Shown one piece after another: positions 1 to 64,000 of a stretch of DNA of 64,000 bases (positions within the stretch are counted from its first letter, which is position 1; each line of letters starts with the position of its first letter). The notes beneath the pieces were generated by a model. It worked only from the letters and a program-made list of their open reading frames with translations. It was not told the DNA's origin and searched no databases. The position numbers were made by a program, and so were the translations under genes. Location of the stretch: contig JAWBQR010000003.1 of assembly GCA_038845265.1 (NCBI GenBank), forward strand, positions 72,667 through 136,666. Reading direction: 5' to 3'. The stretch comes from Nitrososphaerota archaeon (GTDB lineage: Archaea; Thermoproteota; Nitrososphaeria_A; Caldarchaeales; Calditenuaceae).

Positions 1-854
1 CTTTCCAGCTCGTATATATTAATTGAGCCGAGCGCCTCGCTAACTAATTTGTCAGCCTCTCCCTGAATGTATCTGTCCCAGTTCTTCCAGTATCTGTAAT
101 TTTCGATTCTCGCCCAATCGATGCTGAATGACTCTAGGTCCTCTGGACTAATGGTGACTGCGACTATGTCTAGTTCTCGATGGATGCTCAGGGGAGCAGT
201 AAATACTCTCTGCACATCCATTAAGTTCTCAATCTTCAGCCTCCTATCCATTGCCTTTGACCTATTACATATCTCGCTCAACCTCTCTCTACATCTTCTC
301 AACACGTACTCGACGACTACGTGTCCCACTCTAACTGGGTCCTTCGTCCAGTAGGCCTCGCTGACCGCCTTCTCATTAATATGTAAATGTATTCCCCTCC
401 CAGACCATACAAGATAGACCGATTCTGATAATCCATTACTGCTCATCTCCTCAATGATCGTCCTTGCCGCTTCTATCGCCAACTCCACTTCTCCTAATGA
501 GCAGTCAATATCTATGCTCGGAGTAACCATCGAAATATTCTCCAGCCTGGCTACGTCATCCTTATCCTTAAGTTCTCTATACAGATTAGCAGAAGCATAA
601 ATCGTCCTTAGAACCCTCCGGCCAAGCCTCATAACTATCTTTTTAATATCTCCCGGCTCCCTAATCGTGATTGGCTTCTCATCAAAATACCTATAGAACG
701 TCCTCCTGCCGCCTCTCGACGTGCCCTCCACAGCAACCCATCTATCCCTACAAAACCTAGAAATCTCATCCTGAACATCCTCCCGGAGATAATGCCTCAA
801 AACACGATCATCAAGACTCAAAACCTGCTCCAAAAAAACCCACACAAAAACCAT
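1..854 (-). CDS. priS: DNA primase small (catalytic) subunit PriS. N-terminal ~284 aa; gene runs off the left edge of the window
   Basis: My own translation of the minus strand from the ATG at 852-854 reads MVFVWVFLEQ...SIDIDCSLGE...VWSGRGIHLHI. The DIDxxD and SGxRGxH motifs are those of archaeo-eukaryotic primase. The ORF track misses it because the stop lies outside the window. Confidence 0.7.
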   Translation of the reverse strand, partial: MVFVWVFLEQVLSLDDRVLRHYLREDVQDEISRFCRDRWVAVEGTSRGGRRTFYRYFDEKPITIREPGDIKKIVMRLGRRVLRTIYASANLYRELKDKDDVARLENISMVTPSIDIDCSLGEVELAIEAARTIIEEMSSNGLSESVYLVWSGRGIHLHINEKAVSEAYWTKDPVRVGHVVVEYVLRRCRERLSEICNRSKAMDRRLKIENLMDVQRVFTAPLSIHRELDIVAVTISPEDLESFSIDWARIENYRYWKNWDRYIQGEADKLVSEALGSINIYELE

Positions 855-904
855 ATTTATTCATTTAAAGAATCTAAGCGATGAACAATTTCTAAGAGCT
901 ATCA

Positions 905-1735
905 TTATGCTTGTCTGCTTATTTGGCGGGTTAGTGTTTTGTATCCCCATGTGACGAGTATGGTTATTGCGGTGGCGGCGTTGAGGATTAGTAGGTATAG
1001 TCCGCCCAGAGTGGTCTCGAGTGTCGGGATTATTAGGAATGATAGGTTGTTCATTGCGTGGAGTATCATGACTGCGAGTATACTGCGTCCCGTGTTGTTG
1101 TATATCCATGTGAATAGAATTGTTCCGCAGATTATTAGTGTCATGAAGCCCCATAGAGGGGTTTGGGACTGGATTGTTCCGGAGATGTAGAAGAGTGGTA
1201 GGTGCCAGGCTCCCCATATGACTCCGAGAATCAGGCTTGAGACGAGTGCGTTCCATCTTGACTGTAGTCTATCGAGTGCATAGCCTCTCCAGCCCCACTC
1301 CTCCTGAAACGGTCCGCCAAGAAAAAATATGTAGAGAAAGGCAATCAATATAAATAATGGATTCGACAGCATAGACAACTCTGGCATAGATTCGCCGCTG
1401 ATCGCTGCCAATATTAGGGCACCCCCATTCATGGCTGGGAATAGAAGGAAGATGGGGACAAGCCATATTTTCCCGAACCTGTAGTTTATCCCTCTTCTAA
1501 GCAGGTCCTTCACACCGTCGCTTCCTTCATATAAATAAGTCAAGGAGAAGGCTGATACAAGTGGGCCAAAAGCAGCCGGATTGAAGGGGCTGAATAGGAA
1601 ATCGACGAGTGTTACGGGAGCAGATAGTAGTCCCGCTGAAATTAAGGCCTGAGGAACCCAAAAAATCCAAGAAAATGCAAAGGCGACCGAGAAGTATAGC
1701 CATAAATTACCTCTACGAGAATCAAGATGTGTCAC
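905..1735 (-). CDS. CPBP-family (CAAX/Abi-type) intramembrane metalloprotease
   Basis: 276-aa polytopic membrane protein with EExxxR (QEEWGWRGY), FxxxH (GAWHLP) and HxxxN (HAMNN) motifs. Confidence 0.7.
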   Translation of the reverse strand: MTHLDSRRGNLWLYFSVAFAFSWIFWVPQALISAGLLSAPVTLVDFLFSPFNPAAFGPLVSAFSLTYLYEGSDGVKDLLRRGINYRFGKIWLVPIFLLFPAMNGGALILAAISGESMPELSMLSNPLFILIAFLYIFFLGGPFQEEWGWRGYALDRLQSRWNALVSSLILGVIWGAWHLPLFYISGTIQSQTPLWGFMTLIICGTILFTWIYNNTGRSILAVMILHAMNNLSFLIIPTLETTLGGLYLLILNAATAITILVTWGYKTLTRQISRQA

Positions 1736-1918
1736 TCTTAGGCACTCCTGCTTGATTCATACTTCTTTTGGCTATAAATGTTTTGCATATCTAAAAGAGA
1801 TTAAGCGAGACCGTGGCGTATGCATTAATTAATCCTATTTAAGCTGGGCTGCTATCATTTTCCAAATTCTCTGCATTTCTGGAGTTCTCTCTGCGATAAC
1901 CCCTTTCGTAGAATTTAG

Positions 1919-2003
1919 TGCGGGGGGTGGGATTTGAACCCACGAACCCCTGCGGGACAGGAGCCTCAGTCCTGCGCCTTTGACCAGGCTTGGCGACCCC
2001 CGC
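1919..2003 (-). tRNA. tRNA-Leu (anticodon GAG), class II with long variable arm, no encoded CCA
   Basis: Reverse complement folds as acceptor GCGGGGG/CCCCCGC, anticodon stem CAGGA/TCCTG with loop CTGAGGC, long variable arm, and T-arm GGGTTCAAATCCC. Confidence 0.8.
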
Positions 2004-2028
2004 GTCTGTTTTGTCTTCCCCGTTTTTC

Positions 2029-2038
2029 AATTTTTTAT
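2029..2038 (-). promoter_or_regulatory. TATA-like box (ATAAAAAATT) about 26-35 nt upstream of the tRNA-Leu 5' end
   Basis: A/T-rich box at the spacing expected for an archaeal tRNA promoter. Confidence 0.4.
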
Positions 2039-2051
2039 GCTCTATACTTAA

Positions 2052-2762
2052 ATGTTATCCTTGTTGGGGTTTAATAGGGAGTATTTGGTGCGGAAGTTTA
2101 TTTTTTGGCTGAGCATTGCGTTGGTTATTGTCTTCTTAGTGTTTTTTGGGATGTGGATGGATTTTAACGAGGCTCAGAGCTCTATCTTGAGATGGATGAG
2201 GAGTGATCAAGGACTGCTTGATGGATTGTTCTGGATTGCTGATAATACTGGTAGCGACGTGGTGATTATTGCTTGGTGGGACTACGGGGTGGGAATAGAG
2301 GAGATAAGTCATAGAAGAGTAGTGATTAGTGAGGCCTCTAGGGAGATTAAGTGGACGATTGCTGGAATGAGGAAATATCCATGGAGTTGGATAGAGTATG
2401 AGTTGTGGTATCCATTCGAGTCTGATGAGAGGGTAAGAGACGTGGGCAGATTCTTTAGTGCGGAAGACGCATCAGAGGCCATAGAGATAGCGAGGAAATA
2501 CGGCTCTGAATATGTCTTCGTCGTCTATCCAGACGATATAATGAAATTTTACGCAATGGTTATGGCAGCCGGCAAGCAGCCAAGTGAATATCTCGGAGAG
2601 TCTAAGGCAGATACAGAGGAAGAAATGATCAGGGAGATAGAGAGCCGCGAGATAATAAAAAAGGAGACCATCGGTATAAGACTGATATATGGAGACGATA
2701 CGGAGGGCTTCGAGAAAGTATTTGATAATGGCAGAGTTAAAATATACAAGATAATAGAATAA
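2052..2762 (+). CDS. Stand-alone AglB/STT3 C-terminal-domain protein: one N-terminal TM helix plus WWDYG and DK (DDIMKF) motifs, no polytopic catalytic domain
   Basis: 236 aa. One TM (IFWLSIALVIVFLVFFGMW), then ...VVIIAWWDYGVGIEE... and ...EYVFVVYPDDIMKFYAMV..., which resembles the STT3/AglB ...YVLV..DDINKFLWM.. block. Confidence 0.6.
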   Translation: MLSLLGFNREYLVRKFIFWLSIALVIVFLVFFGMWMDFNEAQSSILRWMRSDQGLLDGLFWIADNTGSDVVIIAWWDYGVGIEEISHRRVVISEASREIKWTIAGMRKYPWSWIEYELWYPFESDERVRDVGRFFSAEDASEAIEIARKYGSEYVFVVYPDDIMKFYAMVMAAGKQPSEYLGESKADTEEEMIREIESREIIKKETIGIRLIYGDDTEGFEKVFDNGRVKIYKIIE

Positions 2763-2768
2763 GAATGG

Positions 2769-3479
2769 CTACTCGATTATGAATCTTTTTGGTTTGGGTA
2801 TGAGGAAACTGGGCATTTTTTCCTCGAATTTCTTTATCTCGTCATCATATAGTGAGAGCGTGATTGATATGTCATCCAGACCCTTAACCAAGCGCTCCTT
2901 TATGTGCTGTTCAATCTCGAATCTAATTGATTCGCCTGTCGAGGTTGTTATCGTCTGTTCGGATAGATTAATGGTGAGGTAGAGCCTGCCCCCACGCGCC
3001 AGCTCTCTAAGGTTCCTAACCTTCTCTTGAGGCAGCCTAATGCATAGTAGCCCATTCTTAGAGGCATTGACGTAGAAGATGTCTCCGAACGATGAGGCGA
3101 TTATGCTCTTGATTCCGAAATCCATGAGCGCCCAGACCGCGTTCTCCCTAGAGGACCCGATGCCGAAGTTCTTTCCAGCTATCAATATGGATGCGTCCCT
3201 GAATTCTGGCTCATCGAGGATAAAGCCGGGCTTCTTCGAGCCATCTTCATTATACCTCCATCTATAGAAGAGATACTTACCTAGCCCTTTCTTCTCTATT
3301 ATCTTGAGGAACTCGGCTGGAATTATTTGGTCAGTATCGACGTCGTCAGCCTCTAATGGTGCAGCCTTTCCATGAATTACTCTTATTGGTTCGGGCACTG
3401 GTATTTCACCTCCACGGCTCCTCCAGCCTTGCGTTATGCTCGATCTCGCATAGGTCTGCCGGCTCAATCTCTCGAACAT
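2769..3479 (-). CDS. leuD: 3-isopropylmalate/(homo)aconitate dehydratase small subunit
   Basis: Aconitase swivel-domain motifs (…DDVDTDQIIPAEFLK…, …AGKNFGIGSSRE…). The true start may be downstream of the ORF's first M, because it overlaps leuC by 74 nt. Confidence 0.8.
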   Translation of the reverse strand: MFERLSRQTYARSSITQGWRSRGGEIPVPEPIRVIHGKAAPLEADDVDTDQIIPAEFLKIIEKKGLGKYLFYRWRYNEDGSKKPGFILDEPEFRDASILIAGKNFGIGSSRENAVWALMDFGIKSIIASSFGDIFYVNASKNGLLCIRLPQEKVRNLRELARGGRLYLTINLSEQTITTSTGESIRFEIEQHIKERLVKGLDDISITLSLYDDEIKKFEEKMPSFLIPKPKRFIIE

Positions 3480-4860
3480 CGATGAATCTCCCCTCTATTG
3501 CCGCTGCAGCGGCCATTGCCGGGCTGACTAGGTGGGTCCGCCCACCTGGGCCCTGTCGGTTCTCGAAGTTTCGGTTCGAGGTGCTGGCGCACCGCTCGCC
3601 AGGCCTGAGCCTGTCGGGATTCATGGCGATGCACATCGAGCAGCCGGGATACCGCCATTCGAATCCTGCCTCGATGAAGATTCTGTGGAGCCCAATCCTC
3701 TCCGCCCTCCTCTTTATCAGCATGGAGCCCGGCACGACCATCGCCCTGACGCCCTGCTTAACCCTTCTGCCCTTCACGATCCTCGCGGCATCGATTAGGT
3801 CTGAGAGCCTCGCGTTAGTGCATGAGCCTATGAATACGACGTCTATCGGTATCTCGGTTATCTTCGTTCCGGGCCTGAGCCCCATGTAGCTCAGCGCCCT
3901 CTCGACCAGCAGTCTCTGAGCCCTGTCCTCATAATCTTCCGGCGAGGGAACCTCGCCCGTGATGCCTGTAGTCATTGCTGGATTTATCCCCCAGCTAACC
4001 TGCGGCTCGATTCTCGAGGCATCAAAGACATACCTGGCGTCGTATTCGGCGGATGAATCTGTCTTAAGACTTGACCAGTACTTGACTGCTTCTTCCCATT
4101 CTTCTCCGTCTGGCGCGTATGGAGCTCCCCTGAGGTATCTGAAGACTTTCTCGTCTGGCTCGATGATTGCTGTCCTTGCTCCGCCCTCTATCGACATGTT
4201 GCAGAGCGTCATCCTGGACTCGACTGATAGCCTCCTAGTGAGTTCTCCTGTGAATTCTACTACGTGTCCAATCATGCCTCCTGTTCCTAGGTGTTTGATT
4301 ACGTAGAGGATTACGTCCTTTGCTGAGACTCCTCTCTGTAGGTTTCCCTCGAGTCTAATCTCCATCTTCTTCGGCCTCTTCAGCCAGATTGTCTGCGTCG
4401 CGAAGACGTGTTCTCCCTCGCTCGTGCCTATTCCGAATGCAAGCGCCCCAAGCGCTCCATGCGTGCTTGTGTGGCTATCTCCGCATACCAGCGTTATTCC
4501 TGGAAGCGTCAGTCCCAGCTCCGGACCTATGACGTGTACGATTCCCTGCCATGGGCTGTGGTAGTCAAAGAGCGTTATGCCGTGCTCAGCTGCGTTTCTA
4601 GCGAGGGCCCTCATCTGCGCCGCTGAGAGCTCGTCAGTCACTGGGTGTGACCTATCAGTAGTGGGGACGTTGTGGTCCATCACGGCGAAGGTCAGGTCCG
4701 GCCTCCTTACTTTTCTCGACTTTTCTCTAAGTTCCTCGAAGGCTACTGGCGAGGTCACTTCATGTGTCAGGTGTCTATCAATGTAGAGTAATGCTTGTCC
4801 ATCTTCCCTCTCCGCGATTACGTGTCCCTCCCAGATCTTCTCAAATATGGTCTTAGCCAT
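3406..4860 (-). CDS. leuC: 3-isopropylmalate/(homo)aconitate dehydratase large subunit
   Basis: 484 aa, aconitase-family catalytic domain with Cys ligands (…GSCTNARL…, …CSMCIAMN…). Confidence 0.85.
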   Translation of the reverse strand: MAKTIFEKIWEGHVIAEREDGQALLYIDRHLTHEVTSPVAFEELREKSRKVRRPDLTFAVMDHNVPTTDRSHPVTDELSAAQMRALARNAAEHGITLFDYHSPWQGIVHVIGPELGLTLPGITLVCGDSHTSTHGALGALAFGIGTSEGEHVFATQTIWLKRPKKMEIRLEGNLQRGVSAKDVILYVIKHLGTGGMIGHVVEFTGELTRRLSVESRMTLCNMSIEGGARTAIIEPDEKVFRYLRGAPYAPDGEEWEEAVKYWSSLKTDSSAEYDARYVFDASRIEPQVSWGINPAMTTGITGEVPSPEDYEDRAQRLLVERALSYMGLRPGTKITEIPIDVVFIGSCTNARLSDLIDAARIVKGRRVKQGVRAMVVPGSMLIKRRAERIGLHRIFIEAGFEWRYPGCSMCIAMNPDRLRPGERCASTSNRNFENRQGPGGRTHLVSPAMAAAAAIEGRFIDVREIEPADLCEIEHNARLEEPWR

Positions 4861-4928
4861 GGACAGACCACCAAGGCTTCTCTCCTAAATATAAATCAGT
4901 CATTGCCTCGAACCTCTCTGTCAATGCT

Positions 4929-5087
4929 TTAACTCGATGCGTAGCGCTTGGGGTCTTTCTCGAATATTTCCTTGCATGCGGCTGAGCAGAAGTAGTATTT
5001 TCTGTGCTGGTAGTCCGAGACATATTTTGCTGTCTTCTCATTTACCAACATGCCGCAGACTGGGTCCCTAGCCATGCCTAGGGGCAT
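4929..5087 (-). CDS. Small YHS/TRASH-domain metal-binding protein (52 aa), absent from the ORF track
   Basis: Own translation: MPLGMARDPVCGMLVNEKTAKYVSDYQHRKYYFCSAACKEIFEKDPKRYASS. The DPVCGM…YYFCS..C pattern is the YHS/TRASH signature. Confidence 0.6.
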   Translation of the reverse strand: MPLGMARDPVCGMLVNEKTAKYVSDYQHRKYYFCSAACKEIFEKDPKRYASS

Positions 5088-5116
5088 CCCCGCATCGTTT
5101 ATTAAGGATTAATTAT

Positions 5117-5722
5117 TTACGTCTTTCTGTTGGCTGGCTCAAGCTTCTCGGCCAGCCTAGTCAGTATCTCCCTTATCTTTCTGAGCTCCGTCAGAGTCTC
5201 TTCTGGCTGTCCGAACAATGGCCTCGTCCGCACCCTGCTCAGTATCTTCTCCCTGAGTTCCTCCGGGTTGGTGACGTGGATTAGGCTGGCTTCTGCTCTT
5301 CTTGTCCCCGGCCCTGAGGTGCCTCCTGCCTGGCCGGTGTAGCCCGCGGTATGGACATCGACGGTTGCGTGTCCAAGCTTTCTCGAGATTGGCCCTTGTA
5401 TTATGTCGACTGACATTACCCTAGAGTATGGGACTGTATGCTTCATCTTCCACCAGACTCCACGCTTGACGACGATCTCGTCACTAGTTAGCTCGTATAT
5501 AATCGAGTCATAGTATTTTGGCGCCCAGTAGGCGACGAAGACTGCGGCGACCAATGATGGCAGAAAGAAGATTATTGCTGGGATAAATGCGAGTTCCGGT
5601 GCCTCTATCTGGACTAGCCATGTAACGATTATTCCTGCCACTAGTATCGGTGCTAGGACTATTGAGAGATAGATGTAGTACAGCGTCACCATCCTTCTGC
5701 TCGGCTTAAAAGTCTCGGACAA
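5117..5722 (-). CDS. Membrane protein with bacterial PH (bPH_2/YdbS-like) domain
   Basis: Two N-terminal TM helices, then …VKRGVWWKMKHTVPYSRVMSVDIIQGPISRKLGHATVDVHTAG…, typical of DUF304/bPH_2. Confidence 0.55.
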   Translation of the reverse strand: MSETFKPSRRMVTLYYIYLSIVLAPILVAGIIVTWLVQIEAPELAFIPAIIFFLPSLVAAVFVAYWAPKYYDSIIYELTSDEIVVKRGVWWKMKHTVPYSRVMSVDIIQGPISRKLGHATVDVHTAGYTGQAGGTSGPGTRRAEASLIHVTNPEELREKILSRVRTRPLFGQPEETLTELRKIREILTRLAEKLEPANRKT

Positions 5723-5861
5723 CTACCCTACACCGAGTGTCAATGGTTCATCTTGCTTATCTACGTTGCTTTTTATCTAGTTTTATTATGCTGTTTTGAT
5801 GAAAATTTACATAAACATGCAAGTATTGATTTATTTACTGGGACAACTCGGGGTTTTTACG

Positions 5862-6073
5862 TGAGTCTTCCATTACCATATCCTCAGTTCTTCCAGCTGA
5901 TAATCGTCATTGATGGCTTGTTGACTTTGGGGTTTTATTTGTGGCTTAGGAGGCTGAGTAGGAGTAGTAGTTACTATGGGTTTGTTAGGGGAATGACGTT
6001 CTTCATGGCCGTCGTCTTGGTGGGCCTCGTCATCTCATACGTGGCCCAGGCAACATTCATGGGGTGGTTTTAG
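5862..6073 (+). CDS. Possible small 2-TM membrane protein just upstream of the ECF S component. Start codon uncertain
   Basis: The 3' part of ORF 5753..6073 is hydrophobic (…LIIVIDGLLTLGFYLW…FFMAVVLVGLVISY…) and ends 1 nt before the next gene. Confidence 0.3.
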
Positions 6074-6074
6074 G

Positions 6075-6665
6075 ATGAGCGAGGTCGCGACAGAGGCAAG
6101 TGTAAAGATGAGGCTCGCAGTCATCTCTGGACTATTCGGAGGTGTCTGCGCAACTGCCGCCCTATTCTCGATAATAATTATTCCGCTGCCGGGTATTCCT
6201 GGAGGATCTGGGTTCTGGATACCAGCCGCTCTGTACTTTGCCTTGACGCTGTGGTTCGGCGTGTATGGGGCATTAGCTGGGCATATAGGCACCTTCATTG
6301 GGATGGGACCATTCTTCGGCTGGACCTTCCAGGTCTGGGCAGACGGGGCTCTCGGAGACTTTATCGCTCCGCTTATCTGCAGGGCATTCTTCCTGGCGTT
6401 CAAGGCAGACCCAGAGCTAAAGACGAGGAAGGACTATGCCGTGTGGCTAATCTCAGTCCCAATAGCGACATGCCTGGCCGCTATGTGGATACACTTCGTT
6501 AACTACTCATTCGGCACTATTACCTTTGGGGCATGGGTCTGGGGAGTCATTGCATACACGATTGGTGATTCGCTCGCAGTATTTACGCTCGGCACCGTGC
6601 TGCTCAAAGTCGCCTCCAAATGGGTGAAGACAAGTCCATTCTACGTTAAGGGCCGCCTCCTATAG
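6075..6665 (+). CDS. ECF transporter substrate-specific (S) component
   Basis: 196-aa, ~6-TM small integral membrane protein immediately upstream of EcfT and EcfAA'. Substrate not assignable. Confidence 0.6.
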   Translation: MSEVATEASVKMRLAVISGLFGGVCATAALFSIIIIPLPGIPGGSGFWIPAALYFALTLWFGVYGALAGHIGTFIGMGPFFGWTFQVWADGALGDFIAPLICRAFFLAFKADPELKTRKDYAVWLISVPIATCLAAMWIHFVNYSFGTITFGAWVWGVIAYTIGDSLAVFTLGTVLLKVASKWVKTSPFYVKGRLL

Positions 6666-6674
6666 TGCTCAAAA

Positions 6675-7496
6675 ATGAGTCAAAAAACTTTTTTTACATA
6701 TGTTACTAGTGAGTCACCCCTAGTCAGGATTCATCCTCTTCCCAAAGTGGCGCTCCTACTCTCGATCAATCTTGTAGCCTTAATAATTGAGGCGCCCATT
6801 CCCTTCATCGCGTTAATAACACTCTTGGCATTAAGCTTCAGAATTATGCGTGTCCCCCTCATTGGACTAAAGAAATTCGTAGTTGTAGTCATCATTGCGA
6901 GCCAGGCAGTCCTGATTTCGTATCTCCTCGGCAGCTCCATTCCTGGCAACCATATTTACATCACGTATCCATGGGGTACGTACGTCTCAGAGATGACGCT
7001 TCTCTACGCCTCCGCGATGATTATGCGATACACAACTATGCTACTTGGCTCGACACTAGTATTAGCGACGACTAGTGATAGAGACATTGTTTACGGCGCA
7101 GCGGCGCTCAAGCTTCCCTACACGTTGGGACTAATGATGAGCCTCGCTTTCAGGACCGCTACAATATTTGCAGAAGACTTCATGAAGGTCAGAGACGCGA
7201 TGATTCTTAGAGGAGCGAGCTTTCACGAAGGCCCGTTACTACAGAGGGCGAAGAAATACGCAAACGTCTTTACCTCAATGATAGTTATAGCGCTTAGAAG
7301 ACTGATGGAAGTATCATATGCAATTCAGGCAAAGGGATTCGGGGCAGCACCTAAGAGAACCTTCTATAGAGAATACAGCCTCAGAATCAGAGACATAGTA
7401 ATTACTGCACTGCTAGTAGCGACAATCCCCTCGGCATATATCTTAAGATACTATTTAGGCATCTTCGCATTTCCGGGATGGATTCCTCAAATCTAG
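6675..7496 (+). CDS. ecfT: ECF transporter transmembrane (T) component (CbiQ/EcfT family)
   Basis: 273 aa polytopic. C-terminal coupling region …ARGF…-like (…AIQAKGFGAAPKRT…) is typical of EcfT. Confidence 0.7.
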   Translation: MSQKTFFTYVTSESPLVRIHPLPKVALLLSINLVALIIEAPIPFIALITLLALSFRIMRVPLIGLKKFVVVVIIASQAVLISYLLGSSIPGNHIYITYPWGTYVSEMTLLYASAMIMRYTTMLLGSTLVLATTSDRDIVYGAAALKLPYTLGLMMSLAFRTATIFAEDFMKVRDAMILRGASFHEGPLLQRAKKYANVFTSMIVIALRRLMEVSYAIQAKGFGAAPKRTFYREYSLRIRDIVITALLVATIPSAYILRYYLGIFAFPGWIPQI

Positions 7497-7506
7497 GAGA
7501 TGAGAT

Positions 7507-9216
7507 TTGGTGGACGAGGTTATAAGAATTCAGGACCTATGGTGGAGGTACGAACTCGGAAAAGACTGGGCACTCAGAGGGATAAACCTCACAGTAAGAA
7601 GGGGAGAATTCCTCGTAATAGTTGGCCCAAGCGGAGCCGGAAAATCAACACTATGTCTCACGCTCTGCGGCATGATTCCACACTTCTCGCGGGGATACTA
7701 TAAGGGAGAAGTTCTGATAAATGGCCAGGAGACGAGAAAGATGAGGCTGAGCGAGATAACAAAGAAGGTCGGGATAGTCTTCCAAGACCCCGACACACAG
7801 TTCGTCACGATGTCTGTAGAGGATGAGATAGCCTTCCCACTCGAGAATCATGGAGTCCCTAGAGAAGAGATGATTAAGAGGGTTAGAAGGACGATGGAGA
7901 TGACGAGGATACTTGAGTTAAAGGATAAGTATCCACATGAGCTCTCCGGAGGCCAGAAGCAGAGAGTCGCGATAGCCTCAATACTCGCCCTGGAGCCTGA
8001 GATACTCGTCCTAGATGAGCCGACCTCTGACCTCGATCCAGTTGGAAAGACAGAAGTATTCTCAATGCTGGCAGACCTAAAGAAAGCGGGGAGAACAATT
8101 ATCCTAGTCGAGCATAATACTGAGGAAGCCGCGAAGTATGCGGATAGAATTGTCCTCCTTAAGGATGGACAAATAATCAGCGAGGGCTCACCGAGAGAGG
8201 TATTCAGAGACGTAGAACACATAAAGTCTACAGGCGTATACCCGCCACAAGTGACTGAGCTAGCTTATCTCCTTTCGTTAAGACATGGCTTGAACGGCAA
8301 GTTACCAATAACCCTAGAAGAATGCATCGAGTGGCTCCGGGAGATGAACGCGAAGATCATCAAATCTCTCCAGTCCAAGCCATCACCACAGAAGACGGAG
8401 GGAGAACCAATTATATCGTTCAGGAGAGTCTCATACAGGTACCCAGACGGCACGCTTGCCTTGAGTAATGTAGAAATAGGCTTCTCTAGGGGCGAGTTCA
8501 TCGCTATAATCGGTCAGAATGGCTCAGGAAAGACTACGCTGGTAAAACACATAGTCGGATTGCTGAAACCAAGTACTGGAGAAGTGAGGATATTCGGTAA
8601 GAGGACCTCTGAGACAAGCATTAGGGAGCTTGCAACAAAGGTTGGATACGTCTATCAGAACCCTGATCATCAGCTCTTCTGTCAGACAGTATATGAAGAG
8701 TGCGCATATGGTCTCCGTAACCTCGGAGTCAGGGAGGATGAGATTAAGTCCCGTGTGAGGGAAATCCTCAGAATGGTCGGCCTCGAGGGAATGGAAGATG
8801 TCGATACATTTCTACTGGGAAAGGGACAGCGCCAGAGATTGGCGATTGCATCTACACTCGTAATGAATCCAGAGGTAATAATCGTTGATGAACCGACCAC
8901 AGGCCAGGATATGGCCCAGTCATCAAGCATAATGAAGCTCCTCCAAGCCCTGAACAGGGAGGGAAGAACAATAATAATCGTCACACATAATATGCGCCTC
9001 GTTGCTGAATATGCCGAGAGGGTTGTGGTGATGCATGCAGGTAGAATAATTCTTGACGAAGACGTCAGGACAGTCTTCTCGCAGCCCGAGAAGCTGAAGG
9101 AAGCATTGATCACTCCTCCCCAGATAACGCAGCTTGGACACATCCTGGCAGGAGAGCAGTTCAGCCCACTCACAGTCGAGGAGGCAGCAGAATCGATTAG
9201 GATCGGTGATGCGTAG
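7507..9216 (+). CDS. ecfA: ECF transporter ATPase, fused tandem ABC domains (EcfA-EcfA')
   Basis: Two Walker A sites (GPSGAGKST, GQNGSGKTT), two LSGGQ-type signatures (LSGGQKQR, LGKGQRQR) and two Walker B sites (ILVLDEP, IIVDEP). Confidence 0.85.
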   Translation: MVDEVIRIQDLWWRYELGKDWALRGINLTVRRGEFLVIVGPSGAGKSTLCLTLCGMIPHFSRGYYKGEVLINGQETRKMRLSEITKKVGIVFQDPDTQFVTMSVEDEIAFPLENHGVPREEMIKRVRRTMEMTRILELKDKYPHELSGGQKQRVAIASILALEPEILVLDEPTSDLDPVGKTEVFSMLADLKKAGRTIILVEHNTEEAAKYADRIVLLKDGQIISEGSPREVFRDVEHIKSTGVYPPQVTELAYLLSLRHGLNGKLPITLEECIEWLREMNAKIIKSLQSKPSPQKTEGEPIISFRRVSYRYPDGTLALSNVEIGFSRGEFIAIIGQNGSGKTTLVKHIVGLLKPSTGEVRIFGKRTSETSIRELATKVGYVYQNPDHQLFCQTVYEECAYGLRNLGVREDEIKSRVREILRMVGLEGMEDVDTFLLGKGQRQRLAIASTLVMNPEVIIVDEPTTGQDMAQSSSIMKLLQALNREGRTIIIVTHNMRLVAEYAERVVVMHAGRIILDEDVRTVFSQPEKLKEALITPPQITQLGHILAGEQFSPLTVEEAAESIRIGDA

Positions 9217-9986
9217 TGTCGAGAGAGGAGAAGGCTGGCTACAGGCTGAATGTCTGGGAGACACTCAGAAAGTACGCACGACCAGACTCGAGGTTCCACT
9301 GGGACTTCTCCAAATTCATCCCAGACTTCAGGGGAAGCACGAGGTGCGCTGAGAGGATCAGACGCCTACCAGCATATAGGAGGGCAAAACTACTGTTCAT
9401 AACTCCTGACAACTGTCTCGAGTACTTCAGGGAGCTCTGCATAAGGGATGGGAAGCGATTCCTCATGACGCCCTACGCTATTCGGAGAGACTTCTTCTAC
9501 CTCGACCCGAGGAGGGTGCCGCGCGGAATGGAGGCCCTCGCATCGACGCTAGACGGAATCGAGCGATACGCTAGGCCAGTCAGTCTTAGAAAGATGATGA
9601 GGCTTGGACGCGTCGATATGTTGGTGACGGGCGTCTCGATCGTGAATACTAAGGGCGTAAGGTACGGCAAGGGTACTGGCTTCTTCGACATAGAGTGGGC
9701 AATCTTCAGAGAGCTCGGAATGGTTGATGACGAGACTCCGATAGTTGCGGTTGCCCACGATTGTCAGGTCGTCGAAGTGGATTTTCCCTATGCCTCGCAC
9801 GACACTATTGTTGACTACATTGTGACGCCGAGGAGGACAATCAGGGTCGAGAGGACTGAGAAGAAGCCACTGGGCATCGACTGGAGAATACTTCCACGAG
9901 AGCTGTTTGAGACTATTCCTCCACTCCAAGAGCTGGCGGAGCTCAAGGGTGTCAGGTACCCAGCCTCCAGTCCTGGAGATACTTGA
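9216..9986 (+). CDS. 5-formyltetrahydrofolate cyclo-ligase-family protein (MTHFS-like)
   Basis: …VNTKGVRYGKGTGFFDIEW… resembles the G-x-G-x-G-YYD motif of 5-FTHF cyclo-ligases. Confidence 0.45.
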   Translation: MSREEKAGYRLNVWETLRKYARPDSRFHWDFSKFIPDFRGSTRCAERIRRLPAYRRAKLLFITPDNCLEYFRELCIRDGKRFLMTPYAIRRDFFYLDPRRVPRGMEALASTLDGIERYARPVSLRKMMRLGRVDMLVTGVSIVNTKGVRYGKGTGFFDIEWAIFRELGMVDDETPIVAVAHDCQVVEVDFPYASHDTIVDYIVTPRRTIRVERTEKKPLGIDWRILPRELFETIPPLQELAELKGVRYPASSPGDT

Positions 9987-11265
9987 CCTGTCTCTCTGTC
10001 AGCTCCTCGATCTCTATCCCCATGCTCCTGAGCTTCGCCTTTGCTACTGCCTTGTCTATCTCTTCTGGGACGTCGTAGACCTTCTTCTCCAGTCTATCGG
10101 CGTTTCTTGAGATGTATTCGATTGAGAGCGCCTGGAGTGAGAAGCTTAGGTCCATTACTTCTGACGGATGTCCCTCGGCCGCTACGAGGTTCACCAGTCG
10201 GCCCTGACCGATCAGCAAGAGCTCCTTTCCGTCCCTCAGTATGTATTTCGTGACCAGGGGGGTTAATTCCTCGACCCTGACCGCCATCGATGCGAGGTCC
10301 TTGACAGATATCTCGACGTCGTAGTGCCCCGCGTTTGCGAGTATTGCTCCGCTCTTCATCTCTTTGAAGTGCTCCGCCCTTATGACGTCTATGTCTCCTG
10401 TCGCCGTTATGAATATGTCTCCGATCCTCGCGGCCTCCGTCATTTTTGTTACTCTGTAGCCATTCATCACGGCCATCAGTGCCCTCACTGGGTCCGCCTC
10501 GACCACTATTACCTCTGCTCCCATTCCCCTGGCCCTCATGGCTATTCCCGAGCCGACCCGCCCATATCCGGCGACGACGACTCTCTTTCCGGCGAGGAGT
10601 ATTCCAGTGGCCCTGATTATTCCGTCGAGGGCTGACTGTCCCGTGCCTATTGGGTTGTCGAAGAGAGACTTTGTCGGCGATTCATTGACGGCGAAGACTG
10701 GGTAGAGCAGCAGTCCCTGCCTCATCAGTGACTTTATTCTTACGACGCCCGTGGTGGTCTCCTCTGTCCCGCCCTTTATCGATGAGTATATCTCGAGGTC
10801 TCCGCCGATGGCCGCGGAGGCGTTCTCGACGTCAGGCCCATCCATCTTCCTCGCAATCTTGTGGACGATGACTGTTAGGTCTGCCCCGTCGTCGACCGTG
10901 ATTGTCGGCTTAATCCTGAGGGCTCTCCCGATGCATTCGTAGTACTCTCTCTGGTTCATGCCCCTGGCCGCGTATACTTTTATTCCGCTCCTTGCGAGTG
11001 CCGCCGCTACGTCGTCCTGGGTGCTGAGCGGGTTGGATGCGCATAGGGCGACTTCTGCTCCTCCCGCCCTGAGGGTCTCGACGAGGACTGCGGTCTCCTT
11101 CGTGACGTGTAGGCACGCGGCTATCCGCTCATCTCTGAGCGGCTTCTCCTCCATGAATCTCTTCCTGACCATTAGGCAGACAGGCATGAATCTCTCGGCC
11201 CACTCAATTTTTCTTCTACCCTGTCCTGCCAGGCCGATGTCTCTTACCCAGTAATCCATGCTCAT
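9952..11265 (-). CDS. ahcY: S-adenosyl-L-homocysteine hydrolase
   Basis: 437 aa. NAD-binding …VVVAGYGRVGSGIA… and catalytic-domain conservation throughout. Confidence 0.9.
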   Translation of the reverse strand: MSMDYWVRDIGLAGQGRRKIEWAERFMPVCLMVRKRFMEEKPLRDERIAACLHVTKETAVLVETLRAGGAEVALCASNPLSTQDDVAAALARSGIKVYAARGMNQREYYECIGRALRIKPTITVDDGADLTVIVHKIARKMDGPDVENASAAIGGDLEIYSSIKGGTEETTTGVVRIKSLMRQGLLLYPVFAVNESPTKSLFDNPIGTGQSALDGIIRATGILLAGKRVVVAGYGRVGSGIAMRARGMGAEVIVVEADPVRALMAVMNGYRVTKMTEAARIGDIFITATGDIDVIRAEHFKEMKSGAILANAGHYDVEISVKDLASMAVRVEELTPLVTKYILRDGKELLLIGQGRLVNLVAAEGHPSEVMDLSFSLQALSIEYISRNADRLEKKVYDVPEEIDKAVAKAKLRSMGIEIEELTERQVKYLQDWRLGT

Positions 11266-11378
11266 CGATGACTCTCTCTATCGGCGGCTTAATAAAGAAG
11301 CTCTGGGGCAGTGTAGGGATTAATAGGAGGCATGGAGACCTATTTCTCGTGGATATTAGGTCGAAGGAAAGCTACCTG

Positions 11379-11774
11379 ATGATGCTTGACTATGTCTACT
11401 CGAGGCTGGGGAGCAGGGCTGGGAAGGGTGGAGACAGGATGATAGAGCTGGTCCCGACAGTCCTCCACGAGCAGAAACAGACAATCATTACTAATTTTAG
11501 ACAACTCGCCGAGTCCATGAATAGGGAGCCTGAGCATCTCGCAAGGTTCATCTTCAAGGAGACAGGAAGACCTGGAACAGTAGAGAAGGACAGGCTGATA
11601 ATCAGCGGAAAGATGACAGACGCTGAGATCGTGAGGCTACTACAGCTCTACTTCAGAGAGTTCGTCAGATGCCCAGTCTGTGGAGGAGTAGACACAGAGA
11701 TAACGAGCGAGAAGAGGTTCAGATTCCTAGTATGCGAGGTATGCGGGGCCAAAAGCTCAATAAGAAAAATCTAA
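11379..11774 (+). CDS. eif2b: Translation initiation factor 2 beta subunit (aIF2-beta)
   Basis: C-terminal zinc ribbon …VRCPVCGGVDTEI…FLVCEVCGA… and an eIF2beta core. I chose the internal ATG at 11379, since the 11268 start would abut ahcY head-to-head. Confidence 0.75.
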   Translation: MMLDYVYSRLGSRAGKGGDRMIELVPTVLHEQKQTIITNFRQLAESMNREPEHLARFIFKETGRPGTVEKDRLIISGKMTDAEIVRLLQLYFREFVRCPVCGGVDTEITSEKRFRFLVCEVCGAKSSIRKI

Positions 11775-12685
11775 ACCAAAAACACATCACTGGTACTAAC
11801 ACCGAACTGCAGTAACAATCGTTTACTATATCTAAAAATGTCCGGAATGCCATAATTACATTCAACATAAAACCCAGAAACTTCTTTCGGGTCTTTAAAC
11901 CTCTCCCCCGTTGAGTGTGTAGGCTTATCATTTACAAGATATCTTTTACTTCTTTGTCCTGCTCTTATGGGAATATTGCTGCTCGTTATTCTTTTAGTCT
12001 CGACCAGCCATTCAACAGTCCTTAATAATATGTCTCGCCATCGCTTAAGCATGTATCTTCTCCCATCGGGAAATACTATCTCGCTAAACTTCATCGGAGA
12101 GCCTTGCTTAGGCTTAATGCTACTTAGCGATACACCTCTTTTTTCAGGTGGTTTTGGAATTACTTTTGTCTCCTGAATCGTTAGTGGTTTAGATGCCTCA
12201 CTGACGAGGGGCGAGTACCTAAAGAGTATGAAGGCCTTTCTAAGGACTTCTCCCGGCTCGTCCTTAGTTATGTCCCATTCAGCAATCTTCTTCTCTGGTA
12301 GCGGCTTGAGCGCATAAGTATCATAGACCTCCCACTTGGCGCCATCAGTCGCGATAAAGTATTTCACACCCTCAGCGACGCAGTAGGAGATGTATTGCTG
12401 AAGGTCTTCCTGTTTTCCGAGACTCTTCGCCCCTATGAAAACGAGCGGCCTCTCACCGCCATGCAACAGTGCGTAATCCGGGCGTCCAGCCTGAGTAGAG
12501 AACTCAGGCCTCACCTGCTCTGGGTCTTCTAAGTCCCAGCCCAATAGCCTAAGGAAAGGGTCAATAAGGACATAACGAGTCAATAACTCATTTTTCGCCA
12601 ACTGATCCCTATATCTATCCACTCGCCTCTGCAACTCGGCAATTTTATCAATTAATGTCTGAAACAACTCAAAGATAATAGCCAT
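11771..12685 (-). CDS. HsdR-N/Mrr-like PD-(D/E)xK nuclease-domain protein with an uncharacterised C-terminal domain
   Basis: N-terminus …TRYVLIDPFLRLLGWDLEDPEQVRPEF…GRPDYALL…IGAKSLGK…ATDGAKWEVYD matches the type I restriction-enzyme R-subunit N-terminal domain. Lies in an AT-rich stretch. Confidence 0.5.
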   Translation of the reverse strand: MAIIFELFQTLIDKIAELQRRVDRYRDQLAKNELLTRYVLIDPFLRLLGWDLEDPEQVRPEFSTQAGRPDYALLHGGERPLVFIGAKSLGKQEDLQQYISYCVAEGVKYFIATDGAKWEVYDTYALKPLPEKKIAEWDITKDEPGEVLRKAFILFRYSPLVSEASKPLTIQETKVIPKPPEKRGVSLSSIKPKQGSPMKFSEIVFPDGRRYMLKRWRDILLRTVEWLVETKRITSSNIPIRAGQRSKRYLVNDKPTHSTGERFKDPKEVSGFYVECNYGIPDIFRYSKRLLLQFGVSTSDVFLV

Positions 12686-12732
12686 ATAAACTATAAAAAT
12701 TTTATCTAAATCATCAATGAAATAAAGACAAT

Positions 12733-13959
12733 TTATTGACAGGCTGTTTCATAGAAGTATGGTATCGAAGATATTGTAGGCCTATCGATTAAATAATCAC
12801 ATGCATCAAACGAGTAACCAGACTGGAAAAGCCTAATAGTTCTCAACAGATAGAGAACAAATTGTATTAGGAATGAAAAGATAACAAAGTTACACAGATA
12901 CTTATTCTTTGATCTTAATTCTTTTAATCCCTGACCAACCATGTATGGCATTACTGGCAATAAATATGCTGTATGCCTAAAGAAGTCAATGTCACCTTTC
13001 AAAAATAAAAGTCCTACTGCAATAAATAATCCCAGAATAAACTGATACTTAACCGTGCTGTCCAGCGAATTAAAACGCTTAAGTACAAAAAATATCGGTA
13101 ACAATATTGCAAACGCAATTAGATTTATTGCCACTCTGAGAATAATCGTAATCTCGTTTGTAGCAATTACTGGTAATTTTACAAATGATAGATAAGAAGC
13201 GACATCATGAGCAGTAATCTCCCATGGGAGTATAGATGATAATACTGTCATGACTGCTCTATAACTTTCAATTGGCGTAGGAATGTGGGGCTGAAAATCA
13301 GAATAAGAATTACCTTCACTCATTGCAATATATGAATAATAAGTTAGTAATCCAATTATCCATCCACAAAACATTAACAATGTTGCCATTCTCAGCGACC
13401 TATCACCTTTGATATGATGTAAAACGATGAGGGTGGTAACGAGTAAGGGGAGGAAAACAAAAGCCGTCTCTCTGGTGAGGACCATTAAAAGAGGCAACAA
13501 AAGTAACAAGATATTCATAGATTTATTTCTATTCCTAAAAAGAATCAATAATAATGCCGTATTTAATAATGCAGTAAGAGCATCAACATAGGTACGTGAA
13601 AACAACAAATAAATCGGGGGCCATAATAAACCAACTAAACCAATCCGAGAAACAGTGTCTCGAATCATATGTACTTGAAGAAAAATGAAAATAATTAGTA
13701 AGCATGCAAGAATGACTTTATAGTAATTCCCTGTTATAGCTAACAAAAAATAATATAACGGAGCCCTTACGCATAAAGACATAGAATCTTTGGTACAGAC
13801 TGGGTCGTAAGCAAAGCCAGTCTTCCGCATAACCTTACTCGTCCAATAAACAACAGCTGGGTCACCATATAGAGGAGAAACAAAAATCAGAAATATAACA
13901 CTGATAATGTAAGTAAATAATGTGAATACTTGATAAATATTATCGTGGCTAAGCCGCAC
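12733..13959 (-). CDS. Polytopic (~11-12 TM) membrane protein, possibly a GT-C-type (PMT_2/ArnT-like) glycosyltransferase
   Basis: 408 aa, very hydrophobic, ~33% GC. No diagnostic motif is certain. Confidence 0.3.
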   Translation of the reverse strand: MRLSHDNIYQVFTLFTYIISVIFLIFVSPLYGDPAVVYWTSKVMRKTGFAYDPVCTKDSMSLCVRAPLYYFLLAITGNYYKVILACLLIIFIFLQVHMIRDTVSRIGLVGLLWPPIYLLFSRTYVDALTALLNTALLLILFRNRNKSMNILLLLLPLLMVLTRETAFVFLPLLVTTLIVLHHIKGDRSLRMATLLMFCGWIIGLLTYYSYIAMSEGNSYSDFQPHIPTPIESYRAVMTVLSSILPWEITAHDVASYLSFVKLPVIATNEITIILRVAINLIAFAILLPIFFVLKRFNSLDSTVKYQFILGLFIAVGLLFLKGDIDFFRHTAYLLPVMPYMVGQGLKELRSKNKYLCNFVIFSFLIQFVLYLLRTIRLFQSGYSFDACDYLIDRPTISSIPYFYETACQ

Positions 13960-14032
13960 GTAGTTTATCGTATCTATTCGATTTTTAAACTTTAATCATG
14001 CAGAAAGTGTTTGATTATCCAAAAAGTTAGAC

Positions 14033-14455
14033 TTACTTTATTTTTTCTAGTATTATGGCTGGGCAGACCCTTGTGACGCCGTCTAGTTTGTTTATTTTTT
14101 TTACAAATTCTGATAGTTCCTGCGAATCCTTAAACCAGCACTCAGCAAGCATCATGTGGTCGCCCGTTGAAGTATACAGGTTGATAACCTCCTCTATTTT
14201 CTTCAGTTCATCTACTATGTAGAGAAATTTCTCCGGAGACGCATCAATCCCTATGAGGACATGAACATTATATCCAAGCTTACGCAAATCAACCACCACT
14301 GTATACTTCTTTATCACGCCTTCCTCCTCGAGTTTTCTAATCCTCTTCCTGACAGCCGCCTCAGAAACTCCAAAAACTCCTGCTAACTCTGTGTATGACC
14401 TTCTGGCGTCCTCTCTCAGTAGCTTTATTAAGTCATGGTTCGTTATTCGAACCAT
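14033..14455 (-). CDS. lrp: Lrp/AsnC-family transcriptional regulator
   Basis: N-terminal HTH (…[41 protein letters not shown]…) plus C-terminal RAM domain, 140 aa. Confidence 0.85.
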
Positions 14456-14509
14456 AAAACATTAATAATCGTCTTATTTAATAAATATTACGAACAGGTG
14501 AAGAAAAAA

Positions 14510-15178
14510 ATGGGAACCAATGTTGAGGTTGGAAAGCTTCCACTAATCGGCGATAAGATGCCGAGCTTTAAGGCAAGAACAACCAAGGGAGTGATCAATT
14601 TCCCAGAAGACTTAAAGGGAAAATGGATAGTACTGTTCTCTCATCCAGGAGACTTTACGCCCGTATGCACGACGGAGTTCCATGCCTTCCAGAAGAGATA
14701 TAACGAGTTCAAACAGCTAAACTGCGAGCTCGTCGGCCTAAGCATCGACCAAGTATTCAGCCATATACAATGGGTCAGATGGATAAAGGAAAATCTGAAT
14801 ACCACTATTGAGTTCCCCATTATTGCTGATAGTGCTGGACAAATCGCATCCATGCTCGGAATGATACATCCAAAGAAGGGAACAAACACTGTGAGGGCAG
14901 TCTTCATAATAGACCCAGAAGGAGTAGTCAGAGCAATCTTCTACTACCCACAAGAACTCGGAAGAAACATCGACGAGATACTCAGAGCCGTCAGAGGCCT
15001 ACAAGTTGCTGACAAATCCAAGGCCGCCCTACCTGCAAACTGGCCCAATAATGAAATCATAGGAGATAAAGTAATCGTGCCACCCGCAACAGACGAAGCA
15101 ACCGCAGAAGAACGCCTAAAACAATACAAGGGATTCGACTGGTGGTTCGTCTACAAAGAACCAAGCCCAACCACCTAA
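14510..15178 (+). CDS. prx: Peroxiredoxin (Prx6/1-Cys-type thioredoxin peroxidase)
   Basis: …[15 protein letters not shown]… peroxidatic-Cys motif. I start at the ATG at 14510 (MGTNVEV…) rather than the track's upstream start. Confidence 0.85.
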
Positions 15179-15495
15179 AAATAAAACCTAATCAAAATTT
15201 TTTATGCTATCTAACCATCAAATAACATAATATACTAAACAACCCCTACCATAACCAAATACATCCCACAAATAATAAATAATTAATTATATCACAGATT
15301 TAATATCATTCCTCAACATATAATATCAATGGAGGAGCACAAATGAAGGACAAATCAAACAAAAAATAATAAGAAAACAACTACAACTCCACAGGTCAAA
15401 ATACTACACACACCACTACTAGCAAATACATAAACAAAACCAAGAACTGTTAAGCAATTTTTGACAAAAAACCCGCCGCTTAACAACCAAACAAT

Positions 15496-16215
15496 TCAGC
15501 GCTTCCTACGACCAGTCCGACGAGCAGCAATAAGCCCAACCTTCTGACCAGGCGGAGCCGTACGCTTCACCGGCTCAGGACGACCAATCCTCTTATGACT
15601 ACCCCCACCAAACGGATGCCTCGCAGGAACCATCGCAACACCCCTAACACGCGGATAAGGACGATGACGAGCCCTCATCAAATGATACCTCTTACCAGCC
15701 TTCAACATCGGCTTATCAGTACGACCACCACCAGCCACAATACCCACGACAGCCAACGCCTTACTACTAACCTCGGCAAGCTTCTTCGACGGAAGCTCAA
15801 TAATCGTCCTATCACCAAGCTGAGAGACAACAGAGGCATAAGCACCCGAAGACCTCACAAGCTTACCACCATCACCAGGAGAATGCTCAATACAAGAGAC
15901 AAGACCACCCTCAGGAACCTTACCAATCGGCACAATGTTCCCAGTAGCAACGCTAGCATCAGCACCAGCCTCAATCACCTGACCAACATACAGCCCCTGA
16001 ACAGCCGGAAGATAAAACACATGACCATCCATCTCCACCTCAGCCACAGGAACACCACGACCAGCATCATGAACAATGTCCCTCACAACCCCCCTCAACA
16101 AACCAGCAGAACCAATAACACTCGAAGGATAACCAACCGCATACCTCCTCTGAATACTACCGACATAAGTCGGCGAACCCCTACCAATCCTCTGAGCCCT
16201 AATCCTACGCGGCAA
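15496..16215 (-). CDS. rpl2: 50S ribosomal protein L2 (uL2), TTG start
   Basis: …GRGSPTYVGS…, …HPFGGGSHK… L2 signatures. Third codon positions are almost exclusively G/T. Confidence 0.9.
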   Translation of the reverse strand: MPRRIRAQRIGRGSPTYVGSIQRRYAVGYPSSVIGSAGLLRGVVRDIVHDAGRGVPVAEVEMDGHVFYLPAVQGLYVGQVIEAGADASVATGNIVPIGKVPEGGLVSCIEHSPGDGGKLVRSSGAYASVVSQLGDRTIIELPSKKLAEVSSKALAVVGIVAGGGRTDKPMLKAGKRYHLMRARHRPYPRVRGVAMVPARHPFGGGSHKRIGRPEPVKRTAPPGQKVGLIAARRTGRRKR

Positions 16216-16227
16216 ACACCACCACCC

Positions 16228-16500
16228 CTAAAACACACCAAGCCTCACAGCAAGATCCGAAGCCCTATACTCAGGCCTAAGCTTCACATACGCCTTCTTC
16301 ACACCCCTCGGCGTAATCAACGTATTAACCTTCTCAACCCTAACACCATAAAGACTCTCAACCGCACGCTTCACATCACTCTTCGAAGCCCCCAAAGAAA
16401 CAATAAAAGTCAACTTATTCTCCCGCTCAATCAACGAAACCGCATCCTGCGTAATCACAACACCCAAAATAACCTCCTCAGGCCTCAACGCCAAAGACAC
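16228..16500 (-). CDS. rpl23: 50S ribosomal protein L23 (uL23). Start re-assigned to GTG/TTG overlapping the L4 stop
   Basis: …[46 protein letters not shown]…. The track's 116-aa version extends into the L4 gene in another frame. Confidence 0.8.
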
Positions 16501-17299
16501 CCCCAAGAACACCAAGAGCAGAAGAAGAAAAAACCACAAGCCTACCAGGATGACCTCCAGGCGCCAAATGAAGAACACTCAAATCCCTCACATCAACAAC
16601 CTCAACGCCGGGAACACTCCCAGCAGCCCTAGATATGCCCTCATCACGAGAAACAACAATTAGAGGACCAACACGACGCTTATACCTCCTTCCCCTCCGC
16701 TTGCCCTTACCAGACCTCACCTTCCTCTCCCTGCACCTCTCCAACTCTTCTCCAAGCCCAAGACGCACCAAGAAGTCGACCAAGTCCTTCGCCCTCGAGA
16801 CACGCTCAATCTCATCCACAACAACGATCGGAACATCCAGGCCATCCGGGACTCGATGCCCCCTCTTCCTAACCCATTCAAGATTAGCAGTAAATGCAAG
16901 CGCAGAAAAAAGCGCCGACCTCCTCTCCTTATCATTCACATCCTTATGAATCCGCTTCTCAGGAACAGGAGGATGCGTCGGCCTCCCACCGACCGCAGTA
17001 GGGACAAACCCACCCGCATTACTCTTACCCGTACCAGTCACCCTCAGCCTAGAAATCCTCGCCAAGCCATAACCAGCACCAAGAGACTCAACAGAATACT
17101 TATGCCCAGAACCCCTCCACGCACCTTTAGGCTGAACCCGATGAGAAAAGAGAGCATTAAAGACCCTCTGCACAAGCAATGGCCTAAGAGGAGCATTAAA
17201 GACCCGGGGAAGAATCGTCCTGCCCTTCTCCACCCCATCTAAGCCGTAGACCCTGACCTCTCTCGGCTCAGAGACGCTGATACGCGTTAAGATACTCAT
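16478..17299 (-). CDS. rpl4: 50S ribosomal protein L4 (uL4)
   Basis: 273 aa, L4 family (…[17 protein letters not shown]…). Lies between L3 and L23. Confidence 0.85.
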
Positions 17300-18294
17300 G
17301 ATGCAAGCACCTCTCCTCCATAAATGTACGAGACGATCTTTGGCGGACTCACCGAATGGCTGGGTGGCTTCGCAGGCATCCTGAGCACAACCGGTCTCTT
17401 AGGAGTGCCGAAAACTGATCCAAGTACCACGATGCATGGGGACTTCAGAACTGTGAAGTGCTTGAACCCGCCGCTCGGAGTCAGCTTGGCGCCGTCGTCA
17501 ATCACGGCCATCACTCTTTTGTTGAACTCTGTTCTCCTATGATAACCCATCTGCCCAGCACGGGGGACAAATCTGGTGACATAAGTAGGTTTCCGCCCAC
17601 CGATTGCGCCGACCGCTCTACGAGTCTTTCTCTGCTTTCTTGGGAGAATCTTAACGCCAAATCTCTTTACAACGCCCTCGAATCCATGTCCCTTTGTGAC
17701 GCCTATGACGTCTACGTATAATCCAGGAGTAAACACTTCTGAGGCACTTATCTTACTCCCAAGCTTAGACATAACGTATTCAAGGGCTGAACGTACCTCT
17801 CCACCGACCTTGATTTCAAGGAGGAATGGGCGTTTCTGTGATAAGCCCGCCTCGCTTGGGAATGATGCGACAATTGCTCTTACCTCTACTGCCTTGTCAA
17901 GTAGGCTTTTAATCTCTTCTTTACCAGCGCCGGGAGATATGCCCCTGACTTTCTTGAGTAATGCTTCTGGCAGATTATCTGCATACATTCTTCCAAGCTC
18001 GATTAGATTGCCGTTTTCCTCGCCCATTAAGACCACGCCTATGATGTACATTGGTGGTGCAGCCAAGACAGTCGCAGCCGTCTGCACCTCAGTTCCGAAT
18101 GTAGGAGAGCCTGGCAGATCATCTACATAATGCAAAGTTAACGTACCTGCTTTATATGCAATGAATCCCATTAGCCCCTTTACACCATCTCTACTTGGCC
18201 AGTACCTTACGCTTGGAAGCAGTTCTTTAGCCCTCTTCCTCGGGCTATATGCTAATGACCCATGCCTCGGTGCCGAGTATTTCCTATGTCCCAT
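17296..18294 (-). CDS. rpl3: 50S ribosomal protein L3 (uL3)
   Basis: 332 aa, …GVTKGHGFEGVVKRFG… L3 signature. Codon usage is ordinary, unlike the three genes downstream. Confidence 0.9.
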   Translation of the reverse strand: MGHRKYSAPRHGSLAYSPRKRAKELLPSVRYWPSRDGVKGLMGFIAYKAGTLTLHYVDDLPGSPTFGTEVQTAATVLAAPPMYIIGVVLMGEENGNLIELGRMYADNLPEALLKKVRGISPGAGKEEIKSLLDKAVEVRAIVASFPSEAGLSQKRPFLLEIKVGGEVRSALEYVMSKLGSKISASEVFTPGLYVDVIGVTKGHGFEGVVKRFGVKILPRKQRKTRRAVGAIGGRKPTYVTRFVPRAGQMGYHRRTEFNKRVMAVIDDGAKLTPSGGFKHFTVLKSPCIVVLGSVFGTPKRPVVLRMPAKPPSHSVSPPKIVSYIYGGEVLAS

Positions 18295-18337
18295 CCAGCA
18301 TCACTATGATTAGCTGAGAGCAAAAGTTCTTTCAAAG

Positions 18338-18344
18338 TTATAAA
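18338..18344 (-). promoter_or_regulatory. TATA box (TTTATAA) of the rpl3 operon, flanked by an inverted repeat
   Basis: TTTATAA sits 44-50 nt upstream of the rpl3 ATG. Arms 18299-18313 and 18346-18361 match at 15 of 16 positions as an inverted repeat. Confidence 0.4.
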
Positions 18345-18503
18345 CCTAATCTATAGTGATGACTGGGACGAATAGTGAGGATTAGTGAGCTATGCCTGGT
18401 TTTTATTTGTGTAATTATTTAGTGTGAATAGTTTCTCTTTCTTATAAGTCTTTTTGTTGAGAAAACTAAATTAGCAGAGCAAGAGATGAATAATTTTGGT
18501 TAG

Positions 18504-18791
18504 ATGTCTGAGCAGACTCAAAGGACCACCATCGTCAGATTAGTATTAGATGTATTAAAGCCCCATAATCCAAACATTATTGATTTCAGTAGAAGTATTG
18601 CCCAAATCAGAGGAATAAGAAGAGTAGATGCATCGGTTATAGAGGTTGATGTGGAGACGGAGACAATTAAATTGATAATAGAAGGAAGTGAATTAGATGT
18701 CTCAAAAATCGAGGAGGTAATTAAAAAATTGGGAGCAGCAATTCATAGCATAGATGCTGTAGTAATAGAGAAATCTGATGTAAAGAAATGA
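18504..18791 (+). CDS. DUF211-family small protein
   Basis: 95 aa, …IVRLVLDVLKPHNPNIIDF…IEGSELDVSKIEEVIKKLGAAIHSIDAV…. Confidence 0.6.
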   Translation: MSEQTQRTTIVRLVLDVLKPHNPNIIDFSRSIAQIRGIRRVDASVIEVDVETETIKLIIEGSELDVSKIEEVIKKLGAAIHSIDAVVIEKSDVKK

Positions 18792-18805
18792 TGTGGATAC
18801 TTTAA

Positions 18806-19408
18806 ATGTTGTTAGAGAAACTTGTTCGTCGCATCAGGTTGATAATGAGTCTGACGGAAACAAGTGGAATAGCTAGACGTTACTTTGCACTTAATGCTTT
18901 CGATGGCGCGCTGATCGGACTGGGCGCAATCTTTGGTTTTTATATTTCGGGGATGTATGACTACAGAGTAGTCCTTTTGACAATAATGGCGATAGCTGTT
19001 GGGTCGGCAATCTCTGGTTTTTCCGGTGCCTTTATATCAGAAAAACTTGAGCAAGAGGCTAGGGTAAAGCGACTTGAGGAGGCCATTCTTACTAATCTTA
19101 AGGATAGCATTCATTACCAAGCAAGTTTAACAAGTTCTATTATAGTTTCCATAATTAATGGTGTTAGTTCATTGATTTCTATTTTTAGTGTCTCTGCTCC
19201 ATATGTTATTTGTATCTACTTATCACTAAGTGAGGTTGTTGGAATATTAAGCTCCATAACGGCATTTTTTGCCGTGCTAACCATATTGGGATATTTTTTC
19301 GGAAGAGAACTGAAGATAAGGACGATAAGTGTTGTTTCAAGAATTTTATTAGTTGGAATAGTAGCAATAGTTATTTACTTTTTAATTGAGTTAGTATTTC
19401 GGCTTTAG
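18806..19408 (+). CDS. VIT1/CCC1-like family membrane protein (putative metal transporter)
   Basis: …YFALNAFDGALIGLGAIFG… resembles the GANDGLVS block. About 4-5 TM, 200 aa. Confidence 0.45.
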   Translation: MLLEKLVRRIRLIMSLTETSGIARRYFALNAFDGALIGLGAIFGFYISGMYDYRVVLLTIMAIAVGSAISGFSGAFISEKLEQEARVKRLEEAILTNLKDSIHYQASLTSSIIVSIINGVSSLISIFSVSAPYVICIYLSLSEVVGILSSITAFFAVLTILGYFFGRELKIRTISVVSRILLVGIVAIVIYFLIELVFRL

Positions 19409-20422
19409 GCTCAATAATTCTTCTGGCCGATGTATTCCCACTTCCGTTATTATTCTTGTAATGAGTTCGGGTGGAGTTATGTCGAATGCATAATTTATAG
19501 CTCTTGCCTTTCGTGGTGTTATTCTTTTTCCAGCAAAATATAAAACTTCATTTGGATTACGTTCTTCTATGATGACCTCATCTATGGTTTTATCAAAATC
19601 TATTGTACTTGTTGGGGCTGCTACGTAGAGTGGGATTTTGTAGTAGTTAGCGGATATTGCTAATTCTAATGTACCTACCTTGTTTATAACGTGTCCTGTC
19701 TTAGCAATAATTCTGTCTGCTCCTACGACTATGCAGTTCACAAGGCCTCTACTCATAAGAAATGGCGCCATGTTATCTGTTATGACCCTATATTCTATTT
19801 TGGCGGTTTCTAGCTCATATGCAGTCAGACGCGCACCCTGCAGCTTAGGCCTAGTCTCCGGCACGATGACTGATATTTTCTTTCCCATCTCTACTGCTGC
19901 TTTTATCACGCCCAATGCTGTCCCGTACCCAGCAGTTGCTAGAGCACCTGCATTGCAGTAGGTCATGACCACCCCCCTATCAGGTAAAAGCCTAGCCCCG
20001 TTCTGACCAATTTTTCGATTCATCTCAACATCCTCCATAGATATTTTTTCCGCCTCCAACAATACTGTTTTAGCTACATCATCGTTCTTTATCCATGCTG
20101 ATTCCGCGGCTTTGAGCACTCTATCAATGGCCCAATATAGATTAACCGCTGTGGGTCTTGTCTTTCTTAAAATATTCGCTGCCTTTTGGAGTGATTTGAG
20201 TACGTCTTTCTTATTTTTTCTAGCATGGACTGCTGCAAGGGCTAATCCATATGCAGCGGCTACTCCAATCGCTGGAGCACCTCTCACCGTCATGTCTCTT
20301 ATGGCCTTTGCGACTTCAAGATAATTTTTACATCTCACATATCTCAGCTTATGCGGAAGTACCTTTTGATCTATTAGGTATAGTGAGTTATTCCGCCAGT
20401 ATAAGGTTCTTAGCTCTCTCAA
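19391..20422 (-). CDS. eIF-2B alpha/beta/delta-like isomerase (ribose-1,5-bisphosphate or methylthioribose-1-phosphate isomerase family)
   Basis: 343 aa, …MTVRGAPAIGVAAAYGLALAA…, …TYCNAGALATAGYGTALGVI…, …VGADRI…. Confidence 0.8.
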   Translation of the reverse strand: MRELRTLYWRNNSLYLIDQKVLPHKLRYVRCKNYLEVAKAIRDMTVRGAPAIGVAAAYGLALAAVHARKNKKDVLKSLQKAANILRKTRPTAVNLYWAIDRVLKAAESAWIKNDDVAKTVLLEAEKISMEDVEMNRKIGQNGARLLPDRGVVMTYCNAGALATAGYGTALGVIKAAVEMGKKISVIVPETRPKLQGARLTAYELETAKIEYRVITDNMAPFLMSRGLVNCIVVGADRIIAKTGHVINKVGTLELAISANYYKIPLYVAAPTSTIDFDKTIDEVIIEERNPNEVLYFAGKRITPRKARAINYAFDITPPELITRIITEVGIHRPEELLSLKPKY

Positions 20423-20454
20423 TTCAATTATGTGTTTAATGAGCGAAATTTAAG

Positions 20455-21432
20455 CTATAGCCCGTACTCGCTAAGGATGTCTGATACACATATTGCTTTC
20501 TTTGTATTTATTGATTGGAGGATGGCCTCCGCCACAGCCGTGGCCCTAGCACCTTCTAGACACCCCGGAGATAAATCCTCGTTTTTTCTTAAAGAGGCTA
20601 CAAAATATTTCAACTCGTTTTTTAGAGGTTCTGAGTTTGGCGTCATTGGCATATAAGTTCCCTCCGATTTTTCTATGACTACCTCTCGACTTAGAAATTC
20701 TAAGTGAATTACACCTTCGGTCCCCGTGATTCGGAGGTCTCTTTTTTTCCGTGGCGTCAGCCAGTTAGCCTCAATGATGGCAGATCTCTCCTCCTTAAAG
20801 GTGATTAATGCCTGTATATAGTCTTCGTTAGAATGTCTCAGAGAGCCTCCAGCAGCGTATACAAAGATGGGCTGAGGACCGAAAAAATACATCGATAAGT
20901 CGATATCATGTATTGATGTATCCTTTAATACTCCAATATCACCAATTCTCTCTGGCCATGGGCCGATTCTCCGTCCATAGATAAGTAGTGGTCTTCCAAT
21001 TATACCACTCTCTAAAGAATCTTTTGCGACCTCCACTGCAGGATTAAATCTCTCTATAAATCCAACCATAAGACGCCTACCAGACGATTTAACAGCATCG
21101 ATGACTCTGATTGATTCATTAAGCGAGGATGCCATCGGCTTCTCCACAAATACGTCCTTACCCATCAACAGTGCATTAATGCTGATCTCGGCATGGGTGT
21201 TGGAAGGGGTACAAATTGTCACCGCGTCTACATCATCGCTCCGAAGGATGTCAAGATAGTTCTGAAATATTTTTGACACACCATATCTCTTAGCAATGTT
21301 TTTTGCACGTTCAAGATTTATATCGCACACCGCAGTCAAAGTAGCTCCCTCAAGCTCGGAAATTACCCTCGCATGATTAGCGCCCCAAAAACCTGTCCCA
21401 ATGATGCCTATCCTGATGGGGCCGCTGTCCAT
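20455..21432 (-). CDS. Gfo/Idh/MocA-family NAD(P)-dependent oxidoreductase
   Basis: N-terminal Rossmann IRIGIIGTGFWGANHA…, …EKPMA…, 325 aa. Confidence 0.8.
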   Translation of the reverse strand: MDSGPIRIGIIGTGFWGANHARVISELEGATLTAVCDINLERAKNIAKRYGVSKIFQNYLDILRSDDVDAVTICTPSNTHAEISINALLMGKDVFVEKPMASSLNESIRVIDAVKSSGRRLMVGFIERFNPAVEVAKDSLESGIIGRPLLIYGRRIGPWPERIGDIGVLKDTSIHDIDLSMYFFGPQPIFVYAAGGSLRHSNEDYIQALITFKEERSAIIEANWLTPRKKRDLRITGTEGVIHLEFLSREVVIEKSEGTYMPMTPNSEPLKNELKYFVASLRKNEDLSPGCLEGARATAVAEAILQSINTKKAICVSDILSEYGL

Positions 21433-21435
21433 TTT

Positions 21436-22560
21436 TTACTCACCAACTCCTACGTAGTCGCAGAGATTAATCACTACGACGCTCTTCCCCATAATAGACT
21501 TTACAGTATTTGCTACATATTTATTCCTAGTCGTTAATAAGACCACATCACATTTACCAGCATATGTCTTTATTCTTTCTTCAAACACCTCGGGCTTTGA
21601 CCTTTGAAGTTGATGAATCACAAACTTCCTTGAAGAGAGCTCGCTCAATATTTTCAATCCATCCCCGACCACGAGTATTCTAAGCCTCTCCCTGCCTTTT
21701 CTAAGCCCATCCAGCAAATTTATGAGGTCCATCTCAGCCATCCTTGACATTCTATGAAGAGTCCGCATGATGCCTTTTCCCATCAAGAAATTTGACTCAA
21801 CACTATCAATTATTTTGAGAACTGGATGCCCACGCCTCGCTATAAAAGAAAGCCTAACACCCCTACCAAGAAGACCCTTCAAGACTGCCTTAGGTGAGAC
21901 CGATAATCTCCTAGTCAATAGGAGACTCTCGACTGTAGAAATTTCTATAGATAATTTCCTAATAAGTAGACTAATTGACGCGATCTCAGCCTCCAAGAGA
22001 CTTAGACCGGAGACTATTCGTTTTCCATCAACAATAGCCCTTACAATCTGAGCAGAACCCTTTGTTAGCCTCCCACCGACCGGTATACGGCCATCCAGCA
22101 GCAACGGCAATGGAAGATAAAGGAGAGTCCCGCCAGACGATGCGTCAAGATCAACCTCTCTCGTGACGAATTTAAAGAGTCTATCCATGAAGCCGGGAAA
22201 AGTAAGCCCAGTAACTATAATGGTCCCCCCTCTATGAAAATTCTTTGCAACACTTTGGACCAGTCTTAACACGTCCATGTCTTTAAGATCGTTTCTCAAC
22301 CCAGCCACGTATGAAATCAATAATGTCCCAGTTGTCCCAGCATCAATGTATCTGTTTGACTGTCTAAGTCTATTGCTATTTATTGAGTCCGCGATAAGCC
22401 TCACATAAGCAGGACTCAAGCATCTTTCCGCTAGACGCGTTATTCTATATTCTCCACCTATAGAGTAGTACGTAACAGTGAAATCTTTCTTCAATAGCTT
22501 TATGGTTGGATATATCCCAGCACCATCAATATCTAATACCTCGACCACTCTTCTCTTCAT
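21436..22560 (-). CDS. Hypothetical protein (~375 aa) inside the glycosylation cluster. C-terminus Rossmann-like
   Basis: No family recognised. I start at the internal M (MKRRVVEVLDIDG…), which gives a 4-nt overlap with the upstream small ORF. Confidence 0.4.
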   Translation of the reverse strand: MKRRVVEVLDIDGAGIYPTIKLLKKDFTVTYYSIGGEYRITRLAERCLSPAYVRLIADSINSNRLRQSNRYIDAGTTGTLLISYVAGLRNDLKDMDVLRLVQSVAKNFHRGGTIIVTGLTFPGFMDRLFKFVTREVDLDASSGGTLLYLPLPLLLDGRIPVGGRLTKGSAQIVRAIVDGKRIVSGLSLLEAEIASISLLIRKLSIEISTVESLLLTRRLSVSPKAVLKGLLGRGVRLSFIARRGHPVLKIIDSVESNFLMGKGIMRTLHRMSRMAEMDLINLLDGLRKGRERLRILVVGDGLKILSELSSRKFVIHQLQRSKPEVFEERIKTYAGKCDVVLLTTRNKYVANTVKSIMGKSVVVINLCDYVGVGE

Positions 22561-22793
22561 TTCTCTCTCCTCGTTAAAACTCTGTAAAACCAGTAGTAAG
22601 CGAGCGCAGCCCACCAGGCAAGCCATAATCCAAACAGCAACAGCGATGCAGCGACCCTCATTATGCTTGCCATTAGGTTTTCATAGACACCGCTAATTAT
22701 TGGAAGAACGATAAAGCCGATAACTGCCAAGACAGCGATGAATGAGACCCAAATGATCGATATAAGGAGAATCGTGAAAAAGAGCGTTCTCAA
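22557..22793 (-). CDS. Small 2-TM membrane protein (78 aa)
   Basis: Two clear hydrophobic helices and a basic C-terminus. Translationally coupled to the downstream gene. Confidence 0.45.
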   Translation of the reverse strand: MRTLFFTILLISIIWVSFIAVLAVIGFIVLPIISGVYENLMASIMRVAASLLLFGLWLAWWAALAYYWFYRVLTRREK

Positions 22794-22797
22794 AGAG

Positions 22798-23781
22798 TCA
22801 AACCACCTGGTCGATGAACTGAGTCAAGACGGCAAGTATCGAGGAGTATAAGCAGACTATTCCCATGTAGATGGCGATCTGAACCTCGCTTCTAGGCCTA
22901 TCAGCTGCAAGCATTCTGACTAATGTGAGAGGAGCGGCTGGGCTTAGATTTGACAATATTAAGTTGCCTGAGACCTTAATAGGTCTAGTAATGACTTGTT
23001 TACCTGATTTAAGGCCCCTCAATGAGACAAGGACATAAAACTCATTCATTATATGTGGAATTAAGGCAATGATTGCCACTACTTCAAGCCTAGAGGTGAT
23101 AGCGATTCCAGCAATAACCGCTCCTATCAAGTTGCTGCCAGCGTTTCCACTAAATGCCCTCGCAGGGCACCAGTTGTATTTCAGGAAACCCAGCATAGAG
23201 GCGACAAGAATCATTGCCATCAATGAGACATCTGTTTTATTATTCATTATTGATAGTCCTGCCAACGTTAATAGTGGTGGAAGACTTGTAAGGACAAGTG
23301 ATCCGTTGACGACGTCTAGACTATTAACAGCGTTCGTTACGATTGTATAGGCAACTAACACAAGTAATGGATAGAGTATCGTGATTCTGACCTGTCCTAT
23401 GAACGGAAGGATCGGCCTAGGTTCATAGAGCCCGAGAAACACTATGGGAAGACCCGGCAATATGAGCAATAATGGTTTTAGGATCGGGTTTAGTTCTCTA
23501 AAATCCTCAATTAATCCTATGATTGCAGCTATTGCAGGCGCTATTAAAAAAGGTACGATAAGGTCGTTTCTTGATAATATGAGGAATATTCCTGAAGCTG
23601 CTAGGTAAGTGATTACTATTGCGAGACCCCCTATGCGGGGAACTAAGGGGTGTCCGGGCTTATGCACATCTCTACCCAGTATTCCCCGTGAAAAAGAGAA
23701 CTTGATAATTAATTTAGTTAATAATAGAGATGAGATAAATGAGAGAAGGAATAAGCCCGCGAGTAGTATGATGTTCTCCAT
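22798..23781 (-). CDS. aglH: UDP-GlcNAc:dolichyl-phosphate GlcNAc-1-phosphate transferase (GT4, MraY/WecA/AglH family)
   Basis: …GLIEDF…, …VNSLDVVNG…, …PARAFSGNAGSNLIG… motifs in a 10-TM protein. Confidence 0.8.
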   Translation of the reverse strand: MENIILLAGLFLLSFISSLLLTKLIIKFSFSRGILGRDVHKPGHPLVPRIGGLAIVITYLAASGIFLILSRNDLIVPFLIAPAIAAIIGLIEDFRELNPILKPLLLILPGLPIVFLGLYEPRPILPFIGQVRITILYPLLVLVAYTIVTNAVNSLDVVNGSLVLTSLPPLLTLAGLSIMNNKTDVSLMAMILVASMLGFLKYNWCPARAFSGNAGSNLIGAVIAGIAITSRLEVVAIIALIPHIMNEFYVLVSLRGLKSGKQVITRPIKVSGNLILSNLSPAAPLTLVRMLAADRPRSEVQIAIYMGIVCLYSSILAVLTQFIDQVV

Positions 23782-23880
23782 GCATTATCCCATCTAAGAT
23801 TGGCTTAATATATGGTTAATTCTAATATCTTGATAAGCATTGCGGATGCCATTAATCTTAATGATAGGAGGAGTGAATAA

Positions 23881-24933
23881 ATGGACGTTTGGGTAGACAT
23901 CCTCACACCGAAACAAGTATTGTATTTCTGGCCAGTCGTAGAAAAACTTAGAGACAAGGGCCATGAAGTATTAGTTACCGCACGGAGGTATGAACAGCTT
24001 GACTGGCTGATCAGCAGAATTAATCTGGATATAAAGGTAATAGGCGAGTTTGGAGGAGAGACACTATACGGCAAGCTCCTATCAAGTACTAGGAGACAAC
24101 TCGAACTACTAGAATTATTCAGAGAAGATAAGCCTAGAATTGTATTATCGAGCGGCTCAATAGAAGCCTCCAGGATTTCATATGGATTGGGAGCGCGGCA
24201 TATATTGGCTTCAGACACTGTTCACTCACCAGTGAATAGAATATGTGTTCCACTATCTGAATTAATCCTGACTCCACGCTTTATTCCAATAAAGGAGTGG
24301 CTGAGATATGGTGCAAAAAAAGGAATGATTAAGAGATATAGATCTCTCGATCCAGTCGCATGGATGAAGAGAATAAGTACTTTTCAGGAATCTTATATGG
24401 AAATTGACTTGCCGGAAAATTATATATTGGTAAGGACGCCGGAGAGTAAGGCATCATACATTCTTGGTAAAGGACTAGAGGAGGTAATTAAACTAATTAA
24501 CATTATTACAAAACTTGAAGAATACAGCATAGTAGTGTTGACAAGATACAGAGAAGAAGCTAACCTTATTAGAGAAAAATTGCCCAAAGGCATAATTATA
24601 ATTGAGAAGCCTATATTAGCTATTCCATTAATTAAAAAAGCGAGCCTTGTTTTATCAGGAGGCGGAACAATGACTCAAGAAGCAGCGCTCCTAGGTAAAC
24701 CTACAATAATGTTTTATCCTGGAAAACTTCCAGCCGTGCATAGATTCCTAGCTAGGTTAGGACTAATAAAGAGGATTCCACCAAGCATGCTTCATAGGGT
24801 TCCCTATATTGCTGCTCAACTATTATCCGAAAAATCGAAAAGTAAACTCGCCGCAAAAGCTGAAAAATTAATGAGGACACTCGAAGACCCAGCTGAGTTT
24901 ATTTATCGATATGTTAATTCACTTCTGACATAA
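23881..24933 (+). CDS. DUF354-family protein (predicted glycosyltransferase-like, archaeal)
   Basis: N-terminus MDVWVDILTPKQVLYFWPVVEKLRDKGHEVLVTARRYEQL… matches the DUF354 consensus (MKIWIDI..P.H..FF…GHEV.ITAR). Confidence 0.55.
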   Translation: MDVWVDILTPKQVLYFWPVVEKLRDKGHEVLVTARRYEQLDWLISRINLDIKVIGEFGGETLYGKLLSSTRRQLELLELFREDKPRIVLSSGSIEASRISYGLGARHILASDTVHSPVNRICVPLSELILTPRFIPIKEWLRYGAKKGMIKRYRSLDPVAWMKRISTFQESYMEIDLPENYILVRTPESKASYILGKGLEEVIKLINIITKLEEYSIVVLTRYREEANLIREKLPKGIIIIEKPILAIPLIKKASLVLSGGGTMTQEAALLGKPTIMFYPGKLPAVHRFLARLGLIKRIPPSMLHRVPYIAAQLLSEKSKSKLAAKAEKLMRTLEDPAEFIYRYVNSLLT

Positions 24934-26547
24934 TTCTCTGAGAGTATCCTCTATGCTTAATAACTTGTCATAAGCGTATCTCAAGTCTTTTCTGAATGAA
25001 TCATATATCTTCTTGTAGCTTTGCTGGCTTAATTCACCTTTCTGAAAATCTGTATAATTCCTCAGAATTACTCTCAATGCCTCACTAAGCACACCTAACG
25101 ATGAGTTTATCTCCTTTGTTGTTTCCTGTATCTCGATTGTTTTTTCCTCTAGTTTTTCAATCGAGTTTATAACTTCATCAGCAATTCTGCGCACAACGTG
25201 TACCTTATCAGTCATAACTTGCGGTCTCGTCTTTACAGCCGTGGGGGATAACCCATTCTCGATCTCCAGTAATATTGATCTCAACTTTTGTAATTCTTGT
25301 ATAGCTTTTGAAATTGTCTGTAAATCCTTTTGACTTATTATCTTAGTCCGCGGAAACTTACCGCGGATTACCTGCAATACGATGGCACTTAATATTATGA
25401 CTACAAAGCCTCCGCCTATGATCCAAGAGGCAAGAGAAGCTGAGCTAGACGACTTGACCAATGGAAGAGTGATGTAATTGTTTTGATAGATATTTAGTTC
25501 TCTGCTCTCGATTCTTGCGATAGCTGCTCCAGCCTCGTCGTGATGATATTCAGCAACATTTGCATTTGTCATATCAACTTCGTATCCGGCTGGAAGAATT
25601 ACAGAAATACTCAATGAACCGACTGTTGCATTTATTGGTGTGAAGAGTAATATCTTCACTTCATCGTCATTTATGTACATTGTTTCTGGTGTCTGGCATT
25701 TTGCCAAAATTGTGAATGTGTATCTCCACGAGTTTTGGAGGGCATATCGTGACTGTTCAAGATTGACAGTGAGTATATTTTTTTCTTTGCTCCATGAGTA
25801 GGACAGCTTACCTAGAGTGTCTCTTACTTCCTTTACTTCAATTCCATTGGGAAAATTTAGGTCCAACTGTCTCAGCAAGCTATTAGCTTGGTTCTTTATC
25901 CTCATCGTTATGACTATAATTGATTCTGAAGGCTCATAAGTCATGTCAAGACTTTCAACATGAATTAGAGATATTCCACTCGAGATTAGCCTAATTCTTA
26001 TCGGATCTGGAATCGTATCACCAGAAATCGTGATGTTGTTTTTCTCTAATCCACGATTAGTTAGTGTCCAGTCTGAGGGGGCACCCGGATATCTAACGTA
26101 ACTCGTTGATGAGAAGAGTATATTTGCATGGACAGTCTGTCCCTGAATTAAGGGCTCAGCATTTATGACTAACTCGTAGTTATTTCCTCCCGCATCATAT
26201 ATTAATTCTCTATAAATTGCTGTAATTATCAAATCCGTCGACTTGGGGTTTATCTCATAAATGTATAGTCCCGACGGTGACTTTTCTATGAATTTGCTTT
26301 CCCCGCCATTAACTACGAGTTGAACAAGTCGGTTATGCATCTCTTCAACTATTCCAAACCTAAAGCTATCATCCGCTCCGTGAATCTTATCTACCACATA
26401 TACCAGGCCACCGTTCTCCGGAATGATAGTCCTATCAACCATAAGAACATTTTCCGGCCTAGCAGAGATAGGCATCAAGAAGATTAGCAATACCGCCAAG
26501 ACCACGATGATCGGAATCCTCAATTTCTTATCCAAAGCTATAATCAT
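24919..26547 (-). CDS. Type-I membrane surface protein: signal peptide, ~340-aa ectodomain with many N-x-S/T sequons, one TM, ~150-aa cytoplasmic coiled-coil tail
   Basis: Signal/TM MIIALDKKLRIPIIVVLAVLLIFLMPISA, TM …WIIGGGFVVIILSAIVLQVI…, helical K/E/L-rich C-terminus. Confidence 0.5.
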   Translation of the reverse strand: MIIALDKKLRIPIIVVLAVLLIFLMPISARPENVLMVDRTIIPENGGLVYVVDKIHGADDSFRFGIVEEMHNRLVQLVVNGGESKFIEKSPSGLYIYEINPKSTDLIITAIYRELIYDAGGNNYELVINAEPLIQGQTVHANILFSSTSYVRYPGAPSDWTLTNRGLEKNNITISGDTIPDPIRIRLISSGISLIHVESLDMTYEPSESIIVITMRIKNQANSLLRQLDLNFPNGIEVKEVRDTLGKLSYSWSKEKNILTVNLEQSRYALQNSWRYTFTILAKCQTPETMYINDDEVKILLFTPINATVGSLSISVILPAGYEVDMTNANVAEYHHDEAGAAIARIESRELNIYQNNYITLPLVKSSSSASLASWIIGGGFVVIILSAIVLQVIRGKFPRTKIISQKDLQTISKAIQELQKLRSILLEIENGLSPTAVKTRPQVMTDKVHVVRRIADEVINSIEKLEEKTIEIQETTKEINSSLGVLSEALRVILRNYTDFQKGELSQQSYKKIYDSFRKDLRYAYDKLLSIEDTLRELCQK

Positions 26548-26644
26548 CTAGAATAAAGAGATATTCTATTGTCGTTTAGAAAAGCCTCCTTTCATTATTC
26601 AAAGATATAGGGCGTTGTGATGACCTAAAGAAATGATTTTCATA

Positions 26645-27808
26645 TTAATATGTTTCTGCCAGCCTCTCAATTATCTCGACTCCATATGGATATCTCATTG
26701 CTAATTCCTTCGACATTATTATCTGCCTCTCTATCCTATCAAGCGCCGTCCTTGCGGCTAGGTCCGGCGTCCATCCCTCGCCAACCCCGACAAATTGGTA
26801 TTTATCAGTCTTCAACCGAGCTCTACAATGAATTAAGTGGCGCTCGCCATGTTTCTCCTTATGCTCCTTAAAATGTAGTGTGAGTACACCTTTACCTATA
26901 GTCTTCCTTAGCCTATTTATGAAACGCCTAGACATGAGCGACACTCGTTCTTTTGACGATGTGTCAATGCTTCCCAGCTTATAGATTACTTGGACATCAA
27001 TATCCTCAACAAATTGAGAACCAAGTCTTGCTATCGGCGCCAGTATATCGATCAAAGTTAATATTCCGACTACCTTTCGATCCTCAACGACGACAAGACT
27101 ACTGATATCGTACTGCTCCATTCTATCTAAGGCTCTCTGAACTGGCTCCCATGGATACGCCGTATGAACGGGGACAGTCATAATGTCTCTGACCCTATTA
27201 CTTAACGTTCTTATTTTTTCACCCATCATGTCTCCTATACTTGATTTTTCTCTCGGAAGTATTATCTTAGTAATTAAATCATGAAGAGTTAGAATGCCTC
27301 TAAGCTCACCATTCTCGACTACTGGGAGCCTCGAGACGCCCATATCACGCATAACACTAACAGCCTTTCCTATCGTATCATCCACATTTATGACCACCGG
27401 GTCTCTAGTCATGACCTCTCTCACCTTAATCCCACGGAGAAACCTACTGCAAGAAGACACAACATCTCTGACCGTCAGTATTCCTACCACTTTCTCGTCC
27501 TGTAGTACCGGAATGGCTTTAAGGCTATTTTCAATCATGAGTCTCGCAGCCTTACATACATTATCATCTGGGCTCAGCTTAGGGGGTCTTAAGGCAACCG
27601 AGGCTGCCTTAACGACAAGCGGGTTTAGACGAGGCTTCAGAAGAACCCTCTCAGTAATTATCCCAAAAAATTTCTCTCCCTCAACAACTACTATTAATGG
27701 AGGATGCTCAGTCTCAAAGACACCCTTCGCCCTTGTTAGAGACTCATCGGCAGCTATCGTGACAAATGACGACGACATATAATCCTTAACTAAAGGCAGC
27801 TCTGACAT
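26645..27808 (-). CDS. Four-CBS-domain protein with a C-terminal HPF/RaiA (Ribosomal_S30AE)-like domain
   Basis: CBS pairs cover residues ~5-260. C-terminal …IDVQVIYKLGS…RFINRLRK…GVLTLHF…HLIHCRARL…YQFVGVGEGWTPDLAARTALDRIERQI has the pattern of the HPF beta-alpha-beta-beta-beta-alpha fold. Confidence 0.55.
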   Translation of the reverse strand: MSELPLVKDYMSSSFVTIAADESLTRAKGVFETEHPPLIVVVEGEKFFGIITERVLLKPRLNPLVVKAASVALRPPKLSPDDNVCKAARLMIENSLKAIPVLQDEKVVGILTVRDVVSSCSRFLRGIKVREVMTRDPVVINVDDTIGKAVSVMRDMGVSRLPVVENGELRGILTLHDLITKIILPREKSSIGDMMGEKIRTLSNRVRDIMTVPVHTAYPWEPVQRALDRMEQYDISSLVVVEDRKVVGILTLIDILAPIARLGSQFVEDIDVQVIYKLGSIDTSSKERVSLMSRRFINRLRKTIGKGVLTLHFKEHKEKHGERHLIHCRARLKTDKYQFVGVGEGWTPDLAARTALDRIERQIIMSKELAMRYPYGVEIIERLAETY

Positions 27809-27929
27809 AGTTAGCTCTGATAGTAATAATGCGCGGCGTGAGATTTAAGCTATTTTATTCGAGCCGCCCATCCAATATTCTTATCCGAGTCAACGCTTTA
27901 TACTGGACGATTAAAGAATTAGAGATGAA

Positions 27930-28820
27930 ATGAGTGGCGAACAGTTGATATACATAGATGGTGAGCTTGTTCAGCGATCAGATGCAAAGATTTCAGTACT
28001 GGACCACGGTCTACTCTACGGCGACGGCGTATTTGAGGGAATAAGATGCTATAATGGCGTAGTATTCAAGCTTAAGGAACATATTGACAGGCTTTACAGG
28101 TCTGCAAAAGTCATAAAGCTGGATATACCAATGACTAAGGAAGAGATGATTAAAGCCGTGATCGATACGCTGAAATCAAACGGCTTAAGAGACGCCTATA
28201 TCAGGCTAATCGTGACTAGGGGTGTTGGAGACCTAGGACTCGACCCAAGAAAATGCTCAAAGCCATCAATAATAATAATTGCAGAGAAGCTTGAGCCGAT
28301 TCTTGGAAAAATTGCAAGAGAGAAAGGAGCAAGAGTAATCATTAGTTCTGTTCGCAGAGACCCGGTCTATGGCACAAGCCACGAAGTTAAGAGCCTCAAT
28401 TATCTTAACAGCATCCTAGCAAAGCTTGAAGCAATTAATGCCAATGCAGATGATGCAATCATGCTTGACTCAAGAGGGTTCGTATCTGAAGCCTCAGCCG
28501 CAAACCTCTTCATTGTTAAGGAAGGCACAATAATAACACCCCCAGTCACGGCCGGCATACTACCTGGAATAACTAGAGCATTTGTGATGGAGCTTGCGAA
28601 ATCTCTGGGAATAAGTGTTTATGAGAGAGACATAACTCCAGTAGAACTCATGACTGCTGATGAGGTTTTCCTGACAGGTACTGGCGCAGAGATCGTGCCA
28701 GTCACAGTGATTAATGGCATCAAAATTGGAGATGGTACACCCGGCAGGTTAACAAAATTACTGATCGACGAGTTTGATAAGAGAAAGAGTCTACCCTCAG
28801 AAGGTATACCAATCAGTTAG
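27930..28820 (+). CDS. ilvE: Branched-chain amino acid aminotransferase (class IV PLP enzyme)
   Basis: …YGDGVFEGIRCYNG…, …EVKSLNYLNSILA… (Lys), 296 aa. Confidence 0.85.
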   Translation: MSGEQLIYIDGELVQRSDAKISVLDHGLLYGDGVFEGIRCYNGVVFKLKEHIDRLYRSAKVIKLDIPMTKEEMIKAVIDTLKSNGLRDAYIRLIVTRGVGDLGLDPRKCSKPSIIIIAEKLEPILGKIAREKGARVIISSVRRDPVYGTSHEVKSLNYLNSILAKLEAINANADDAIMLDSRGFVSEASAANLFIVKEGTIITPPVTAGILPGITRAFVMELAKSLGISVYERDITPVELMTADEVFLTGTGAEIVPVTVINGIKIGDGTPGRLTKLLIDEFDKRKSLPSEGIPIS

Positions 28821-28863
28821 ATAAAATATCACCAGTTGTTTTTCAGATTAATTAATTGGCTTT

Positions 28864-30069
28864 TTGCTAGAAGATGTAATGCGATTAAAAATTTATCATA
28901 AGGTTTGGATCACCGTAATTTTTATCTGGATATCAATCTACACAGTCAGGATAACTCTATCACCAGCCCTTCCATTTATAATTTCTGAATTCAAGCTTAG
29001 CTACACTGAGGCAGGAATAGCCGCTTCCGTCATATTCTATACCTATACATCTATGCAGTTTATTGCTGGCTTTCTAGGAGCTCGCTTCGGCAGAAAGAGA
29101 CTTTTGATAATTGGGACCCTATTGAATGGTTTTGGTGGCTTCTTGACAGCAATTTCTAATAGCTTCTCACAGCTTTTACTGGCAAGAATTCTCACAGGAA
29201 TTGGTGCCGGACTAATCTTCAGTAACGATAGAGCAATTGTTGCTTCATACACTCCCATTGAGATGGCTGGAATGGGTCAGGGCTTATCTTTTTCAGGGGT
29301 GGGTATAGGAATGACTCTTGGAATACTCGTAGGTGGATTAATCACCGTCAATTTAGGATGGAGATGGGCCTTCATTGTCTTCTCTATTTTCGCAGCAATA
29401 CCAATACTGATGGCGGCAACAATGTTTTCAGAACCAATTATAAATAAGAGCGAAGACTCCTCTTCTAGTTCAATCCGTCAATTATTTCATAACAAGGACT
29501 ACTTAGCAGTTATATTTGGAGGATTCCCGGTTCAATATTCATTTTGGGTAATGGCAACATGGTTACCGACAATATTGATTGAGTCAGGTCAAGCCGATGC
29601 AGCACTATCCTCAGGAATCACGGCGATATTAGGGATATCAGTACCATTTGGTTTAATAGTCCTCGGTAGGCTGGCAGACATGAGAGCTTTAAAAGGCGGC
29701 GATAGCAGAGCCATCCTAGTTTATAGTAGCTTGTCACTCTCTGCAGCAATACTTGGCATAACAATGCTTGTCATCTATAAAGCATACGTATTTCTGCTTG
29801 CTCCATTAATATTCCTTGCCAGCTTTCTGATATTCGGCATAGGCGCTGTACAGATGAGAATAGTTTCAAGAATTGTGGAAAATAAAAACTTGCTACCAAT
29901 TGCCTTTGGATACTTGAACGGTGTTTCATTTTTGGCTCCAATTATTTCGCCATACGTAACTGGCTTTCTAAGAGACGTTACCGGAGACTTCACTTGGGGA
30001 TTAGTGCTGTCATTCATGGCTCCCTTAGCTTCTTTTATCCTCTTCAGATATATATCTAAGAAAATTTAG
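28864..30069 (+). CDS. MFS transporter
   Basis: 12-TM protein with …GARFGRKR… MFS loop motif. Confidence 0.7.
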   Translation: MLEDVMRLKIYHKVWITVIFIWISIYTVRITLSPALPFIISEFKLSYTEAGIAASVIFYTYTSMQFIAGFLGARFGRKRLLIIGTLLNGFGGFLTAISNSFSQLLLARILTGIGAGLIFSNDRAIVASYTPIEMAGMGQGLSFSGVGIGMTLGILVGGLITVNLGWRWAFIVFSIFAAIPILMAATMFSEPIINKSEDSSSSSIRQLFHNKDYLAVIFGGFPVQYSFWVMATWLPTILIESGQADAALSSGITAILGISVPFGLIVLGRLADMRALKGGDSRAILVYSSLSLSAAILGITMLVIYKAYVFLLAPLIFLASFLIFGIGAVQMRIVSRIVENKNLLPIAFGYLNGVSFLAPIISPYVTGFLRDVTGDFTWGLVLSFMAPLASFILFRYISKKI

Positions 30070-30080
30070 TTGAGATTGTT

Positions 30081-31532
30081 CTATATACTGATTGATGAGT
30101 TTATGATGATCAGTATTGGATTAACAAATATGGCGAGGGTAGATATTAGGACGACAAGGATCATCATTGATGCTAACATGCTTATAGGAGCCTCCGACAA
30201 CTTCTTAGCCTCACCAAGTTGGAATGCATACATGAAAGCCCTTAAATAATAACCAGCCGTCAATGCAGTTGCAAGTATTGCTAAAAATGTGTAGAGTATT
30301 TGGTTAGCATCGATACCGCCCTTAAAAATCATCCATTCGCTGAAGAATCCAGCCAAAGGTGGTGTGCCTGCTATTGACAATCCACCTACTAAGAATGCCA
30401 TAGACGTAAGAGGCAGCGCGCTGAAAAGCCCGCCCAGCTTTCTTATGTCTCTTTCACCCGTCACATGCATAACTGAGCCGGCAGTCATGAAGAGGAGGGA
30501 TTTTGCGAGCCCATGTGTAAATACATGCAATAATGCTCCTGAATAACCAGTCGACATCAGCGAGGAGAGCCCAAACACAATGTATCCAACTTGGCTCACA
30601 GAGCTGTAAGCGAGAATTCTCTTTATGTCAGTCTGGACTAGTGCCATTAGGCCTCCCCAAAACATCGTGAGTACCGATACGAAAAATATTCCAGGAGTCA
30701 TTATTGAAAAAACACCTGGCATAAAACTGATTAGAAGTCGTGCTAATGCGTATACCCCTGTCTTTATCATGACGCCGCTTAGAAGGACACTAATCGGCGT
30801 TGGCGCCTCAGCATGTGCATCCGGAAGCCAAGTATGTAATGGGAAGAGGGCCATCTTTACAGCCGCCCCGATAAAAATGAGAATAGCAATGTAAAGAAGC
30901 TCCGGCCTGTATGTCTTCACGGCCATCGATAACACATCATACTCGACACTTCCATAAATTGCGTTCAGCCACGCGATACCAGCTAAGAGAGACACTGCAC
31001 CCACATGAGTCATGGCAAAGTATTTGAAGCCTATTATCCTAGCATTCCCAGTTCCCCAATACGCAATGAGGAAATAACTAGGAATAAGCATCAACTCCCA
31101 AAATATATAGAAGAGAAAAAGATTGGTAGATAGGACAACCCCAATCATGCCTGAGACGAATAACATTAGTAATGCATAATATGCTTCGATGTTATGTTCA
31201 TGCTCCATGTATCTCCAAGAGTAAATACTCGCAAGAAAGCCAATGAGGGTGATGAGAAGAAGGAAGGGATAAGAGAGCTGGTCTAGCCTCAGTGTAAATG
31301 TAAGCCCTAACTGTGGAATCCAGTCAAGAGATTCCCTAATCTCTCCTCCATTATAAATAGTTTGAAAATTAATCAGCGTCAAGATAAACGGAATTGCAAG
31401 GACAGTATGAGAAAATACTCCAGCAGTCTTCTTCTCAGTTAACTTACCGAATAAGTAAGCAAAAGGCGAGAGCCCAAGCGGTATGAAAAGGGACACCAGC
31501 AATGGAGGGGTGCCGGCCGGGACACTCATCAT
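30081..31532 (-). CDS. Solitary NuoM/MrpD-family proton-conducting antiporter-like subunit
   Basis: 483 aa, …WLPDAHAEAPTPISVLLSGVMIKTGVYAL… typical of complex I antiporter-like subunits. No other nuo/mrp genes nearby. Confidence 0.7.
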   Translation of the reverse strand: MMSVPAGTPPLLVSLFIPLGLSPFAYLFGKLTEKKTAGVFSHTVLAIPFILTLINFQTIYNGGEIRESLDWIPQLGLTFTLRLDQLSYPFLLLITLIGFLASIYSWRYMEHEHNIEAYYALLMLFVSGMIGVVLSTNLFLFYIFWELMLIPSYFLIAYWGTGNARIIGFKYFAMTHVGAVSLLAGIAWLNAIYGSVEYDVLSMAVKTYRPELLYIAILIFIGAAVKMALFPLHTWLPDAHAEAPTPISVLLSGVMIKTGVYALARLLISFMPGVFSIMTPGIFFVSVLTMFWGGLMALVQTDIKRILAYSSVSQVGYIVFGLSSLMSTGYSGALLHVFTHGLAKSLLFMTAGSVMHVTGERDIRKLGGLFSALPLTSMAFLVGGLSIAGTPPLAGFFSEWMIFKGGIDANQILYTFLAILATALTAGYYLRAFMYAFQLGEAKKLSEAPISMLASMMILVVLISTLAIFVNPILIIINSSISI

Positions 31533-31598
31533 TATTCATACGCTCTCCAGTAGGAGGATTATAAATAGATAAGTCGGGCAGTAGCAATAGTAGAGTTA

Positions 31599-32165
31599 TC
31601 ATAGCTGCGATAGGAGGACTTTATAGGCCTCTGCTAAACTCCTTATTCTTCTTATAAACTTGTTGGGCTCCACGTGCCTATTCCACGGCTGGTCTCTCAG
31701 GAGAAAGATTCTCCCGATGGATGATACCTCCAACGCCTGTATTGGTGAATCATCTATATAGACGTCGTACAAGTAGCTGCTTTTTTTCTCTACTCCAATT
31801 AGAAGTCTCCTATACTTAATTCCATGCTTGTTTAGCCACTTGACTATGTATGGCCTATTTCTGTTAGGTCTCCCTGTGACTATATCTACGACGCCAATTT
31901 CATTAAGCTTATCTACGGCCTGAGCCACGTCTTGTTCTAATGGCTGAAGTTTCTCCCAATTGCTCCAAACCTCATCAAATATCTCGGAAAATCTTTTCTC
32001 GTCTAGGCCGAGACGGCGCCAGAAATCCCACTCTGATATGTCTTCATAATTCAATTTAGGGTAGTTAGAGGCGTTCCATATCTGTATCCAAAGGCCCATA
32101 GAGTCTGATAAAACACCATCAAGGTCTATCGATATCCGCATTCCCAACCTAAACAATTGCGTCAT
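31599..32165 (-). CDS. HAD-superfamily 5'(3')-deoxyribonucleotidase-like hydrolase
   Basis: ISIDLDGVL (DxDG/V) motif I and NT5C-like layout. Confidence 0.55.
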   Translation of the reverse strand: MTQLFRLGMRISIDLDGVLSDSMGLWIQIWNASNYPKLNYEDISEWDFWRRLGLDEKRFSEIFDEVWSNWEKLQPLEQDVAQAVDKLNEIGVVDIVTGRPNRNRPYIVKWLNKHGIKYRRLLIGVEKKSSYLYDVYIDDSPIQALEVSSIGRIFLLRDQPWNRHVEPNKFIRRIRSLAEAYKVLLSQL

Positions 32166-32212
32166 GGATATCTATAAAGCATACGTATGAGTGGTTAAAA
32201 TTTAGTAGGATC

Positions 32213-33811
32213 TTGCAGGAGAAGCCCATAATTGGTCGGGGTACCTGGATAGACAAGGTAGCAGCAAGAGTAATTGAAAGAGAGAAAGCACTCAATAGAA
32301 GCCTAGACCTCATTAGGACAGAAAGTGGTCTCGGAGCAAGCGGGATACCCCACATAGGAAGCATGGCTGATGCTGTAAGGGCACACGCAATAACCTTAGC
32401 ACTCAGAGACATGGGATACGACTCCGAACTAATGGCATTCAGCGATGATATGGATGGGCTGAGGAAAGTACCAGCAGGAATGCCGGACTGGCTAAATGAA
32501 TATCTACTAAAGCCAGTTAGCAGCATTCCGGATCCCTTCGGAAACTATGACTCATATGCTGACAGAATGAGCAGCATGCTAAGAGAAGCGCTAGACATCG
32601 CTGGTATAGAATATACACACAAGTCGGGAAGAGAACTCTACTCATCCGGAGAACTAGCAAGCATAATCCATGAAATTCTGAAAAATGCATCAATAATAGG
32701 CGACAAGATTAAAGAGATAACTGGACAGGAGAAATTTCTAAGAATACTTCCATACTTCCCCATCTGTAAGAACTGTGGAAGAATATACACATCGGAGGCA
32801 TATGGGTACGATGAGTCAAGACGCAAAGTAACTTATCGATGCGTCGGCATCGAGATGAGGGGAAAGTTCTTTGATGGCTGTGGATACGAAGGTGAAGCAG
32901 ATATTACGAGGGCTGACGGAAAGCTTCCATGGAAAGTCGAGTTTGCTGCCCGTTGGAAACTGCTTGATATTAGATTTGAGGCGTATGGAAAGGATATAGC
33001 CGACTCGGTCAAGATAAATGATTGGGTATCAAAACACATACTTAACTTTGACCCACCCATGCATGTCAAGTATGAAATGTTTCTAGACTCTCTTGGCAGA
33101 AAGATCTCTAAATCGACTGGAAATGTCTTTACGCCACAGATGTGGTTTAAGTACGCGACACCTCAGAGCCTAATATTGTTGATACTTAAGCGTTCAGTAG
33201 GTACTAGGCATATTTCTCCATTGACCATTCCTAGATTGATGGATGAATTGGACTATCTTGAAGATGTTTATTTCAACAAAGTTAAGGTAAATGATAAGAA
33301 AGAAGAGGCCAAGCTTAAAGGGCTCTACGAATATTGCCATAACTTGAAGCCGCCAAAGAATCCAAGCATTCATATCCCATACCGATTGTTGATCGAGCTC
33401 GCACACTACTCTCCGGTTGGCTCTAAATTAGAATACATATTATCAAAACTCCAAAAATATGGATATAAGATTGATGAAGATGTCAGAAAAAGAGTGATGT
33501 TTGCAATAAACTTCGTAGACGATTTTGGAGCTAAAGAACGACGAAAAACAAAAATCGAGCTCTCGGAGAACGAGCGAAGAGTCATAAATGATGTCTTGGC
33601 AGCGCTAAAGGCCTCTAAGACTCCGGACGAGGTACAGGCCAGCATATTTGACTCGTGTAGAAGAAATGATATCAATCCGCCTGAAATTTTTAGAAAAATG
33701 TATATGATTTTATTTAACAGGCAGAGCGGACCGAGGCTGGGGACATATTTATTTGATGTTGGATATGAGAGGATAAAAGAGATTTTGAGCCCCTACTTGG
33801 AAAATAAATGA
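32213..33811 (+). CDS. lysS: Lysyl-tRNA synthetase, class I (archaeal type)
   Basis: HIGS (…IPHIGSMAD…) and KISKS (…RKISKSTGN…) class I motifs plus a zinc-binding CxxC…CxxC insert. Confidence 0.9.
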   Translation: MQEKPIIGRGTWIDKVAARVIEREKALNRSLDLIRTESGLGASGIPHIGSMADAVRAHAITLALRDMGYDSELMAFSDDMDGLRKVPAGMPDWLNEYLLKPVSSIPDPFGNYDSYADRMSSMLREALDIAGIEYTHKSGRELYSSGELASIIHEILKNASIIGDKIKEITGQEKFLRILPYFPICKNCGRIYTSEAYGYDESRRKVTYRCVGIEMRGKFFDGCGYEGEADITRADGKLPWKVEFAARWKLLDIRFEAYGKDIADSVKINDWVSKHILNFDPPMHVKYEMFLDSLGRKISKSTGNVFTPQMWFKYATPQSLILLILKRSVGTRHISPLTIPRLMDELDYLEDVYFNKVKVNDKKEEAKLKGLYEYCHNLKPPKNPSIHIPYRLLIELAHYSPVGSKLEYILSKLQKYGYKIDEDVRKRVMFAINFVDDFGAKERRKTKIELSENERRVINDVLAALKASKTPDEVQASIFDSCRRNDINPPEIFRKMYMILFNRQSGPRLGTYLFDVGYERIKEILSPYLENK

Positions 33812-33885
33812 AAATAATATCTTTGAAATAGCTTTATTAGCTGCCATACGCTATTAATGTTACACATAAAGCGGTTGAAACGTGT

Positions 33886-34332
33886 TTGGAAAGATTAGAT
33901 AAAATAGGAAACCTAACTCCTCACTCGAGGGGCATAAACCTAGTTGCAAAGGTTATATCCAAATCGGAGCCAAGATCTGTTGGAAGCCAATACGACCAAA
34001 CGCAGCATCAATTATCAGACCTACTGATAGCAGATGATACAGGAGCGATATCTTTAGTGTTATGGGACGAAAACATACCTAAGGTGAATGCCGGAGACAC
34101 CGTAAAGGTCTCAAATGCCTTTGTAAAGATATTCAGAGGAAAGATGCAGCTTAATCTGGGAAGGTATGGGAAGATAGAAATTTCAGATGAGCCTATAGGC
34201 GAAGTAAATACTGAGAACAACCTTTCTGAAAAAGAGAGCTTCCAGCAAGGCGGATTCAGAAGATTCAGTGGCCCAAGAAGAGGCGGAGAAAGAAGAGGCA
34301 GGCCTCAATTTAGATCAAGACAAGAAGAATAA
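33886..34332 (+). CDS. ssb: Single-stranded DNA-binding protein (canonical OB-fold SSB, Sulfolobus-like, 148 aa with RG-rich tail)
   Basis: OB-fold core …INLVAKVISKSE…GAISLVLWDEN…KVSNAFVKIFRGKMQLNLG…, acidic/RG C-terminus. Confidence 0.7.
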   Translation: MERLDKIGNLTPHSRGINLVAKVISKSEPRSVGSQYDQTQHQLSDLLIADDTGAISLVLWDENIPKVNAGDTVKVSNAFVKIFRGKMQLNLGRYGKIEISDEPIGEVNTENNLSEKESFQQGGFRRFSGPRRGGERRGRPQFRSRQEE

Positions 34333-34343
34333 GAATACTGATA

Positions 34344-35675
34344 CTAAGGCTGCTCCCGATAAGGCTCCACTATTAAGTAGTTATTTTTTTGTCCAATAAC
34401 TCTTACTCGTTGGTTTTGCTTTATTTCTTCTCGCGCTATTACTCGTCGGTATTCCCCTGCTATTATAACGTATCCCTCGGCACCTGCTGGAATATCCTCG
34501 ACTGCCCTCCCTATCTCAGACTGGGGAACTAAACTGTATGTTTTTCTCCTAATTGTCCTCAGGCCCTTCAATAATATGAAGGAAAAAATCGCGCCACTAC
34601 CGATTGCCACTATTATGATTATGCTCATTACTTGGTTTAGCCACTCTTGTGCAACGTATATGGTGCCTGGAGGAGCTCGGACAATGAGTATTAGGCCTAA
34701 TCCGATAAGGACTACTCCACTTATCATGGCAAGAGCTATACCCCCTGAATAAAATTCATACAAAACTAGTATGGAGCCAAGTATAATTAAGGCTAGCCCA
34801 GCCCAATTCAAATTAAATCCCTGCCCAATTAAGCCCAGAATAATCATGATTCCACCTACAAGCTCAGCACCAAAGCCAGGAGTGGACAGCCCAACTATTA
34901 AAACAAGGACACCAAGCGATAATAGGAGCCCAGATACTAGGGGATCGCTCAGGAAGCTTAGCAAATGATATCTAATCCCGGGATCAGCCCGTATTATCTC
35001 TACATTAGAGAGGTCTAATGTCCTCTCTCCTCTAATCGTCTTTACTGTCCTGCCATTAGCCTTCTGTAACAGTTCTGTAATATCTTTTGCTATTATCTCT
35101 ATTATGCCTCTCTTAAATGCATCTTCTGGACCAAGATTATCATTATGCGTCACGAACCTAGCAGCCTGTGTTTCATTTCTGCCGTGCATTCTAGCTAGCG
35201 TATGCATCTTCTCAACTAGGAAATTTATCAACTTGGTATCATTGCTAGGAACTCCATTGACTACTGGTTGTGCCGACCCTATTATTGTGTAGGGAGCCAT
35301 CGCAGCAAGACTAGAAGCCATGAGGATATAGGTACCTGCAGATAACGCCTGTCCACCTTCTGGATAAACATACACTATTACCGGCGCATCGCTATATGTT
35401 ATAGAGTCAATTATTTGGAACATCGAGTCACCTAAGCCGCCAAAAGTATCTATAGTCATAATGACAGCCTCAAAATTTCTTGTATCTTCTAAGTATTCTC
35501 TGACATATTCGGCTACGGAGGGACCTATATTTCCCTTAATCTCTATTAAGAGGACTCTTTTTGATTCACCAGAAGCTACGAATGTCCCTAAATTAAGAAT
35601 TAATAATAGCGAAAATACTATACCAATCACTACTAGAACTTTATTCCTCAACTTTTTTCTTCTTTGTTGCACCAA
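34344..35675 (-). CDS. nfeD: NfeD-like membrane-bound ClpP-class serine protease (stomatin operon partner protein)
   Basis: N-terminal protease domain (…IDTFGGLGDSM…), several TM helices, and C-terminal OB (…VRVIGQKNNYLIVEP). Confidence 0.8.
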   Translation of the reverse strand: MVQQRRKKLRNKVLVVIGIVFSLLLILNLGTFVASGESKRVLLIEIKGNIGPSVAEYVREYLEDTRNFEAVIMTIDTFGGLGDSMFQIIDSITYSDAPVIVYVYPEGGQALSAGTYILMASSLAAMAPYTIIGSAQPVVNGVPSNDTKLINFLVEKMHTLARMHGRNETQAARFVTHNDNLGPEDAFKRGIIEIIAKDITELLQKANGRTVKTIRGERTLDLSNVEIIRADPGIRYHLLSFLSDPLVSGLLLSLGVLVLIVGLSTPGFGAELVGGIMIILGLIGQGFNLNWAGLALIILGSILVLYEFYSGGIALAMISGVVLIGLGLILIVRAPPGTIYVAQEWLNQVMSIIIIVAIGSGAIFSFILLKGLRTIRRKTYSLVPQSEIGRAVEDIPAGAEGYVIIAGEYRRVIAREEIKQNQRVRVIGQKNNYLIVEPYREQP

Positions 35676-36441
35676 TGGTTGTGCCGAGAACCGTGGCTAA
35701 CGAGCCTCCCTCAGTCACTATGATGAGGTTTCTTTCTCTCGCTATTTCCGTCCAAGTTTGCAGCTCTCTAAGACGCATTGCCTGCGGCATAGACGCATAA
35801 GCTGCAGCCGCTTCAGCCATCTTCTGTGCTGCCTGTAACTCACCCTCAGCCATTATTATTCTACTCCTCCTCTCCCTTTCAGCTTCAGCCTGCTTTGCTA
35901 TCGCTCTCTGCATACTTTCAGGAATAACTACATCTTTTATTGCAACTGCCGTAACTTTTATGCCCCACGGGTCCGTCGCTTCGTCGAGTATAGATTGTAA
36001 ACGTTTATTTAGTTCATCTCTCTTTGCAAGTAAATCATCAAACTCCACCTGCCCTATTACGTCCCTTAGTGTTGTTTGAGCTAGTAGACTGGCTGCGGTT
36101 AAATAGTCTCTAACGCGCATTACGGCGGCTAGCGGGTCCTGAACCCTCATATACACCACGGCATCAACATCAACAGTCACGTTATCTTTCGTAATTATCC
36201 TCTGTTTAGGTACATCGAAAGTCAATATCCTCATGTCTATTACTCTTGGGGAATCAATTATCGGAACGATGAATACTAGCCCAGGACCCTTCGCACCTAA
36301 TAATCTGCCAAGTCTAAAAACTACTATTCTTTCATATTCCTTCACTATACGAATAGCAGACCCCAGAATAATGAGCAGGATAATTACTAGGAAAAATAAT
36401 CCGATAATCTCGCCTATGCCTACCTGAAGAGTTAAAACCAT
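35641..36441 (-). CDS. Stomatin/prohibitin (SPFH/band-7) protein
   Basis: …IVKEYERIVVFRLGRLLGAKGPGLVFIVP…, SPFH domain plus coiled-coil tail. Confidence 0.9.
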   Translation of the reverse strand: MVLTLQVGIGEIIGLFFLVIILLIILGSAIRIVKEYERIVVFRLGRLLGAKGPGLVFIVPIIDSPRVIDMRILTFDVPKQRIITKDNVTVDVDAVVYMRVQDPLAAVMRVRDYLTAASLLAQTTLRDVIGQVEFDDLLAKRDELNKRLQSILDEATDPWGIKVTAVAIKDVVIPESMQRAIAKQAEAERERRSRIIMAEGELQAAQKMAEAAAAYASMPQAMRLRELQTWTEIARERNLIIVTEGGSLATVLGTTIGATKKKKVEE

Positions 36442-36593
36442 ATTTACCCCACTTTTAGTTAAAGATACTGTATGGGCCCTATTATATTTTTGCTTATTGC
36501 TGTAACCAGAATTAATAATTAGGCAGAAACGTATCGATAATGCTCAAACAATTGATGTAATACATAGACATCATTTGGATAACCCCAAGGCAA

Positions 36594-36618
36594 TATCTCA
36601 GGATAGAAGGCTGAGATA
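36594..36618. repeat. Perfect 8-bp inverted repeat TATCTCAG-(9 nt)-CTGAGATA
   Basis: Seen directly in the sequence. Sits in a 530-nt intergenic region just upstream of the putative start of the next gene. Confidence 0.5.
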
Positions 36619-36974
36619 GAATTTTCTCTAACCATTTATTCAGTTACAATCGGTGTCTGACCCTGAATAATGGAGAACAACAAACAGAGACATTTATTCC
36701 CTACACATACATAGGTGAATTACTCAAAGAAATTGAAAAAATTGGAATAACGCCTCAAGAGACTGTAGAAATACTGAGAACATTAGAAAAACATGGAATA
36801 TTCAATGATAGAGAGCATAGCCCATGTAAGGCAATTGAAGATATACTAGTAAAGAGCAGAACAAGTGAGGAAAATATTTCAAGTATAGAGAAGATTCGTG
36901 AATTAGCTACGCTCGGCGAGGTTTTCATAAAAGCAATTTCTTCGCCCTCCCTGTGTAGCTCGGCTGATTTAGAA

Positions 36975-37523
36975 TTGTTGGTCGAGACCATAAAAAATGT
37001 CTCCCGGTTAAGAAAAGAAGATTTTGACCATAAAAGCGGTGATAGCGCTGCTTTGAAAGTAAAGGAATTGCTAATACGAATAATGATGCCAAGCATCAAA
37101 GATCTTGTGATTCCCAAATGGTTATTTGACTCTCTAGAAAAAAGGCTGGTAGATATGCGTGAAAGATTAAGACATAAAGAGCTAGAACTTGAAAGAATTA
37201 AGAGAATGCTTAAGGACCGCGGACTGAGCCCAAATACATTGAGACTATATATAGTTACGGGTCTACTTGAAGAGACACCGACTATACAGTCAGGGGAGAC
37301 TGCTAAATTGATATGTCCCTGGTGCAACGAGATTAATCTGGTCTCTCTACCCTTAATAGAGATAATCGAGGAAGCACAAAAAAAGCACTGGATCTTCAGA
37401 GCTCATTGTCAATATTGCTCAAAAATAATTGACGTAGAGCCACATAGGCTTCTCTCAATGTTGGAGCTGAAGAGAAGGGATTTGAATATAGCTAACAAGA
37501 TTATTAGTAACCCATCAACCTAA
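36975..37523 (+). CDS. Hypothetical zinc-ribbon protein. The gene probably starts near 36670 and appears frameshifted
   Basis: The annotated ORF begins at TTG. Its frame stays open back to 36615 (…TYIGELLKEIEKIGITPQETVEILRTLEKHGIF…) with no in-frame start. An ATG at 36670 (MENNKQRHLF…) lies in the -1 frame. C-terminus has …CPWCNE…HCQYCSK…. Confidence 0.45.
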   Translation: MLVETIKNVSRLRKEDFDHKSGDSAALKVKELLIRIMMPSIKDLVIPKWLFDSLEKRLVDMRERLRHKELELERIKRMLKDRGLSPNTLRLYIVTGLLEETPTIQSGETAKLICPWCNEINLVSLPLIEIIEEAQKKHWIFRAHCQYCSKIIDVEPHRLLSMLELKRRDLNIANKIISNPST

Positions 37524-37567
37524 GTAGTCTATTTATTAAGCCCATAATAAAATTTACGCGAACCAAG

Positions 37568-38329
37568 ATGAGGAAAAATCCATTAAAATCTAGGCTTCGA
37601 AATGGTGAGAACGTAATCGGCACCTTCCTCTGCATAAATAGCCCTGCAGTCGTTGAGATCTTTGGGTATGCTGGATTTGACTTCGTCATAATAGACATGG
37701 AGCATGGCCCATTTAACTTTGAAACCGTTGAAAATATGATAAGAGCAGCGGAAGCATCAGGAATCACACCTATAGTTAGGACGCCATCAAGCGAGGAGAC
37801 CTATATCCTCAGGGCTCTAGAATGTGGAGCTGCTGGTGTTCAGGTACCGCATGTAGATGAAGTTGAGACTGCAAAGCAAGTAATTGAGGCAGCAATGTAC
37901 TATCCACGGGGATTGAGAGGAGTCTCACCATATACTAAAGCTGCCCAATACTCAGCCATCGATCCTAAGACACATATGGATACTTCTAATATGGAAGTTA
38001 TGACGATTATACATATAGAGAGTCAAAAAGGCATTAATAATTTGCCGGCAATGCTTGACTCCGCACCGGTAGATGTAGTCTTTTTAGGACCATACGACCT
38101 CTCACAATCACTCGGAATACCAGGAATGGTAGATGATCCTAGGGTAATAGAGAGCATAACAAAAGGACTCAAAATCTGCAGAGAAAAAGGCGTAGCCGTA
38201 GGTACATTCGTGGAGAGCCCGGAAAGAGCTAGGAGATGGATGAATTCAGGAATACAATACATAGCCTACTCGGTCGACATTGGAATATTTATGAGAACAG
38301 CAAAGCAGATAATTCAAAACTTTAAATAA
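37568..38329 (+). CDS. HpcH/HpaI-family 2-keto-3-deoxy-acid aldolase
   Basis: …FDFVIIDMEHGP… and TIM-barrel aldolase conservation, 253 aa. Confidence 0.75.
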   Translation: MRKNPLKSRLRNGENVIGTFLCINSPAVVEIFGYAGFDFVIIDMEHGPFNFETVENMIRAAEASGITPIVRTPSSEETYILRALECGAAGVQVPHVDEVETAKQVIEAAMYYPRGLRGVSPYTKAAQYSAIDPKTHMDTSNMEVMTIIHIESQKGINNLPAMLDSAPVDVVFLGPYDLSQSLGIPGMVDDPRVIESITKGLKICREKGVAVGTFVESPERARRWMNSGIQYIAYSVDIGIFMRTAKQIIQNFK

Positions 38330-38464
38330 AAATTATTTATTTTGAAAACCACTAAAATTAACAGCACGGCAACTTCTTTATTACTCATGAGGTCTGAGTA
38401 AAAATTGAGCAATATACTGTAAGAAAAATTTATCTTTAGGAGAACTATGTAACTAGATAACTCT

Positions 38465-39358
38465 ATGAAGAGAATACCAAAAGAAATGGGTATTTTCAAG
38501 TTTAGTAGAAATAATAAACCCGTTGAATATGTTGATCTAGGAGAAATAGTTGTCTTAGAGCTAGAGGACGCAGTAGGTGGACAGGTGCAAAGCGAAGATA
38601 CTCCCCTAGAAAAACTTGATTGGAATAGAGTTAACAAAGCCACTGGACCCATCTATATTAACGGAGTAAATAAAGGAGACACACTAGTTGTCGACATACT
38701 CAAAATAGAGGTCGCCTCAAAAGGAGTAATTCTAGTTGTTCCCGGTGCAGGCGCATTAGCAAAAAAGAACTTTAAGCCAAGAGCTAAAATAGTCAAGATA
38801 GAAAATGGCTTCGCTTATTTCGACAAGTTTAAACTTCCAGTGAGACCCATGATAGGCACCATTGGTGTCGCTCCTGATGAAGAAGAATATCCCACAGGCA
38901 CTCCATATAAGCATGGTGGAAATCTTGACTGCAAAGAAATTCGCAGTGGAGCGAAGTTGTACTTGCCTGTTTATGTAGACGGCGCATTATTTGCGGCTGG
39001 CGATCTGCACGCATTCCAAGAAGACGGTGAATTATGTGTATCATCTATCGAGGTAGAAGGAAAAGTATTACTGAGATTTAATGTCATAAAAAATATGAGA
39101 CCAGAGTGGCCAATAGTCGAGACACAAGATAACTACTCTATCCTTGTAGCAGATGATGATTTAGATAAAGCAGTAGAAATAGCGACTGAAAAAGCTGTTA
39201 ATGCATTAATGAAAGCTAATAACTGGAGCTTCGAGGAATCATACATGTTCAGCAGCCTAGGAGTAAAAATAGCAGTAAACCAAGTCGTAGATCCTAAAAA
39301 AGGAGTTAGGGCAATGATTCCGAAAGAATTTATATCTATTCAACACCTACTTTCATGA
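38465..39358 (+). CDS. Acetamidase/formamidase (FmdA/AmdA) family protein
   Basis: …TGPIYINGVNKGDTL…, …KHGGNLDCKEI…, …AGDLHAFQEDGE… motifs. Confidence 0.75.
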   Translation: MKRIPKEMGIFKFSRNNKPVEYVDLGEIVVLELEDAVGGQVQSEDTPLEKLDWNRVNKATGPIYINGVNKGDTLVVDILKIEVASKGVILVVPGAGALAKKNFKPRAKIVKIENGFAYFDKFKLPVRPMIGTIGVAPDEEEYPTGTPYKHGGNLDCKEIRSGAKLYLPVYVDGALFAAGDLHAFQEDGELCVSSIEVEGKVLLRFNVIKNMRPEWPIVETQDNYSILVADDDLDKAVEIATEKAVNALMKANNWSFEESYMFSSLGVKIAVNQVVDPKKGVRAMIPKEFISIQHLLS

Positions 39359-39384
39359 TTACCAAATAGGGTGGCAAAATAAGA

Positions 39385-40197
39385 TTGAGGGTAGAACTAA
39401 CGGATGAAGAGATAATCTCCGAAGCCACGGGGATCGTAAAGAAGGCAGAAGAAAAGGGAATAATATTAAGAATACTGGGTGCATTAGCCATTAGGATGCA
39501 CTCTGAGAAACTAAAAGAGCTACATAAGAGACTTAGCAGGCTCGGAGAAAATACAGATAGATCCTTTACCGATATAGATTTAGTTGGATATTCGTCTCAA
39601 AGAGCTGAAATTAGAAATCTAATGGAAAAAGAACTTTCATTTAGCATCTCTAAGCAGTTTCTATTTCTATATGGTAAAGAAAGACTCATCTACTATCATC
39701 CATCAAACCTATATCACGTTGACATATTTTTTGATAAACTCAATTTTAGCCATACGATTCCCTTCGGTAAAAAAGGCAGCGGACGATTAGAGCTTGACAA
39801 CCCAACAATAACGCCTACAGATTTACTTTTAGAAAAATTACAAATTCATCAAATAAATGAAAAAGATATCAAAGACTTAATCATACTTATAAGAGGACAC
39901 GAATTAGGAGATGATGATAATAATAAAATAAATCTACAATATATTTCAAAACTTTTAGGAGATGATTGGGGATTTTGGATGGATGCTACTGAGAATCTTA
40001 AAAAGACTATGAATTATGCTGAAAAATATTTTGAAGAATCTCTAATCACTGAAGGAGACTTAAGAGATGTTTTAGAAAAATGTTCAAAGATTCTTGATCT
40101 TCTGGAAAACTGTCCAAAAACAAAAAATTGGGAAAAAAGGGCGAAGAAGGGAATAAAAGAAAAGTATTGGCAAGATGTTGAAGAACTTTATAGATAA
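39385..40197 (+). CDS. Hypothetical protein, possibly Pol-beta-superfamily nucleotidyltransferase-like
   Basis: …ILRILGALAIRMH…RLGENTDRSFTDIDLVG…HVDIFFD… loosely fits the G[SA]…DxD…D pattern. ~30% GC. Confidence 0.3.
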   Translation: MRVELTDEEIISEATGIVKKAEEKGIILRILGALAIRMHSEKLKELHKRLSRLGENTDRSFTDIDLVGYSSQRAEIRNLMEKELSFSISKQFLFLYGKERLIYYHPSNLYHVDIFFDKLNFSHTIPFGKKGSGRLELDNPTITPTDLLLEKLQIHQINEKDIKDLIILIRGHELGDDDNNKINLQYISKLLGDDWGFWMDATENLKKTMNYAEKYFEESLITEGDLRDVLEKCSKILDLLENCPKTKNWEKRAKKGIKEKYWQDVEELYR

Positions 40198-40201
40198 CTT
40201 A

Positions 40202-41161
40202 TTATCCTGATGTGAAGATATAGTCTTTTACCTTGTTTTTATCAATCTGGATTAGTACACCTCTCAGAATACCTTCATGATATTCGCTTCCAGGATTAAA
40301 ACAAAGCGTCTTATTTATCCTTGAGAAACCTCTAGCTTCATGGACATGTCCGTGCAGTCCAAGTAATGGTCTGAATGTTTCTATGCATTTTCTTACGGCT
40401 CTGCTCCCAACTGGTATTAGCACTAATTGGCCACCAGGACCGACTTTGGGCCTCATATTCTCATTAAGTTCTGGAGCAGAATCTATACCTGAGTCATAAG
40501 GAGGAACATGAATGTTAAATATTACATCAACGCCTGCACTAATATTGCTCATCAATTTAATAATCTTAGACTCAAGTTCTTCCTCAGATATGTCTCTAGG
40601 ACATTTCCATGGTGTAATATTTGAGTAACCTAGGCTTAGCATCTCCAGTTTATCAGAAAGCTGAACGATTTTTTCATTTGGATTAATTATTATGTCGGAG
40701 GAGCTCAATATTGGGTCAATTGCATAGCTATCATCGTTTCCAGGCATGATGTAACATTTCACATTCTTTCCATTTAGTTTCTTCTCAGCATAATTAATCC
40801 ATCCACGCACTGACTCAATTACCAACTCATTAAAAATCTCGTCCATTTTATCTCTATCCTGTACGAGGTTCCCCCAAACCTCCTTAGTAGTAATGTATGG
40901 ATATGAGCCCGAGTCTTTTATTTTCTGAATAGATCTTTCAAGCTCCTCTCTGTTTGTTATTAATTGTTCTTCTTTATCTATTCTAAGTTTGTAGTAGTTT
41001 CCGTAGTCATATATAGGTACTATGAATTTTCCAGTAATGTCTCCACCTAGGATTATGACGTCTGATTTATAGACATCTACAGAATTTATGAATTTCTTGA
41101 AGCATACCTCGCTTCCATGGATATCTGATATAAAAAATATCCTGAGTTTATTGTTTGTCAT
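40202..41161 (-). CDS. Calcineurin-like metallophosphoesterase
   Basis: …FISDIHGS…, …GGDITG…, …GNDD…, …GLHGHVHE… motifs. Confidence 0.8.
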   Translation of the reverse strand: MTNNKLRIFFISDIHGSEVCFKKFINSVDVYKSDVIILGGDITGKFIVPIYDYGNYYKLRIDKEEQLITNREELERSIQKIKDSGSYPYITTKEVWGNLVQDRDKMDEIFNELVIESVRGWINYAEKKLNGKNVKCYIMPGNDDSYAIDPILSSSDIIINPNEKIVQLSDKLEMLSLGYSNITPWKCPRDISEEELESKIIKLMSNISAGVDVIFNIHVPPYDSGIDSAPELNENMRPKVGPGGQLVLIPVGSRAVRKCIETFRPLLGLHGHVHEARGFSRINKTLCFNPGSEYHEGILRGVLIQIDKNKVKDYIFTSG

Positions 41162-41170
41162 TTTTGTGAA

Positions 41171-42733
41171 CTACTCCGGTGGAAGTTCCTTGAACGATAG
41201 TTCGAGAGGTATTCCTGTCTTGCGGTGGTATAGCGAGGATATGAGGTAGATCACGATGCCTATTATGAAAAGCCCGATAGTGAATGCCATTATTGATGGG
41301 TCGAGTTCTCCGACAAATGCTGGCGATATACTTGCGTAGCCTAGGTATATTGATAGTATTATCGCTATGATTGACAATATATGTAAAACATATATCGGTC
41401 CGATTCTTGTCTTGACAATTGATGGAGACCTTTCCCAAATGTCTTTTCTCCTGGAAGGGAACAATAAAGCAGCGATAGAGGTTATTATCTGCATTATCAT
41501 CCATCCGAAGACAATATATGCGAAATATTGTAAAAGCGGAGTCCAGAGCCATAGTGCTTGGAATATTATGGCCACTATTGTTACAAAGATTAAAGCTGCG
41601 TATGGTGTGTGATATCGTACATCGACATTCGACAAAAAAGTCGGTACTACTCTGTCGAAAGCCCATGCAAATACAAATCTTACACCAGAGGCGACGTAAG
41701 TCAATATCGCGGCTAAGACCATCGCTCCCCATCCAATCATCATTATTGTAAAGACTCTGGGATCGACAGAGTACTGGAATAACCACATAAAGAAGGGTTC
41801 CCTCGCTAGTGGATAGTTGCTGCTTCCAATTGCATAGAGGTAGGACAATGCGCCAAGAAACTCTCCACCCATTCCAACGTATGAAACTTCGTATGCTAAC
41901 CAGTCAATAAATCCGAAGAGCAATACCGCTCCGACTATGGCAATTATCTGAGACTTCTGAACCTCTTTAATCTCTCCAGCGAGATATATTGAAAAATTGA
42001 ATCCAAGGAAGTTGATGTATGTAAATGTTAACCCAAGTAGAGTTGCTGATAACAAGAATGTGCCTGGATAACCCTCTTTTACGGCTTCACTGATTATAGA
42101 TTCATAAGAAACACCGGTGGCCTTGGTGAAATTTTCTGCAAAGCCTGCTTTACCAATCATGAGTAGCCCTGCTACATAGACGACTAAGCCTATCAAGACC
42201 AGTATGAAGAACGCCCATAAAACTTTAGTTGTAGCTTTCGCCCCTCTAGAAATTATCAATGCACATATCAAATAGTAGATGACCGCAAAGATGAATGTAA
42301 ATTCGTTTGATGAAACGAGAGCCGCTAAGTCTGTCATGCCGTTGACCTCAAAAATCGGTGCCAATGTATATTGAGTAAACCAAGGAATGTATGCGCCAGC
42401 AACACTCAATACCGTCATGAATAGAAAGAAGTTAATGGCGTAGCCCAATGAGGGATGAAGTATCCTGCTGACCCATATGTAGTCTCCTCCTGCTCTAGGC
42501 ATAGCTATCGAGAATAATGCGTAGAATAATCCAATGACCAAGCTTATGGGTATAGCTAGTAGTGCGGTGGCGGGGAGATGTGCGCCTGGATATATTACAG
42601 AGGCCCATACGCCGTATACCAAGATTGCCATAGGCGCCATGACCATAATGTTAAAAATCATGGCATCGAATGCAGAGATGTTTCGTATAAGCCCTGACGC
42701 CCTCCTTACGTAAACATCCCTACTCATTCCCAA
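41171..42733 (-). CDS. APC-superfamily amino acid/polyamine permease
   Basis: 520 aa, 12-13 TM, APC-type N-terminal region. Confidence 0.7.
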   Translation of the reverse strand: MGMSRDVYVRRASGLIRNISAFDAMIFNIMVMAPMAILVYGVWASVIYPGAHLPATALLAIPISLVIGLFYALFSIAMPRAGGDYIWVSRILHPSLGYAINFFLFMTVLSVAGAYIPWFTQYTLAPIFEVNGMTDLAALVSSNEFTFIFAVIYYLICALIISRGAKATTKVLWAFFILVLIGLVVYVAGLLMIGKAGFAENFTKATGVSYESIISEAVKEGYPGTFLLSATLLGLTFTYINFLGFNFSIYLAGEIKEVQKSQIIAIVGAVLLFGFIDWLAYEVSYVGMGGEFLGALSYLYAIGSSNYPLAREPFFMWLFQYSVDPRVFTIMMIGWGAMVLAAILTYVASGVRFVFAWAFDRVVPTFLSNVDVRYHTPYAALIFVTIVAIIFQALWLWTPLLQYFAYIVFGWMIMQIITSIAALLFPSRRKDIWERSPSIVKTRIGPIYVLHILSIIAIILSIYLGYASISPAFVGELDPSIMAFTIGLFIIGIVIYLISSLYHRKTGIPLELSFKELPPE

Positions 42734-42812
42734 TTACATCTCCTTTTGGATATTTTTCAATCTTTTGCAATTTTTAAAATAAATTTATTGTATAAAAACT
42801 TTACTATTGATT

Positions 42813-44084
42813 CTATTTCTCATGATAAATCCAGCCTTCCATCTTTTCCCATTCCCAATGATAACTGGTCGGAACAGCATAGCCATAGACTATGCATCCC
42901 CGCCATACGGCATACTGTGGTTCTGCTGATAACTTTACGTTGACGTTCTCTAATCCTTTATTTCTCAACATGTATTGAAGTTTTGTTTGTGAATCTACTG
43001 TAATTCCTTTGAGTAAGGATAAAGGTTTCCACATAAAGTTACCGCCCGACAAAATTATATGTGCATATAAGTGGGGCTGTAACTCCACTGGGCACCTCTC
43101 TACAGCCCTTATTATTGTCTCAGCCATGTCTAAGGTTCCATAGAAAGTAATATCTCCTATCCTAGTGTCAGATGGTCTCGGCATGCCCCTCTTAAAGTAG
43201 CTCTGAAAGACCTCATGGTTGGGATTGAAAACATACTCTCCTATCAAGAAACGAGTCCATGAATACTCAGCCAAGTCAATCTTAATTCTCGTTCCCGGCA
43301 CTTGGTAGACCGCTCGGACCTGTTCAGGGTTACGCTTGGCGTAATTGATAGCCTCGTCAAGCTCGAGGGGGAGTAGCCCGATGTTTTCCTTAACTTTTCT
43401 GACTAGATTCTCTTCTCTTGCGAGGTCACCATACCCTGCATCTTTTAGTATCTCTGCAGTAATTGCATTTGCCTCACTTCCACCTCTATTCAAGGCAACT
43501 ATGGCGTCTCTAATAGGCGCCCTAGATATTGGTGCGACCTGCGTATTCCCATGGCCGCTTTCGACGACGACACAAGATAGCTCTTTATGAGCTATCGCAA
43601 CAGCTAATGGCTGAGGTATAATTGTTGATGCATAGACCAGTTTACTTTCCTTAGCTATGCTATCGTATATGTTTATTAAATTTTCATACATATATCGAGG
43701 AGCTACGGCAGATAATGATGCAACAAGATAAAATCCTTTAAAGCCAAAACCACTAGGTTTAAACTCCTCAAGTGCAAACATGGTTAATTCCTTAATAATT
43801 CTCCATGCGTTCTGATCGCCTTTTGGTATTACTCCATCCCTCATTGGATATATTAATCTCGATGAAAGATCAGCCCCACTTTCAAGAAAATACGATACTT
43901 CTTTTCCTACTACTATGTCTTTTTCGACACCCAAAATCTTAGATACCATTGACTTCTCTGGGAGATATCCACGATTCTCAATAATTGCGGGCCTCTCACC
44001 TAAAGTAATCGGTCCATATTTATAATCACTAGTTCCATAATCACTACCAAATACGAACCTGCGCTTGTAATCCTCCTCAAACAA
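42813..44084 (-). CDS. cren-1: Crenactin (archaeal actin homologue)
   Basis: Actin-fold motifs: phosphate-1 …FVFGSDYGTSDYKYG…, phosphate-2 …VVVESGHGNTQVAPI…, adenosine …ILSGGNFMWKPL…. 423 aa, as in Pyrobaculum/Thermofilum crenactins. Confidence 0.8.
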   Translation of the reverse strand: MFEEDYKRRFVFGSDYGTSDYKYGPITLGERPAIIENRGYLPEKSMVSKILGVEKDIVVGKEVSYFLESGADLSSRLIYPMRDGVIPKGDQNAWRIIKELTMFALEEFKPSGFGFKGFYLVASLSAVAPRYMYENLINIYDSIAKESKLVYASTIIPQPLAVAIAHKELSCVVVESGHGNTQVAPISRAPIRDAIVALNRGGSEANAITAEILKDAGYGDLAREENLVRKVKENIGLLPLELDEAINYAKRNPEQVRAVYQVPGTRIKIDLAEYSWTRFLIGEYVFNPNHEVFQSYFKRGMPRPSDTRIGDITFYGTLDMAETIIRAVERCPVELQPHLYAHIILSGGNFMWKPLSLLKGITVDSQTKLQYMLRNKGLENVNVKLSAEPQYAVWRGCIVYGYAVPTSYHWEWEKMEGWIYHEK

Positions 44085-44119
44085 TCCTACTAGAGAGTCG
44101 AGAACACGTAATTATTAAG

Positions 44120-44797
44120 TTAAGTCTTCTCGGAGAGTAAGTCAACCCATGGATTTTCTGCAATAAAGGACGGCAGATTATCAGTCTTGCTCTTCTTAAC
44201 TTTCTGTTCACTTCTTTTTTGATATATTTCTATTTTCGGCTTCTCTGAATTACTTGTCTCAACTGTTTTAATGTCGATGTGATTCATCTTTTCATAAACG
44301 ACCTGCTCTAAGAATTCTAATCTCCTATTTAATTCATCAATCATGCTTAGACTACTAATTAATTCTTCAACTCTTTCCAATCTTGAGGATAAAGAATCGA
44401 TCAATGTCTCTATTTTTTCGAGTTCATTTATATTACCCTGAGTTTCGCCGAATGAAACTATACTGCCGCCCACAAGCTCAGTTATCTTTTGATCGCTATA
44501 AACAATGAGCCCTATTTTATGAAGTCTAAAAGCATGGTCTCCAATTCTCGATAGTAGTTGCATCGGTAATGCGACATATGCGATCTTTCCCGAAGCGGCA
44601 TCAAATGCCGATTGAATTACTGCGGAGAGTAAATCTCCTCCATTGGCTTCTTCATCAACAATACGGATGATTGCCTCTATACCACCATTACTAAACCTAA
44701 TAATATTTTCAGAGAAATCTTTTTCTAAAATTCTGTATCCTTGTTTAGATATGTAACTAGCAATTTTGTCTAACGTATCCTTTCTCGTTACGTGCAA
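44120..44797 (-). CDS. Hypothetical protein with coiled-coil C-terminus immediately upstream of crenactin (possible arcadin-like partner)
   Basis: 225 aa. Globular N-terminal domain plus heptad-rich C-terminal half (…LEKIETLIDSLSSRLERVEELISSLSMIDELNRRLEFLEQ…). Probably co-transcribed with crenactin. Confidence 0.35.
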   Translation of the reverse strand: MHVTRKDTLDKIASYISKQGYRILEKDFSENIIRFSNGGIEAIIRIVDEEANGGDLLSAVIQSAFDAASGKIAYVALPMQLLSRIGDHAFRLHKIGLIVYSDQKITELVGGSIVSFGETQGNINELEKIETLIDSLSSRLERVEELISSLSMIDELNRRLEFLEQVVYEKMNHIDIKTVETSNSEKPKIEIYQKRSEQKVKKSKTDNLPSFIAENPWVDLLSEKT

Positions 44798-44878
44798 TTG
44801 CCACTGATAATAATTCTTGGTCTCGGATATAAATAATCTCTGCCTTTTATAGCTGCTAATTTATTAGACAATCCATGA

Positions 44879-45367
44879 ATGGATTTATCCATGATATCCC
44901 TCGATGTTGTAGGATATGTAAGAGTAAATTACACCGATGAATATGTAAAAGAACATTCAGGTGAAGTTGAAGGAATCGTCGAAGTATTGCCTAAATTTAC
45001 TGATGCACTTGAAGGAATCGAAGAATATTCACATATTTTTCTAATATCTTATCTACATAAACAAGCAGATGCTTCTAGGAATGTTTTGAAGGTTAGACCT
45101 AGAAGGCTCCTGAGAATGGGGTTAGAATTTAAGGATCTACCGATTGTAGGAGTATTTGCAACGGATTCGCCCACCCGCCCTAACCCGGTAGGATTAACAT
45201 TAGTCAAACTGCTGGGTAGGAAAGAGAATTTACTTCATGTATGGGGATTAGATCTTTTTAATGAGACTCCCATCATAGATATTAAACCGTATTCGAGTAG
45301 TTACAGGGCAAGTGAATATAAAGTGCCACTCTGGGCCTCAAAGTTTGATGAGCGTAAACCGATTTAG
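44879..45367 (+). CDS. TsaA/TrmO-like (YaeB family) tRNA methyltransferase
   Basis: …RPNPVGLTLVKLL… signature, 162 aa. Confidence 0.75.
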   Translation: MDLSMISLDVVGYVRVNYTDEYVKEHSGEVEGIVEVLPKFTDALEGIEEYSHIFLISYLHKQADASRNVLKVRPRRLLRMGLEFKDLPIVGVFATDSPTRPNPVGLTLVKLLGRKENLLHVWGLDLFNETPIIDIKPYSSSYRASEYKVPLWASKFDERKPI

Positions 45368-45371
45368 TAGT

Positions 45372-46229
45372 TTATAGTGCACGTATTACCAAATATATGC
45401 CGACGAGAACAACTGCGGCTCCAAGAATAAAAGGAGGAGCCGGGATCTCATTTAAGATAATAAATGCTAATACAGTGGCTGTTAATGGTTCTAGGAGAGT
45501 AAGTATAGAAGTCTGATAAGGTCTAAGAGCCTTCATTGATGAAAAATGTAAAGTATGACCAATCGTTGTTGGAAAGATCGATAAGCCGATCAAAGGTGCC
45601 CACTGATCAAGAGTAGGAAACATGAATACTCCAGAAATCAACGATAGGATCATTAACGCAATACAGCCTATGAAGTATATGACGGGCATTATCGATAATA
45701 CGTCACTTTTCTCCCTGATCGGCTTACCGACCACGAGATAAATGGCCCATAAAATGGCCGCTGACAAGGATAAGAAATCACCTATAATGTTAGATAATGA
45801 GAACTTAATATCGAGAGCCGAAATTATAAAAATACCAGTCATACTCATCAATAATCCAAAAGTCGCAATATTTGACGGTCTCTCTCTATTTCTGATACAA
45901 TAAATGATCAAAGCTATGGCAGGCGTTGTGTTAACTAGTACAGTCGCATTAATCACAGTAGTAACTTTGACAGAGTATATAAACATTGCAAAGTGAATTC
46001 CTAAAAGTAGACCCAAAATACCTACTCTCCATGGCGAAACACCTTGTAAGGCAACTTTTTTCCTCTTTAGAAGTAGGTTAGCTAGTAGCAGGATAGATGA
46101 GGCAATAAGTAACCTGTAAAAACCTATCGTGATGGCATCCAATCCACTTATGAATCTTATAAAAATTGAGGCAGTTCCAAAAAAGAATCCAGCCATTAAT
46201 GCTTGAACTACGTAAATTTTGTTTTGCAT
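45372..46229 (-). CDS. DMT-superfamily (EamA-like) transporter
   Basis: 10-TM protein with duplicated EamA halves. Confidence 0.65.
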   Translation of the reverse strand: MQNKIYVVQALMAGFFFGTASIFIRFISGLDAITIGFYRLLIASSILLLANLLLKRKKVALQGVSPWRVGILGLLLGIHFAMFIYSVKVTTVINATVLVNTTPAIALIIYCIRNRERPSNIATFGLLMSMTGIFIISALDIKFSLSNIIGDFLSLSAAILWAIYLVVGKPIREKSDVLSIMPVIYFIGCIALMILSLISGVFMFPTLDQWAPLIGLSIFPTTIGHTLHFSSMKALRPYQTSILTLLEPLTATVLAFIILNEIPAPPFILGAAVVLVGIYLVIRAL

Positions 46230-46532
46230 CTACAAGTCGAGAATACCGTAATACAATTATTTATGAATATTTTCGGTTAAGTGGTACTCAAGATATGTTA
46301 ATAGAATTTTTATACTATGACGGATAATTTCTAAAGAGCAGTGCATGCATTATTTTTAGAAATATTCGCAGTTTTCGGCCTAGTACTCTCTTTGAAATAT
46401 AACTGCATTCTTTACAAATGAAGTATAGTCCTCCCTTTAAGGAGCCCAACTTAACTATCGCTAAGTGAAGAAAATCTTGATTTTCTTAGCTTTAATAAAT
46501 TTTTAATGTTTTAAAAACTAACAATAGTTTTA

Positions 46533-46604
46533 TGGACCGGGCGGGATTCGAACCCGCGGCCTCCCGCACGCCAAGCGGGCGATCTACCACTGATCTACCG
46601 GCCC
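46533..46604 (-). tRNA. tRNA-Ala (anticodon GGC), no encoded CCA
   Basis: Reverse complement: GGGCCGG acceptor with G3:U70 wobble (Ala identity), anticodon loop TTGGCGT, T-arm GGGTTCGAATCCC. Confidence 0.85.
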
Positions 46605-46628
46605 ATTCATCGATATTTTCTTAGTCCC

Positions 46629-46636
46629 TTATTTAA
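46629..46636 (-). promoter_or_regulatory. TATA-like box (TTAAATAA) about 25-32 nt upstream of tRNA-Ala
   Basis: Spacing and A/T composition typical of an archaeal promoter. Confidence 0.4.
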
Positions 46637-46696
46637 TCATTGCTCAACCAAAAAATGCTTATCTATATACTAAATTGTTAAGTTAATAGAGTTGCA

Positions 46697-46996
46697 TTGA
46701 GTATACCTATTCTGACCGGCGAAGAACTGTTAGTGAATTTTATTTTATTTATAGCGGGCTTTTTGGTTGGGTTAGGGATAGGAAAGCTCCTAAAGGGCTT
46801 CCTACTCATCATTGCTGGGTTAGCAATATTGATATTAGGGGGTTTCACAATTGCAGGAATAATTAATCTCGAAGAACTCTGGAACCTGTTTGGGCCACTG
46901 AAAACAATGGTTGCAAATGCCGCAGGCATGTTGGCGAGGTATCCTGCACTATCGTTCGGATTGATTATAGGAACTGTTATAGGAGCCATAAAGTGA
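46697..46996 (+). CDS. Small 3-TM membrane protein (99 aa)
   Basis: Three clear hydrophobic helices. Preferred over the overlapping minus-strand ORF 46678..46989. Confidence 0.4.
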   Translation: MSIPILTGEELLVNFILFIAGFLVGLGIGKLLKGFLLIIAGLAILILGGFTIAGIINLEELWNLFGPLKTMVANAAGMLARYPALSFGLIIGTVIGAIK

Positions 46997-47080
46997 CTTA
47001 TTTTTATGCTACGTATCTTACGTAATTTGTTGAAAAAATAAGTATTTTTGAATGGGCGTAGAGGGATTTATGGGTACTAA

Positions 47081-47959
47081 ATGAGCGTAATGCACGATGA
47101 ATTTGTAAAATTACCTGTCCATATTACTGGTTTCTTCAAGCCCTACTACTCAGATGACCCCACAACTACTGGATCGGTAGGTGCAGGGCTAATACTTACT
47201 CCTGGCATAGAATTCCGATTTCGACGTGGAAATGGGAAAGTTATGTTTAATGGCGAATATTGCAAGATAAGGCCTGCTCTTAATCTTTCGACGAAGCTCA
47301 AAGAAGCATTTGTAGAAATATTTACGTCATTAAAACCCGGTGTTGGCTATGCAATCAGCGCCGCATCAACACTAGCCGTAGCTTTATCATATGCGTGGCT
47401 GTCAGGCACTTCAGTAAGAAAACTTGCCATGGATGCACATATTTCAGAAGTCGAACATAGGACGGGGCTGGGCGATGTTATTTCAATTTTAGAAGGAAGT
47501 GGTTTAGTTGTCAGGGAGAAACCCGGTGGGCCAGGCATCGGAAAGACGAGAAGCTACGAGAGGGCAGTGAACATGACAGTAGTAACTACTGACCTTGGTT
47601 CAATGGAGACAGAAATAATGTTGAGCACCATAAATTACCGCCTCCAAACGTATGGAGAAATGGCAATGCGAATCTTCGAGGCACAGCCCTCACTAGAGGG
47701 GTTCTTAGAGGCATCTAGTTGGTTCTCCGAGAAAGTCGGCTTTATGACCCCTGAAATAAGTGAGCTACTCAAGCCGATCAAGCATATGATTATTGGATCA
47801 TATATTAAAAAGAAAGTCTTATTAGTTGTACCCGAACCCGACCTTGTCTATGAAGTAAAAGAATACTTGAAATCAGTATTCGGACATGCTAGAATCTTCA
47901 GGATAGGTGATAATAGTTGGATGAAATCCCTAGAACTCATCCAAGGTATCATTCACTAA
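47081..47959 (+). CDS. Pantoate kinase (archaeal CoA pathway, GHMP kinase family)
   Basis: GHMP motif …PGVGYAISAASTLAVAL…. First gene of a PoK-PPS-PanB-PanE run. Confidence 0.7.
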   Translation: MSVMHDEFVKLPVHITGFFKPYYSDDPTTTGSVGAGLILTPGIEFRFRRGNGKVMFNGEYCKIRPALNLSTKLKEAFVEIFTSLKPGVGYAISAASTLAVALSYAWLSGTSVRKLAMDAHISEVEHRTGLGDVISILEGSGLVVREKPGGPGIGKTRSYERAVNMTVVTTDLGSMETEIMLSTINYRLQTYGEMAMRIFEAQPSLEGFLEASSWFSEKVGFMTPEISELLKPIKHMIIGSYIKKKVLLVVPEPDLVYEVKEYLKSVFGHARIFRIGDNSWMKSLELIQGIIH

Positions 47960-48687
47960 TCATTAGGAAAAAACTTGTAGAGGCATTCAGACAGGGCATC
48001 GTAGTACCTGAGGGATTAATCGCTCACGGAAGAGGCGAGGCGCTCGACTACATACTAGGCGAAAAAACACTCGAACCTGCATATAGAGCCATTAAAGCAG
48101 CATCGGCACTACTATTGACATCAAAAAATCCAGTAATATCAGTAAATGGAAATACAGCTGCACTAGTGCCAAAAGAACTTGTAGAACTTTCAAAAATAGT
48201 TAAAGCTAAGCTAGAGGTCAACCTGTTTCACAGAACTATCGAGAGAGAAATTAAGATTGGTGAATTTTTAAAGTCTTTTGGCGCAGAAGAAGTATTAGGC
48301 ATTGGTAGTGATGCATCTGAAACGATTCCCGGTTTAGAAAGTAAGAGGAGATTTGTAAGCAATCGTGGAATCTATTCGGCAGACACGGTATTAGTGGCCC
48401 TCGAAGATGGCGATAGGACAGAACAGCTAGTTAGAATGGGGAAAAAAGTAGTAGCAATCGACCTTAACCCCTTCTCGAGAACTGCTAGGGCCGCAAGTAT
48501 AACTATTGTTGACAACGTAACGAGAGCATTACCAATATTGATCGAAGAGTGTAAAAATCTATTGAATAGTAAGAGAGATGAGCTTAAAGAGATCGTCACG
48601 GGATTTGATAATGAAAGAAATCTAAAGGATATGATTAGAGAGATTAGAGATAGATTATCCACGCTAAGTTCTTTAGAAGATGAGTAG
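47917..48687 (+). CDS. Phosphopantothenate synthetase (4-phosphopantoate--beta-alanine ligase, archaeal PPS)
   Basis: …[42 protein letters not shown]… resembles TK1686-type PPS N-termini. Confidence 0.65.
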   Translation: [256 protein letters not shown]

Positions 48688-48689
48688 CT

Positions 48690-49535
48690 ATGGAAAGACA
48701 TCTTTCTGCACTAGATATTCAGAAAATTAAGCGTATAGGAAGAAAAATAGTAATGGTGACTGCATATGACTATACCTCTGCACGATTAGCAGATAGCGCC
48801 GGCGTAGACATTATACTCGTAGGGGATTCAGCCTCAATGGTCATGATGGGGATGAAAGATACACGATACCTCACTCTTGAAGAAATGATTGTATTTTGCA
48901 AATCAGCTGCAAGAGGAGTTAAACATGCAATGGTTGTTGGAGACATGCCATTCATGAGCTATCAAGTATCTGTAGAGGAGGCAGTTAGAAATGCGGGCAA
49001 ACTAGTCAAGGAGGGGTTGGTAGATGCCGTAAAGATTGAGGGAGGGACAGAATATGCCGATACCGTAAGAGCAATAGTGCGCGCAGGGATACCAGTAATG
49101 GGACACATTGGCCTTACACCTCAGAGCGCATCTATGGAAAGTGGCTATAGATTAAGAGGGAAAAGAGCTGAAGAAGCAAAATCAATAATCCAAGATGCTT
49201 TACAATTGGAAAGTGCAGGGGCATTTGCAATTGTTCTTGAGTACACCACATGTGAAGTAGGTAAAATACTATCCGAAAGGTTATCTATACCAGTCATTGG
49301 AATAGGATCTGGGCCCTATTGTGATGGACAAGTACTTGTATTTCATGATATTGTTGGATTATATGAAGAACCTCCTCCATTCGCTAAGAAATACATAGAC
49401 GCCGCTTCATTAATAAAAGACGCATTAATACGATACAGAGAAGAAGTCTTAACTAATAGATTCCCATCAGAAAGCCAGTATTGGAACATGGACCCAATTG
49501 AGTATAGTCGACTTTTAGAACTGATTAGTAAATAG
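48690..49535 (+). CDS. panB: 3-methyl-2-oxobutanoate (ketopantoate) hydroxymethyltransferase
   Basis: …VMVTAYDYTSA…, …ILVGDSASMV…, …VKIEGG… motifs. Confidence 0.9.
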   Translation: MERHLSALDIQKIKRIGRKIVMVTAYDYTSARLADSAGVDIILVGDSASMVMMGMKDTRYLTLEEMIVFCKSAARGVKHAMVVGDMPFMSYQVSVEEAVRNAGKLVKEGLVDAVKIEGGTEYADTVRAIVRAGIPVMGHIGLTPQSASMESGYRLRGKRAEEAKSIIQDALQLESAGAFAIVLEYTTCEVGKILSERLSIPVIGIGSGPYCDGQVLVFHDIVGLYEEPPPFAKKYIDAASLIKDALIRYREEVLTNRFPSESQYWNMDPIEYSRLLELISK

Positions 49536-49545
49536 GTGTGATTCG

Positions 49546-50457
49546 TTGGAAATACTTGTAGTCGGTGCGGGGGCCTTAGGACTTTTAATATCTGGACTTA
49601 TTGCACATAATGGAGGACACGTAACACTTTACAGTAGGAGACCAGAAGCCATAGAACATATATCGAAAAAGGGAATAAGAATAATCACCGACAACGAAGA
49701 ATATGTAGTAAGAGTAAAATGTATAGCTAGCATTCAAAAAGATAACTATTATGAGCTTGCTATTGTAACTGTCAAGTCATATGACACAGAAACTATAGCA
49801 AAATTACTCGCTGAAAAATTGAACAGCCAGACATTTGTCTTGAGTCTTCAGAACGGACTAGGCAATGCTGAAATACTAGCTAGCCATCTAGGAAAGGAAC
49901 GAGTATTTCCTGGAATAACAACACAAGCATCAACACGACTAGGCATAAACGAAGTATACCATGCATTTAATGGACTTACGATAATCGGGGAGTATGATGG
50001 CCCACCTACAGAAAGAGTCAGAAGAATAGCCGACTTCCTTTCCAACAATGGAGTCACATGCATAGTTTCAGAAAACATATGGCGAGAAATATGGTTTAAA
50101 GTTATGGTTAATTCGGTGATAAATCCCTTAACCGCCATTATGAAAATAAAAAATGAAGGGTTACTAAAAATTTCGTCTATAGAATTGCTAATCAAAGATA
50201 TTTTATCAGAGATAATTTCTGTCGCTAAGTTATATGGATATGAGTTTAATCTAAATGAATGCTATGAAAAAATTATAAAAATAATTCAGGACACTAGAAA
50301 TAATAAGTCATCCATGTTGCAAGATATTGAGAATAAAAGAAGAACAGAAATAGATAGCCTTAATGGAATGATAACCAAGCTAGCCGAGATGCACGGCTTA
50401 GAAACACCGCTTAACAGGGCATTGACCATATTTGTGAAAGGCATTGAAGAAAGATAA
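49546..50457 (+). CDS. panE: 2-dehydropantoate 2-reductase (ketopantoate reductase)
   Basis: N-terminal Rossmann ILVVGAGALG, ApbA/PanE N- and C-domains. Confidence 0.8.
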   Translation: MEILVVGAGALGLLISGLIAHNGGHVTLYSRRPEAIEHISKKGIRIITDNEEYVVRVKCIASIQKDNYYELAIVTVKSYDTETIAKLLAEKLNSQTFVLSLQNGLGNAEILASHLGKERVFPGITTQASTRLGINEVYHAFNGLTIIGEYDGPPTERVRRIADFLSNNGVTCIVSENIWREIWFKVMVNSVINPLTAIMKIKNEGLLKISSIELLIKDILSEIISVAKLYGYEFNLNECYEKIIKIIQDTRNNKSSMLQDIENKRRTEIDSLNGMITKLAEMHGLETPLNRALTIFVKGIEER

Positions 50458-50515
50458 GGCAAAGTAGTTTCTTAACTCAAGGATTAATAACCAGAAATAT
50501 TTGAATAAATAGTGA

Positions 50516-51553
50516 ATGTCGAATAAAATCTCAGATTTGGGAGAATCATGGCTATTAAAATTCATTATCGACAGGATTTCTAAAATTGAAGACTCAATAC
50601 TAATTCCTGGCGACGATGCATTTGATTTCATCTGTCATGGAAGAATTATCTGTTCTGGTGATATGTTAGTTGAACACACTGATATTCCACCAGGCATGAC
50701 TCTTAGGCAAGCTGGAAGAAAAGCGATAGTAGCAGTTATAAGCGACTTAGCCGCGAAAGGAGCCCATCCTAGATATATCGTAACTCAGTTGGGACTTAGA
50801 CGGGACATGATGATCGATGAATTTATAGAGCTCTGGACCGGACTCGAGGATGCATGCAATGAATATCGCGTTAAGATTGTCGGAGGAGATACAAACGAGT
50901 CTAACGAGCTCGTAATAAGCGTGTTTGGAATAGGTTTCTCAGAAAAACCTATACCGAGAACAGGCGCCCGTCCCGGGGATATAGTGGCCACTACCGGTCA
51001 ATTCGGAACAACCTATACAGGGCTACATGCATTATTTAACTCGATAACTGATAAAAAATGGGATAGGCTGAGACAAAGCGTTCTATATCCAAGAGCCAAA
51101 CTATCTGAGGGAATTACAATTGCGAGGTTAGGACTCGCAACCTCCTCAATAGATTCGAGCGATGGACTCGCAGCTTCACTTCAGCAGTTATCGCAAGCCA
51201 GCAATGTAGGATTCATGATTGATAAGCTACCCATAGATCCTCTCGCAGCCGAATATGCCTATCGATATGGACTTGATGTGTTTGATGCTGTAATGTTTGG
51301 AGGAGAGGAATATGAACTAGTCGTAACACTTCCAGAGTCAGCAATCGACAAAGTAAACGCGGAATTATCAAAAATTGGCAGCAGATTAATACCTATTGGC
51401 ACAACGACTGAAAAAAAAGAATTAAATGTAGCTTGGCAAGGATCTATCAGAAAAGTGATTAGTGGTGGGTGGGAACATTTTACATCAAAAGGACTTGATA
51501 GAAAGCGAATAATTAGTGACAGCTTAAATCGAGCTACTACTCACCAAAAATAA
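50516..51553 (+). CDS. thiL: Thiamine-monophosphate kinase (AIR synthase-related)
   Basis: …LIPGDDAF…, …VAVISDLAAKGAHP…, …VGGDTNES… PurM-like motifs. Confidence 0.75.
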   Translation: MSNKISDLGESWLLKFIIDRISKIEDSILIPGDDAFDFICHGRIICSGDMLVEHTDIPPGMTLRQAGRKAIVAVISDLAAKGAHPRYIVTQLGLRRDMMIDEFIELWTGLEDACNEYRVKIVGGDTNESNELVISVFGIGFSEKPIPRTGARPGDIVATTGQFGTTYTGLHALFNSITDKKWDRLRQSVLYPRAKLSEGITIARLGLATSSIDSSDGLAASLQQLSQASNVGFMIDKLPIDPLAAEYAYRYGLDVFDAVMFGGEEYELVVTLPESAIDKVNAELSKIGSRLIPIGTTTEKKELNVAWQGSIRKVISGGWEHFTSKGLDRKRIISDSLNRATTHQK

Positions 51554-51614
51554 TGAAAACAAAAATATCTTTATTGTGGTATAATTAATGAAATAATCAA
51601 GGGGGACGTCTCCT

Positions 51615-52070
51615 GTGAAAAAATATTTGTTCAAATGCAGAGAATGTGGACATGAATTTAGACTGCAGGCTTGGAAAGCAGTATGTCCTAACTGTGAAAA
51701 AAGCTATTCACTCGTTAAAGTTGTTGAGCCGGCCAGAAGTCTTAGGATCAGGCCTCGAATATTCATTAGCATTCTTTTACTCATATATGCTGCATACTCG
51801 ATTATTACAGTAAACATTGAGCCTGCTCTGCCTCTGACATATTTCTATCTTTATCAAGTCTTTATTATTGGAGGAGCATTGTTCGCGCTCAGTGGAAGTC
51901 TTCCCTCGAACGCGTTATCTGTATTCTTAGGAGGGTTGATAGCGTATAGCCACATAGCTTCTTTATCGACTAATTACTATAGCATCATTTTCATAATTCT
52001 TGGAGTCATAATAGCAATTCTCGGTACATTAGATGAGCTGATAATTAGACATAGCCGAAAAGAAATATAA
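51615..52070 (+). CDS. Membrane protein with N-terminal zinc ribbon
   Basis: CRECGH…CPNCEK then 3 TM helices, 151 aa. Confidence 0.5.
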   Translation: MKKYLFKCRECGHEFRLQAWKAVCPNCEKSYSLVKVVEPARSLRIRPRIFISILLLIYAAYSIITVNIEPALPLTYFYLYQVFIIGGALFALSGSLPSNALSVFLGGLIAYSHIASLSTNYYSIIFIILGVIIAILGTLDELIIRHSRKEI

Positions 52071-52162
52071 TAGGAAGAAACGTCTATTTATTTTCAAATT
52101 GTTAATTTCAACCCTTAAATAAAGGCTCAGCAATTCTACAACTTGTGGAGGTTTAGCAGCAT

Positions 52163-53197
52163 ATGGAAAAAGTAGTAACTTTCGGTGAAATAATGCTACG
52201 GCTTGCGCCACCAGGATTTCTACGAATCACACAAGCAAGATCATTTGACGCAATATACGCTGGAGCCGAGGCAAATGTTGCGATAGCCCTCGCTAATCTA
52301 GGAATACCTGCAGATTTTGTCACTAGACTGCCGGCAAATGATTTAGGAGATGCATGCATCAACTATTTACGACAATTTGGAGTGGGCACCGACAAAATAA
52401 TTAGAGGAGGCGATAGACTAGGAATTTATTTTGTTGAGATCGGTGCGGCTCAAAGACCAAATAAAGTAATCTATGACCGTGCAAATTCATCAATCGCAAC
52501 AGTCACGCCAGGAATGTTCGACTGGGATAAAATATTTGCTGATGCTATTTGGTTCCACTGGACTGGGATAACACCGGCCCTTAGTCAAGGAGCAGCTGAG
52601 ACTTGTTTGGAGGCGGTTAAGGCTGCTAAAAAGAAGGGAGTCACTGTGTCATGCGACCTAAACTACCGTGCTAAACTATGGAAATGGGGAAAGTCAGCCG
52701 GCGAGGTCATGTCGGAGCTAGTAAAGTATGTAGATATTTTGATCGGTAATGAAGAAGACGTAGAGCAAGTATTCGGAATCAAAGCGCCTGGCGTAGATGT
52801 AGTGAGAGGCGAAGTAAAAGCTGAACCATATGAGTTTGTTGGAAAAGAAATAATGAAGAAATTCCCAAACGTTAAGCTCTTCGGCGTCTCGCTTAGGGGC
52901 AGCATTAGTGCTAGCCATAATACTTGGTCGGGAGCCCTATACGATGGCTCAAAACTCTATGTAGGACCAACTTACGACATAATCCCAATCGTTGACCGTG
53001 TCGGCGGTGGAGATGCATTCAATGCCGGACTTATCTATGGACTATTAAAATTCAAGGATGATAAACAGAAGGCGCTAGACTTTGCGGTTGCACTATCTTG
53101 CCTAAAACACTCTATTTACGGCGACTCTTGCCTAGTCAGACTAGACGAAGTAGAAACACTAATGAAGGGAATAACTACTGGAAGAATTGTGCGTTAA
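52163..53197 (+). CDS. kdgK: PfkB-family sugar kinase, likely 2-keto-3-deoxygluconate kinase
   Basis: Ribokinase-fold motifs (…GGDAFNAG…, DTxGAGD-like at the C-terminus). Adjacent to a KDPG aldolase. Confidence 0.7.
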   Translation: MEKVVTFGEIMLRLAPPGFLRITQARSFDAIYAGAEANVAIALANLGIPADFVTRLPANDLGDACINYLRQFGVGTDKIIRGGDRLGIYFVEIGAAQRPNKVIYDRANSSIATVTPGMFDWDKIFADAIWFHWTGITPALSQGAAETCLEAVKAAKKKGVTVSCDLNYRAKLWKWGKSAGEVMSELVKYVDILIGNEEDVEQVFGIKAPGVDVVRGEVKAEPYEFVGKEIMKKFPNVKLFGVSLRGSISASHNTWSGALYDGSKLYVGPTYDIIPIVDRVGGGDAFNAGLIYGLLKFKDDKQKALDFAVALSCLKHSIYGDSCLVRLDEVETLMKGITTGRIVR

Positions 53198-53212
53198 GAA
53201 GGTGAGAGGAAT

Positions 53213-54232
53213 ATGCCGAAATTTTTAAAACATGAAGTTGTGGCGAAGCTCCTCGAAGTAGGGGTTTTACCAACTTTTTACGAAGGGGATCTTGAGACTG
53301 CTAAAAAAATTCTTATTGCATGTGCTGATGGTGGCGCAAAAGTAGTGGAATTCACTAATAGGGGAGCACTGGCTTATCAAGTCTTCTCCGACTTAATAAG
53401 ATGGCGTGACAAAGAGCGGCCGGACCTAATATTGGGAGTCGGTACTGTGATAGATCCAGCAACTGCTTCCCTGTTCATAAACAGTGGAGCCGACTTTGTC
53501 GTCGGTCCTGTCTTTAATCCAGAGATAGCGAAGATTTGCAATAGACGTAAAGTAGCCTATATCCCAGGATGCAGCTCGCCGTCTGAGATCTCAGCAGCAG
53601 AGGAGTCTGGCGCTGATATAATTAAGGTATTTCCAGCAGATGTTTTAGGACCTCGATTCATTAAAGACATGATGGGACCATCTCCATGGTCTCGATTAAT
53701 GCCTTCAGGCGGCGTTGAGCCTACGCGTGAAAACATATTTGAATGGATCAAGGCTGGTGCAGCAGCACTTAACATGGGGTCAAACCTCATAGTGAAGGAT
53801 CTGGTTAAGGCTGGAGACTTTGAGGGAATTAGGAAAAAAGTAGAGAATAGCATTATGTGGGTTAAAGAGGCAAGGGGGACACCTTTATTCCTGGGAGTTG
53901 AACACATAGGACTATATCCAACAGCAAAGGCTACCGCTGCTGAGATTGCCGATTGGTATGCGAATACTTTTGGCTTTGCCAAGAAGGAAGGCGCTAGTTC
54001 AATCTTTGTCTCTGGACCAACGCATGGAAGGATCGAGATAATGAAGAGCGAAGAAAAAGGAGTACAATGTCACGTAGCCGTGCTGGTCTCAAACTTTGAG
54101 GCTGCCTGTGAGTATCTAAGAAATAAGGGGATAGAGCTCGAAGAACCATCAATAAAACCGGGAGTAAAGGCTGTCTATCTCAAGAACCCCGATCCTGCTG
54201 GAAATAGGGTACACCTGCTATACCGGTCATAA
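53213..54232 (+). CDS. eda: Eda-type (class I) KDPG aldolase fused to a C-terminal VOC/glyoxalase-like domain
   Basis: N-terminal ~215 aa aligns to E. coli Eda (GAKVVEFTNRG, GVGTVI, IPGCSSPSE, Schiff-base Lys in IIKVFPA, PSGGVE). C-terminal ~120 aa …LFLGVEHIGLY… is a VOC fold. Confidence 0.65.
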   Translation: MPKFLKHEVVAKLLEVGVLPTFYEGDLETAKKILIACADGGAKVVEFTNRGALAYQVFSDLIRWRDKERPDLILGVGTVIDPATASLFINSGADFVVGPVFNPEIAKICNRRKVAYIPGCSSPSEISAAEESGADIIKVFPADVLGPRFIKDMMGPSPWSRLMPSGGVEPTRENIFEWIKAGAAALNMGSNLIVKDLVKAGDFEGIRKKVENSIMWVKEARGTPLFLGVEHIGLYPTAKATAAEIADWYANTFGFAKKEGASSIFVSGPTHGRIEIMKSEEKGVQCHVAVLVSNFEAACEYLRNKGIELEEPSIKPGVKAVYLKNPDPAGNRVHLLYRS

Positions 54233-54279
54233 AACCTAAAAATCCAAGGCTATTTTTTGGACAATAATCCAGTCTACAT

Positions 54280-55158
54280 TTACTTTATATGATAATAACA
54301 TTTTCTGCCAATTCTTTCTTTTTCTACTATGCCCAGATTTAAAAGTTGATTTAGATATACACTCTCTATTGCCCTAGTTCTTCCTGTCTGACTAGCAACT
54401 TCCATAGCAGTGGCTTTTCCTAAAAATCTAAGCGCCTGAAGTGTTTTATCTAAATGTGCCGGTAGTGTTTTCTGAACCGCCTCATCAGACTTTTTAGAAA
54501 TGTATGACGCGGTAGACTCAATCTGGTAAATCTTTCCTAAGTAGTTGCTTAGGACTTCATCCATTTTTTGGAGAAAGCCCTCTAACGTTGCCTTAAGGTT
54601 TTTGGTTAATACATCAGAAATGTGAAGTCTACCTGTTAGTACTATCTCATTTGTAGCTTCCTTCATTATATCCGTATCCTCAGAAATTAGGTATGAAAAT
54701 AGTGGTTTCGACCCTGCCTGACTTGCATCAAATGATTTATTACATTTTTTACAAACTAGTGATAGCTTAGGGCTCATGAATATAGCAGAACATGAATCAC
54801 ATCTTAATTCATGATTTATTCTAGATATATTTTTAGACCCACATCCTGGACATACATGCTTAATATCGATTAATGGTGAATCACAATATGGGCATGTCTT
54901 TATTATGTCAAGTAAAAGTTTATTGAGTACACCCATTGACGTTAGATTTTCGAGTATTTTTTCAGTCTCTCTGCTTTCTGTTCCAAAGAGTAAGTCTGCA
55001 TCTTGGAAGACTATTCCTTGTTGTATGTGTGGATCAATTGTAGGCCTAATGTATGTTACTCCTGCATATCTAAGAATTCTTTTAATAAGGGATATATCCA
55101 TAAGAGTTGGTTTTATTTGTTGCCCACTCGCTATGTTTTTATTACTACTTTTTATCAA
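54280..55158 (-). CDS. Putative DNA-binding protein with Cys4 zinc fingers and C-terminal winged helix
   Basis: CPYCDS…CPGCGS and CDSC…CKKC, then …LRFLGKATAMEVASQTGRTRAIESVYLNQLLNLGIVE…. Confidence 0.45.
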   Translation of the reverse strand: MIKSSNKNIASGQQIKPTLMDISLIKRILRYAGVTYIRPTIDPHIQQGIVFQDADLLFGTESRETEKILENLTSMGVLNKLLLDIIKTCPYCDSPLIDIKHVCPGCGSKNISRINHELRCDSCSAIFMSPKLSLVCKKCNKSFDASQAGSKPLFSYLISEDTDIMKEATNEIVLTGRLHISDVLTKNLKATLEGFLQKMDEVLSNYLGKIYQIESTASYISKKSDEAVQKTLPAHLDKTLQALRFLGKATAMEVASQTGRTRAIESVYLNQLLNLGIVEKERIGRKCYYHIK

Positions 55159-55314
55159 TTCTTATCTCCCTCAGATGATGCGTATTAATTCCCAACCTAC
55201 GTGATTAACAGATTCTTATGCAAACTTTATATGCGTTATTTCATTAAGGATTATTATTTTTCCGTTTAGGGAGAAAACCTGCCGAATAGTTGGGAAATTG
55301 AACAAATGGAGAAG

Positions 55315-56517
55315 TTAATTTGAGTTATTATCGATTTTGGTTAGCAAGTAGAGCATTCCGATTAAAATGACAATGTACGACATGTGGATGTATATTGTGT
55401 TTGTCGGCCCTAATTCATCCCATAACAGTCCTCCGAGATACATTACCCCCATTGTCATGAGGGTCATGATAGATTGTTGAATTCCCCAGACAGCACCTCT
55501 ATGAAACTTATCTAAACTAGCAGAAATCCTAGAGTCAATTGAAGGCATGAAAAATATTGCTAGTCCTGAATCCATCAAGAGTGCGAGAAGTATGCCTTCC
55601 ATAGTGAATGAATTGACAAGAATTATGAGTGCGATAGACTTAATGGCTAGCTCGATTAATGACAACGAAAACCAACGACCACCCTCCACCATTCTTCCAC
55701 CAATCGGTGCTAACACTGTATAAACTGCTCCCTCAATAGCAAAAATTAAAGAGAGCTCCATTTCACTTATCATTGCTAAGTCTTTAGCCCAGAGTGGAAT
55801 AAGTATCGACCCAACAACACCAGCGAATGCTAGATAAAGCGATCTCGCTGAAATTAGAAGCAACATATGTGGATGACGAAGTCGTTCATAAGATTCTGTC
55901 AATTGTTGGCTTATGGATATTTCTGGCCTTCTAGCTATTGTTTCTCTTAAATATATTCTTGTTAGTCCTGAAATCAACGTTGATATGCCGATGAGAGTTA
56001 TGCTGAATTCGTATCCAAAAGTCGCGATGAGCATACCCATGCTTAAGTATCCAGCAACAGCACCCAGATTCATGCATGCAAAATATATTCCATAAGCCCT
56101 CCCATAACTATGCCTAGAGGATACATCAGCAATGTATGCAAAGATGGGAGGGGCTGTAAAAGCTGTTGGAAGCATCGAAAAAGCAAGTGGCAAAATGGCG
56201 TCTTCCCATCTACTAACTTGTGACAAAGCGATATAGGAAGCTCCTGTTATAATAGGACCTATGATCAATAGCTTCTTTCTACCAATAATGTCAGCAATAA
56301 AACCACCAATTGGCACTAATAAAACGTAGAATATTCTTGAGGCAGCAAATACCATTCCGATATCTTTAGCCTCTGCTCCTATGTTCCTTAGAAAATATGG
56401 GATGAATGGGCTAAATCCTAGTATAAACATATTACTGATAATTAATGAGATCATTAAGATCCAGAAATCCATTGGGAGACCGACAAAGTTACGCTGCCTC
56501 TCATCAATCATTATCAC
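55315..56517 (-). CDS. MFS transporter
   Basis: 400 aa, 12 TM, …IADIIGRKK… MFS loop. Confidence 0.7.
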   Translation of the reverse strand: MIMIDERQRNFVGLPMDFWILMISLIISNMFILGFSPFIPYFLRNIGAEAKDIGMVFAASRIFYVLLVPIGGFIADIIGRKKLLIIGPIITGASYIALSQVSRWEDAILPLAFSMLPTAFTAPPIFAYIADVSSRHSYGRAYGIYFACMNLGAVAGYLSMGMLIATFGYEFSITLIGISTLISGLTRIYLRETIARRPEISISQQLTESYERLRHPHMLLLISARSLYLAFAGVVGSILIPLWAKDLAMISEMELSLIFAIEGAVYTVLAPIGGRMVEGGRWFSLSLIELAIKSIALIILVNSFTMEGILLALLMDSGLAIFFMPSIDSRISASLDKFHRGAVWGIQQSIMTLMTMGVMYLGGLLWDELGPTNTIYIHMSYIVILIGMLYLLTKIDNNSN

Positions 56518-56781
56518 TCATTTTCTATATTCTCGATAAAAGCATTAACAAACTCCTAATTCAAATAAAGTGAACTGACTCATATATTCAGATATTTTAG
56601 ACGGTAATGGCCAATCTAATAATTAATTAAGTTATAAGTGAATTAATTGTTTTCCGTTTTCCCAAAATTTTTATTTCAAAATTTATGAAAAGAAAAAAGC
56701 TTATAAGCCGATATTTATAGATATTTTTCATTGGTGAAGAGTATGGGCCCCAGAACAGGAAGAGATCCAACTTAAATTGTT

Positions 56782-57963
56782 TTAAAATAGATTAAGATGT
56801 TTATGTTTTACCTCGTCTTTTATTATGTTTATTAATGGTATTTTAGGTGGTCTTAACCATCCTGTAGCATTTGTGAATAATTCTTTTGTTATCGTGAAGT
56901 TTGCACCGTCTTGCTCCAATACTGGTTCGCCAAATATCCCTTCTTCCTCAAGTTTCTTGGATAGGTTATTGATCGCTCCTATAAGTTGTTTTTCAGCTAT
57001 CATATAGGATATGAAGGAACCATCACTTGCAACTTGGTAAGATTTACAGAATGGTGAGGAGGAGACCATTTTTCTCAATTTTGAGAGCTCTTTTTCACTC
57101 CTCGGACCGAAGCTAACCCACCACCTAGCAATATCAAGACTCCTCTCCCCTTTAGGATACCATGTTAACAAATATCCTGCAATAAGTCCTTTTCTAACTA
57201 TGTGTTCCTGGAAGTGATATCTAAGGAGTCTTGGGTCTTTACCATACTGAGTAGCGACTTCGGTAAGTGGCTTAAATGCATCTATATGAAGTTCAGCAAT
57301 AATAGCAAGGTCTAAACTATCAACAACGTAATTGGCAGCCTCCTTTTGCGATATTCTTTGAAGAGAAATTACATCGGCATTATATTCGAAATCACCGTCA
57401 AGTTTCCACTCGCATTTTTTGAAGTCAAATAATCTGTATGATACATGGGGATAACCAACCTCTACGATTTCCTTAAAATCATATTCAGCAATTATGTCTC
57501 TAGTCGCTAACTCCTCAAACATATCGATTAATTCACTACTCCACTTAGTCGGGGGACTTAACATTACTATGTACTTATTGCTAAATGCTATTTTTCCATA
57601 ATATGATAAGTACGAATTTACTCCAAGCCAGTCAAGAATTTCTTGGGCATATTTATTACCGTTCCTAGTAAATGATACTATTCCAAAGAATCTTTCAAGC
57701 CCCATTCTATAGTAATGGGGCACGGTCTTAATCATGAATCCCATACTCTTAAGCTGCTTCTTCACCTTGTATCTTACGGTCTCTTTAGGAAGACCCGTCA
57801 ACATCGCTATCAATGATAAGTTTCTAGGTCCATATTTTTTTAAAGCATCAAGAATTCTCACAAATTCAGAGTTCACATCATAATCATTCGAATTGCTCAA
57901 GTTATGATTTGATTCTTGGTTCTCTATGTTGTTAATCTTGTTAATCATCACGCACTTCAACAT
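56782..57963 (-). CDS. Tandem-HTH (two AsnC/Lrp-type winged-helix modules) putative transcription regulator with N-rich N-terminus
   Basis: …FVRILDALKKYGPRNLSLIAMLTGLPKETVRYKVKK… and …LAIIAELHIDAFKPLTEVATQYGKDPRLLRYHFQEHIVRKGLI… each followed by ~100 aa. Confidence 0.45.
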   Translation of the reverse strand: MLKCVMINKINNIENQESNHNLSNSNDYDVNSEFVRILDALKKYGPRNLSLIAMLTGLPKETVRYKVKKQLKSMGFMIKTVPHYYRMGLERFFGIVSFTRNGNKYAQEILDWLGVNSYLSYYGKIAFSNKYIVMLSPPTKWSSELIDMFEELATRDIIAEYDFKEIVEVGYPHVSYRLFDFKKCEWKLDGDFEYNADVISLQRISQKEAANYVVDSLDLAIIAELHIDAFKPLTEVATQYGKDPRLLRYHFQEHIVRKGLIAGYLLTWYPKGERSLDIARWWVSFGPRSEKELSKLRKMVSSSPFCKSYQVASDGSFISYMIAEKQLIGAINNLSKKLEEEGIFGEPVLEQDGANFTITKELFTNATGWLRPPKIPLINIIKDEVKHKHLNLF

Positions 57964-58004
57964 ATATTACTAATATAGTTATATATAAATTTTTCTATTT
58001 TAGT

Positions 58005-58931
58005 TTGTGCAAATGTAAATCTCCTTTAGAAAAGTTAATAAGCTACCGATCTATTGTTAATCACATGGAAAAATTGTGGGTCGAGCGGAAAGAAGACTCT
58101 AAGACTGCTGAGAGTGATATTCTGAGATTACCTAGGTGGTACTATCCGCTGGCCTTACCTTTGATTAACGTTTGTGAAGAGAAATCGATTGCTGAAATTT
58201 CTATTGTTTCTAAGGATGTGCCAGGAGCTATGGCCCTTATCTCTTCAATACTGGCCAGTAAGAATATCAACATTATGAGTGGATTAATTACCAGTGCCAG
58301 TCAACAAGGTAAGTCCATTTTGACAATTTTCATTGACTATTCAGGGACTGGACTCACTATAGAGTCTATTAGAAATACTCTTCTTTCATTAAAAATTGTT
58401 GAAGATGTCAACATAAATACTCCAATATATGAGGGACTCTTGATTGAGCAGTTTGGATTCCCATTATTATTAGCCGGCAGACGATACATCTTAATGTCTC
58501 TTGACTGCTTCAACGTGATGATTAAGCGTATGCAAAGCATCTTGGGAACCTCGGGGCTAGTACTCTTCTATGAAATGGGAAAATATGCTGGTGAGAAGAG
58601 AGCTAGACATCTAAAGGAAGTATTTGACCTCCATGGTTGGCAGCTCGTCATGGTAGCACTTTCAGAGACGCAGCCAATAGGTTGGGGGATAGCTGAGCTA
58701 ACTATGATTAATGATGAAGCAAAGGAATGGCGGGTAAGTGTAAAGGACTTATTTGAATGCACCCCATTTAGAAACGGTACAAAAGAATGTAGAAGCCACT
58801 TTTTCAGAGGTTATCTTGAAGGGGTGTTTAAGGAGGCATACGAGCTGGACAAGACGTCATGCATCGAGGAGAAGTGTATTGCGAATGGTTCTGATACATG
58901 TGAATTTGTGATTACGGGGATCAAAGCATAG
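58005..58931 (+). CDS. ACT-domain plus V4R-domain protein (putative small-molecule-binding regulator)
   Basis: ACT: …ISIVSKDVPGAMALISSILASKNINIMSG…. C-terminal V4R signature …GSDTCEFVITG…. Confidence 0.5.
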   Translation: MCKCKSPLEKLISYRSIVNHMEKLWVERKEDSKTAESDILRLPRWYYPLALPLINVCEEKSIAEISIVSKDVPGAMALISSILASKNINIMSGLITSASQQGKSILTIFIDYSGTGLTIESIRNTLLSLKIVEDVNINTPIYEGLLIEQFGFPLLLAGRRYILMSLDCFNVMIKRMQSILGTSGLVLFYEMGKYAGEKRARHLKEVFDLHGWQLVMVALSETQPIGWGIAELTMINDEAKEWRVSVKDLFECTPFRNGTKECRSHFFRGYLEGVFKEAYELDKTSCIEEKCIANGSDTCEFVITGIKA

Positions 58932-58996
58932 AACGATACTTAAAACATGCCAGATTGATATATGCCTGATTTAGCATTATATTGTTAGCTGATACC

Positions 58997-59003
58997 TAAA
59001 TAT
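58997..59003 (+). promoter_or_regulatory. TATA-like box (TAAATAT) 25-31 nt upstream of tRNA-His
   Basis: Position and composition. Confidence 0.4.
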
Positions 59004-59027
59004 GAGTATACAGTTATTGAAAGCGAT

Positions 59028-59131
59028 GGCCGCGGTGAGGTAATTGGTAGCCTCCCGGCCTGTGGAGGCTTACGCAGTTAGCCGGAAAGGAGTATTCCCC
59101 GGAGGTCGGGGTTCGAGTCCCCGCCGCGGCC
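59028..59131 (+). tRNA. tRNA-His (GUG) with encoded G-1 and C73, interrupted by ~30 nt of intronic sequence (probably two introns)
   Basis: Acceptor GCCGCGG/CCGCGGC, D-arm AGGT-AATTGGTA-GCCT, anticodon stem CCGGC…GCCGG with loop CTGTGG^A (14-nt insert 59066-59079 at 37/38), T-arm CGGGG-TTCGAGT-CCCCG. A further ~16-nt insert sits between anticodon stem and T-stem. Confidence 0.65.
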
Positions 59132-59188
59132 TCATATTAGTTCTATTCTGAAATTCACTATCGCATGTAGAATACTACGATATTTAAG

Positions 59189-59629
59189 TTGAATGTTTTA
59201 TCGAGTAGGGTGAAAGCCATGAGAGTAAGGGCTGTATGGATTTCTGGTTTTAGAAGCGTTTTGGACAATAATAGAGGACATAGCGTTATCATAGATTTGC
59301 CGAAGCAAGATAAGGGAGATGATACTGGACCTACTGCATTAGAACTAATGGCTATGAGCTATGTAGGATGCGTGGCGACTATATTCAAGATAGTTGCGGA
59401 TAAGCGAGGGCTTACATTTGAAGACTTAGAAATTAATTTAGAAGCAGTGAAAGGCGAGAAAACAATAGAAAGAGGGGCAGGTAAATTAATTATTAAAACC
59501 ACGGCAAAGAAGGAAGAAGTAGAAAATGCTCTGCGGTTAACATTGCAGGTTTGTCCAGTTGGAATAATATTTGATAATGCAGGAATTAAAATTGACTGGC
59601 AAGTAGAGTGCGTCAACATTAAATCTTAA
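59189..59629 (+). CDS. OsmC/Ohr-family peroxiredoxin-like protein
   Basis: …TGPTALELMAMSYVGCVATIF… and …LQVCPVG… Cys motifs. Confidence 0.65.
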   Translation: MNVLSSRVKAMRVRAVWISGFRSVLDNNRGHSVIIDLPKQDKGDDTGPTALELMAMSYVGCVATIFKIVADKRGLTFEDLEINLEAVKGEKTIERGAGKLIIKTTAKKEEVENALRLTLQVCPVGIIFDNAGIKIDWQVECVNIKS

Positions 59630-59743
59630 AAGTTTCTTAATTTTATGAAGAAATAAGCTGTTTTTCTGGATATTTAGTCCTACCTTGAGATTTATATCCT
59701 ATATATGTTGTAGTATGTTCATATACTTCCATGAATATTACTT

Positions 59744-60004
59744 TTGTCGATAATGGAGGATAAAGGGAAAATAAAAAGAATTGTAAGCACGACGGTCCAA
59801 GACCCAATGATGACTGTGAAAGAGATGGTCAAAACTGCGGGAGAAGTCAGTGAAGAGCTAGGTGGTTTTATAATACAAGTCAAAGATCCAAATAATTTTC
59901 CTTGGAGTGAATTGTTTCGATATTTGTTAAGTCTCAATCATACTGTCTGGATAGATCTGAGAGATGATAGCTTATTTATCATCACATGTCCGAAGGCGGA
60001 TTAA
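59744..60004 (+). CDS. Small hypothetical protein (86 aa)
   Basis: ORF only, no family recognised. Confidence 0.25.
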   Translation: MSIMEDKGKIKRIVSTTVQDPMMTVKEMVKTAGEVSEELGGFIIQVKDPNNFPWSELFRYLLSLNHTVWIDLRDDSLFIITCPKAD

Positions 60005-61419
60005 GTTATCATTAATGGAACCTGCAGATATATCATTAGTAATGAAATTAGGAATGTAGGGATGCTTACTATTGCTCCAGGCTTGATCCATTCTTTTAAA
60101 GTCATATGTCCTATCTTCTGTCTCTCAACTAGACCAGCTGCAACGATATTGGCAGTACTGCCAATGATTGTTAAGTTGCCCATTAATGTTCCTGCAAATA
60201 GTAGCACCCACCACAATGGTGCGACATTAACTCCTAACTGTGATAACTGTGTAACTATTGATGACCATAACGTTACTGCTAATACATTATCCATCAGAGC
60301 AGACATTAACCCCGCGATCCACCCAGTACTAAACATGAGTGGAAATATTTCGGTTCCAGTAGATGTTATTATTGTGTTAGCAATTAATGAAGTAGCGCCC
60401 GTGTAAGTTAGCGTGCCAACAGTGGCGAAAAACATTAAAAAGAATGAAAGTGTCCACCAATCTACTCTCTTCTCAACTAATTCCCTAGCTCTCACTCTTT
60501 CAAGTAATATTACTATCCCAGCTGATATGAGTGGCACACCTATAAGCATTGTGTTTTTATCGAGACCCAACATACTCTCTATAAATGTATGAAAGATTAA
60601 CCCTACTAATGTTCCAGCAAAAATAATACTTGCTACTATCATATCTTTTTTATTTGCCGCTGGATCTTTCACAACAAGCTGAACGGCCAGCTCCTTTCGC
60701 ACAACCTTTAATTGCTCATCTATTTCTTTTATATAATCTTTAAAATAATATATTGATAAGAAATATGATAAGACTAGGCATGTTATAGATATGGGTGCCG
60801 CCCATCTTAGAAAATCAGAAAATCCGTATCCTGACCTTAATGCGACTATAACACCCACGGGGTTGCCGACGACCGTCGCACTACTACCAATGTTGGTCGC
60901 AAATACTGTCATAATTATGAGAGGAATGGGGGAAACTTTTAGCCTTGCTGATAAGTGGATAACTAGTGCAGTCATGAAGAGGATTGATGTAACTTCGTCG
61001 ACCAGGGCTGCTGATAAAGCAGCCATAAACATTATGAGGAATAATGTTCTTTTGGCGCTATCTTTTCCGTATTTCATTACTCTGTCAAGTATAGCTTCGA
61101 AGAAATGTTTCTCTTCTAGGAATCCAATAATTATCATCATTCCTATCAGGAAGATAATTATGTCTAGGCCTGCAAACTCTATTAGGTGAGGGACGTCGAG
61201 TAGTCCTGAGCCTAGCAATATACCAATGCCTAAAAATGTGAAAGCCAGCCTAAACCTCCAATAAAAGAGCGCACCCATTATGATTGATGAGAAAACCCAA
61301 ATTGACAATGATTGTTTAAAGGGAATCCCCAAAAATATCGATATAATAAACACTGAGATGCTTATAGCAACAAAGACCCCTGGTTTAATTCTTTTCCATT
61401 CAATGATCATCTCGAACAC
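60001..61419 (-). CDS. ArsB/NhaD-superfamily (SLC13/CitMHS-like) anion permease
   Basis: 472 aa, 2x5-6 TM repeat with a central hydrophilic loop. Confidence 0.6.
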   Translation of the reverse strand: MFEMIIEWKRIKPGVFVAISISVFIISIFLGIPFKQSLSIWVFSSIIMGALFYWRFRLAFTFLGIGILLGSGLLDVPHLIEFAGLDIIIFLIGMMIIIGFLEEKHFFEAILDRVMKYGKDSAKRTLFLIMFMAALSAALVDEVTSILFMTALVIHLSARLKVSPIPLIIMTVFATNIGSSATVVGNPVGVIVALRSGYGFSDFLRWAAPISITCLVLSYFLSIYYFKDYIKEIDEQLKVVRKELAVQLVVKDPAANKKDMIVASIIFAGTLVGLIFHTFIESMLGLDKNTMLIGVPLISAGIVILLERVRARELVEKRVDWWTLSFFLMFFATVGTLTYTGATSLIANTIITSTGTEIFPLMFSTGWIAGLMSALMDNVLAVTLWSSIVTQLSQLGVNVAPLWWVLLFAGTLMGNLTIIGSTANIVAAGLVERQKIGHMTLKEWIKPGAIVSIPTFLISLLMIYLQVPLMIT

Positions 61420-61550
61420 CAGGTACGAGTATTTTACTCAAATCATTAGCTATACGCTTATTTTTTAGTATAGCTAATGATTCAGACATACGTTCCACAC
61501 ACTACAATTTAACCATTACACCAATTTCAGTGATAAGAGACCACACTCAA

Positions 61551-62267
61551 TTACCACAAATCAGTCCATATCAATTTTTGTAAATCAATTAAATAATAAT
61601 TTGCAGTCTTGATATTTTGAATAGACACTTTGGCAAGATCTACGATCCGATCTACTCGAGCCATAACCGGAGCATCACTTGTTGCAACTATATAGCCTGT
61701 CTTGATAAGCTCTGAGTCGACTGAGCGGCACGTTAATGCTGTTCCATTAACTGACAGTCTTTCTAATTCTTCTCTGATAAATTCAGAGAATTCGCCACTG
61801 TAGCTTACGTTTGCTTCAAGGAGAAAAAGGGCTACTGAAGGAGCCAGTGACGCTGTCTTTTTTAAAATACTGCTAGTTGCTTCATATGCATCTGGCTGTT
61901 TTAGTATTGATGTATGGAGTTCAGATAAATCTCTGATAAAACCATCCAGAGACTTGACTATTATTCCACCCGACATGGCAGATAATACGGTCCCCAGAAC
62001 GTTAAGAAAATCTACAGCGAGGCACTTGCCTCTGAGCTTACTTGGCTCCACGGTCTTCTCCTTTACATTAGATATCCAGTCAAGTGGATGAACACAACGA
62101 TAAATTAAGCTTCTTAATCTCTTATCCATATTATATTTATCACCAATAATGTCTCGTACAGTCTCACGGCGATATCCCCTCTCCAGCATCCAAAGCGCGT
62201 CAAGAACCGCCTCCCTTAATGTTATCACGTCTAAGCTAAGTGGAGCCTTATAATGATCTACACCCAT
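61551..62267 (-). CDS. Hypothetical protein (238 aa)
   Basis: ORF with ordinary composition, no family recognised. Confidence 0.35.
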   Translation of the reverse strand: MGVDHYKAPLSLDVITLREAVLDALWMLERGYRRETVRDIIGDKYNMDKRLRSLIYRCVHPLDWISNVKEKTVEPSKLRGKCLAVDFLNVLGTVLSAMSGGIIVKSLDGFIRDLSELHTSILKQPDAYEATSSILKKTASLAPSVALFLLEANVSYSGEFSEFIREELERLSVNGTALTCRSVDSELIKTGYIVATSDAPVMARVDRIVDLAKVSIQNIKTANYYLIDLQKLIWTDLW

Positions 62268-62358
62268 GTTTCACTGATACCTCTAATTTAGTCTATAATT
62301 CTCAGCCTAATAAAACTGTGGATAACTTAGAATAATACTAATAACCCAAATGTCGCAA

Positions 62359-64000
62359 TTATTTTAAGTATACGCCTGGCCTAAGTGGAGTCGCCTGCAT
62401 GGCCTTTCCCATCGGATCATCAACTGCATCTTCTGCACGCAATATTTCTACACCGCATCCAATCTCTATCTGAATGTAATTTCTAGCACTGGAATATACG
62501 TTGAATTCCTCATCTATAACCTTCAGAACAACTTCAGCACCATATCTAGGGATCAATTCTCTTAAAGTTGAGGCGATTTTCTCAATCAAGATTGGGAGCC
62601 GCTTGGCCTCAGATGGCACCTCTGCTATCAGCTTCTTGATTATTTGTCTAGGCTTCGAGGCAGCGTCTTGGACTCCGGCCGCAATGACCTCCTCCACTAT
62701 TCTTCTCATCCATCTTGGAGCGACAAATATATTCACCATACTTGGACGCTTGCCTGTCGCCTCTATTATCTCATTTACATCCTCTATAACTTTCTCAATG
62801 ATCTCCTCTTTCAGGAGAATGTCGTCAGGTATCTGCTCCGGTATTTCTGGCCAACTACTGTTTGAGACTAACCCTTCGCCGCCTATTATGCTCCATGCCT
62901 CCTCTGCTGTAAACGGAGCGAAGGGCGATAACGCTTTAATCCAGGACTCAATATAGGGTTTCGATGCCGGCCCTGGCCGACCTCCTCTTCTCTTAAGATA
63001 TCTTTTCCAGTCATTACTCATCAGGTATAAAACCGTCGCCGCCGCACTTCTAGTCTTCAACACTTCAAGATAGCTATCGATATCAGTTAACCACTTTTTT
63101 AATCTGGCTATTAACCAAGCGTCTATATCCGTAAAGGAATCGTCTTTCCGGCTGGAAGCATAATCCGAGATAGTCTTGAGGAATGCGTCAAGTGATTTTC
63201 TGACCTCTTCTGCATTCTTTGACCGCCAGTCTGGGTCGTTCATCTCTTCTGCAGATAGTAGAAGGGCGAGCCTAGTTGCATCCGCACCATACTTCGAGAT
63301 AGCTGTTTTTAGAGGCACGAAATTCCCCTTACTCTTGCTCATCTTTTCGCCCTCGACCTGTACCATCCCGTTAATTCCTACTGCCCTAGGCCATTTCTCT
63401 GGAGTAAATATCGCGACATGGTGAAAGATGAAGAATGTGAGATGATTCGGTAAAAGCTCCTTGGCAGATATCCTTAGATCTACTGGATACCAGTACTCAA
63501 ATTCCTCTCTCATCTGTTCAAGGATTTCCCGTGGAATACCTGTGGATATTGATAACTTCTCGGGGTTACCTATGCCTAGGAATACATAGTTTAGAACATC
63601 TATGCTTAGTTGACTATTCGACACGATTCCTAAATTTAGATACTTACTTATCGTGTACAGGGCTTGATAAATTGTAGAGTCGCTGAGTGTCTCTACTATC
63701 CATGAATTATCGAAGGGAAGTCTCGTCCCAAGTCCTGTCTTCCTAGCGCAGGGCCAGTCCCTTAGCCAGTCAACCACGTTGTAGAACCACTGCCTAGCCG
63801 TCTCCGGATAGATCTTCATCTGGTTAAGATGCGACTTGACGATTTCTTTCCAGTCACCGTCGGAATACGTTAGGAACCATTGGTCTTGAACGATCTTAAC
63901 TATGCATTCATCACCTGACCGACATATTACTTTCTCCGGCAGATCATACATTAACCCGCCTAATCCTTCTCTAATTAGTCTGTCCTTGACGATGTCTCGG
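62359..64000 (-). CDS. leuS: Leucyl-tRNA synthetase, C-terminal ~545 aa. Gene continues past the right edge
   Basis: …KMSKSKGN… class I KMSKS motif, anticodon-binding and C-terminal domains of archaeal LeuRS. No start codon inside the window. Confidence 0.85.
   Translation of the reverse strand, partial: RDIVKDRLIREGLGGLMYDLPEKVICRSGDECIVKIVQDQWFLTYSDGDWKEIVKSHLNQMKIYPETARQWFYNVVDWLRDWPCARKTGLGTRLPFDNSWIVETLSDSTIYQALYTISKYLNLGIVSNSQLSIDVLNYVFLGIGNPEKLSISTGIPREILEQMREEFEYWYPVDLRISAKELLPNHLTFFIFHHVAIFTPEKWPRAVGINGMVQVEGEKMSKSKGNFVPLKTAISKYGADATRLALLLSAEEMNDPDWRSKNAEEVRKSLDAFLKTISDYASSRKDDSFTDIDAWLIARLKKWLTDIDSYLEVLKTRSAAATVLYLMSNDWKRYLKRRGGRPGPASKPYIESWIKALSPFAPFTAEEAWSIIGGEGLVSNSSWPEIPEQIPDDILLKEEIIEKVIEDVNEIIEATGKRPSMVNIFVAPRWMRRIVEEVIAAGVQDAASKPRQIIKKLIAEVPSEAKRLPILIEKIASTLRELIPRYGAEVVLKVIDEEFNVYSSARNYIQIEIGCGVEILRAEDAVDDPMGKAMQATPLRPGVYLK

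Follow-up and report, generated by a model that had tools for sequence, protein, structure and literature searches.

The gene considered here lies on the minus strand of the 64-kb stretch of archaeal DNA that was analyzed (referred to below as the window). The list of open reading frames bore out the 387-codon frame described in the initial annotation, which runs from an ATG at 27808 to a TAA at 26645-26647. The stop-to-stop frame extends just 12 codons upstream of this ATG, and the first column of a profile built from 52 homologs falls on the same codon; for both reasons, the ATG at 27808 is a sound start. The 52 sequences form the family alignment (A1) used throughout this analysis and were obtained by searching 5.8 billion proteins. 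The gene is single copy within the window, where no second ORF encoding a CBS module or an HPF-like domain, and no other paralog, was found. A protein with 100% identity is present at NCBI as [quoted passage not shown] and is encoded on contig JAVZCT010000017.1 of assembly GCA_038874235.1.

Upstream, the gene is separated by a 121-bp intergenic region from a divergently oriented gene for a class-IV aminotransferase, and 97 bp downstream there is a ribophorin-I-like gene on the same strand. An A/T-rich box (AATAAAATAGCTTAAAT), a candidate archaeal TATA/BRE element, precedes the start codon, and a T-rich stretch lies just past the stop codon; together, these two signals suggest that the gene forms a separate transcription unit. 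The neighboring genes differ completely among the three lineages that were compared, with no conserved gene neighbors. The idea that the window consists of concatenated MAG contigs was also considered, on the grounds that the exact protein is found on a 29.8-kb NCBI contig and that there is a step down in GC content at about 11.5 kb. It was dropped for one end, because the ORF of an amino-acid permease matches its Pfam model without a break across the supposed end of the contig. The features of the gene are collected in the table.

Table. Features of the gene and of the protein that it encodes, with positions in the 64-kb window
Feature	Position	Strand	Basis
Coding sequence, very probably of the HibA/AHA family	26645..27808	-	Complete, 387 aa plus TAA stop; ORF list
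A/T-rich box AATAAAATAGCTTAAAT, candidate archaeal TATA/BRE	27843..27859	-	35-51 nt upstream of the ATG; read from the sequence
N-terminal CBS module, residues 1-261	27026..27808	-	Four Pfam CBS stretches, AF2, Foldseek
CBS3 ribose-binding motif GILTLHDL, residues 171-178	27275..27298	-	G171 and D177 invariant (52 homologs)
Long loop after CBS3, residues 185-205 (PREKSSIGDMMGEKIRTLSNR)	27194..27256	-	Gapless alignment to HibA 189-209
CBS4 ribose-binding motif GILTLIDI, residues 248-255	27044..27067	-	G248 and D254 invariant (52 homologs)
Interdomain linker, residues 262-269	27002..27025	-	AF2 pLDDT <50 at residues 265-267
HPF/RaiA-like domain, residues 270-372	26693..27001	-	AF2 fold and structural matches
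Extended beta2-beta3 hairpin, residues 307-334	26807..26890	-	Gapless against HibA; 6-residue insertion relative to E. coli HPF (hhalign)
C-terminal tail with an extra helix, residues 373-387	26648..26692	-	AF2 helix 376-386, pLDDT about 61-64

The two CBS pairs that had been proposed from the sequence were recovered by Pfam as four CBS stretches, i.e., two Bateman pairs (E = 7.9e-46), and by the secondary structure of the AF2 model, the full-length version of which has a mean pLDDT of 83.3. In HibA and AHA, this module lies in tRNA sites of the large subunit (PMC13324472; PMC12934967). Structural comparison of the CBS module was carried out with Foldseek against a library of structures that runs up to 2026-04-08 and is without HibA entries. 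The best match was SriA on the Methanosarcina acetivorans ribosome (E = 1e-21), followed by others that included SriD, MJ1225, AMPK-gamma, and Dri; the CBS tetrads among these matches had TM scores of 0.66 to 0.80, normalized by target length. That SriA is the best structural match of the module fits the published inference that AHA is derived from a SriA-like ancestor (PMC12934967).

Two elements of the CBS module deserve separate mention. The long loop that follows CBS3 is the counterpart of the "PTC loop" of HibA (residues 190-207 of the Pyrococcus abyssi protein) and of "loop 3" of AHA, both of which insert into the peptidyl-transferase center (PMC13324472; PMC12934967). Among the 52 family members, G192 and G196 of this loop are invariant and E197 and K198 are nearly so; AF2 confidence is low from about residue 189 to residue 204, and the loop is modeled as disordered, as would be expected of a loop that is free. 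In addition, CBS3 and CBS4 each carry a ribose-binding motif of the pattern G-h-h-T-x-x-D, with the aspartate conserved in both cases, and by homology to HibA and AHA, whose CBS3/CBS4 junction binds adenine nucleotides (PMC13324472; PMC12934967), these are predicted to bind at CBS3/CBS4 of the Nitrososphaeria protein. A short linker of low predicted confidence connects the module to the C-terminal domain; in HibA, it is about this interdomain junction that the CBS module swings among three positions (PMC13324472).

The C-terminal domain has the fold of the HPF/RaiA family. [quoted passage not shown] When the domain was folded alone with its own alignment of 25 sequences, the pLDDT was 85.6, and a Foldseek search with this isolated model, the comparison on which the early reading had been staked, returned HPF/RaiA/pY structures exclusively as the best matches: all of the top 24 solved structures were of this type (E = 1.3e-5 to 5.5e-4). 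With the full-length model as the query, CBS tetrads dominate the Foldseek matches and the HPF relationship does not surface. The C-terminal region is basic (pI 9.58), and across the 52 homologs R329 and E344 are invariant, with R361 nearly invariant. Both of the insertions that are specific to archaeal HPF domains, one after beta1 and the other in the beta2-beta3 hairpin, are retained and align to HibA without gaps, and the C-terminal tail can be aligned as far as HibA residue 388.

In sequence, the domain can be tied to bacterial HPF only weakly, though consistently. Neither the whole protein nor its C-terminus reached the gathering threshold of PF02482 (Ribosomal_S30AE) or gave any match to this model at E ≤ 10, and the isolated C-terminal segment of about 125 aa had no match to any Pfam or NCBIfam model at the same limit. 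Taken alone, this blank would have looked like a rejection of the HPF assignment. Among its relatives, 10 of the 25 homologous C-termini matched the model at subthreshold to weak levels, the best at E = 2e-4. An hhalign comparison of the C-terminal family profile with the single sequence of E. coli HPF (identical to PDB 2rql) was also weak (probability 5.9%, E = 0.0064) and is informative for the alignment register only; over 81 columns, it returned the register originally drawn by eye, with GEGWTPDLAARTALDRIERQI over AEGQDMYAAIDGLIDKLARQL. Searched against PDB sequences, the C-terminal HMM profile reached HibA (residues 269-390, E = 3.4e-40) and 9l96, and did not reach bacterial HPF. The HPF fold is present, but the protein cannot be filed under PF02482 by score. 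[quoted passage not shown]

The closest characterized relative is HibA. When the sequences of all PDB chains were searched with phmmer, the protein matched chain 9sr9_H essentially from end to end (query residues 7-383 against chain residues 6-388, E = 2.5e-58, 201 bits). This chain of 392 aa, which is labeled "Dehydrogenase" and occurs in eight entries, is HibA with ATP; entries 9SR9-9SRF and 9T7H are complexes of the P. abyssi 70S ribosome with HibA (Madru et al., Nat Commun 2026; PMC13324472). A second full-length solved homolog, 9l96_a (406 aa, E = 1.5e-42), was recovered in the same way; a literature search on the PDB code 9L96 returned no relevant paper, and this homolog is acidic enough to look haloarchaeal. 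The P. furiosus ortholog is 33% identical over 97% of the query.

Much is known of HibA, which was first made public as a preprint (bioRxiv 2025-10-11, 10.1101/2025.10.11.676729) and then published in full (Nat Commun 2026-04-27; PMC13324472). Its CBS module spans residues 1-269 with four CBS domains, and it is usually annotated as a CBS-domain protein. [quoted passage not shown] HibA was found in 47% of archaeal genomes and in every major lineage, in a survey whose database included genomes of Nitrososphaeria and Caldarchaeales (all PMC13324472).

The distribution of the family, the mapping of which had been proposed at the outset, was followed in two ways. Among 1.84 billion representatives, the C-terminal profile retrieved 376 clusters at 50% identity. 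Within the best 150 of these 376 clusters, 78 were full-length fusions (at least 355 aa) that carry the domain C-terminally, and another 46 were short stand-alone proteins of no more than 145 aa, 38 of which begin with Met; the same division, into HibA and HPF/RaiA-like proteins that stand alone, has been published (PMC13324472). When GTDB species representatives were scanned with two clade-biased patterns from alignment A3, full-length relatives were located at 72 loci in several archaeal lineages; this figure is no census, and Thermococcales, for example, are missing from it. Identity to the protein was 81% and 74% in Nitrososphaeria, 52% in Ca. Pelearchaeum, 41 to 52% in Caldarchaeum, Calditenuis, Wolframiiraptor, and Geocrenenecus, 35 to 42% in Nitrososphaerales MAGs, and 28 to 32% in Halobacteriales; members were also found in Hadarchaeota, Aenigmatarchaeota, Methanopyri, and Methanobacteriota.

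On this evidence, the gene very probably encodes an ortholog of HibA/AHA, a hibernation factor of archaeal ribosomes, and no result of the analysis speaks against this; every feature of sequence and structure that we examined with respect to membership in that family was found in the protein. The early proposal of a hibernation factor that joins CBS domains to an S30AE domain came through each of the refutation tests named with it and is supported by the HPF/RaiA/pY structural matches and by the full-length homology to HibA. From that homology, we infer that the protein binds ribosomes and nucleotides, inhibits translation, and plays the corresponding physiological role in the uncultured Nitrososphaeria archaeon. 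[quoted passage not shown] Idle 70S ribosomes would thereby be held together and silenced, with their active sites shielded, during stress or in stationary phase. The CBS3/CBS4 junction would bind adenine nucleotides (HibA prefers AMP) and may link the factor to the energy state of the cell; energy sensing is unproven for the family as a whole, because neither ATP nor AMP clearly affected the binding of HibA to ribosomes.

Other readings of the protein have to be weighed against this one, and the CBS module is where two of them begin. Partial, CBS-only NCBIfam matches to HhpR, IMPDH, PrdR, and others, the labels "inosine-5-monophosphate dehydrogenase" and "Dehydrogenase" given to homologs in their source records, and the lack of a direct Pfam match for the C-terminus would all fit a generic CBS regulator, either an HhpR-like CM-3 transcription factor or a protein related to IMP dehydrogenase, in which the resemblance to HPF arose by chance. 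We regard this as exceedingly improbable, and it is effectively refuted by the NCBIfam scores, which lie far under the cut-offs for the whole protein (for HhpR, NF053603, 59.4 bits where the cut-off is 520, over residues 39-118 only), by the phmmer match to HibA, and by the HPF/RaiA/pY structural matches. There is just as little to be said for a CBS-only hibernation factor of the Dri or Sri/ARC type. It is true that SriA, SriD, and Dri on ribosomes are the best structural matches of the CBS module; however, Dri consists of two tetrads and Sri/ARC proteins of single tetrads, neither of them with an HPF domain, whereas the protein described here has one tetrad and an HPF domain, and its phmmer score is 201 bits to HibA but no higher than 68 bits to any Sri chain and 29 bits to Dri.

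A third reading accepts the HibA-derived fold and assigns to it another main role, for example as a nucleotide-regulated factor that acts on, or is sequestered by, proteins of DNA replication and recombination, or as an antiassociation or assembly factor that acts on the 30S subunit only. HibA of Thermococcales was pulled down with recombination and replication-initiation proteins, and it also binds free 30S subunits (PMC13324472); furthermore, identity to the characterized members is about 35%, and the clade has a His/Cys-rich beta2-beta3 hairpin of its own. Within alignment A3 (28 sequences from Nitrososphaeria/Caldarchaeales), F313, K314, H316, E318, K319, H320, G321, H327, C328, and R329 of this hairpin are invariant (FKxHxEKHG...HCR), whereas Pyrococcus HibA has F, F, Q, and A in place of H316, H320, H327, and C328. 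Against a different main role stands the fact that all parts that face the ribosome (HPF core, PTC loop, the two insertions, and C-terminal tail) are kept without indels, in a protein that has no extra domain and is encoded by one copy in the window; we consider such a role very unlikely. The hairpin coincides with the second archaeal-specific insertion of HibA, and its divergence may simply mean that the same contact is made in a lineage-specific form. Its histidines and cysteine would also be compatible with a functionally distinct HibA subtype, in which engagement with the decoding center or release from it is sensitive to pH, metal, or redox state, although we think this unlikely too.

The HibA/AHA assignment has consequences for how the initial annotation is to be read. 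Its premise that archaea lack factors of the S30AE type is outdated by the descriptions of HibA (PMC13324472) and AHA (PMC12934967), and the fusion that it presented as a new link between two kinds of factor had already been published under these two names, so that its novelty is superseded (by the 2025-10-11 preprint and the 2026 paper on HibA and by the 2026 report on AHA). It had also allowed that the protein might turn out to be a routine member of an annotated CBS family with a different C-terminal domain. The protein is indeed an ordinary, uncharacterized ortholog in a family that is already known; the C-terminal domain, however, is not a different one, and the family is the one that was predicted. 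At least two groups have established, independently of each other, that archaea hibernate their ribosomes with a bacterial-type HPF domain joined to an AMPK-gamma-like CBS sensor. What is gained here is that the label "CBS domain-containing protein," carried by this gene and by the identical NCBI entry, can be changed to HibA/AHA-family hibernation factor, and that an ortholog with a clade-specific hairpin is documented for a relative of Caldarchaeales among the uncultured Nitrososphaeria. In addition, reading of the sequence alone recovered a fold that the Pfam and NCBIfam models miss for this protein.

The protein resembles HibA (P. abyssi PAB0961/Q9UYR4; hibA in T. barophilus) more than any other system considered here. 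The two are of near-equal length (387 and 392 aa), share the order CBS module, linker, HPF/RaiA-like domain, and C-terminal tail, and align from end to end with the PTC loop and the two archaeal-specific insertions free of gaps. They differ in the clade-specific hairpin residues, and identity to the Thermococcales orthologs is about 33 to 37%. The protein described here comes from the MAG of an uncultured Nitrososphaeria archaeon; hibA of Thermococcales is under the control of the Phr heat shock repressor (PMC13324472).

The same architecture was described independently in Haloferax volcanii as AHA (Souza et al., bioRxiv 2026-02-22; PMC12934967), with a cryo-EM structure that contains two bound AMP molecules, a knockout phenotype that resembles that of the T. 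barophilus hibA deletion, and 3,160 homologs in 17 phyla. Like the work on HibA, this study combines cryo-EM and a knockout with a broad phylogenetic survey (PMC13324472; PMC12934967). The mechanism proposed for AHA likewise has the HPF domain on the 30S subunit, the CBS tetrad over the A and P sites of the 50S subunit, and the CBS3 loop in the peptidyl-transferase center. Homologs from Halobacteriales can be aligned over residues 7-385 of the protein, although identity to these haloarchaeal members does not rise above the 28 to 32% given above. AHA and HibA themselves differ in nucleotide occupancy, since HibA has one nucleotide per module.

The remaining relatives each share one part of the architecture. 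Bacterial and plastid HPF, RaiA (pY, YfiA), and PSRP1 have the fold of the C-terminal domain at a sequence identity of 7 to 16%. Unlike bacterial HPF, which stands alone or carries the dimerization domain of long HPF, the domain described here is fused to a CBS tetrad; its beta2-beta3 hairpin and its alpha2 are also longer, and they are followed by an additional helix at the C-terminus. SriA-D and ARC-A,P from Methanosarcina and Methanolobus and Dri from Pyrobaculum calidifontis (Foldseek E = 7e-16 for Dri) are hibernation factors with a homologous CBS tetrad, in which CBS3 and CBS4 are likewise separated by a long loop; they differ in the absence of an HPF domain, in the doubled tetrad of Dri, and in a CBS module that is turned differently on the 50S subunit. 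AMPK gamma and MJ1225 likewise form a disc of four CBS domains (Foldseek E = 1e-16 to 1e-18), and their CBS3/CBS4 adenine-nucleotide sites are reported to correspond (PMC12934967); unlike the protein described here, they are without an HPF domain, and they are kinase-regulatory or stand-alone proteins rather than ribosome-associated ones.

The gene for the HibA-like protein, which carries four CBS domains and a C-terminal HPF/RaiA-like domain, is followed 97 bp downstream by a ribophorin-I-like open reading frame whose match to the Ribophorin_I family is marginal, standing just above the cut-off (E = 6.7e-6; 25.9 bits against a cut-off of 25). Adjoining this reading frame are a DUF354 gene and a Glycos_transf_4 gene of the AglH/Alg7 type. 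The three genes look like an N-glycosylation cluster of a Nitrososphaeria archaeon, within which the 542-aa product looks like a eukaryote-type OST1/ribophorin-I-like subunit. Farther along the window, the 423-aa product of the actin-family reading frame is, as judged from its sequence, an archaeal homolog of actin that resembles crenactin. Among RNA genes, only those for tRNA-Leu(GAG) and tRNA-Ala(GGC) were detected in the window; no rRNA or other Rfam family was found there at the gathering threshold.

Features of the window, with coordinates and strand
Feature	Position	Strand	Details
tRNA-Leu(GAG)	1918-2003	-	
HSDR_N-like ORF	11771-12685		at the GC step
uL4 ribosomal protein gene	16478-17299	-	
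uL3 ribosomal protein gene	17296-18294	-	
Glycos_transf_4 gene	22798-23781	-	
DUF354 gene	23881-24933	+	
Ribophorin_I-like ORF	24919-26547	-	542 aa; PF04597
beta2-beta3 hairpin of the HibA-like protein	26807-26890	-	residues 307-334
Amino-acid permease gene	41171-42733		
Actin-family ORF	42813-44084	-	423 aa; PF00022, E = 1.1e-15
tRNA-Ala(GGC)	46532-46605	-	

The exact HibA-like protein is also recorded on a 29.8-kb NCBI metagenome-assembled contig, JAVZCT010000017.1, which by coordinate arithmetic projects onto window positions ~11830 to 41599. It could be envisioned that the window consists of contigs joined at 41599, where the projection ends; this explanation is ruled out by the amino-acid permease gene, which spans that point with an uninterrupted Pfam match. 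With this gene intact across 41599, the window derives instead from an assembly that is longer here and that represents either the same genome or one nearly identical to it.

Base composition changes sharply at ~11300 to 11850, from a GC content of ~0.51 to 0.57 on the left to ~0.34 to 0.43 on the right (500-bp windows), and this step could mark the edge of an island or a join in the assembly, or have another cause. Housekeeping genes lie to its left, encoding aconitase, an ECF/ABC transporter, 5-FTHF cyclo-ligase, and AdoHcy hydrolase. A local GC peak of 0.51 at 16 to 18 kb falls on the uL4 and uL3 genes.

A second solved homolog, the 406-aa chain 9l96_a, matched the HibA-like protein over its full length (E = 1.5e-42). 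This chain is named "CBS domain-containing protein" and is also present in 9l98, 9l9c, and 9l9v; its chain identifier suggests that it is one component of a large assembly, and its sequence, being acidic, has a haloarchaeal appearance. A search of the available literature found no paper citing PDB 9l96.

The beta2-beta3 hairpin of the HibA-like protein is rich in histidine and cysteine, with H316, H320, H327, and C328 invariant within the clade. At these positions, HibA of Pyrococcus, the archaeal ribosome hibernation factor, instead has F, F, Q, and A, respectively.

Follow-up and report, generated by a model that had tools for sequence, protein, structure and literature searches.

The crenactin gene of this Caldarchaeales-type Nitrososphaerota archaeon is preceded by a gene for a 225-aa protein which, as judged by sequence comparison, is a divergent orthologue of arcadin-2. 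We consider it likely (probability about 0.8) that the two genes, arcadin-2 and then crenactin, constitute a minimal crenactin module, probably expressed as one transcription unit. The locus is a stripped-down two-gene form of the known archaeal cytoskeleton cluster and not a new system. Crenactin and arcadin-2 have already been reported in Caldarchaeales/Aigarchaeota, with the mechanism taken from Pyrobaculum, so the pair described here leaves the current picture unchanged. The features of the locus are listed in Table 1, numbered along the window, that is, the whole 64-kb stretch of DNA that was analyzed.

Table 1. Features of the crenactin locus, with positions in the window and the basis of each assignment.
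Feature	Position	Strand	Description
AA_permease_2/APC permease	41171-42733	-	520 aa, downstream of crenactin; Pfam E=1.6e-26
Spacer after crenactin stop	42734-42812	-	Oligo-T tract GTTTTTATA resembling an archaeal terminator
Crenactin gene	42813-44084	-	423 aa, TTG start; archaeal actin; ORF and similarity searches
Spacer, partner stop to crenactin start	44085-44119	-	35 bp, read from the sequence
Arcadin-2-like (partner) gene	44120-44797	-	225 aa, TTG start; homology and synteny
C-terminal motif	44123-44176 (codons 208-225)	-	LPSFIAENPWVDLLSEKT; conserved; predicted helix binding the crenactin hydrophobic groove
Lys-rich linker	44177-44251 (codons 183-207)	-	Predicted disordered; pLDDT 54-65, no secondary structure
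Single long helix	44252-44425 (codons 125-182)	-	AlphaFold2, pLDDT up to 96
Alpha/beta N-terminal domain	44462-44797 (codons 1-112)	-	AlphaFold2, pLDDT 90-98
Intergenic region shared with TrmO	44798-44878	.	Divergent; TATA-like TTTATAT and CTATAAAAGG
TrmO gene	44879-45367	+	Upstream of the partner gene, divergent

The larger gene had been described in a sequence-only reading of this DNA as a crenactin homologue with all the actin-fold phosphate and adenosine motifs, and the alignments bear this out. In a phmmer search of the PDB, residues 4-420 matched residues 6-429 of P. calidifontis crenactin (4cj7/5ly3) at E=1.7e-116, compared with only about 1e-9 for eukaryotic actins, and the Pfam Actin model was matched at E=1.1e-15. 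The NCBIfam crenactin model NF053560 was matched over its full length (1-422 of 422) with 571.9 bits and E=7.6e-172, which is below its equivalog cutoff of 630 bits. This model appears to be tuned to the Thermoproteales, and the window protein belongs to the Caldarchaeales branch of the family. The nearest crenactins came from Nitrososphaeria/Caldarchaeales MAGs (Terraquivivens, Caldarchaeum) with 67-91% identity, and the identity to Pyrobaculum crenactin was about 47%. On these values, a Thermoproteales origin of the window was rejected. The phosphate-1, phosphate-2, adenosine and connect motifs were all kept in the phmmer alignment (DYGTS, PQPLAVAIA, ESGHGNTQ, LSGGNF, and VWRG). In an alignment of 13 crenactins, the invariant segments were FGSDYGTS (D15, G17, T18), IIPQPLAVAIA (Q158), ESGHGNTQ (E175, G177-N180, Q182), ILSGGNF (S346-G348), and AVWRGCIVYG (W394, G396), and E334 and Q336 were invariant as well. 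The catalytic Gln is present as Q158, the counterpart of Q164 in P. calidifontis. The “hydrophobic plug” loop region (P. calidifontis 292-326) aligned without gaps, and the polymerisation residues V339/E340 of P. calidifontis (SVEIQ) correspond to PVELQ. The segments PQPLAVAIA and (A/S)VWRG..(V/I)YGYA were nearly the same as in P. calidifontis, and by homology they presumably line the actin cleft (Dominguez 2004).

The partner gene begins with TTG, and this start is backed by an ATG at the same position in two homologues (P0005 and P0009). A longer N-terminus, as in P0002, was rejected, since there is no in-frame start codon upstream and most homologues begin at the annotated position. The AlphaFold2 model of the 225-aa protein had a mean pLDDT of 85.6. 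Along the chain, a folded N-domain is joined through a long helix and a linker to a small conserved C-terminal motif. The linker showed no conservation, close relatives included. The globular N-terminal domain claimed earlier was thus recovered, as an alpha/beta fold with pLDDT >90. The claim of a heptad-rich C-terminal half held in part: the long helix was predicted, but its heptad pattern was only modestly supported, with 67% L/I/V/M at the a/d positions, which 163 of 5000 shuffled sequences also attained. Coiled-coil matches for the protein (Rad50/SMC) were weak. It is possible that the helix serves as a coiled-coil or dimerisation element.

An arcadin-like neighbor and a comparison with arcadins had also been proposed, and the similarity to arcadin-2 emerged from three kinds of comparison. 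Genuine arcadin-2 sequences were gathered by way of the Thermoproteales crenactins and the reading of their contigs. With hhalign, the profile of the window subfamily matched a profile of five Thermoproteales arcadin-2 sequences from canonical arcade loci with 96.7% probability and E=4.4e-10 over 210 columns. In pairwise BLASTP, residues 68-224 of the partner aligned with residues 63-202 of P. calidifontis arcadin-2 at E=2e-5, with an identity of only about 24% over the aligned part. An HMM built from 86 family sequences matched the arcadin-2 of P. calidifontis, T. tenax, and T. pendens over nearly the full length with 43.5, 54.4, and 79.2 bits, respectively. In the other direction, phmmer with these three arcadin-2 sequences retrieved crenactin-adjacent ORFs at many loci, the closest relatives of the window locus (L001, L002, and L008) among them. 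A search of proteins with the 86-sequence profile returned 14 already-known proteins, none of which was named arcadin-2.

The partner alone scored 14.1 bits (E=0.028) against the NCBIfam model NF053561 (Rkd2) and did not reach its equivalog cutoff of 290, while 53 of the 86 family members matched this model at E<0.01, the best at 3.2e-11. As a control, the arcadin-2 of Pyrobaculum (300.3) and Thermoproteus (296.1) passed the cutoff, that of Vulcanisaeta scored 38.2, and that of T. pendens gave no score. The cutoff therefore marks a narrow Pyrobaculum/Thermoproteus subgroup and not the family. Apart from the Rkd2 lead, single-sequence searches of NCBIfam and the PDB with the partner gave noise-level coiled-coil matches, which were given no weight, and the PDB sequence search with the 225-aa protein returned nothing meaningful.

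The C-terminal tail links the family to published biochemistry. BLASTP paired IAENPWVDLLSEK of the partner with IGENEWVKILRSK of P. calidifontis arcadin-2, and IGENEWVKILRSK falls within the 17-residue peptide RGGIGENEWVKILRSKR (residues 187-203) that was tested for crenactin binding. This peptide binds the hydrophobic groove of crenactin and depolymerises its filaments, and it has been seen in the groove in a 1.6 A co-crystal structure (PMC5173319). Full-length arcadin-2 binds crenactin with a Kd of 31 nM; in vitro it takes filaments apart and binds monomers in a 1:1 complex, and a construct without the tail (1-167) is inactive (PMC5173319). [quoted passage not shown] In the window family, positions L208, P209, F211, N215, P216, W217, and L221 were invariant or nearly so, and the motif was found in about 90 family representatives and once in the whole window. 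Within the window clade (12 sequences, with overall identity down to 37%), all 18 of the last 18 positions were conserved or conservatively substituted. Bridging forms of the tail were LPSFARDNPWL in T. pendens, where it occurs twice, LPDFLSNNPWVDVL in Vulcanisaeta, and ILDNEWVKIL in T. tenax. A second copy of the tail motif was also seen in P0067, P0083, and P0109.

The sequence-only reading had suggested that the C-terminal helix could bind crenactin. A C-terminal binding element is supported, but its position is shifted: because the tail-less P. calidifontis construct is inactive, the last ~18 residues and not the heptad helix are the likely binding element. The crenactin-binding helix defined by experiment likely derives from an ancestral form that the LPSF..(D/E)NPW..(I/L)LS motif of the family represents. 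The window tail differs from the tested peptide in having NPW in place of NEW, an acidic D219 in place of K, and an additional LPSF, so the affinity and the effect could differ.

The N-domain is predicted to have a restriction-endonuclease-like (PD-(D/E)xK-like) fold. Foldseek matches of the predicted model included XisH (2inb, E=2.5e-5), AF2093, splicing endonuclease, Hjc, SfsA, and BamHI, with E from 2.5e-5 to 1e-2, probabilities of 0.93-1.0 and identities of 10-15%; the match was modest, with a TM score of 0.56 normalised to the target. The modeled topology (helix, three strands, helix, strand) resembles that of XisH (2inb/2okf), AF2093 (2ph7), Hjc (1hh1), and splicing endonuclease (3ajv). 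Unlike PD-(D/E)xK proteins, however, the 86 family members showed no conserved acidic or Lys positions for a D...(D/E)xK catalytic motif in strands 2-3 (residues 32-46). The conserved positions of the domain were G20, Y74, A76, P78, G96, L97, and E107.

The positions of both neighbors of crenactin given in the earlier reading were correct: the 225-aa gene lies directly upstream on the same strand across a 35-bp gap, and the APC permease lies downstream. This short spacer carries AGGA 4-5 nt before the crenactin TTG, and TTAATAA about 30 nt upstream of it, which could be an internal or separate promoter of crenactin. Direct reading found no oligo-T run in this spacer. The two genes are probably co-transcribed. 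In the region shared with TrmO, TTTATAT lies at about 44827-44833, some 30-36 nt ahead of the partner TTG, and CTATAAAAGG at about 44844-44853; TTTATAT was assigned as the putative partner promoter because this is the usual archaeal TATA position. Downstream of crenactin, the oligo-T tract is followed by AT-rich TATA-like elements and then by AAAGGAG before the permease start, which suggests that the two-gene unit ends there and that the permease is driven from a separate promoter. Rfam and tRNA scans returned two tRNAs and nothing tied to the crenactin locus.

The earlier reading had proposed Thermofilum and Caldivirga for a synteny comparison, which was the wrong set because the genome is Caldarchaeales/Aigarchaeota-like. 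The conservation of the neighbor beside crenactin in related genomes, on which that reading depended, was confirmed. A partner homologue adjoined crenactin in the same orientation at 55 of 59 crenactin loci of other genomes, so the adjacency is not a matter of chance. Contig ends account for three of the four exceptions. The adjacent arcadin-2-like gene was lost altogether at two loci, L010 and Thermocladium L064. The pair was found in Caldarchaeales, Bathyarchaeia, Brockarchaeota, Culexarchaeia, and Thermoproteales. The arcadin-2-like gene was upstream of crenactin in the window clade only and downstream elsewhere, Thermoproteales included. In eight of the nine related upstream-type loci the gap was 8-35 bp, the exception being L005 with 307 bp, and in the window clade the pair alone was conserved while the flanking genes varied.

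A minimal or divergent arcade cluster had been suspected, and this description fits, since an arcadin-2 homologue was present and arcadin-1, -3, and -4 were not found in the window. With phmmer and jackhmmer and the P. calidifontis and T. tenax queries, arcadin-1 (Pfam PF18653) was detected neither in the window ORFs of at least 40 aa nor in the crenactin loci outside the Thermoproteales. The small protein arcadin-3 had no match within the 64 kb, and jackhmmer found no arcadin-4 (SMC/Rad50-like, ~790 aa) there. The sole match to the latter, at 7507-9216, was rejected as a tandem ABC_tran ECF-type ATPase beside CbiQ. The jackhmmer search for arcadin-4 wandered into generic ABC/SMC ATPases.

The closest known system is the arcade cluster of P. 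calidifontis (Ettema 2011; Izore 2016, PDB 5LY3), where crenactin likewise lies beside a same-strand protein of ~200-225 aa. P. calidifontis arcadin-2 shares the architecture of the window partner (core, long helix, non-conserved linker, and small C-terminal motif) and the tail pattern E-N-x-W-V-x-(I/L)-L, and homology can be traced from end to end. The differences are several. The P. calidifontis cluster belongs to a Thermoproteale, with arcadin-2 after crenactin and a GGIGENEW tail, whereas the window host is a Caldarchaeales-type archaeon in which the partner precedes crenactin, carries the LPSF..(D/E)NPW variant and misses the narrow equivalog cutoff, and arcadin-1, -3, and -4 are absent from its locus. 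The pairs of Bathyarchaeia, Brockarchaeota, Culexarchaeia, and other Thermoproteota MAGs (L011-L059) are likewise two-gene modules with no arcadin-1 within 10 kb, and share the LPSF..DNPW..ILS tail and the domain order. In these pairs, however, the arcadin-2-like gene is directly downstream, often overlapping the crenactin stop (gap -4 to -91). By analogy, the short amphipathic helix that follows a flexible region, occupies the IA/IIA groove and controls assembly in ParR-ParM (plasmid R1) and WH2/thymosin-beta4-actin may be comparable (Izore 2016). These proteins have no sequence similarity to the window partner; ParR carries a DNA-binding domain of the RHH type and promotes attachment at filament ends, and thymosin binds in the reverse orientation.

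From these comparisons, a mechanism can be sketched for the pair. Crenactin of P. calidifontis assembles with ATP into double filaments of the F-actin type, and the window protein would do so too, given that it is ~47% identical and retains the residues for nucleotide binding and polymerisation. The tail LPSFIAENPWVDLLSEKT, which contains Trp217 alongside the hydrophobic Val218, Leu220, and Leu221, would fold into a short helix and insert into the hydrophobic groove that separates subdomains IA and IIA of crenactin. At this site the helix and the D-loop of the adjoining subunit would be competitors, so that monomers are sequestered and filaments depolymerised. We infer this depolymerising action for the window pair because the tail motif is homologous to the P. 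calidifontis peptide. Localisation or oligomerisation of the regulator would presumably fall to the N-domain and the long helix. The in vivo role of arcadin-2 is unsettled in the literature (PMC10936438).

The partner might act differently, as a ParR-like adaptor whose endonuclease-like N-domain, perhaps dimerised through the helix, binds DNA or cargo, and whose tail tethers the cargo to filament ends; we regard this as improbable. It is similarly doubtful that the crenactin/arcadin-2 pair works as a segregation or positioning machine. The predicted fold similarity of the N-domain to nucleases, the orientation of the arcadin-2 peptide in the groove, which equals that of ParR on ParM (PMC5173319), the localisation of P. 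calidifontis arcadin-2 between segregated nucleoids (PMC5840170), and the paired tail motifs of some members would fit such a role. However, conservation in the N-domain reveals neither a catalytic motif nor any other mark of nucleic-acid binding, the structural similarity is modest (10-12% identity at the TM score given above), and the full-length P. calidifontis protein depolymerises filaments. In its widest form, arcadin-2 would be a pan-Thermoproteota/Nitrososphaerota crenactin adaptor and not a Thermoproteales-specific depolymeriser, with a helix-dimerised N-domain that binds DNA or cargo and an LPSF..DNPW tail that couples cargo to crenactin or nucleates it, in a ParR- or tandem-WH2-like manner, for which we see little likelihood. 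If it were true, an actin-based machine for segregation or positioning in archaea would have this pair as its ancestral core.

Two further readings question the module itself. That the partner is an unrelated coiled-coil protein beside crenactin by accident, its arcadin-2 match being coiled-coil or low-complexity noise, is the least credible of all: the single-sequence match to the arcadin-2 model did stand amid Rad50, MreC, and MAT1 noise, and the PDB search gave nothing meaningful, but the homology extends beyond the helix to the N-domain and tail, the adjacency recurs in several archaeal classes, the invariant N-P-W tail matches the tested peptide in its Trp and hydrophobic residues, and even the arcadin-2 of Vulcanisaeta and Thermofilum falls short of the curated cutoff. 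It is also very unlikely that in this lineage each gene is transcribed on its own and the two no longer work together, with arcadin-2 kept for another role after a rearrangement placed it upstream. The inverted order relative to most lineages, the TATA-like TTAATAA in the spacer, and the two lost neighbors speak for it. Against it stand the strong purifying selection on the tail in the window clade, the short gap kept while all flanking genes change, and the terminator-like oligo-T tract that follows crenactin and is missing between the genes.

The evolutionarily stable unit appears to be the crenactin/arcadin-2 pair and not the five-gene arcade cluster, which helps annotation and the choice of tractable pairs for biochemistry. 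About 100 representative clusters of the partner family lacked both a Pfam domain and an informative name, one being labeled only “hypothetical protein,” and this unannotated family is now placed in the arcadin-2 family.

All ORFs and neighbours that the sequence-only reading had placed at the crenactin locus were present, as listed in the table. The 423-aa protein matched the Pyrobaculum calidifontis crenactin structures (4cj7, 5ly3, and 5mw1) over residues 4-420 with E=1.7e-116, and eukaryotic actins at only about 1e-9. The NCBIfam 'crenactin' model was covered in full at 571.9 bits, slightly under its cutoff of 630. The nucleotide-binding motifs were kept (DYGTS, PQPLAVAIA with the catalytic Gln, ESGHGNTQ, LSGGNF, and VWRG), and so were the V/E pair at which mutation stops P. 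calidifontis crenactin from polymerising (PMC5173319) and the long 'hydrophobic plug' segment specific to crenactins. The nearest crenactins (67-91% identity) came from Nitrososphaeria/Caldarchaeales MAGs (Ca. Terraquivivens, Ca. Caldarchaeum, and further bins), which indicated an Aigarchaeota-type host and not the Thermoproteale assumed earlier.

Features of the crenactin locus (window positions) and segments of the AlphaFold2 model of the 225-aa partner (residues)
Feature	Position	Strand	Remarks
Amino-acid (APC) permease	41171-42733	-	downstream of crenactin; Pfam AA_permease_2, E=1.6e-26
Crenactin ORF	42813-44084	-	423 aa
225-aa partner ORF	44120-44797	-	35 bp upstream of crenactin, same strand
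tRNA methyltransferase TrmO	44879-45367	+	upstream, divergent
Alpha/beta domain	residues 1-112		confident; codons at window 44462-44797
One long helix	residues 125-182
Lys-rich linker	residues 183-207		disordered
Two short terminal helices	residues 210-213, 217-223

For the 225-aa partner, no Pfam domain was found and a PDB sequence search gave nothing; by itself, it reached only a noise-level match (E=0.028, in the tail region) to Rkd2, the NCBIfam model of arcadin-2. It had 12 close relatives, and a family of 102 proteins, mostly of 200-250 aa, emerged when 1.84 billion representatives were searched exhaustively with a profile. Almost all members end in the strikingly conserved motif LPSF-x-x-(D/E/N)-N-P-W-(V/L/I)-x-(I/V/L)-L-S-x-(R/K), while the stretch directly before it is unconserved even between close relatives.

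Canonical arcade loci were obtained via Thermoproteales crenactins and subsequent reading of the contigs, namely L060 (crenactin identical to that of P. calidifontis), L061 (T. tenax), L062 (T. pendens), L063 (Vulcanisaeta moutnovskia), and L065 (a Pyrobaculum MAG). In all five, crenactin was followed by a gene of about 200-250 aa, a small gene, and an SMC-like gene. The arcadin-1 gene (PF18653) directly preceded crenactin in L060, L061, and L065; in V. moutnovskia it stood apart, on the opposite strand, and the T. pendens locus yielded none. The 203-aa P. calidifontis arcadin-2 ends in RGGIGENEWVKILRSKR (R187-R203); a synthetic peptide of this sequence depolymerises filaments and occupies the hydrophobic groove of crenactin in the co-crystal of Izore et al. 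(PMC5173319). The window protein ends in LPSFIAENPWVDLLSEKT, and BLASTP between the two proteins (161 columns, E=2e-5) paired IAENPWVDLLSEK with IGENEWVKILRSK. Intermediate tails were seen in T. tenax (ILDNEWVKIL), Vulcanisaeta (LPDFLSNNPWVDVL), and T. pendens (LPSFARDNPWL, twice). When the profile of the window subfamily was aligned with that of the five arcadin-2 proteins from Thermoproteales, the match covered 210 columns, the N-domain among them, at 96.7% probability and E=4.4e-10. These results bore out the earlier proposal of an arcadin-like partner. The broad family HMM, in turn, scored P. calidifontis, T. tenax, and T. pendens arcadin-2 at 43.5, 54.4, and 79.2 bits, and 53 of 86 family members matched Rkd2 at E<0.01. 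The Rkd2 cutoff of 290 bits was passed in a control only by Pyrobaculum and Thermoproteus (Vulcanisaeta scored 38 bits and T. pendens nothing); the model is therefore narrow, and missing its cutoff is a poor guide to whether a protein belongs to the wider family.

Full-length arcadin-2 has a high affinity for crenactin (Kd 31 nM) that depends solely on its C-terminal residues, with a Trp and other hydrophobic residues as the key contacts (PMC5173319). Since this tail fills the groove that is taken in the filament by the D-loop of the neighbouring subunit, arcadin-2 sequesters monomers and dissolves filaments (PMC5173319). In the window tail, the Trp (W217) is retained together with hydrophobic residues at V218, L220, and L221, and the window crenactin is almost identical to that of P. 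calidifontis in the segments that line the actin cleft by homology. On these grounds, the window tail most likely has the same function, in which it would bind the crenactin groove as in P. calidifontis. A minority hypothesis is that arcadin-2 acts as a ParR-like adaptor. The long helix could dimerise, tails are duplicated in some lineages, arcadin-2 was reported between segregated nucleoids (PMC5840170), and the predicted N-domain resembles restriction-endonuclease-like proteins, all of which would suit such a role.

The AlphaFold2 model (86-sequence alignment) had a mean pLDDT of 85.6. Its N-domain resembled PD-(D/E)xK proteins, with structural matches to XisH (E=2.5e-5), AF2093, the splicing endonuclease EndA, Hjc, SfsA, and BamHI. 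The canonical catalytic positions were not conserved across the partner family; the conserved N-domain positions were G20, Y74, A76, P78, G96, L97, and E107. Tandem LPSF..DNPW motifs, about 25-30 residues apart, occurred in T. pendens arcadin-2 (L062:9333-10082) and in the family proteins P0067, P0083, and P0109. They recall the tandem WH2 repeats of eukaryotic actin nucleators and could bind two crenactin subunits.

Conservation of the partner beside crenactin was confirmed in a species-dereplicated genome collection, in which 55 of 59 crenactin loci carried a homologue directly adjacent and on the same strand. Of the four loci that lack it, three stop at a contig edge. The fourth, L010 (Ca. 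Caldarchaeales archaeon PSS.bin.6, crenactin 67% identical), truly has another upstream neighbour (L010:2204-3055), a 283-aa protein that is not arcadin-2, with a zinc-ribbon (CPHC...CINC) at its N-terminus and a coiled coil at its C-terminus; this 14-kb locus has no NPW motif at all. The partner lies upstream of crenactin in the window and in L001-L009, mostly with a gap of 8-35 bp. It lies immediately downstream, often overlapping the crenactin stop, in all other lineages (Bathyarchaeia, Brockarchaeota, Culexmicrobium, other Thermoproteota, Thermoproteales, and Ca. Geocrenenecus, which belongs to the same family as Terraquivivens). Over the window's clade, the pair is the sole conserved unit, and TrmO, EamA, the permease, and the rest of the flanks are common only to the two closest relatives.

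Arcadin-1, -3, and -4 were not found in the window, where an apparent arcadin-4 match proved to be an ECF ABC ATPase. The suggestion of a minimal or divergent arcade cluster was supported. Among the non-Thermoproteales loci, none of the three was found within 10 kb of crenactin except in L027, a Thermoprotei MAG with arcadin-3- and arcadin-4-like genes. In Thermocladium modestius (L064:6001-7308), crenactin had no adjacent arcadin-2, -3, or -4. A small Arf/Ras/Roc-type GTPase was seen near crenactin in this locus and in V. moutnovskia (L063:3295-5589), accompanied in Thermocladium by a Roadblock/LC7 protein, as in an MglA/MglB-like pair. In five Bathyarchaeota 'MFD' MAGs (L052, L055, L056, L058, and L059), crenactin was split into two or three ORF fragments, and so was the arcadin-2-like gene of L059; these are either frameshift errors of long-read assembly or pseudogenes.

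Crenactin with arcadin-1 and arcadin-2 in Caldarchaeales, and with arcadin-1, -2, and -4 in marine Culexarchaeia, was already noted in the Culexarchaeia paper, so the pair was known in the window's lineage. Our additions are incremental. A particular gene that carried no annotation is now classed as arcadin-2, and the conserved unit is the crenactin/arcadin-2 pair and not the five-gene cluster. The binding motif is widespread in its LPSF..DNPW form, one clade has the two genes in inverted order, and a nuclease-like fold is predicted for the N-domain. Of the earlier interpretation, the arcadin-like partner stands, and the taxonomy, gene order, and choice of binding helix are corrected.

The 225-aa gene starts with TTG, and a TATA-like TTTATAT was read about 30-36 nt ahead of this codon. 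The 35-bp spacer contains no oligo-T tract and has AGGA immediately ahead of the crenactin start; an oligo-T tract follows the crenactin stop, with AT-rich elements and AAAGGAG, which resembles a Shine-Dalgarno sequence, ahead of the permease gene. The simplest reading of these signals would be a bicistronic arcadin-2-crenactin unit, and TTAATAA within the spacer could act as an internal promoter. No stop codon interrupts the frame above the TTG (window 44798-44860), which matches the N-terminal extension of 20 residues in the family protein P0002 (SYKRQRLFISE.KNYYQWQ). A longer N-terminus was rejected, as the window has ATT at the needed start codon and more distant homologues begin at the annotated position.

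Beyond the locus, the window is ordinary chromosomal DNA, with ribosomal proteins L2/L3/L4, two aminoacyl-tRNA synthetases, aconitase, an ECF transporter, pantothenate genes, and two tRNAs. The G+C content was 0.46-0.52 at 1-12000 and 16001-18000, compared with about 0.37-0.44 elsewhere. The first 12 kb encode aconitase, the ECF transporter (CbiQ and a tandem ABC ATPase), and AdoHcy hydrolase; the 16-18 kb segment has a GC skew of -0.32 and encodes L2, L4, and L3 on the minus strand. The composition of these blocks probably reflects highly expressed or conserved genes and not foreign DNA. A 542-aa ORF (24919-26547, minus strand) showed a marginal Pfam match (E=6.7e-6, 25.9 bits, cutoff 25) to Ribophorin_I, a subunit of oligosaccharyltransferase that is counted among the eukaryotic signature proteins; a gene for a family 4 glycosyltransferase is located close by, at 22798-23781.
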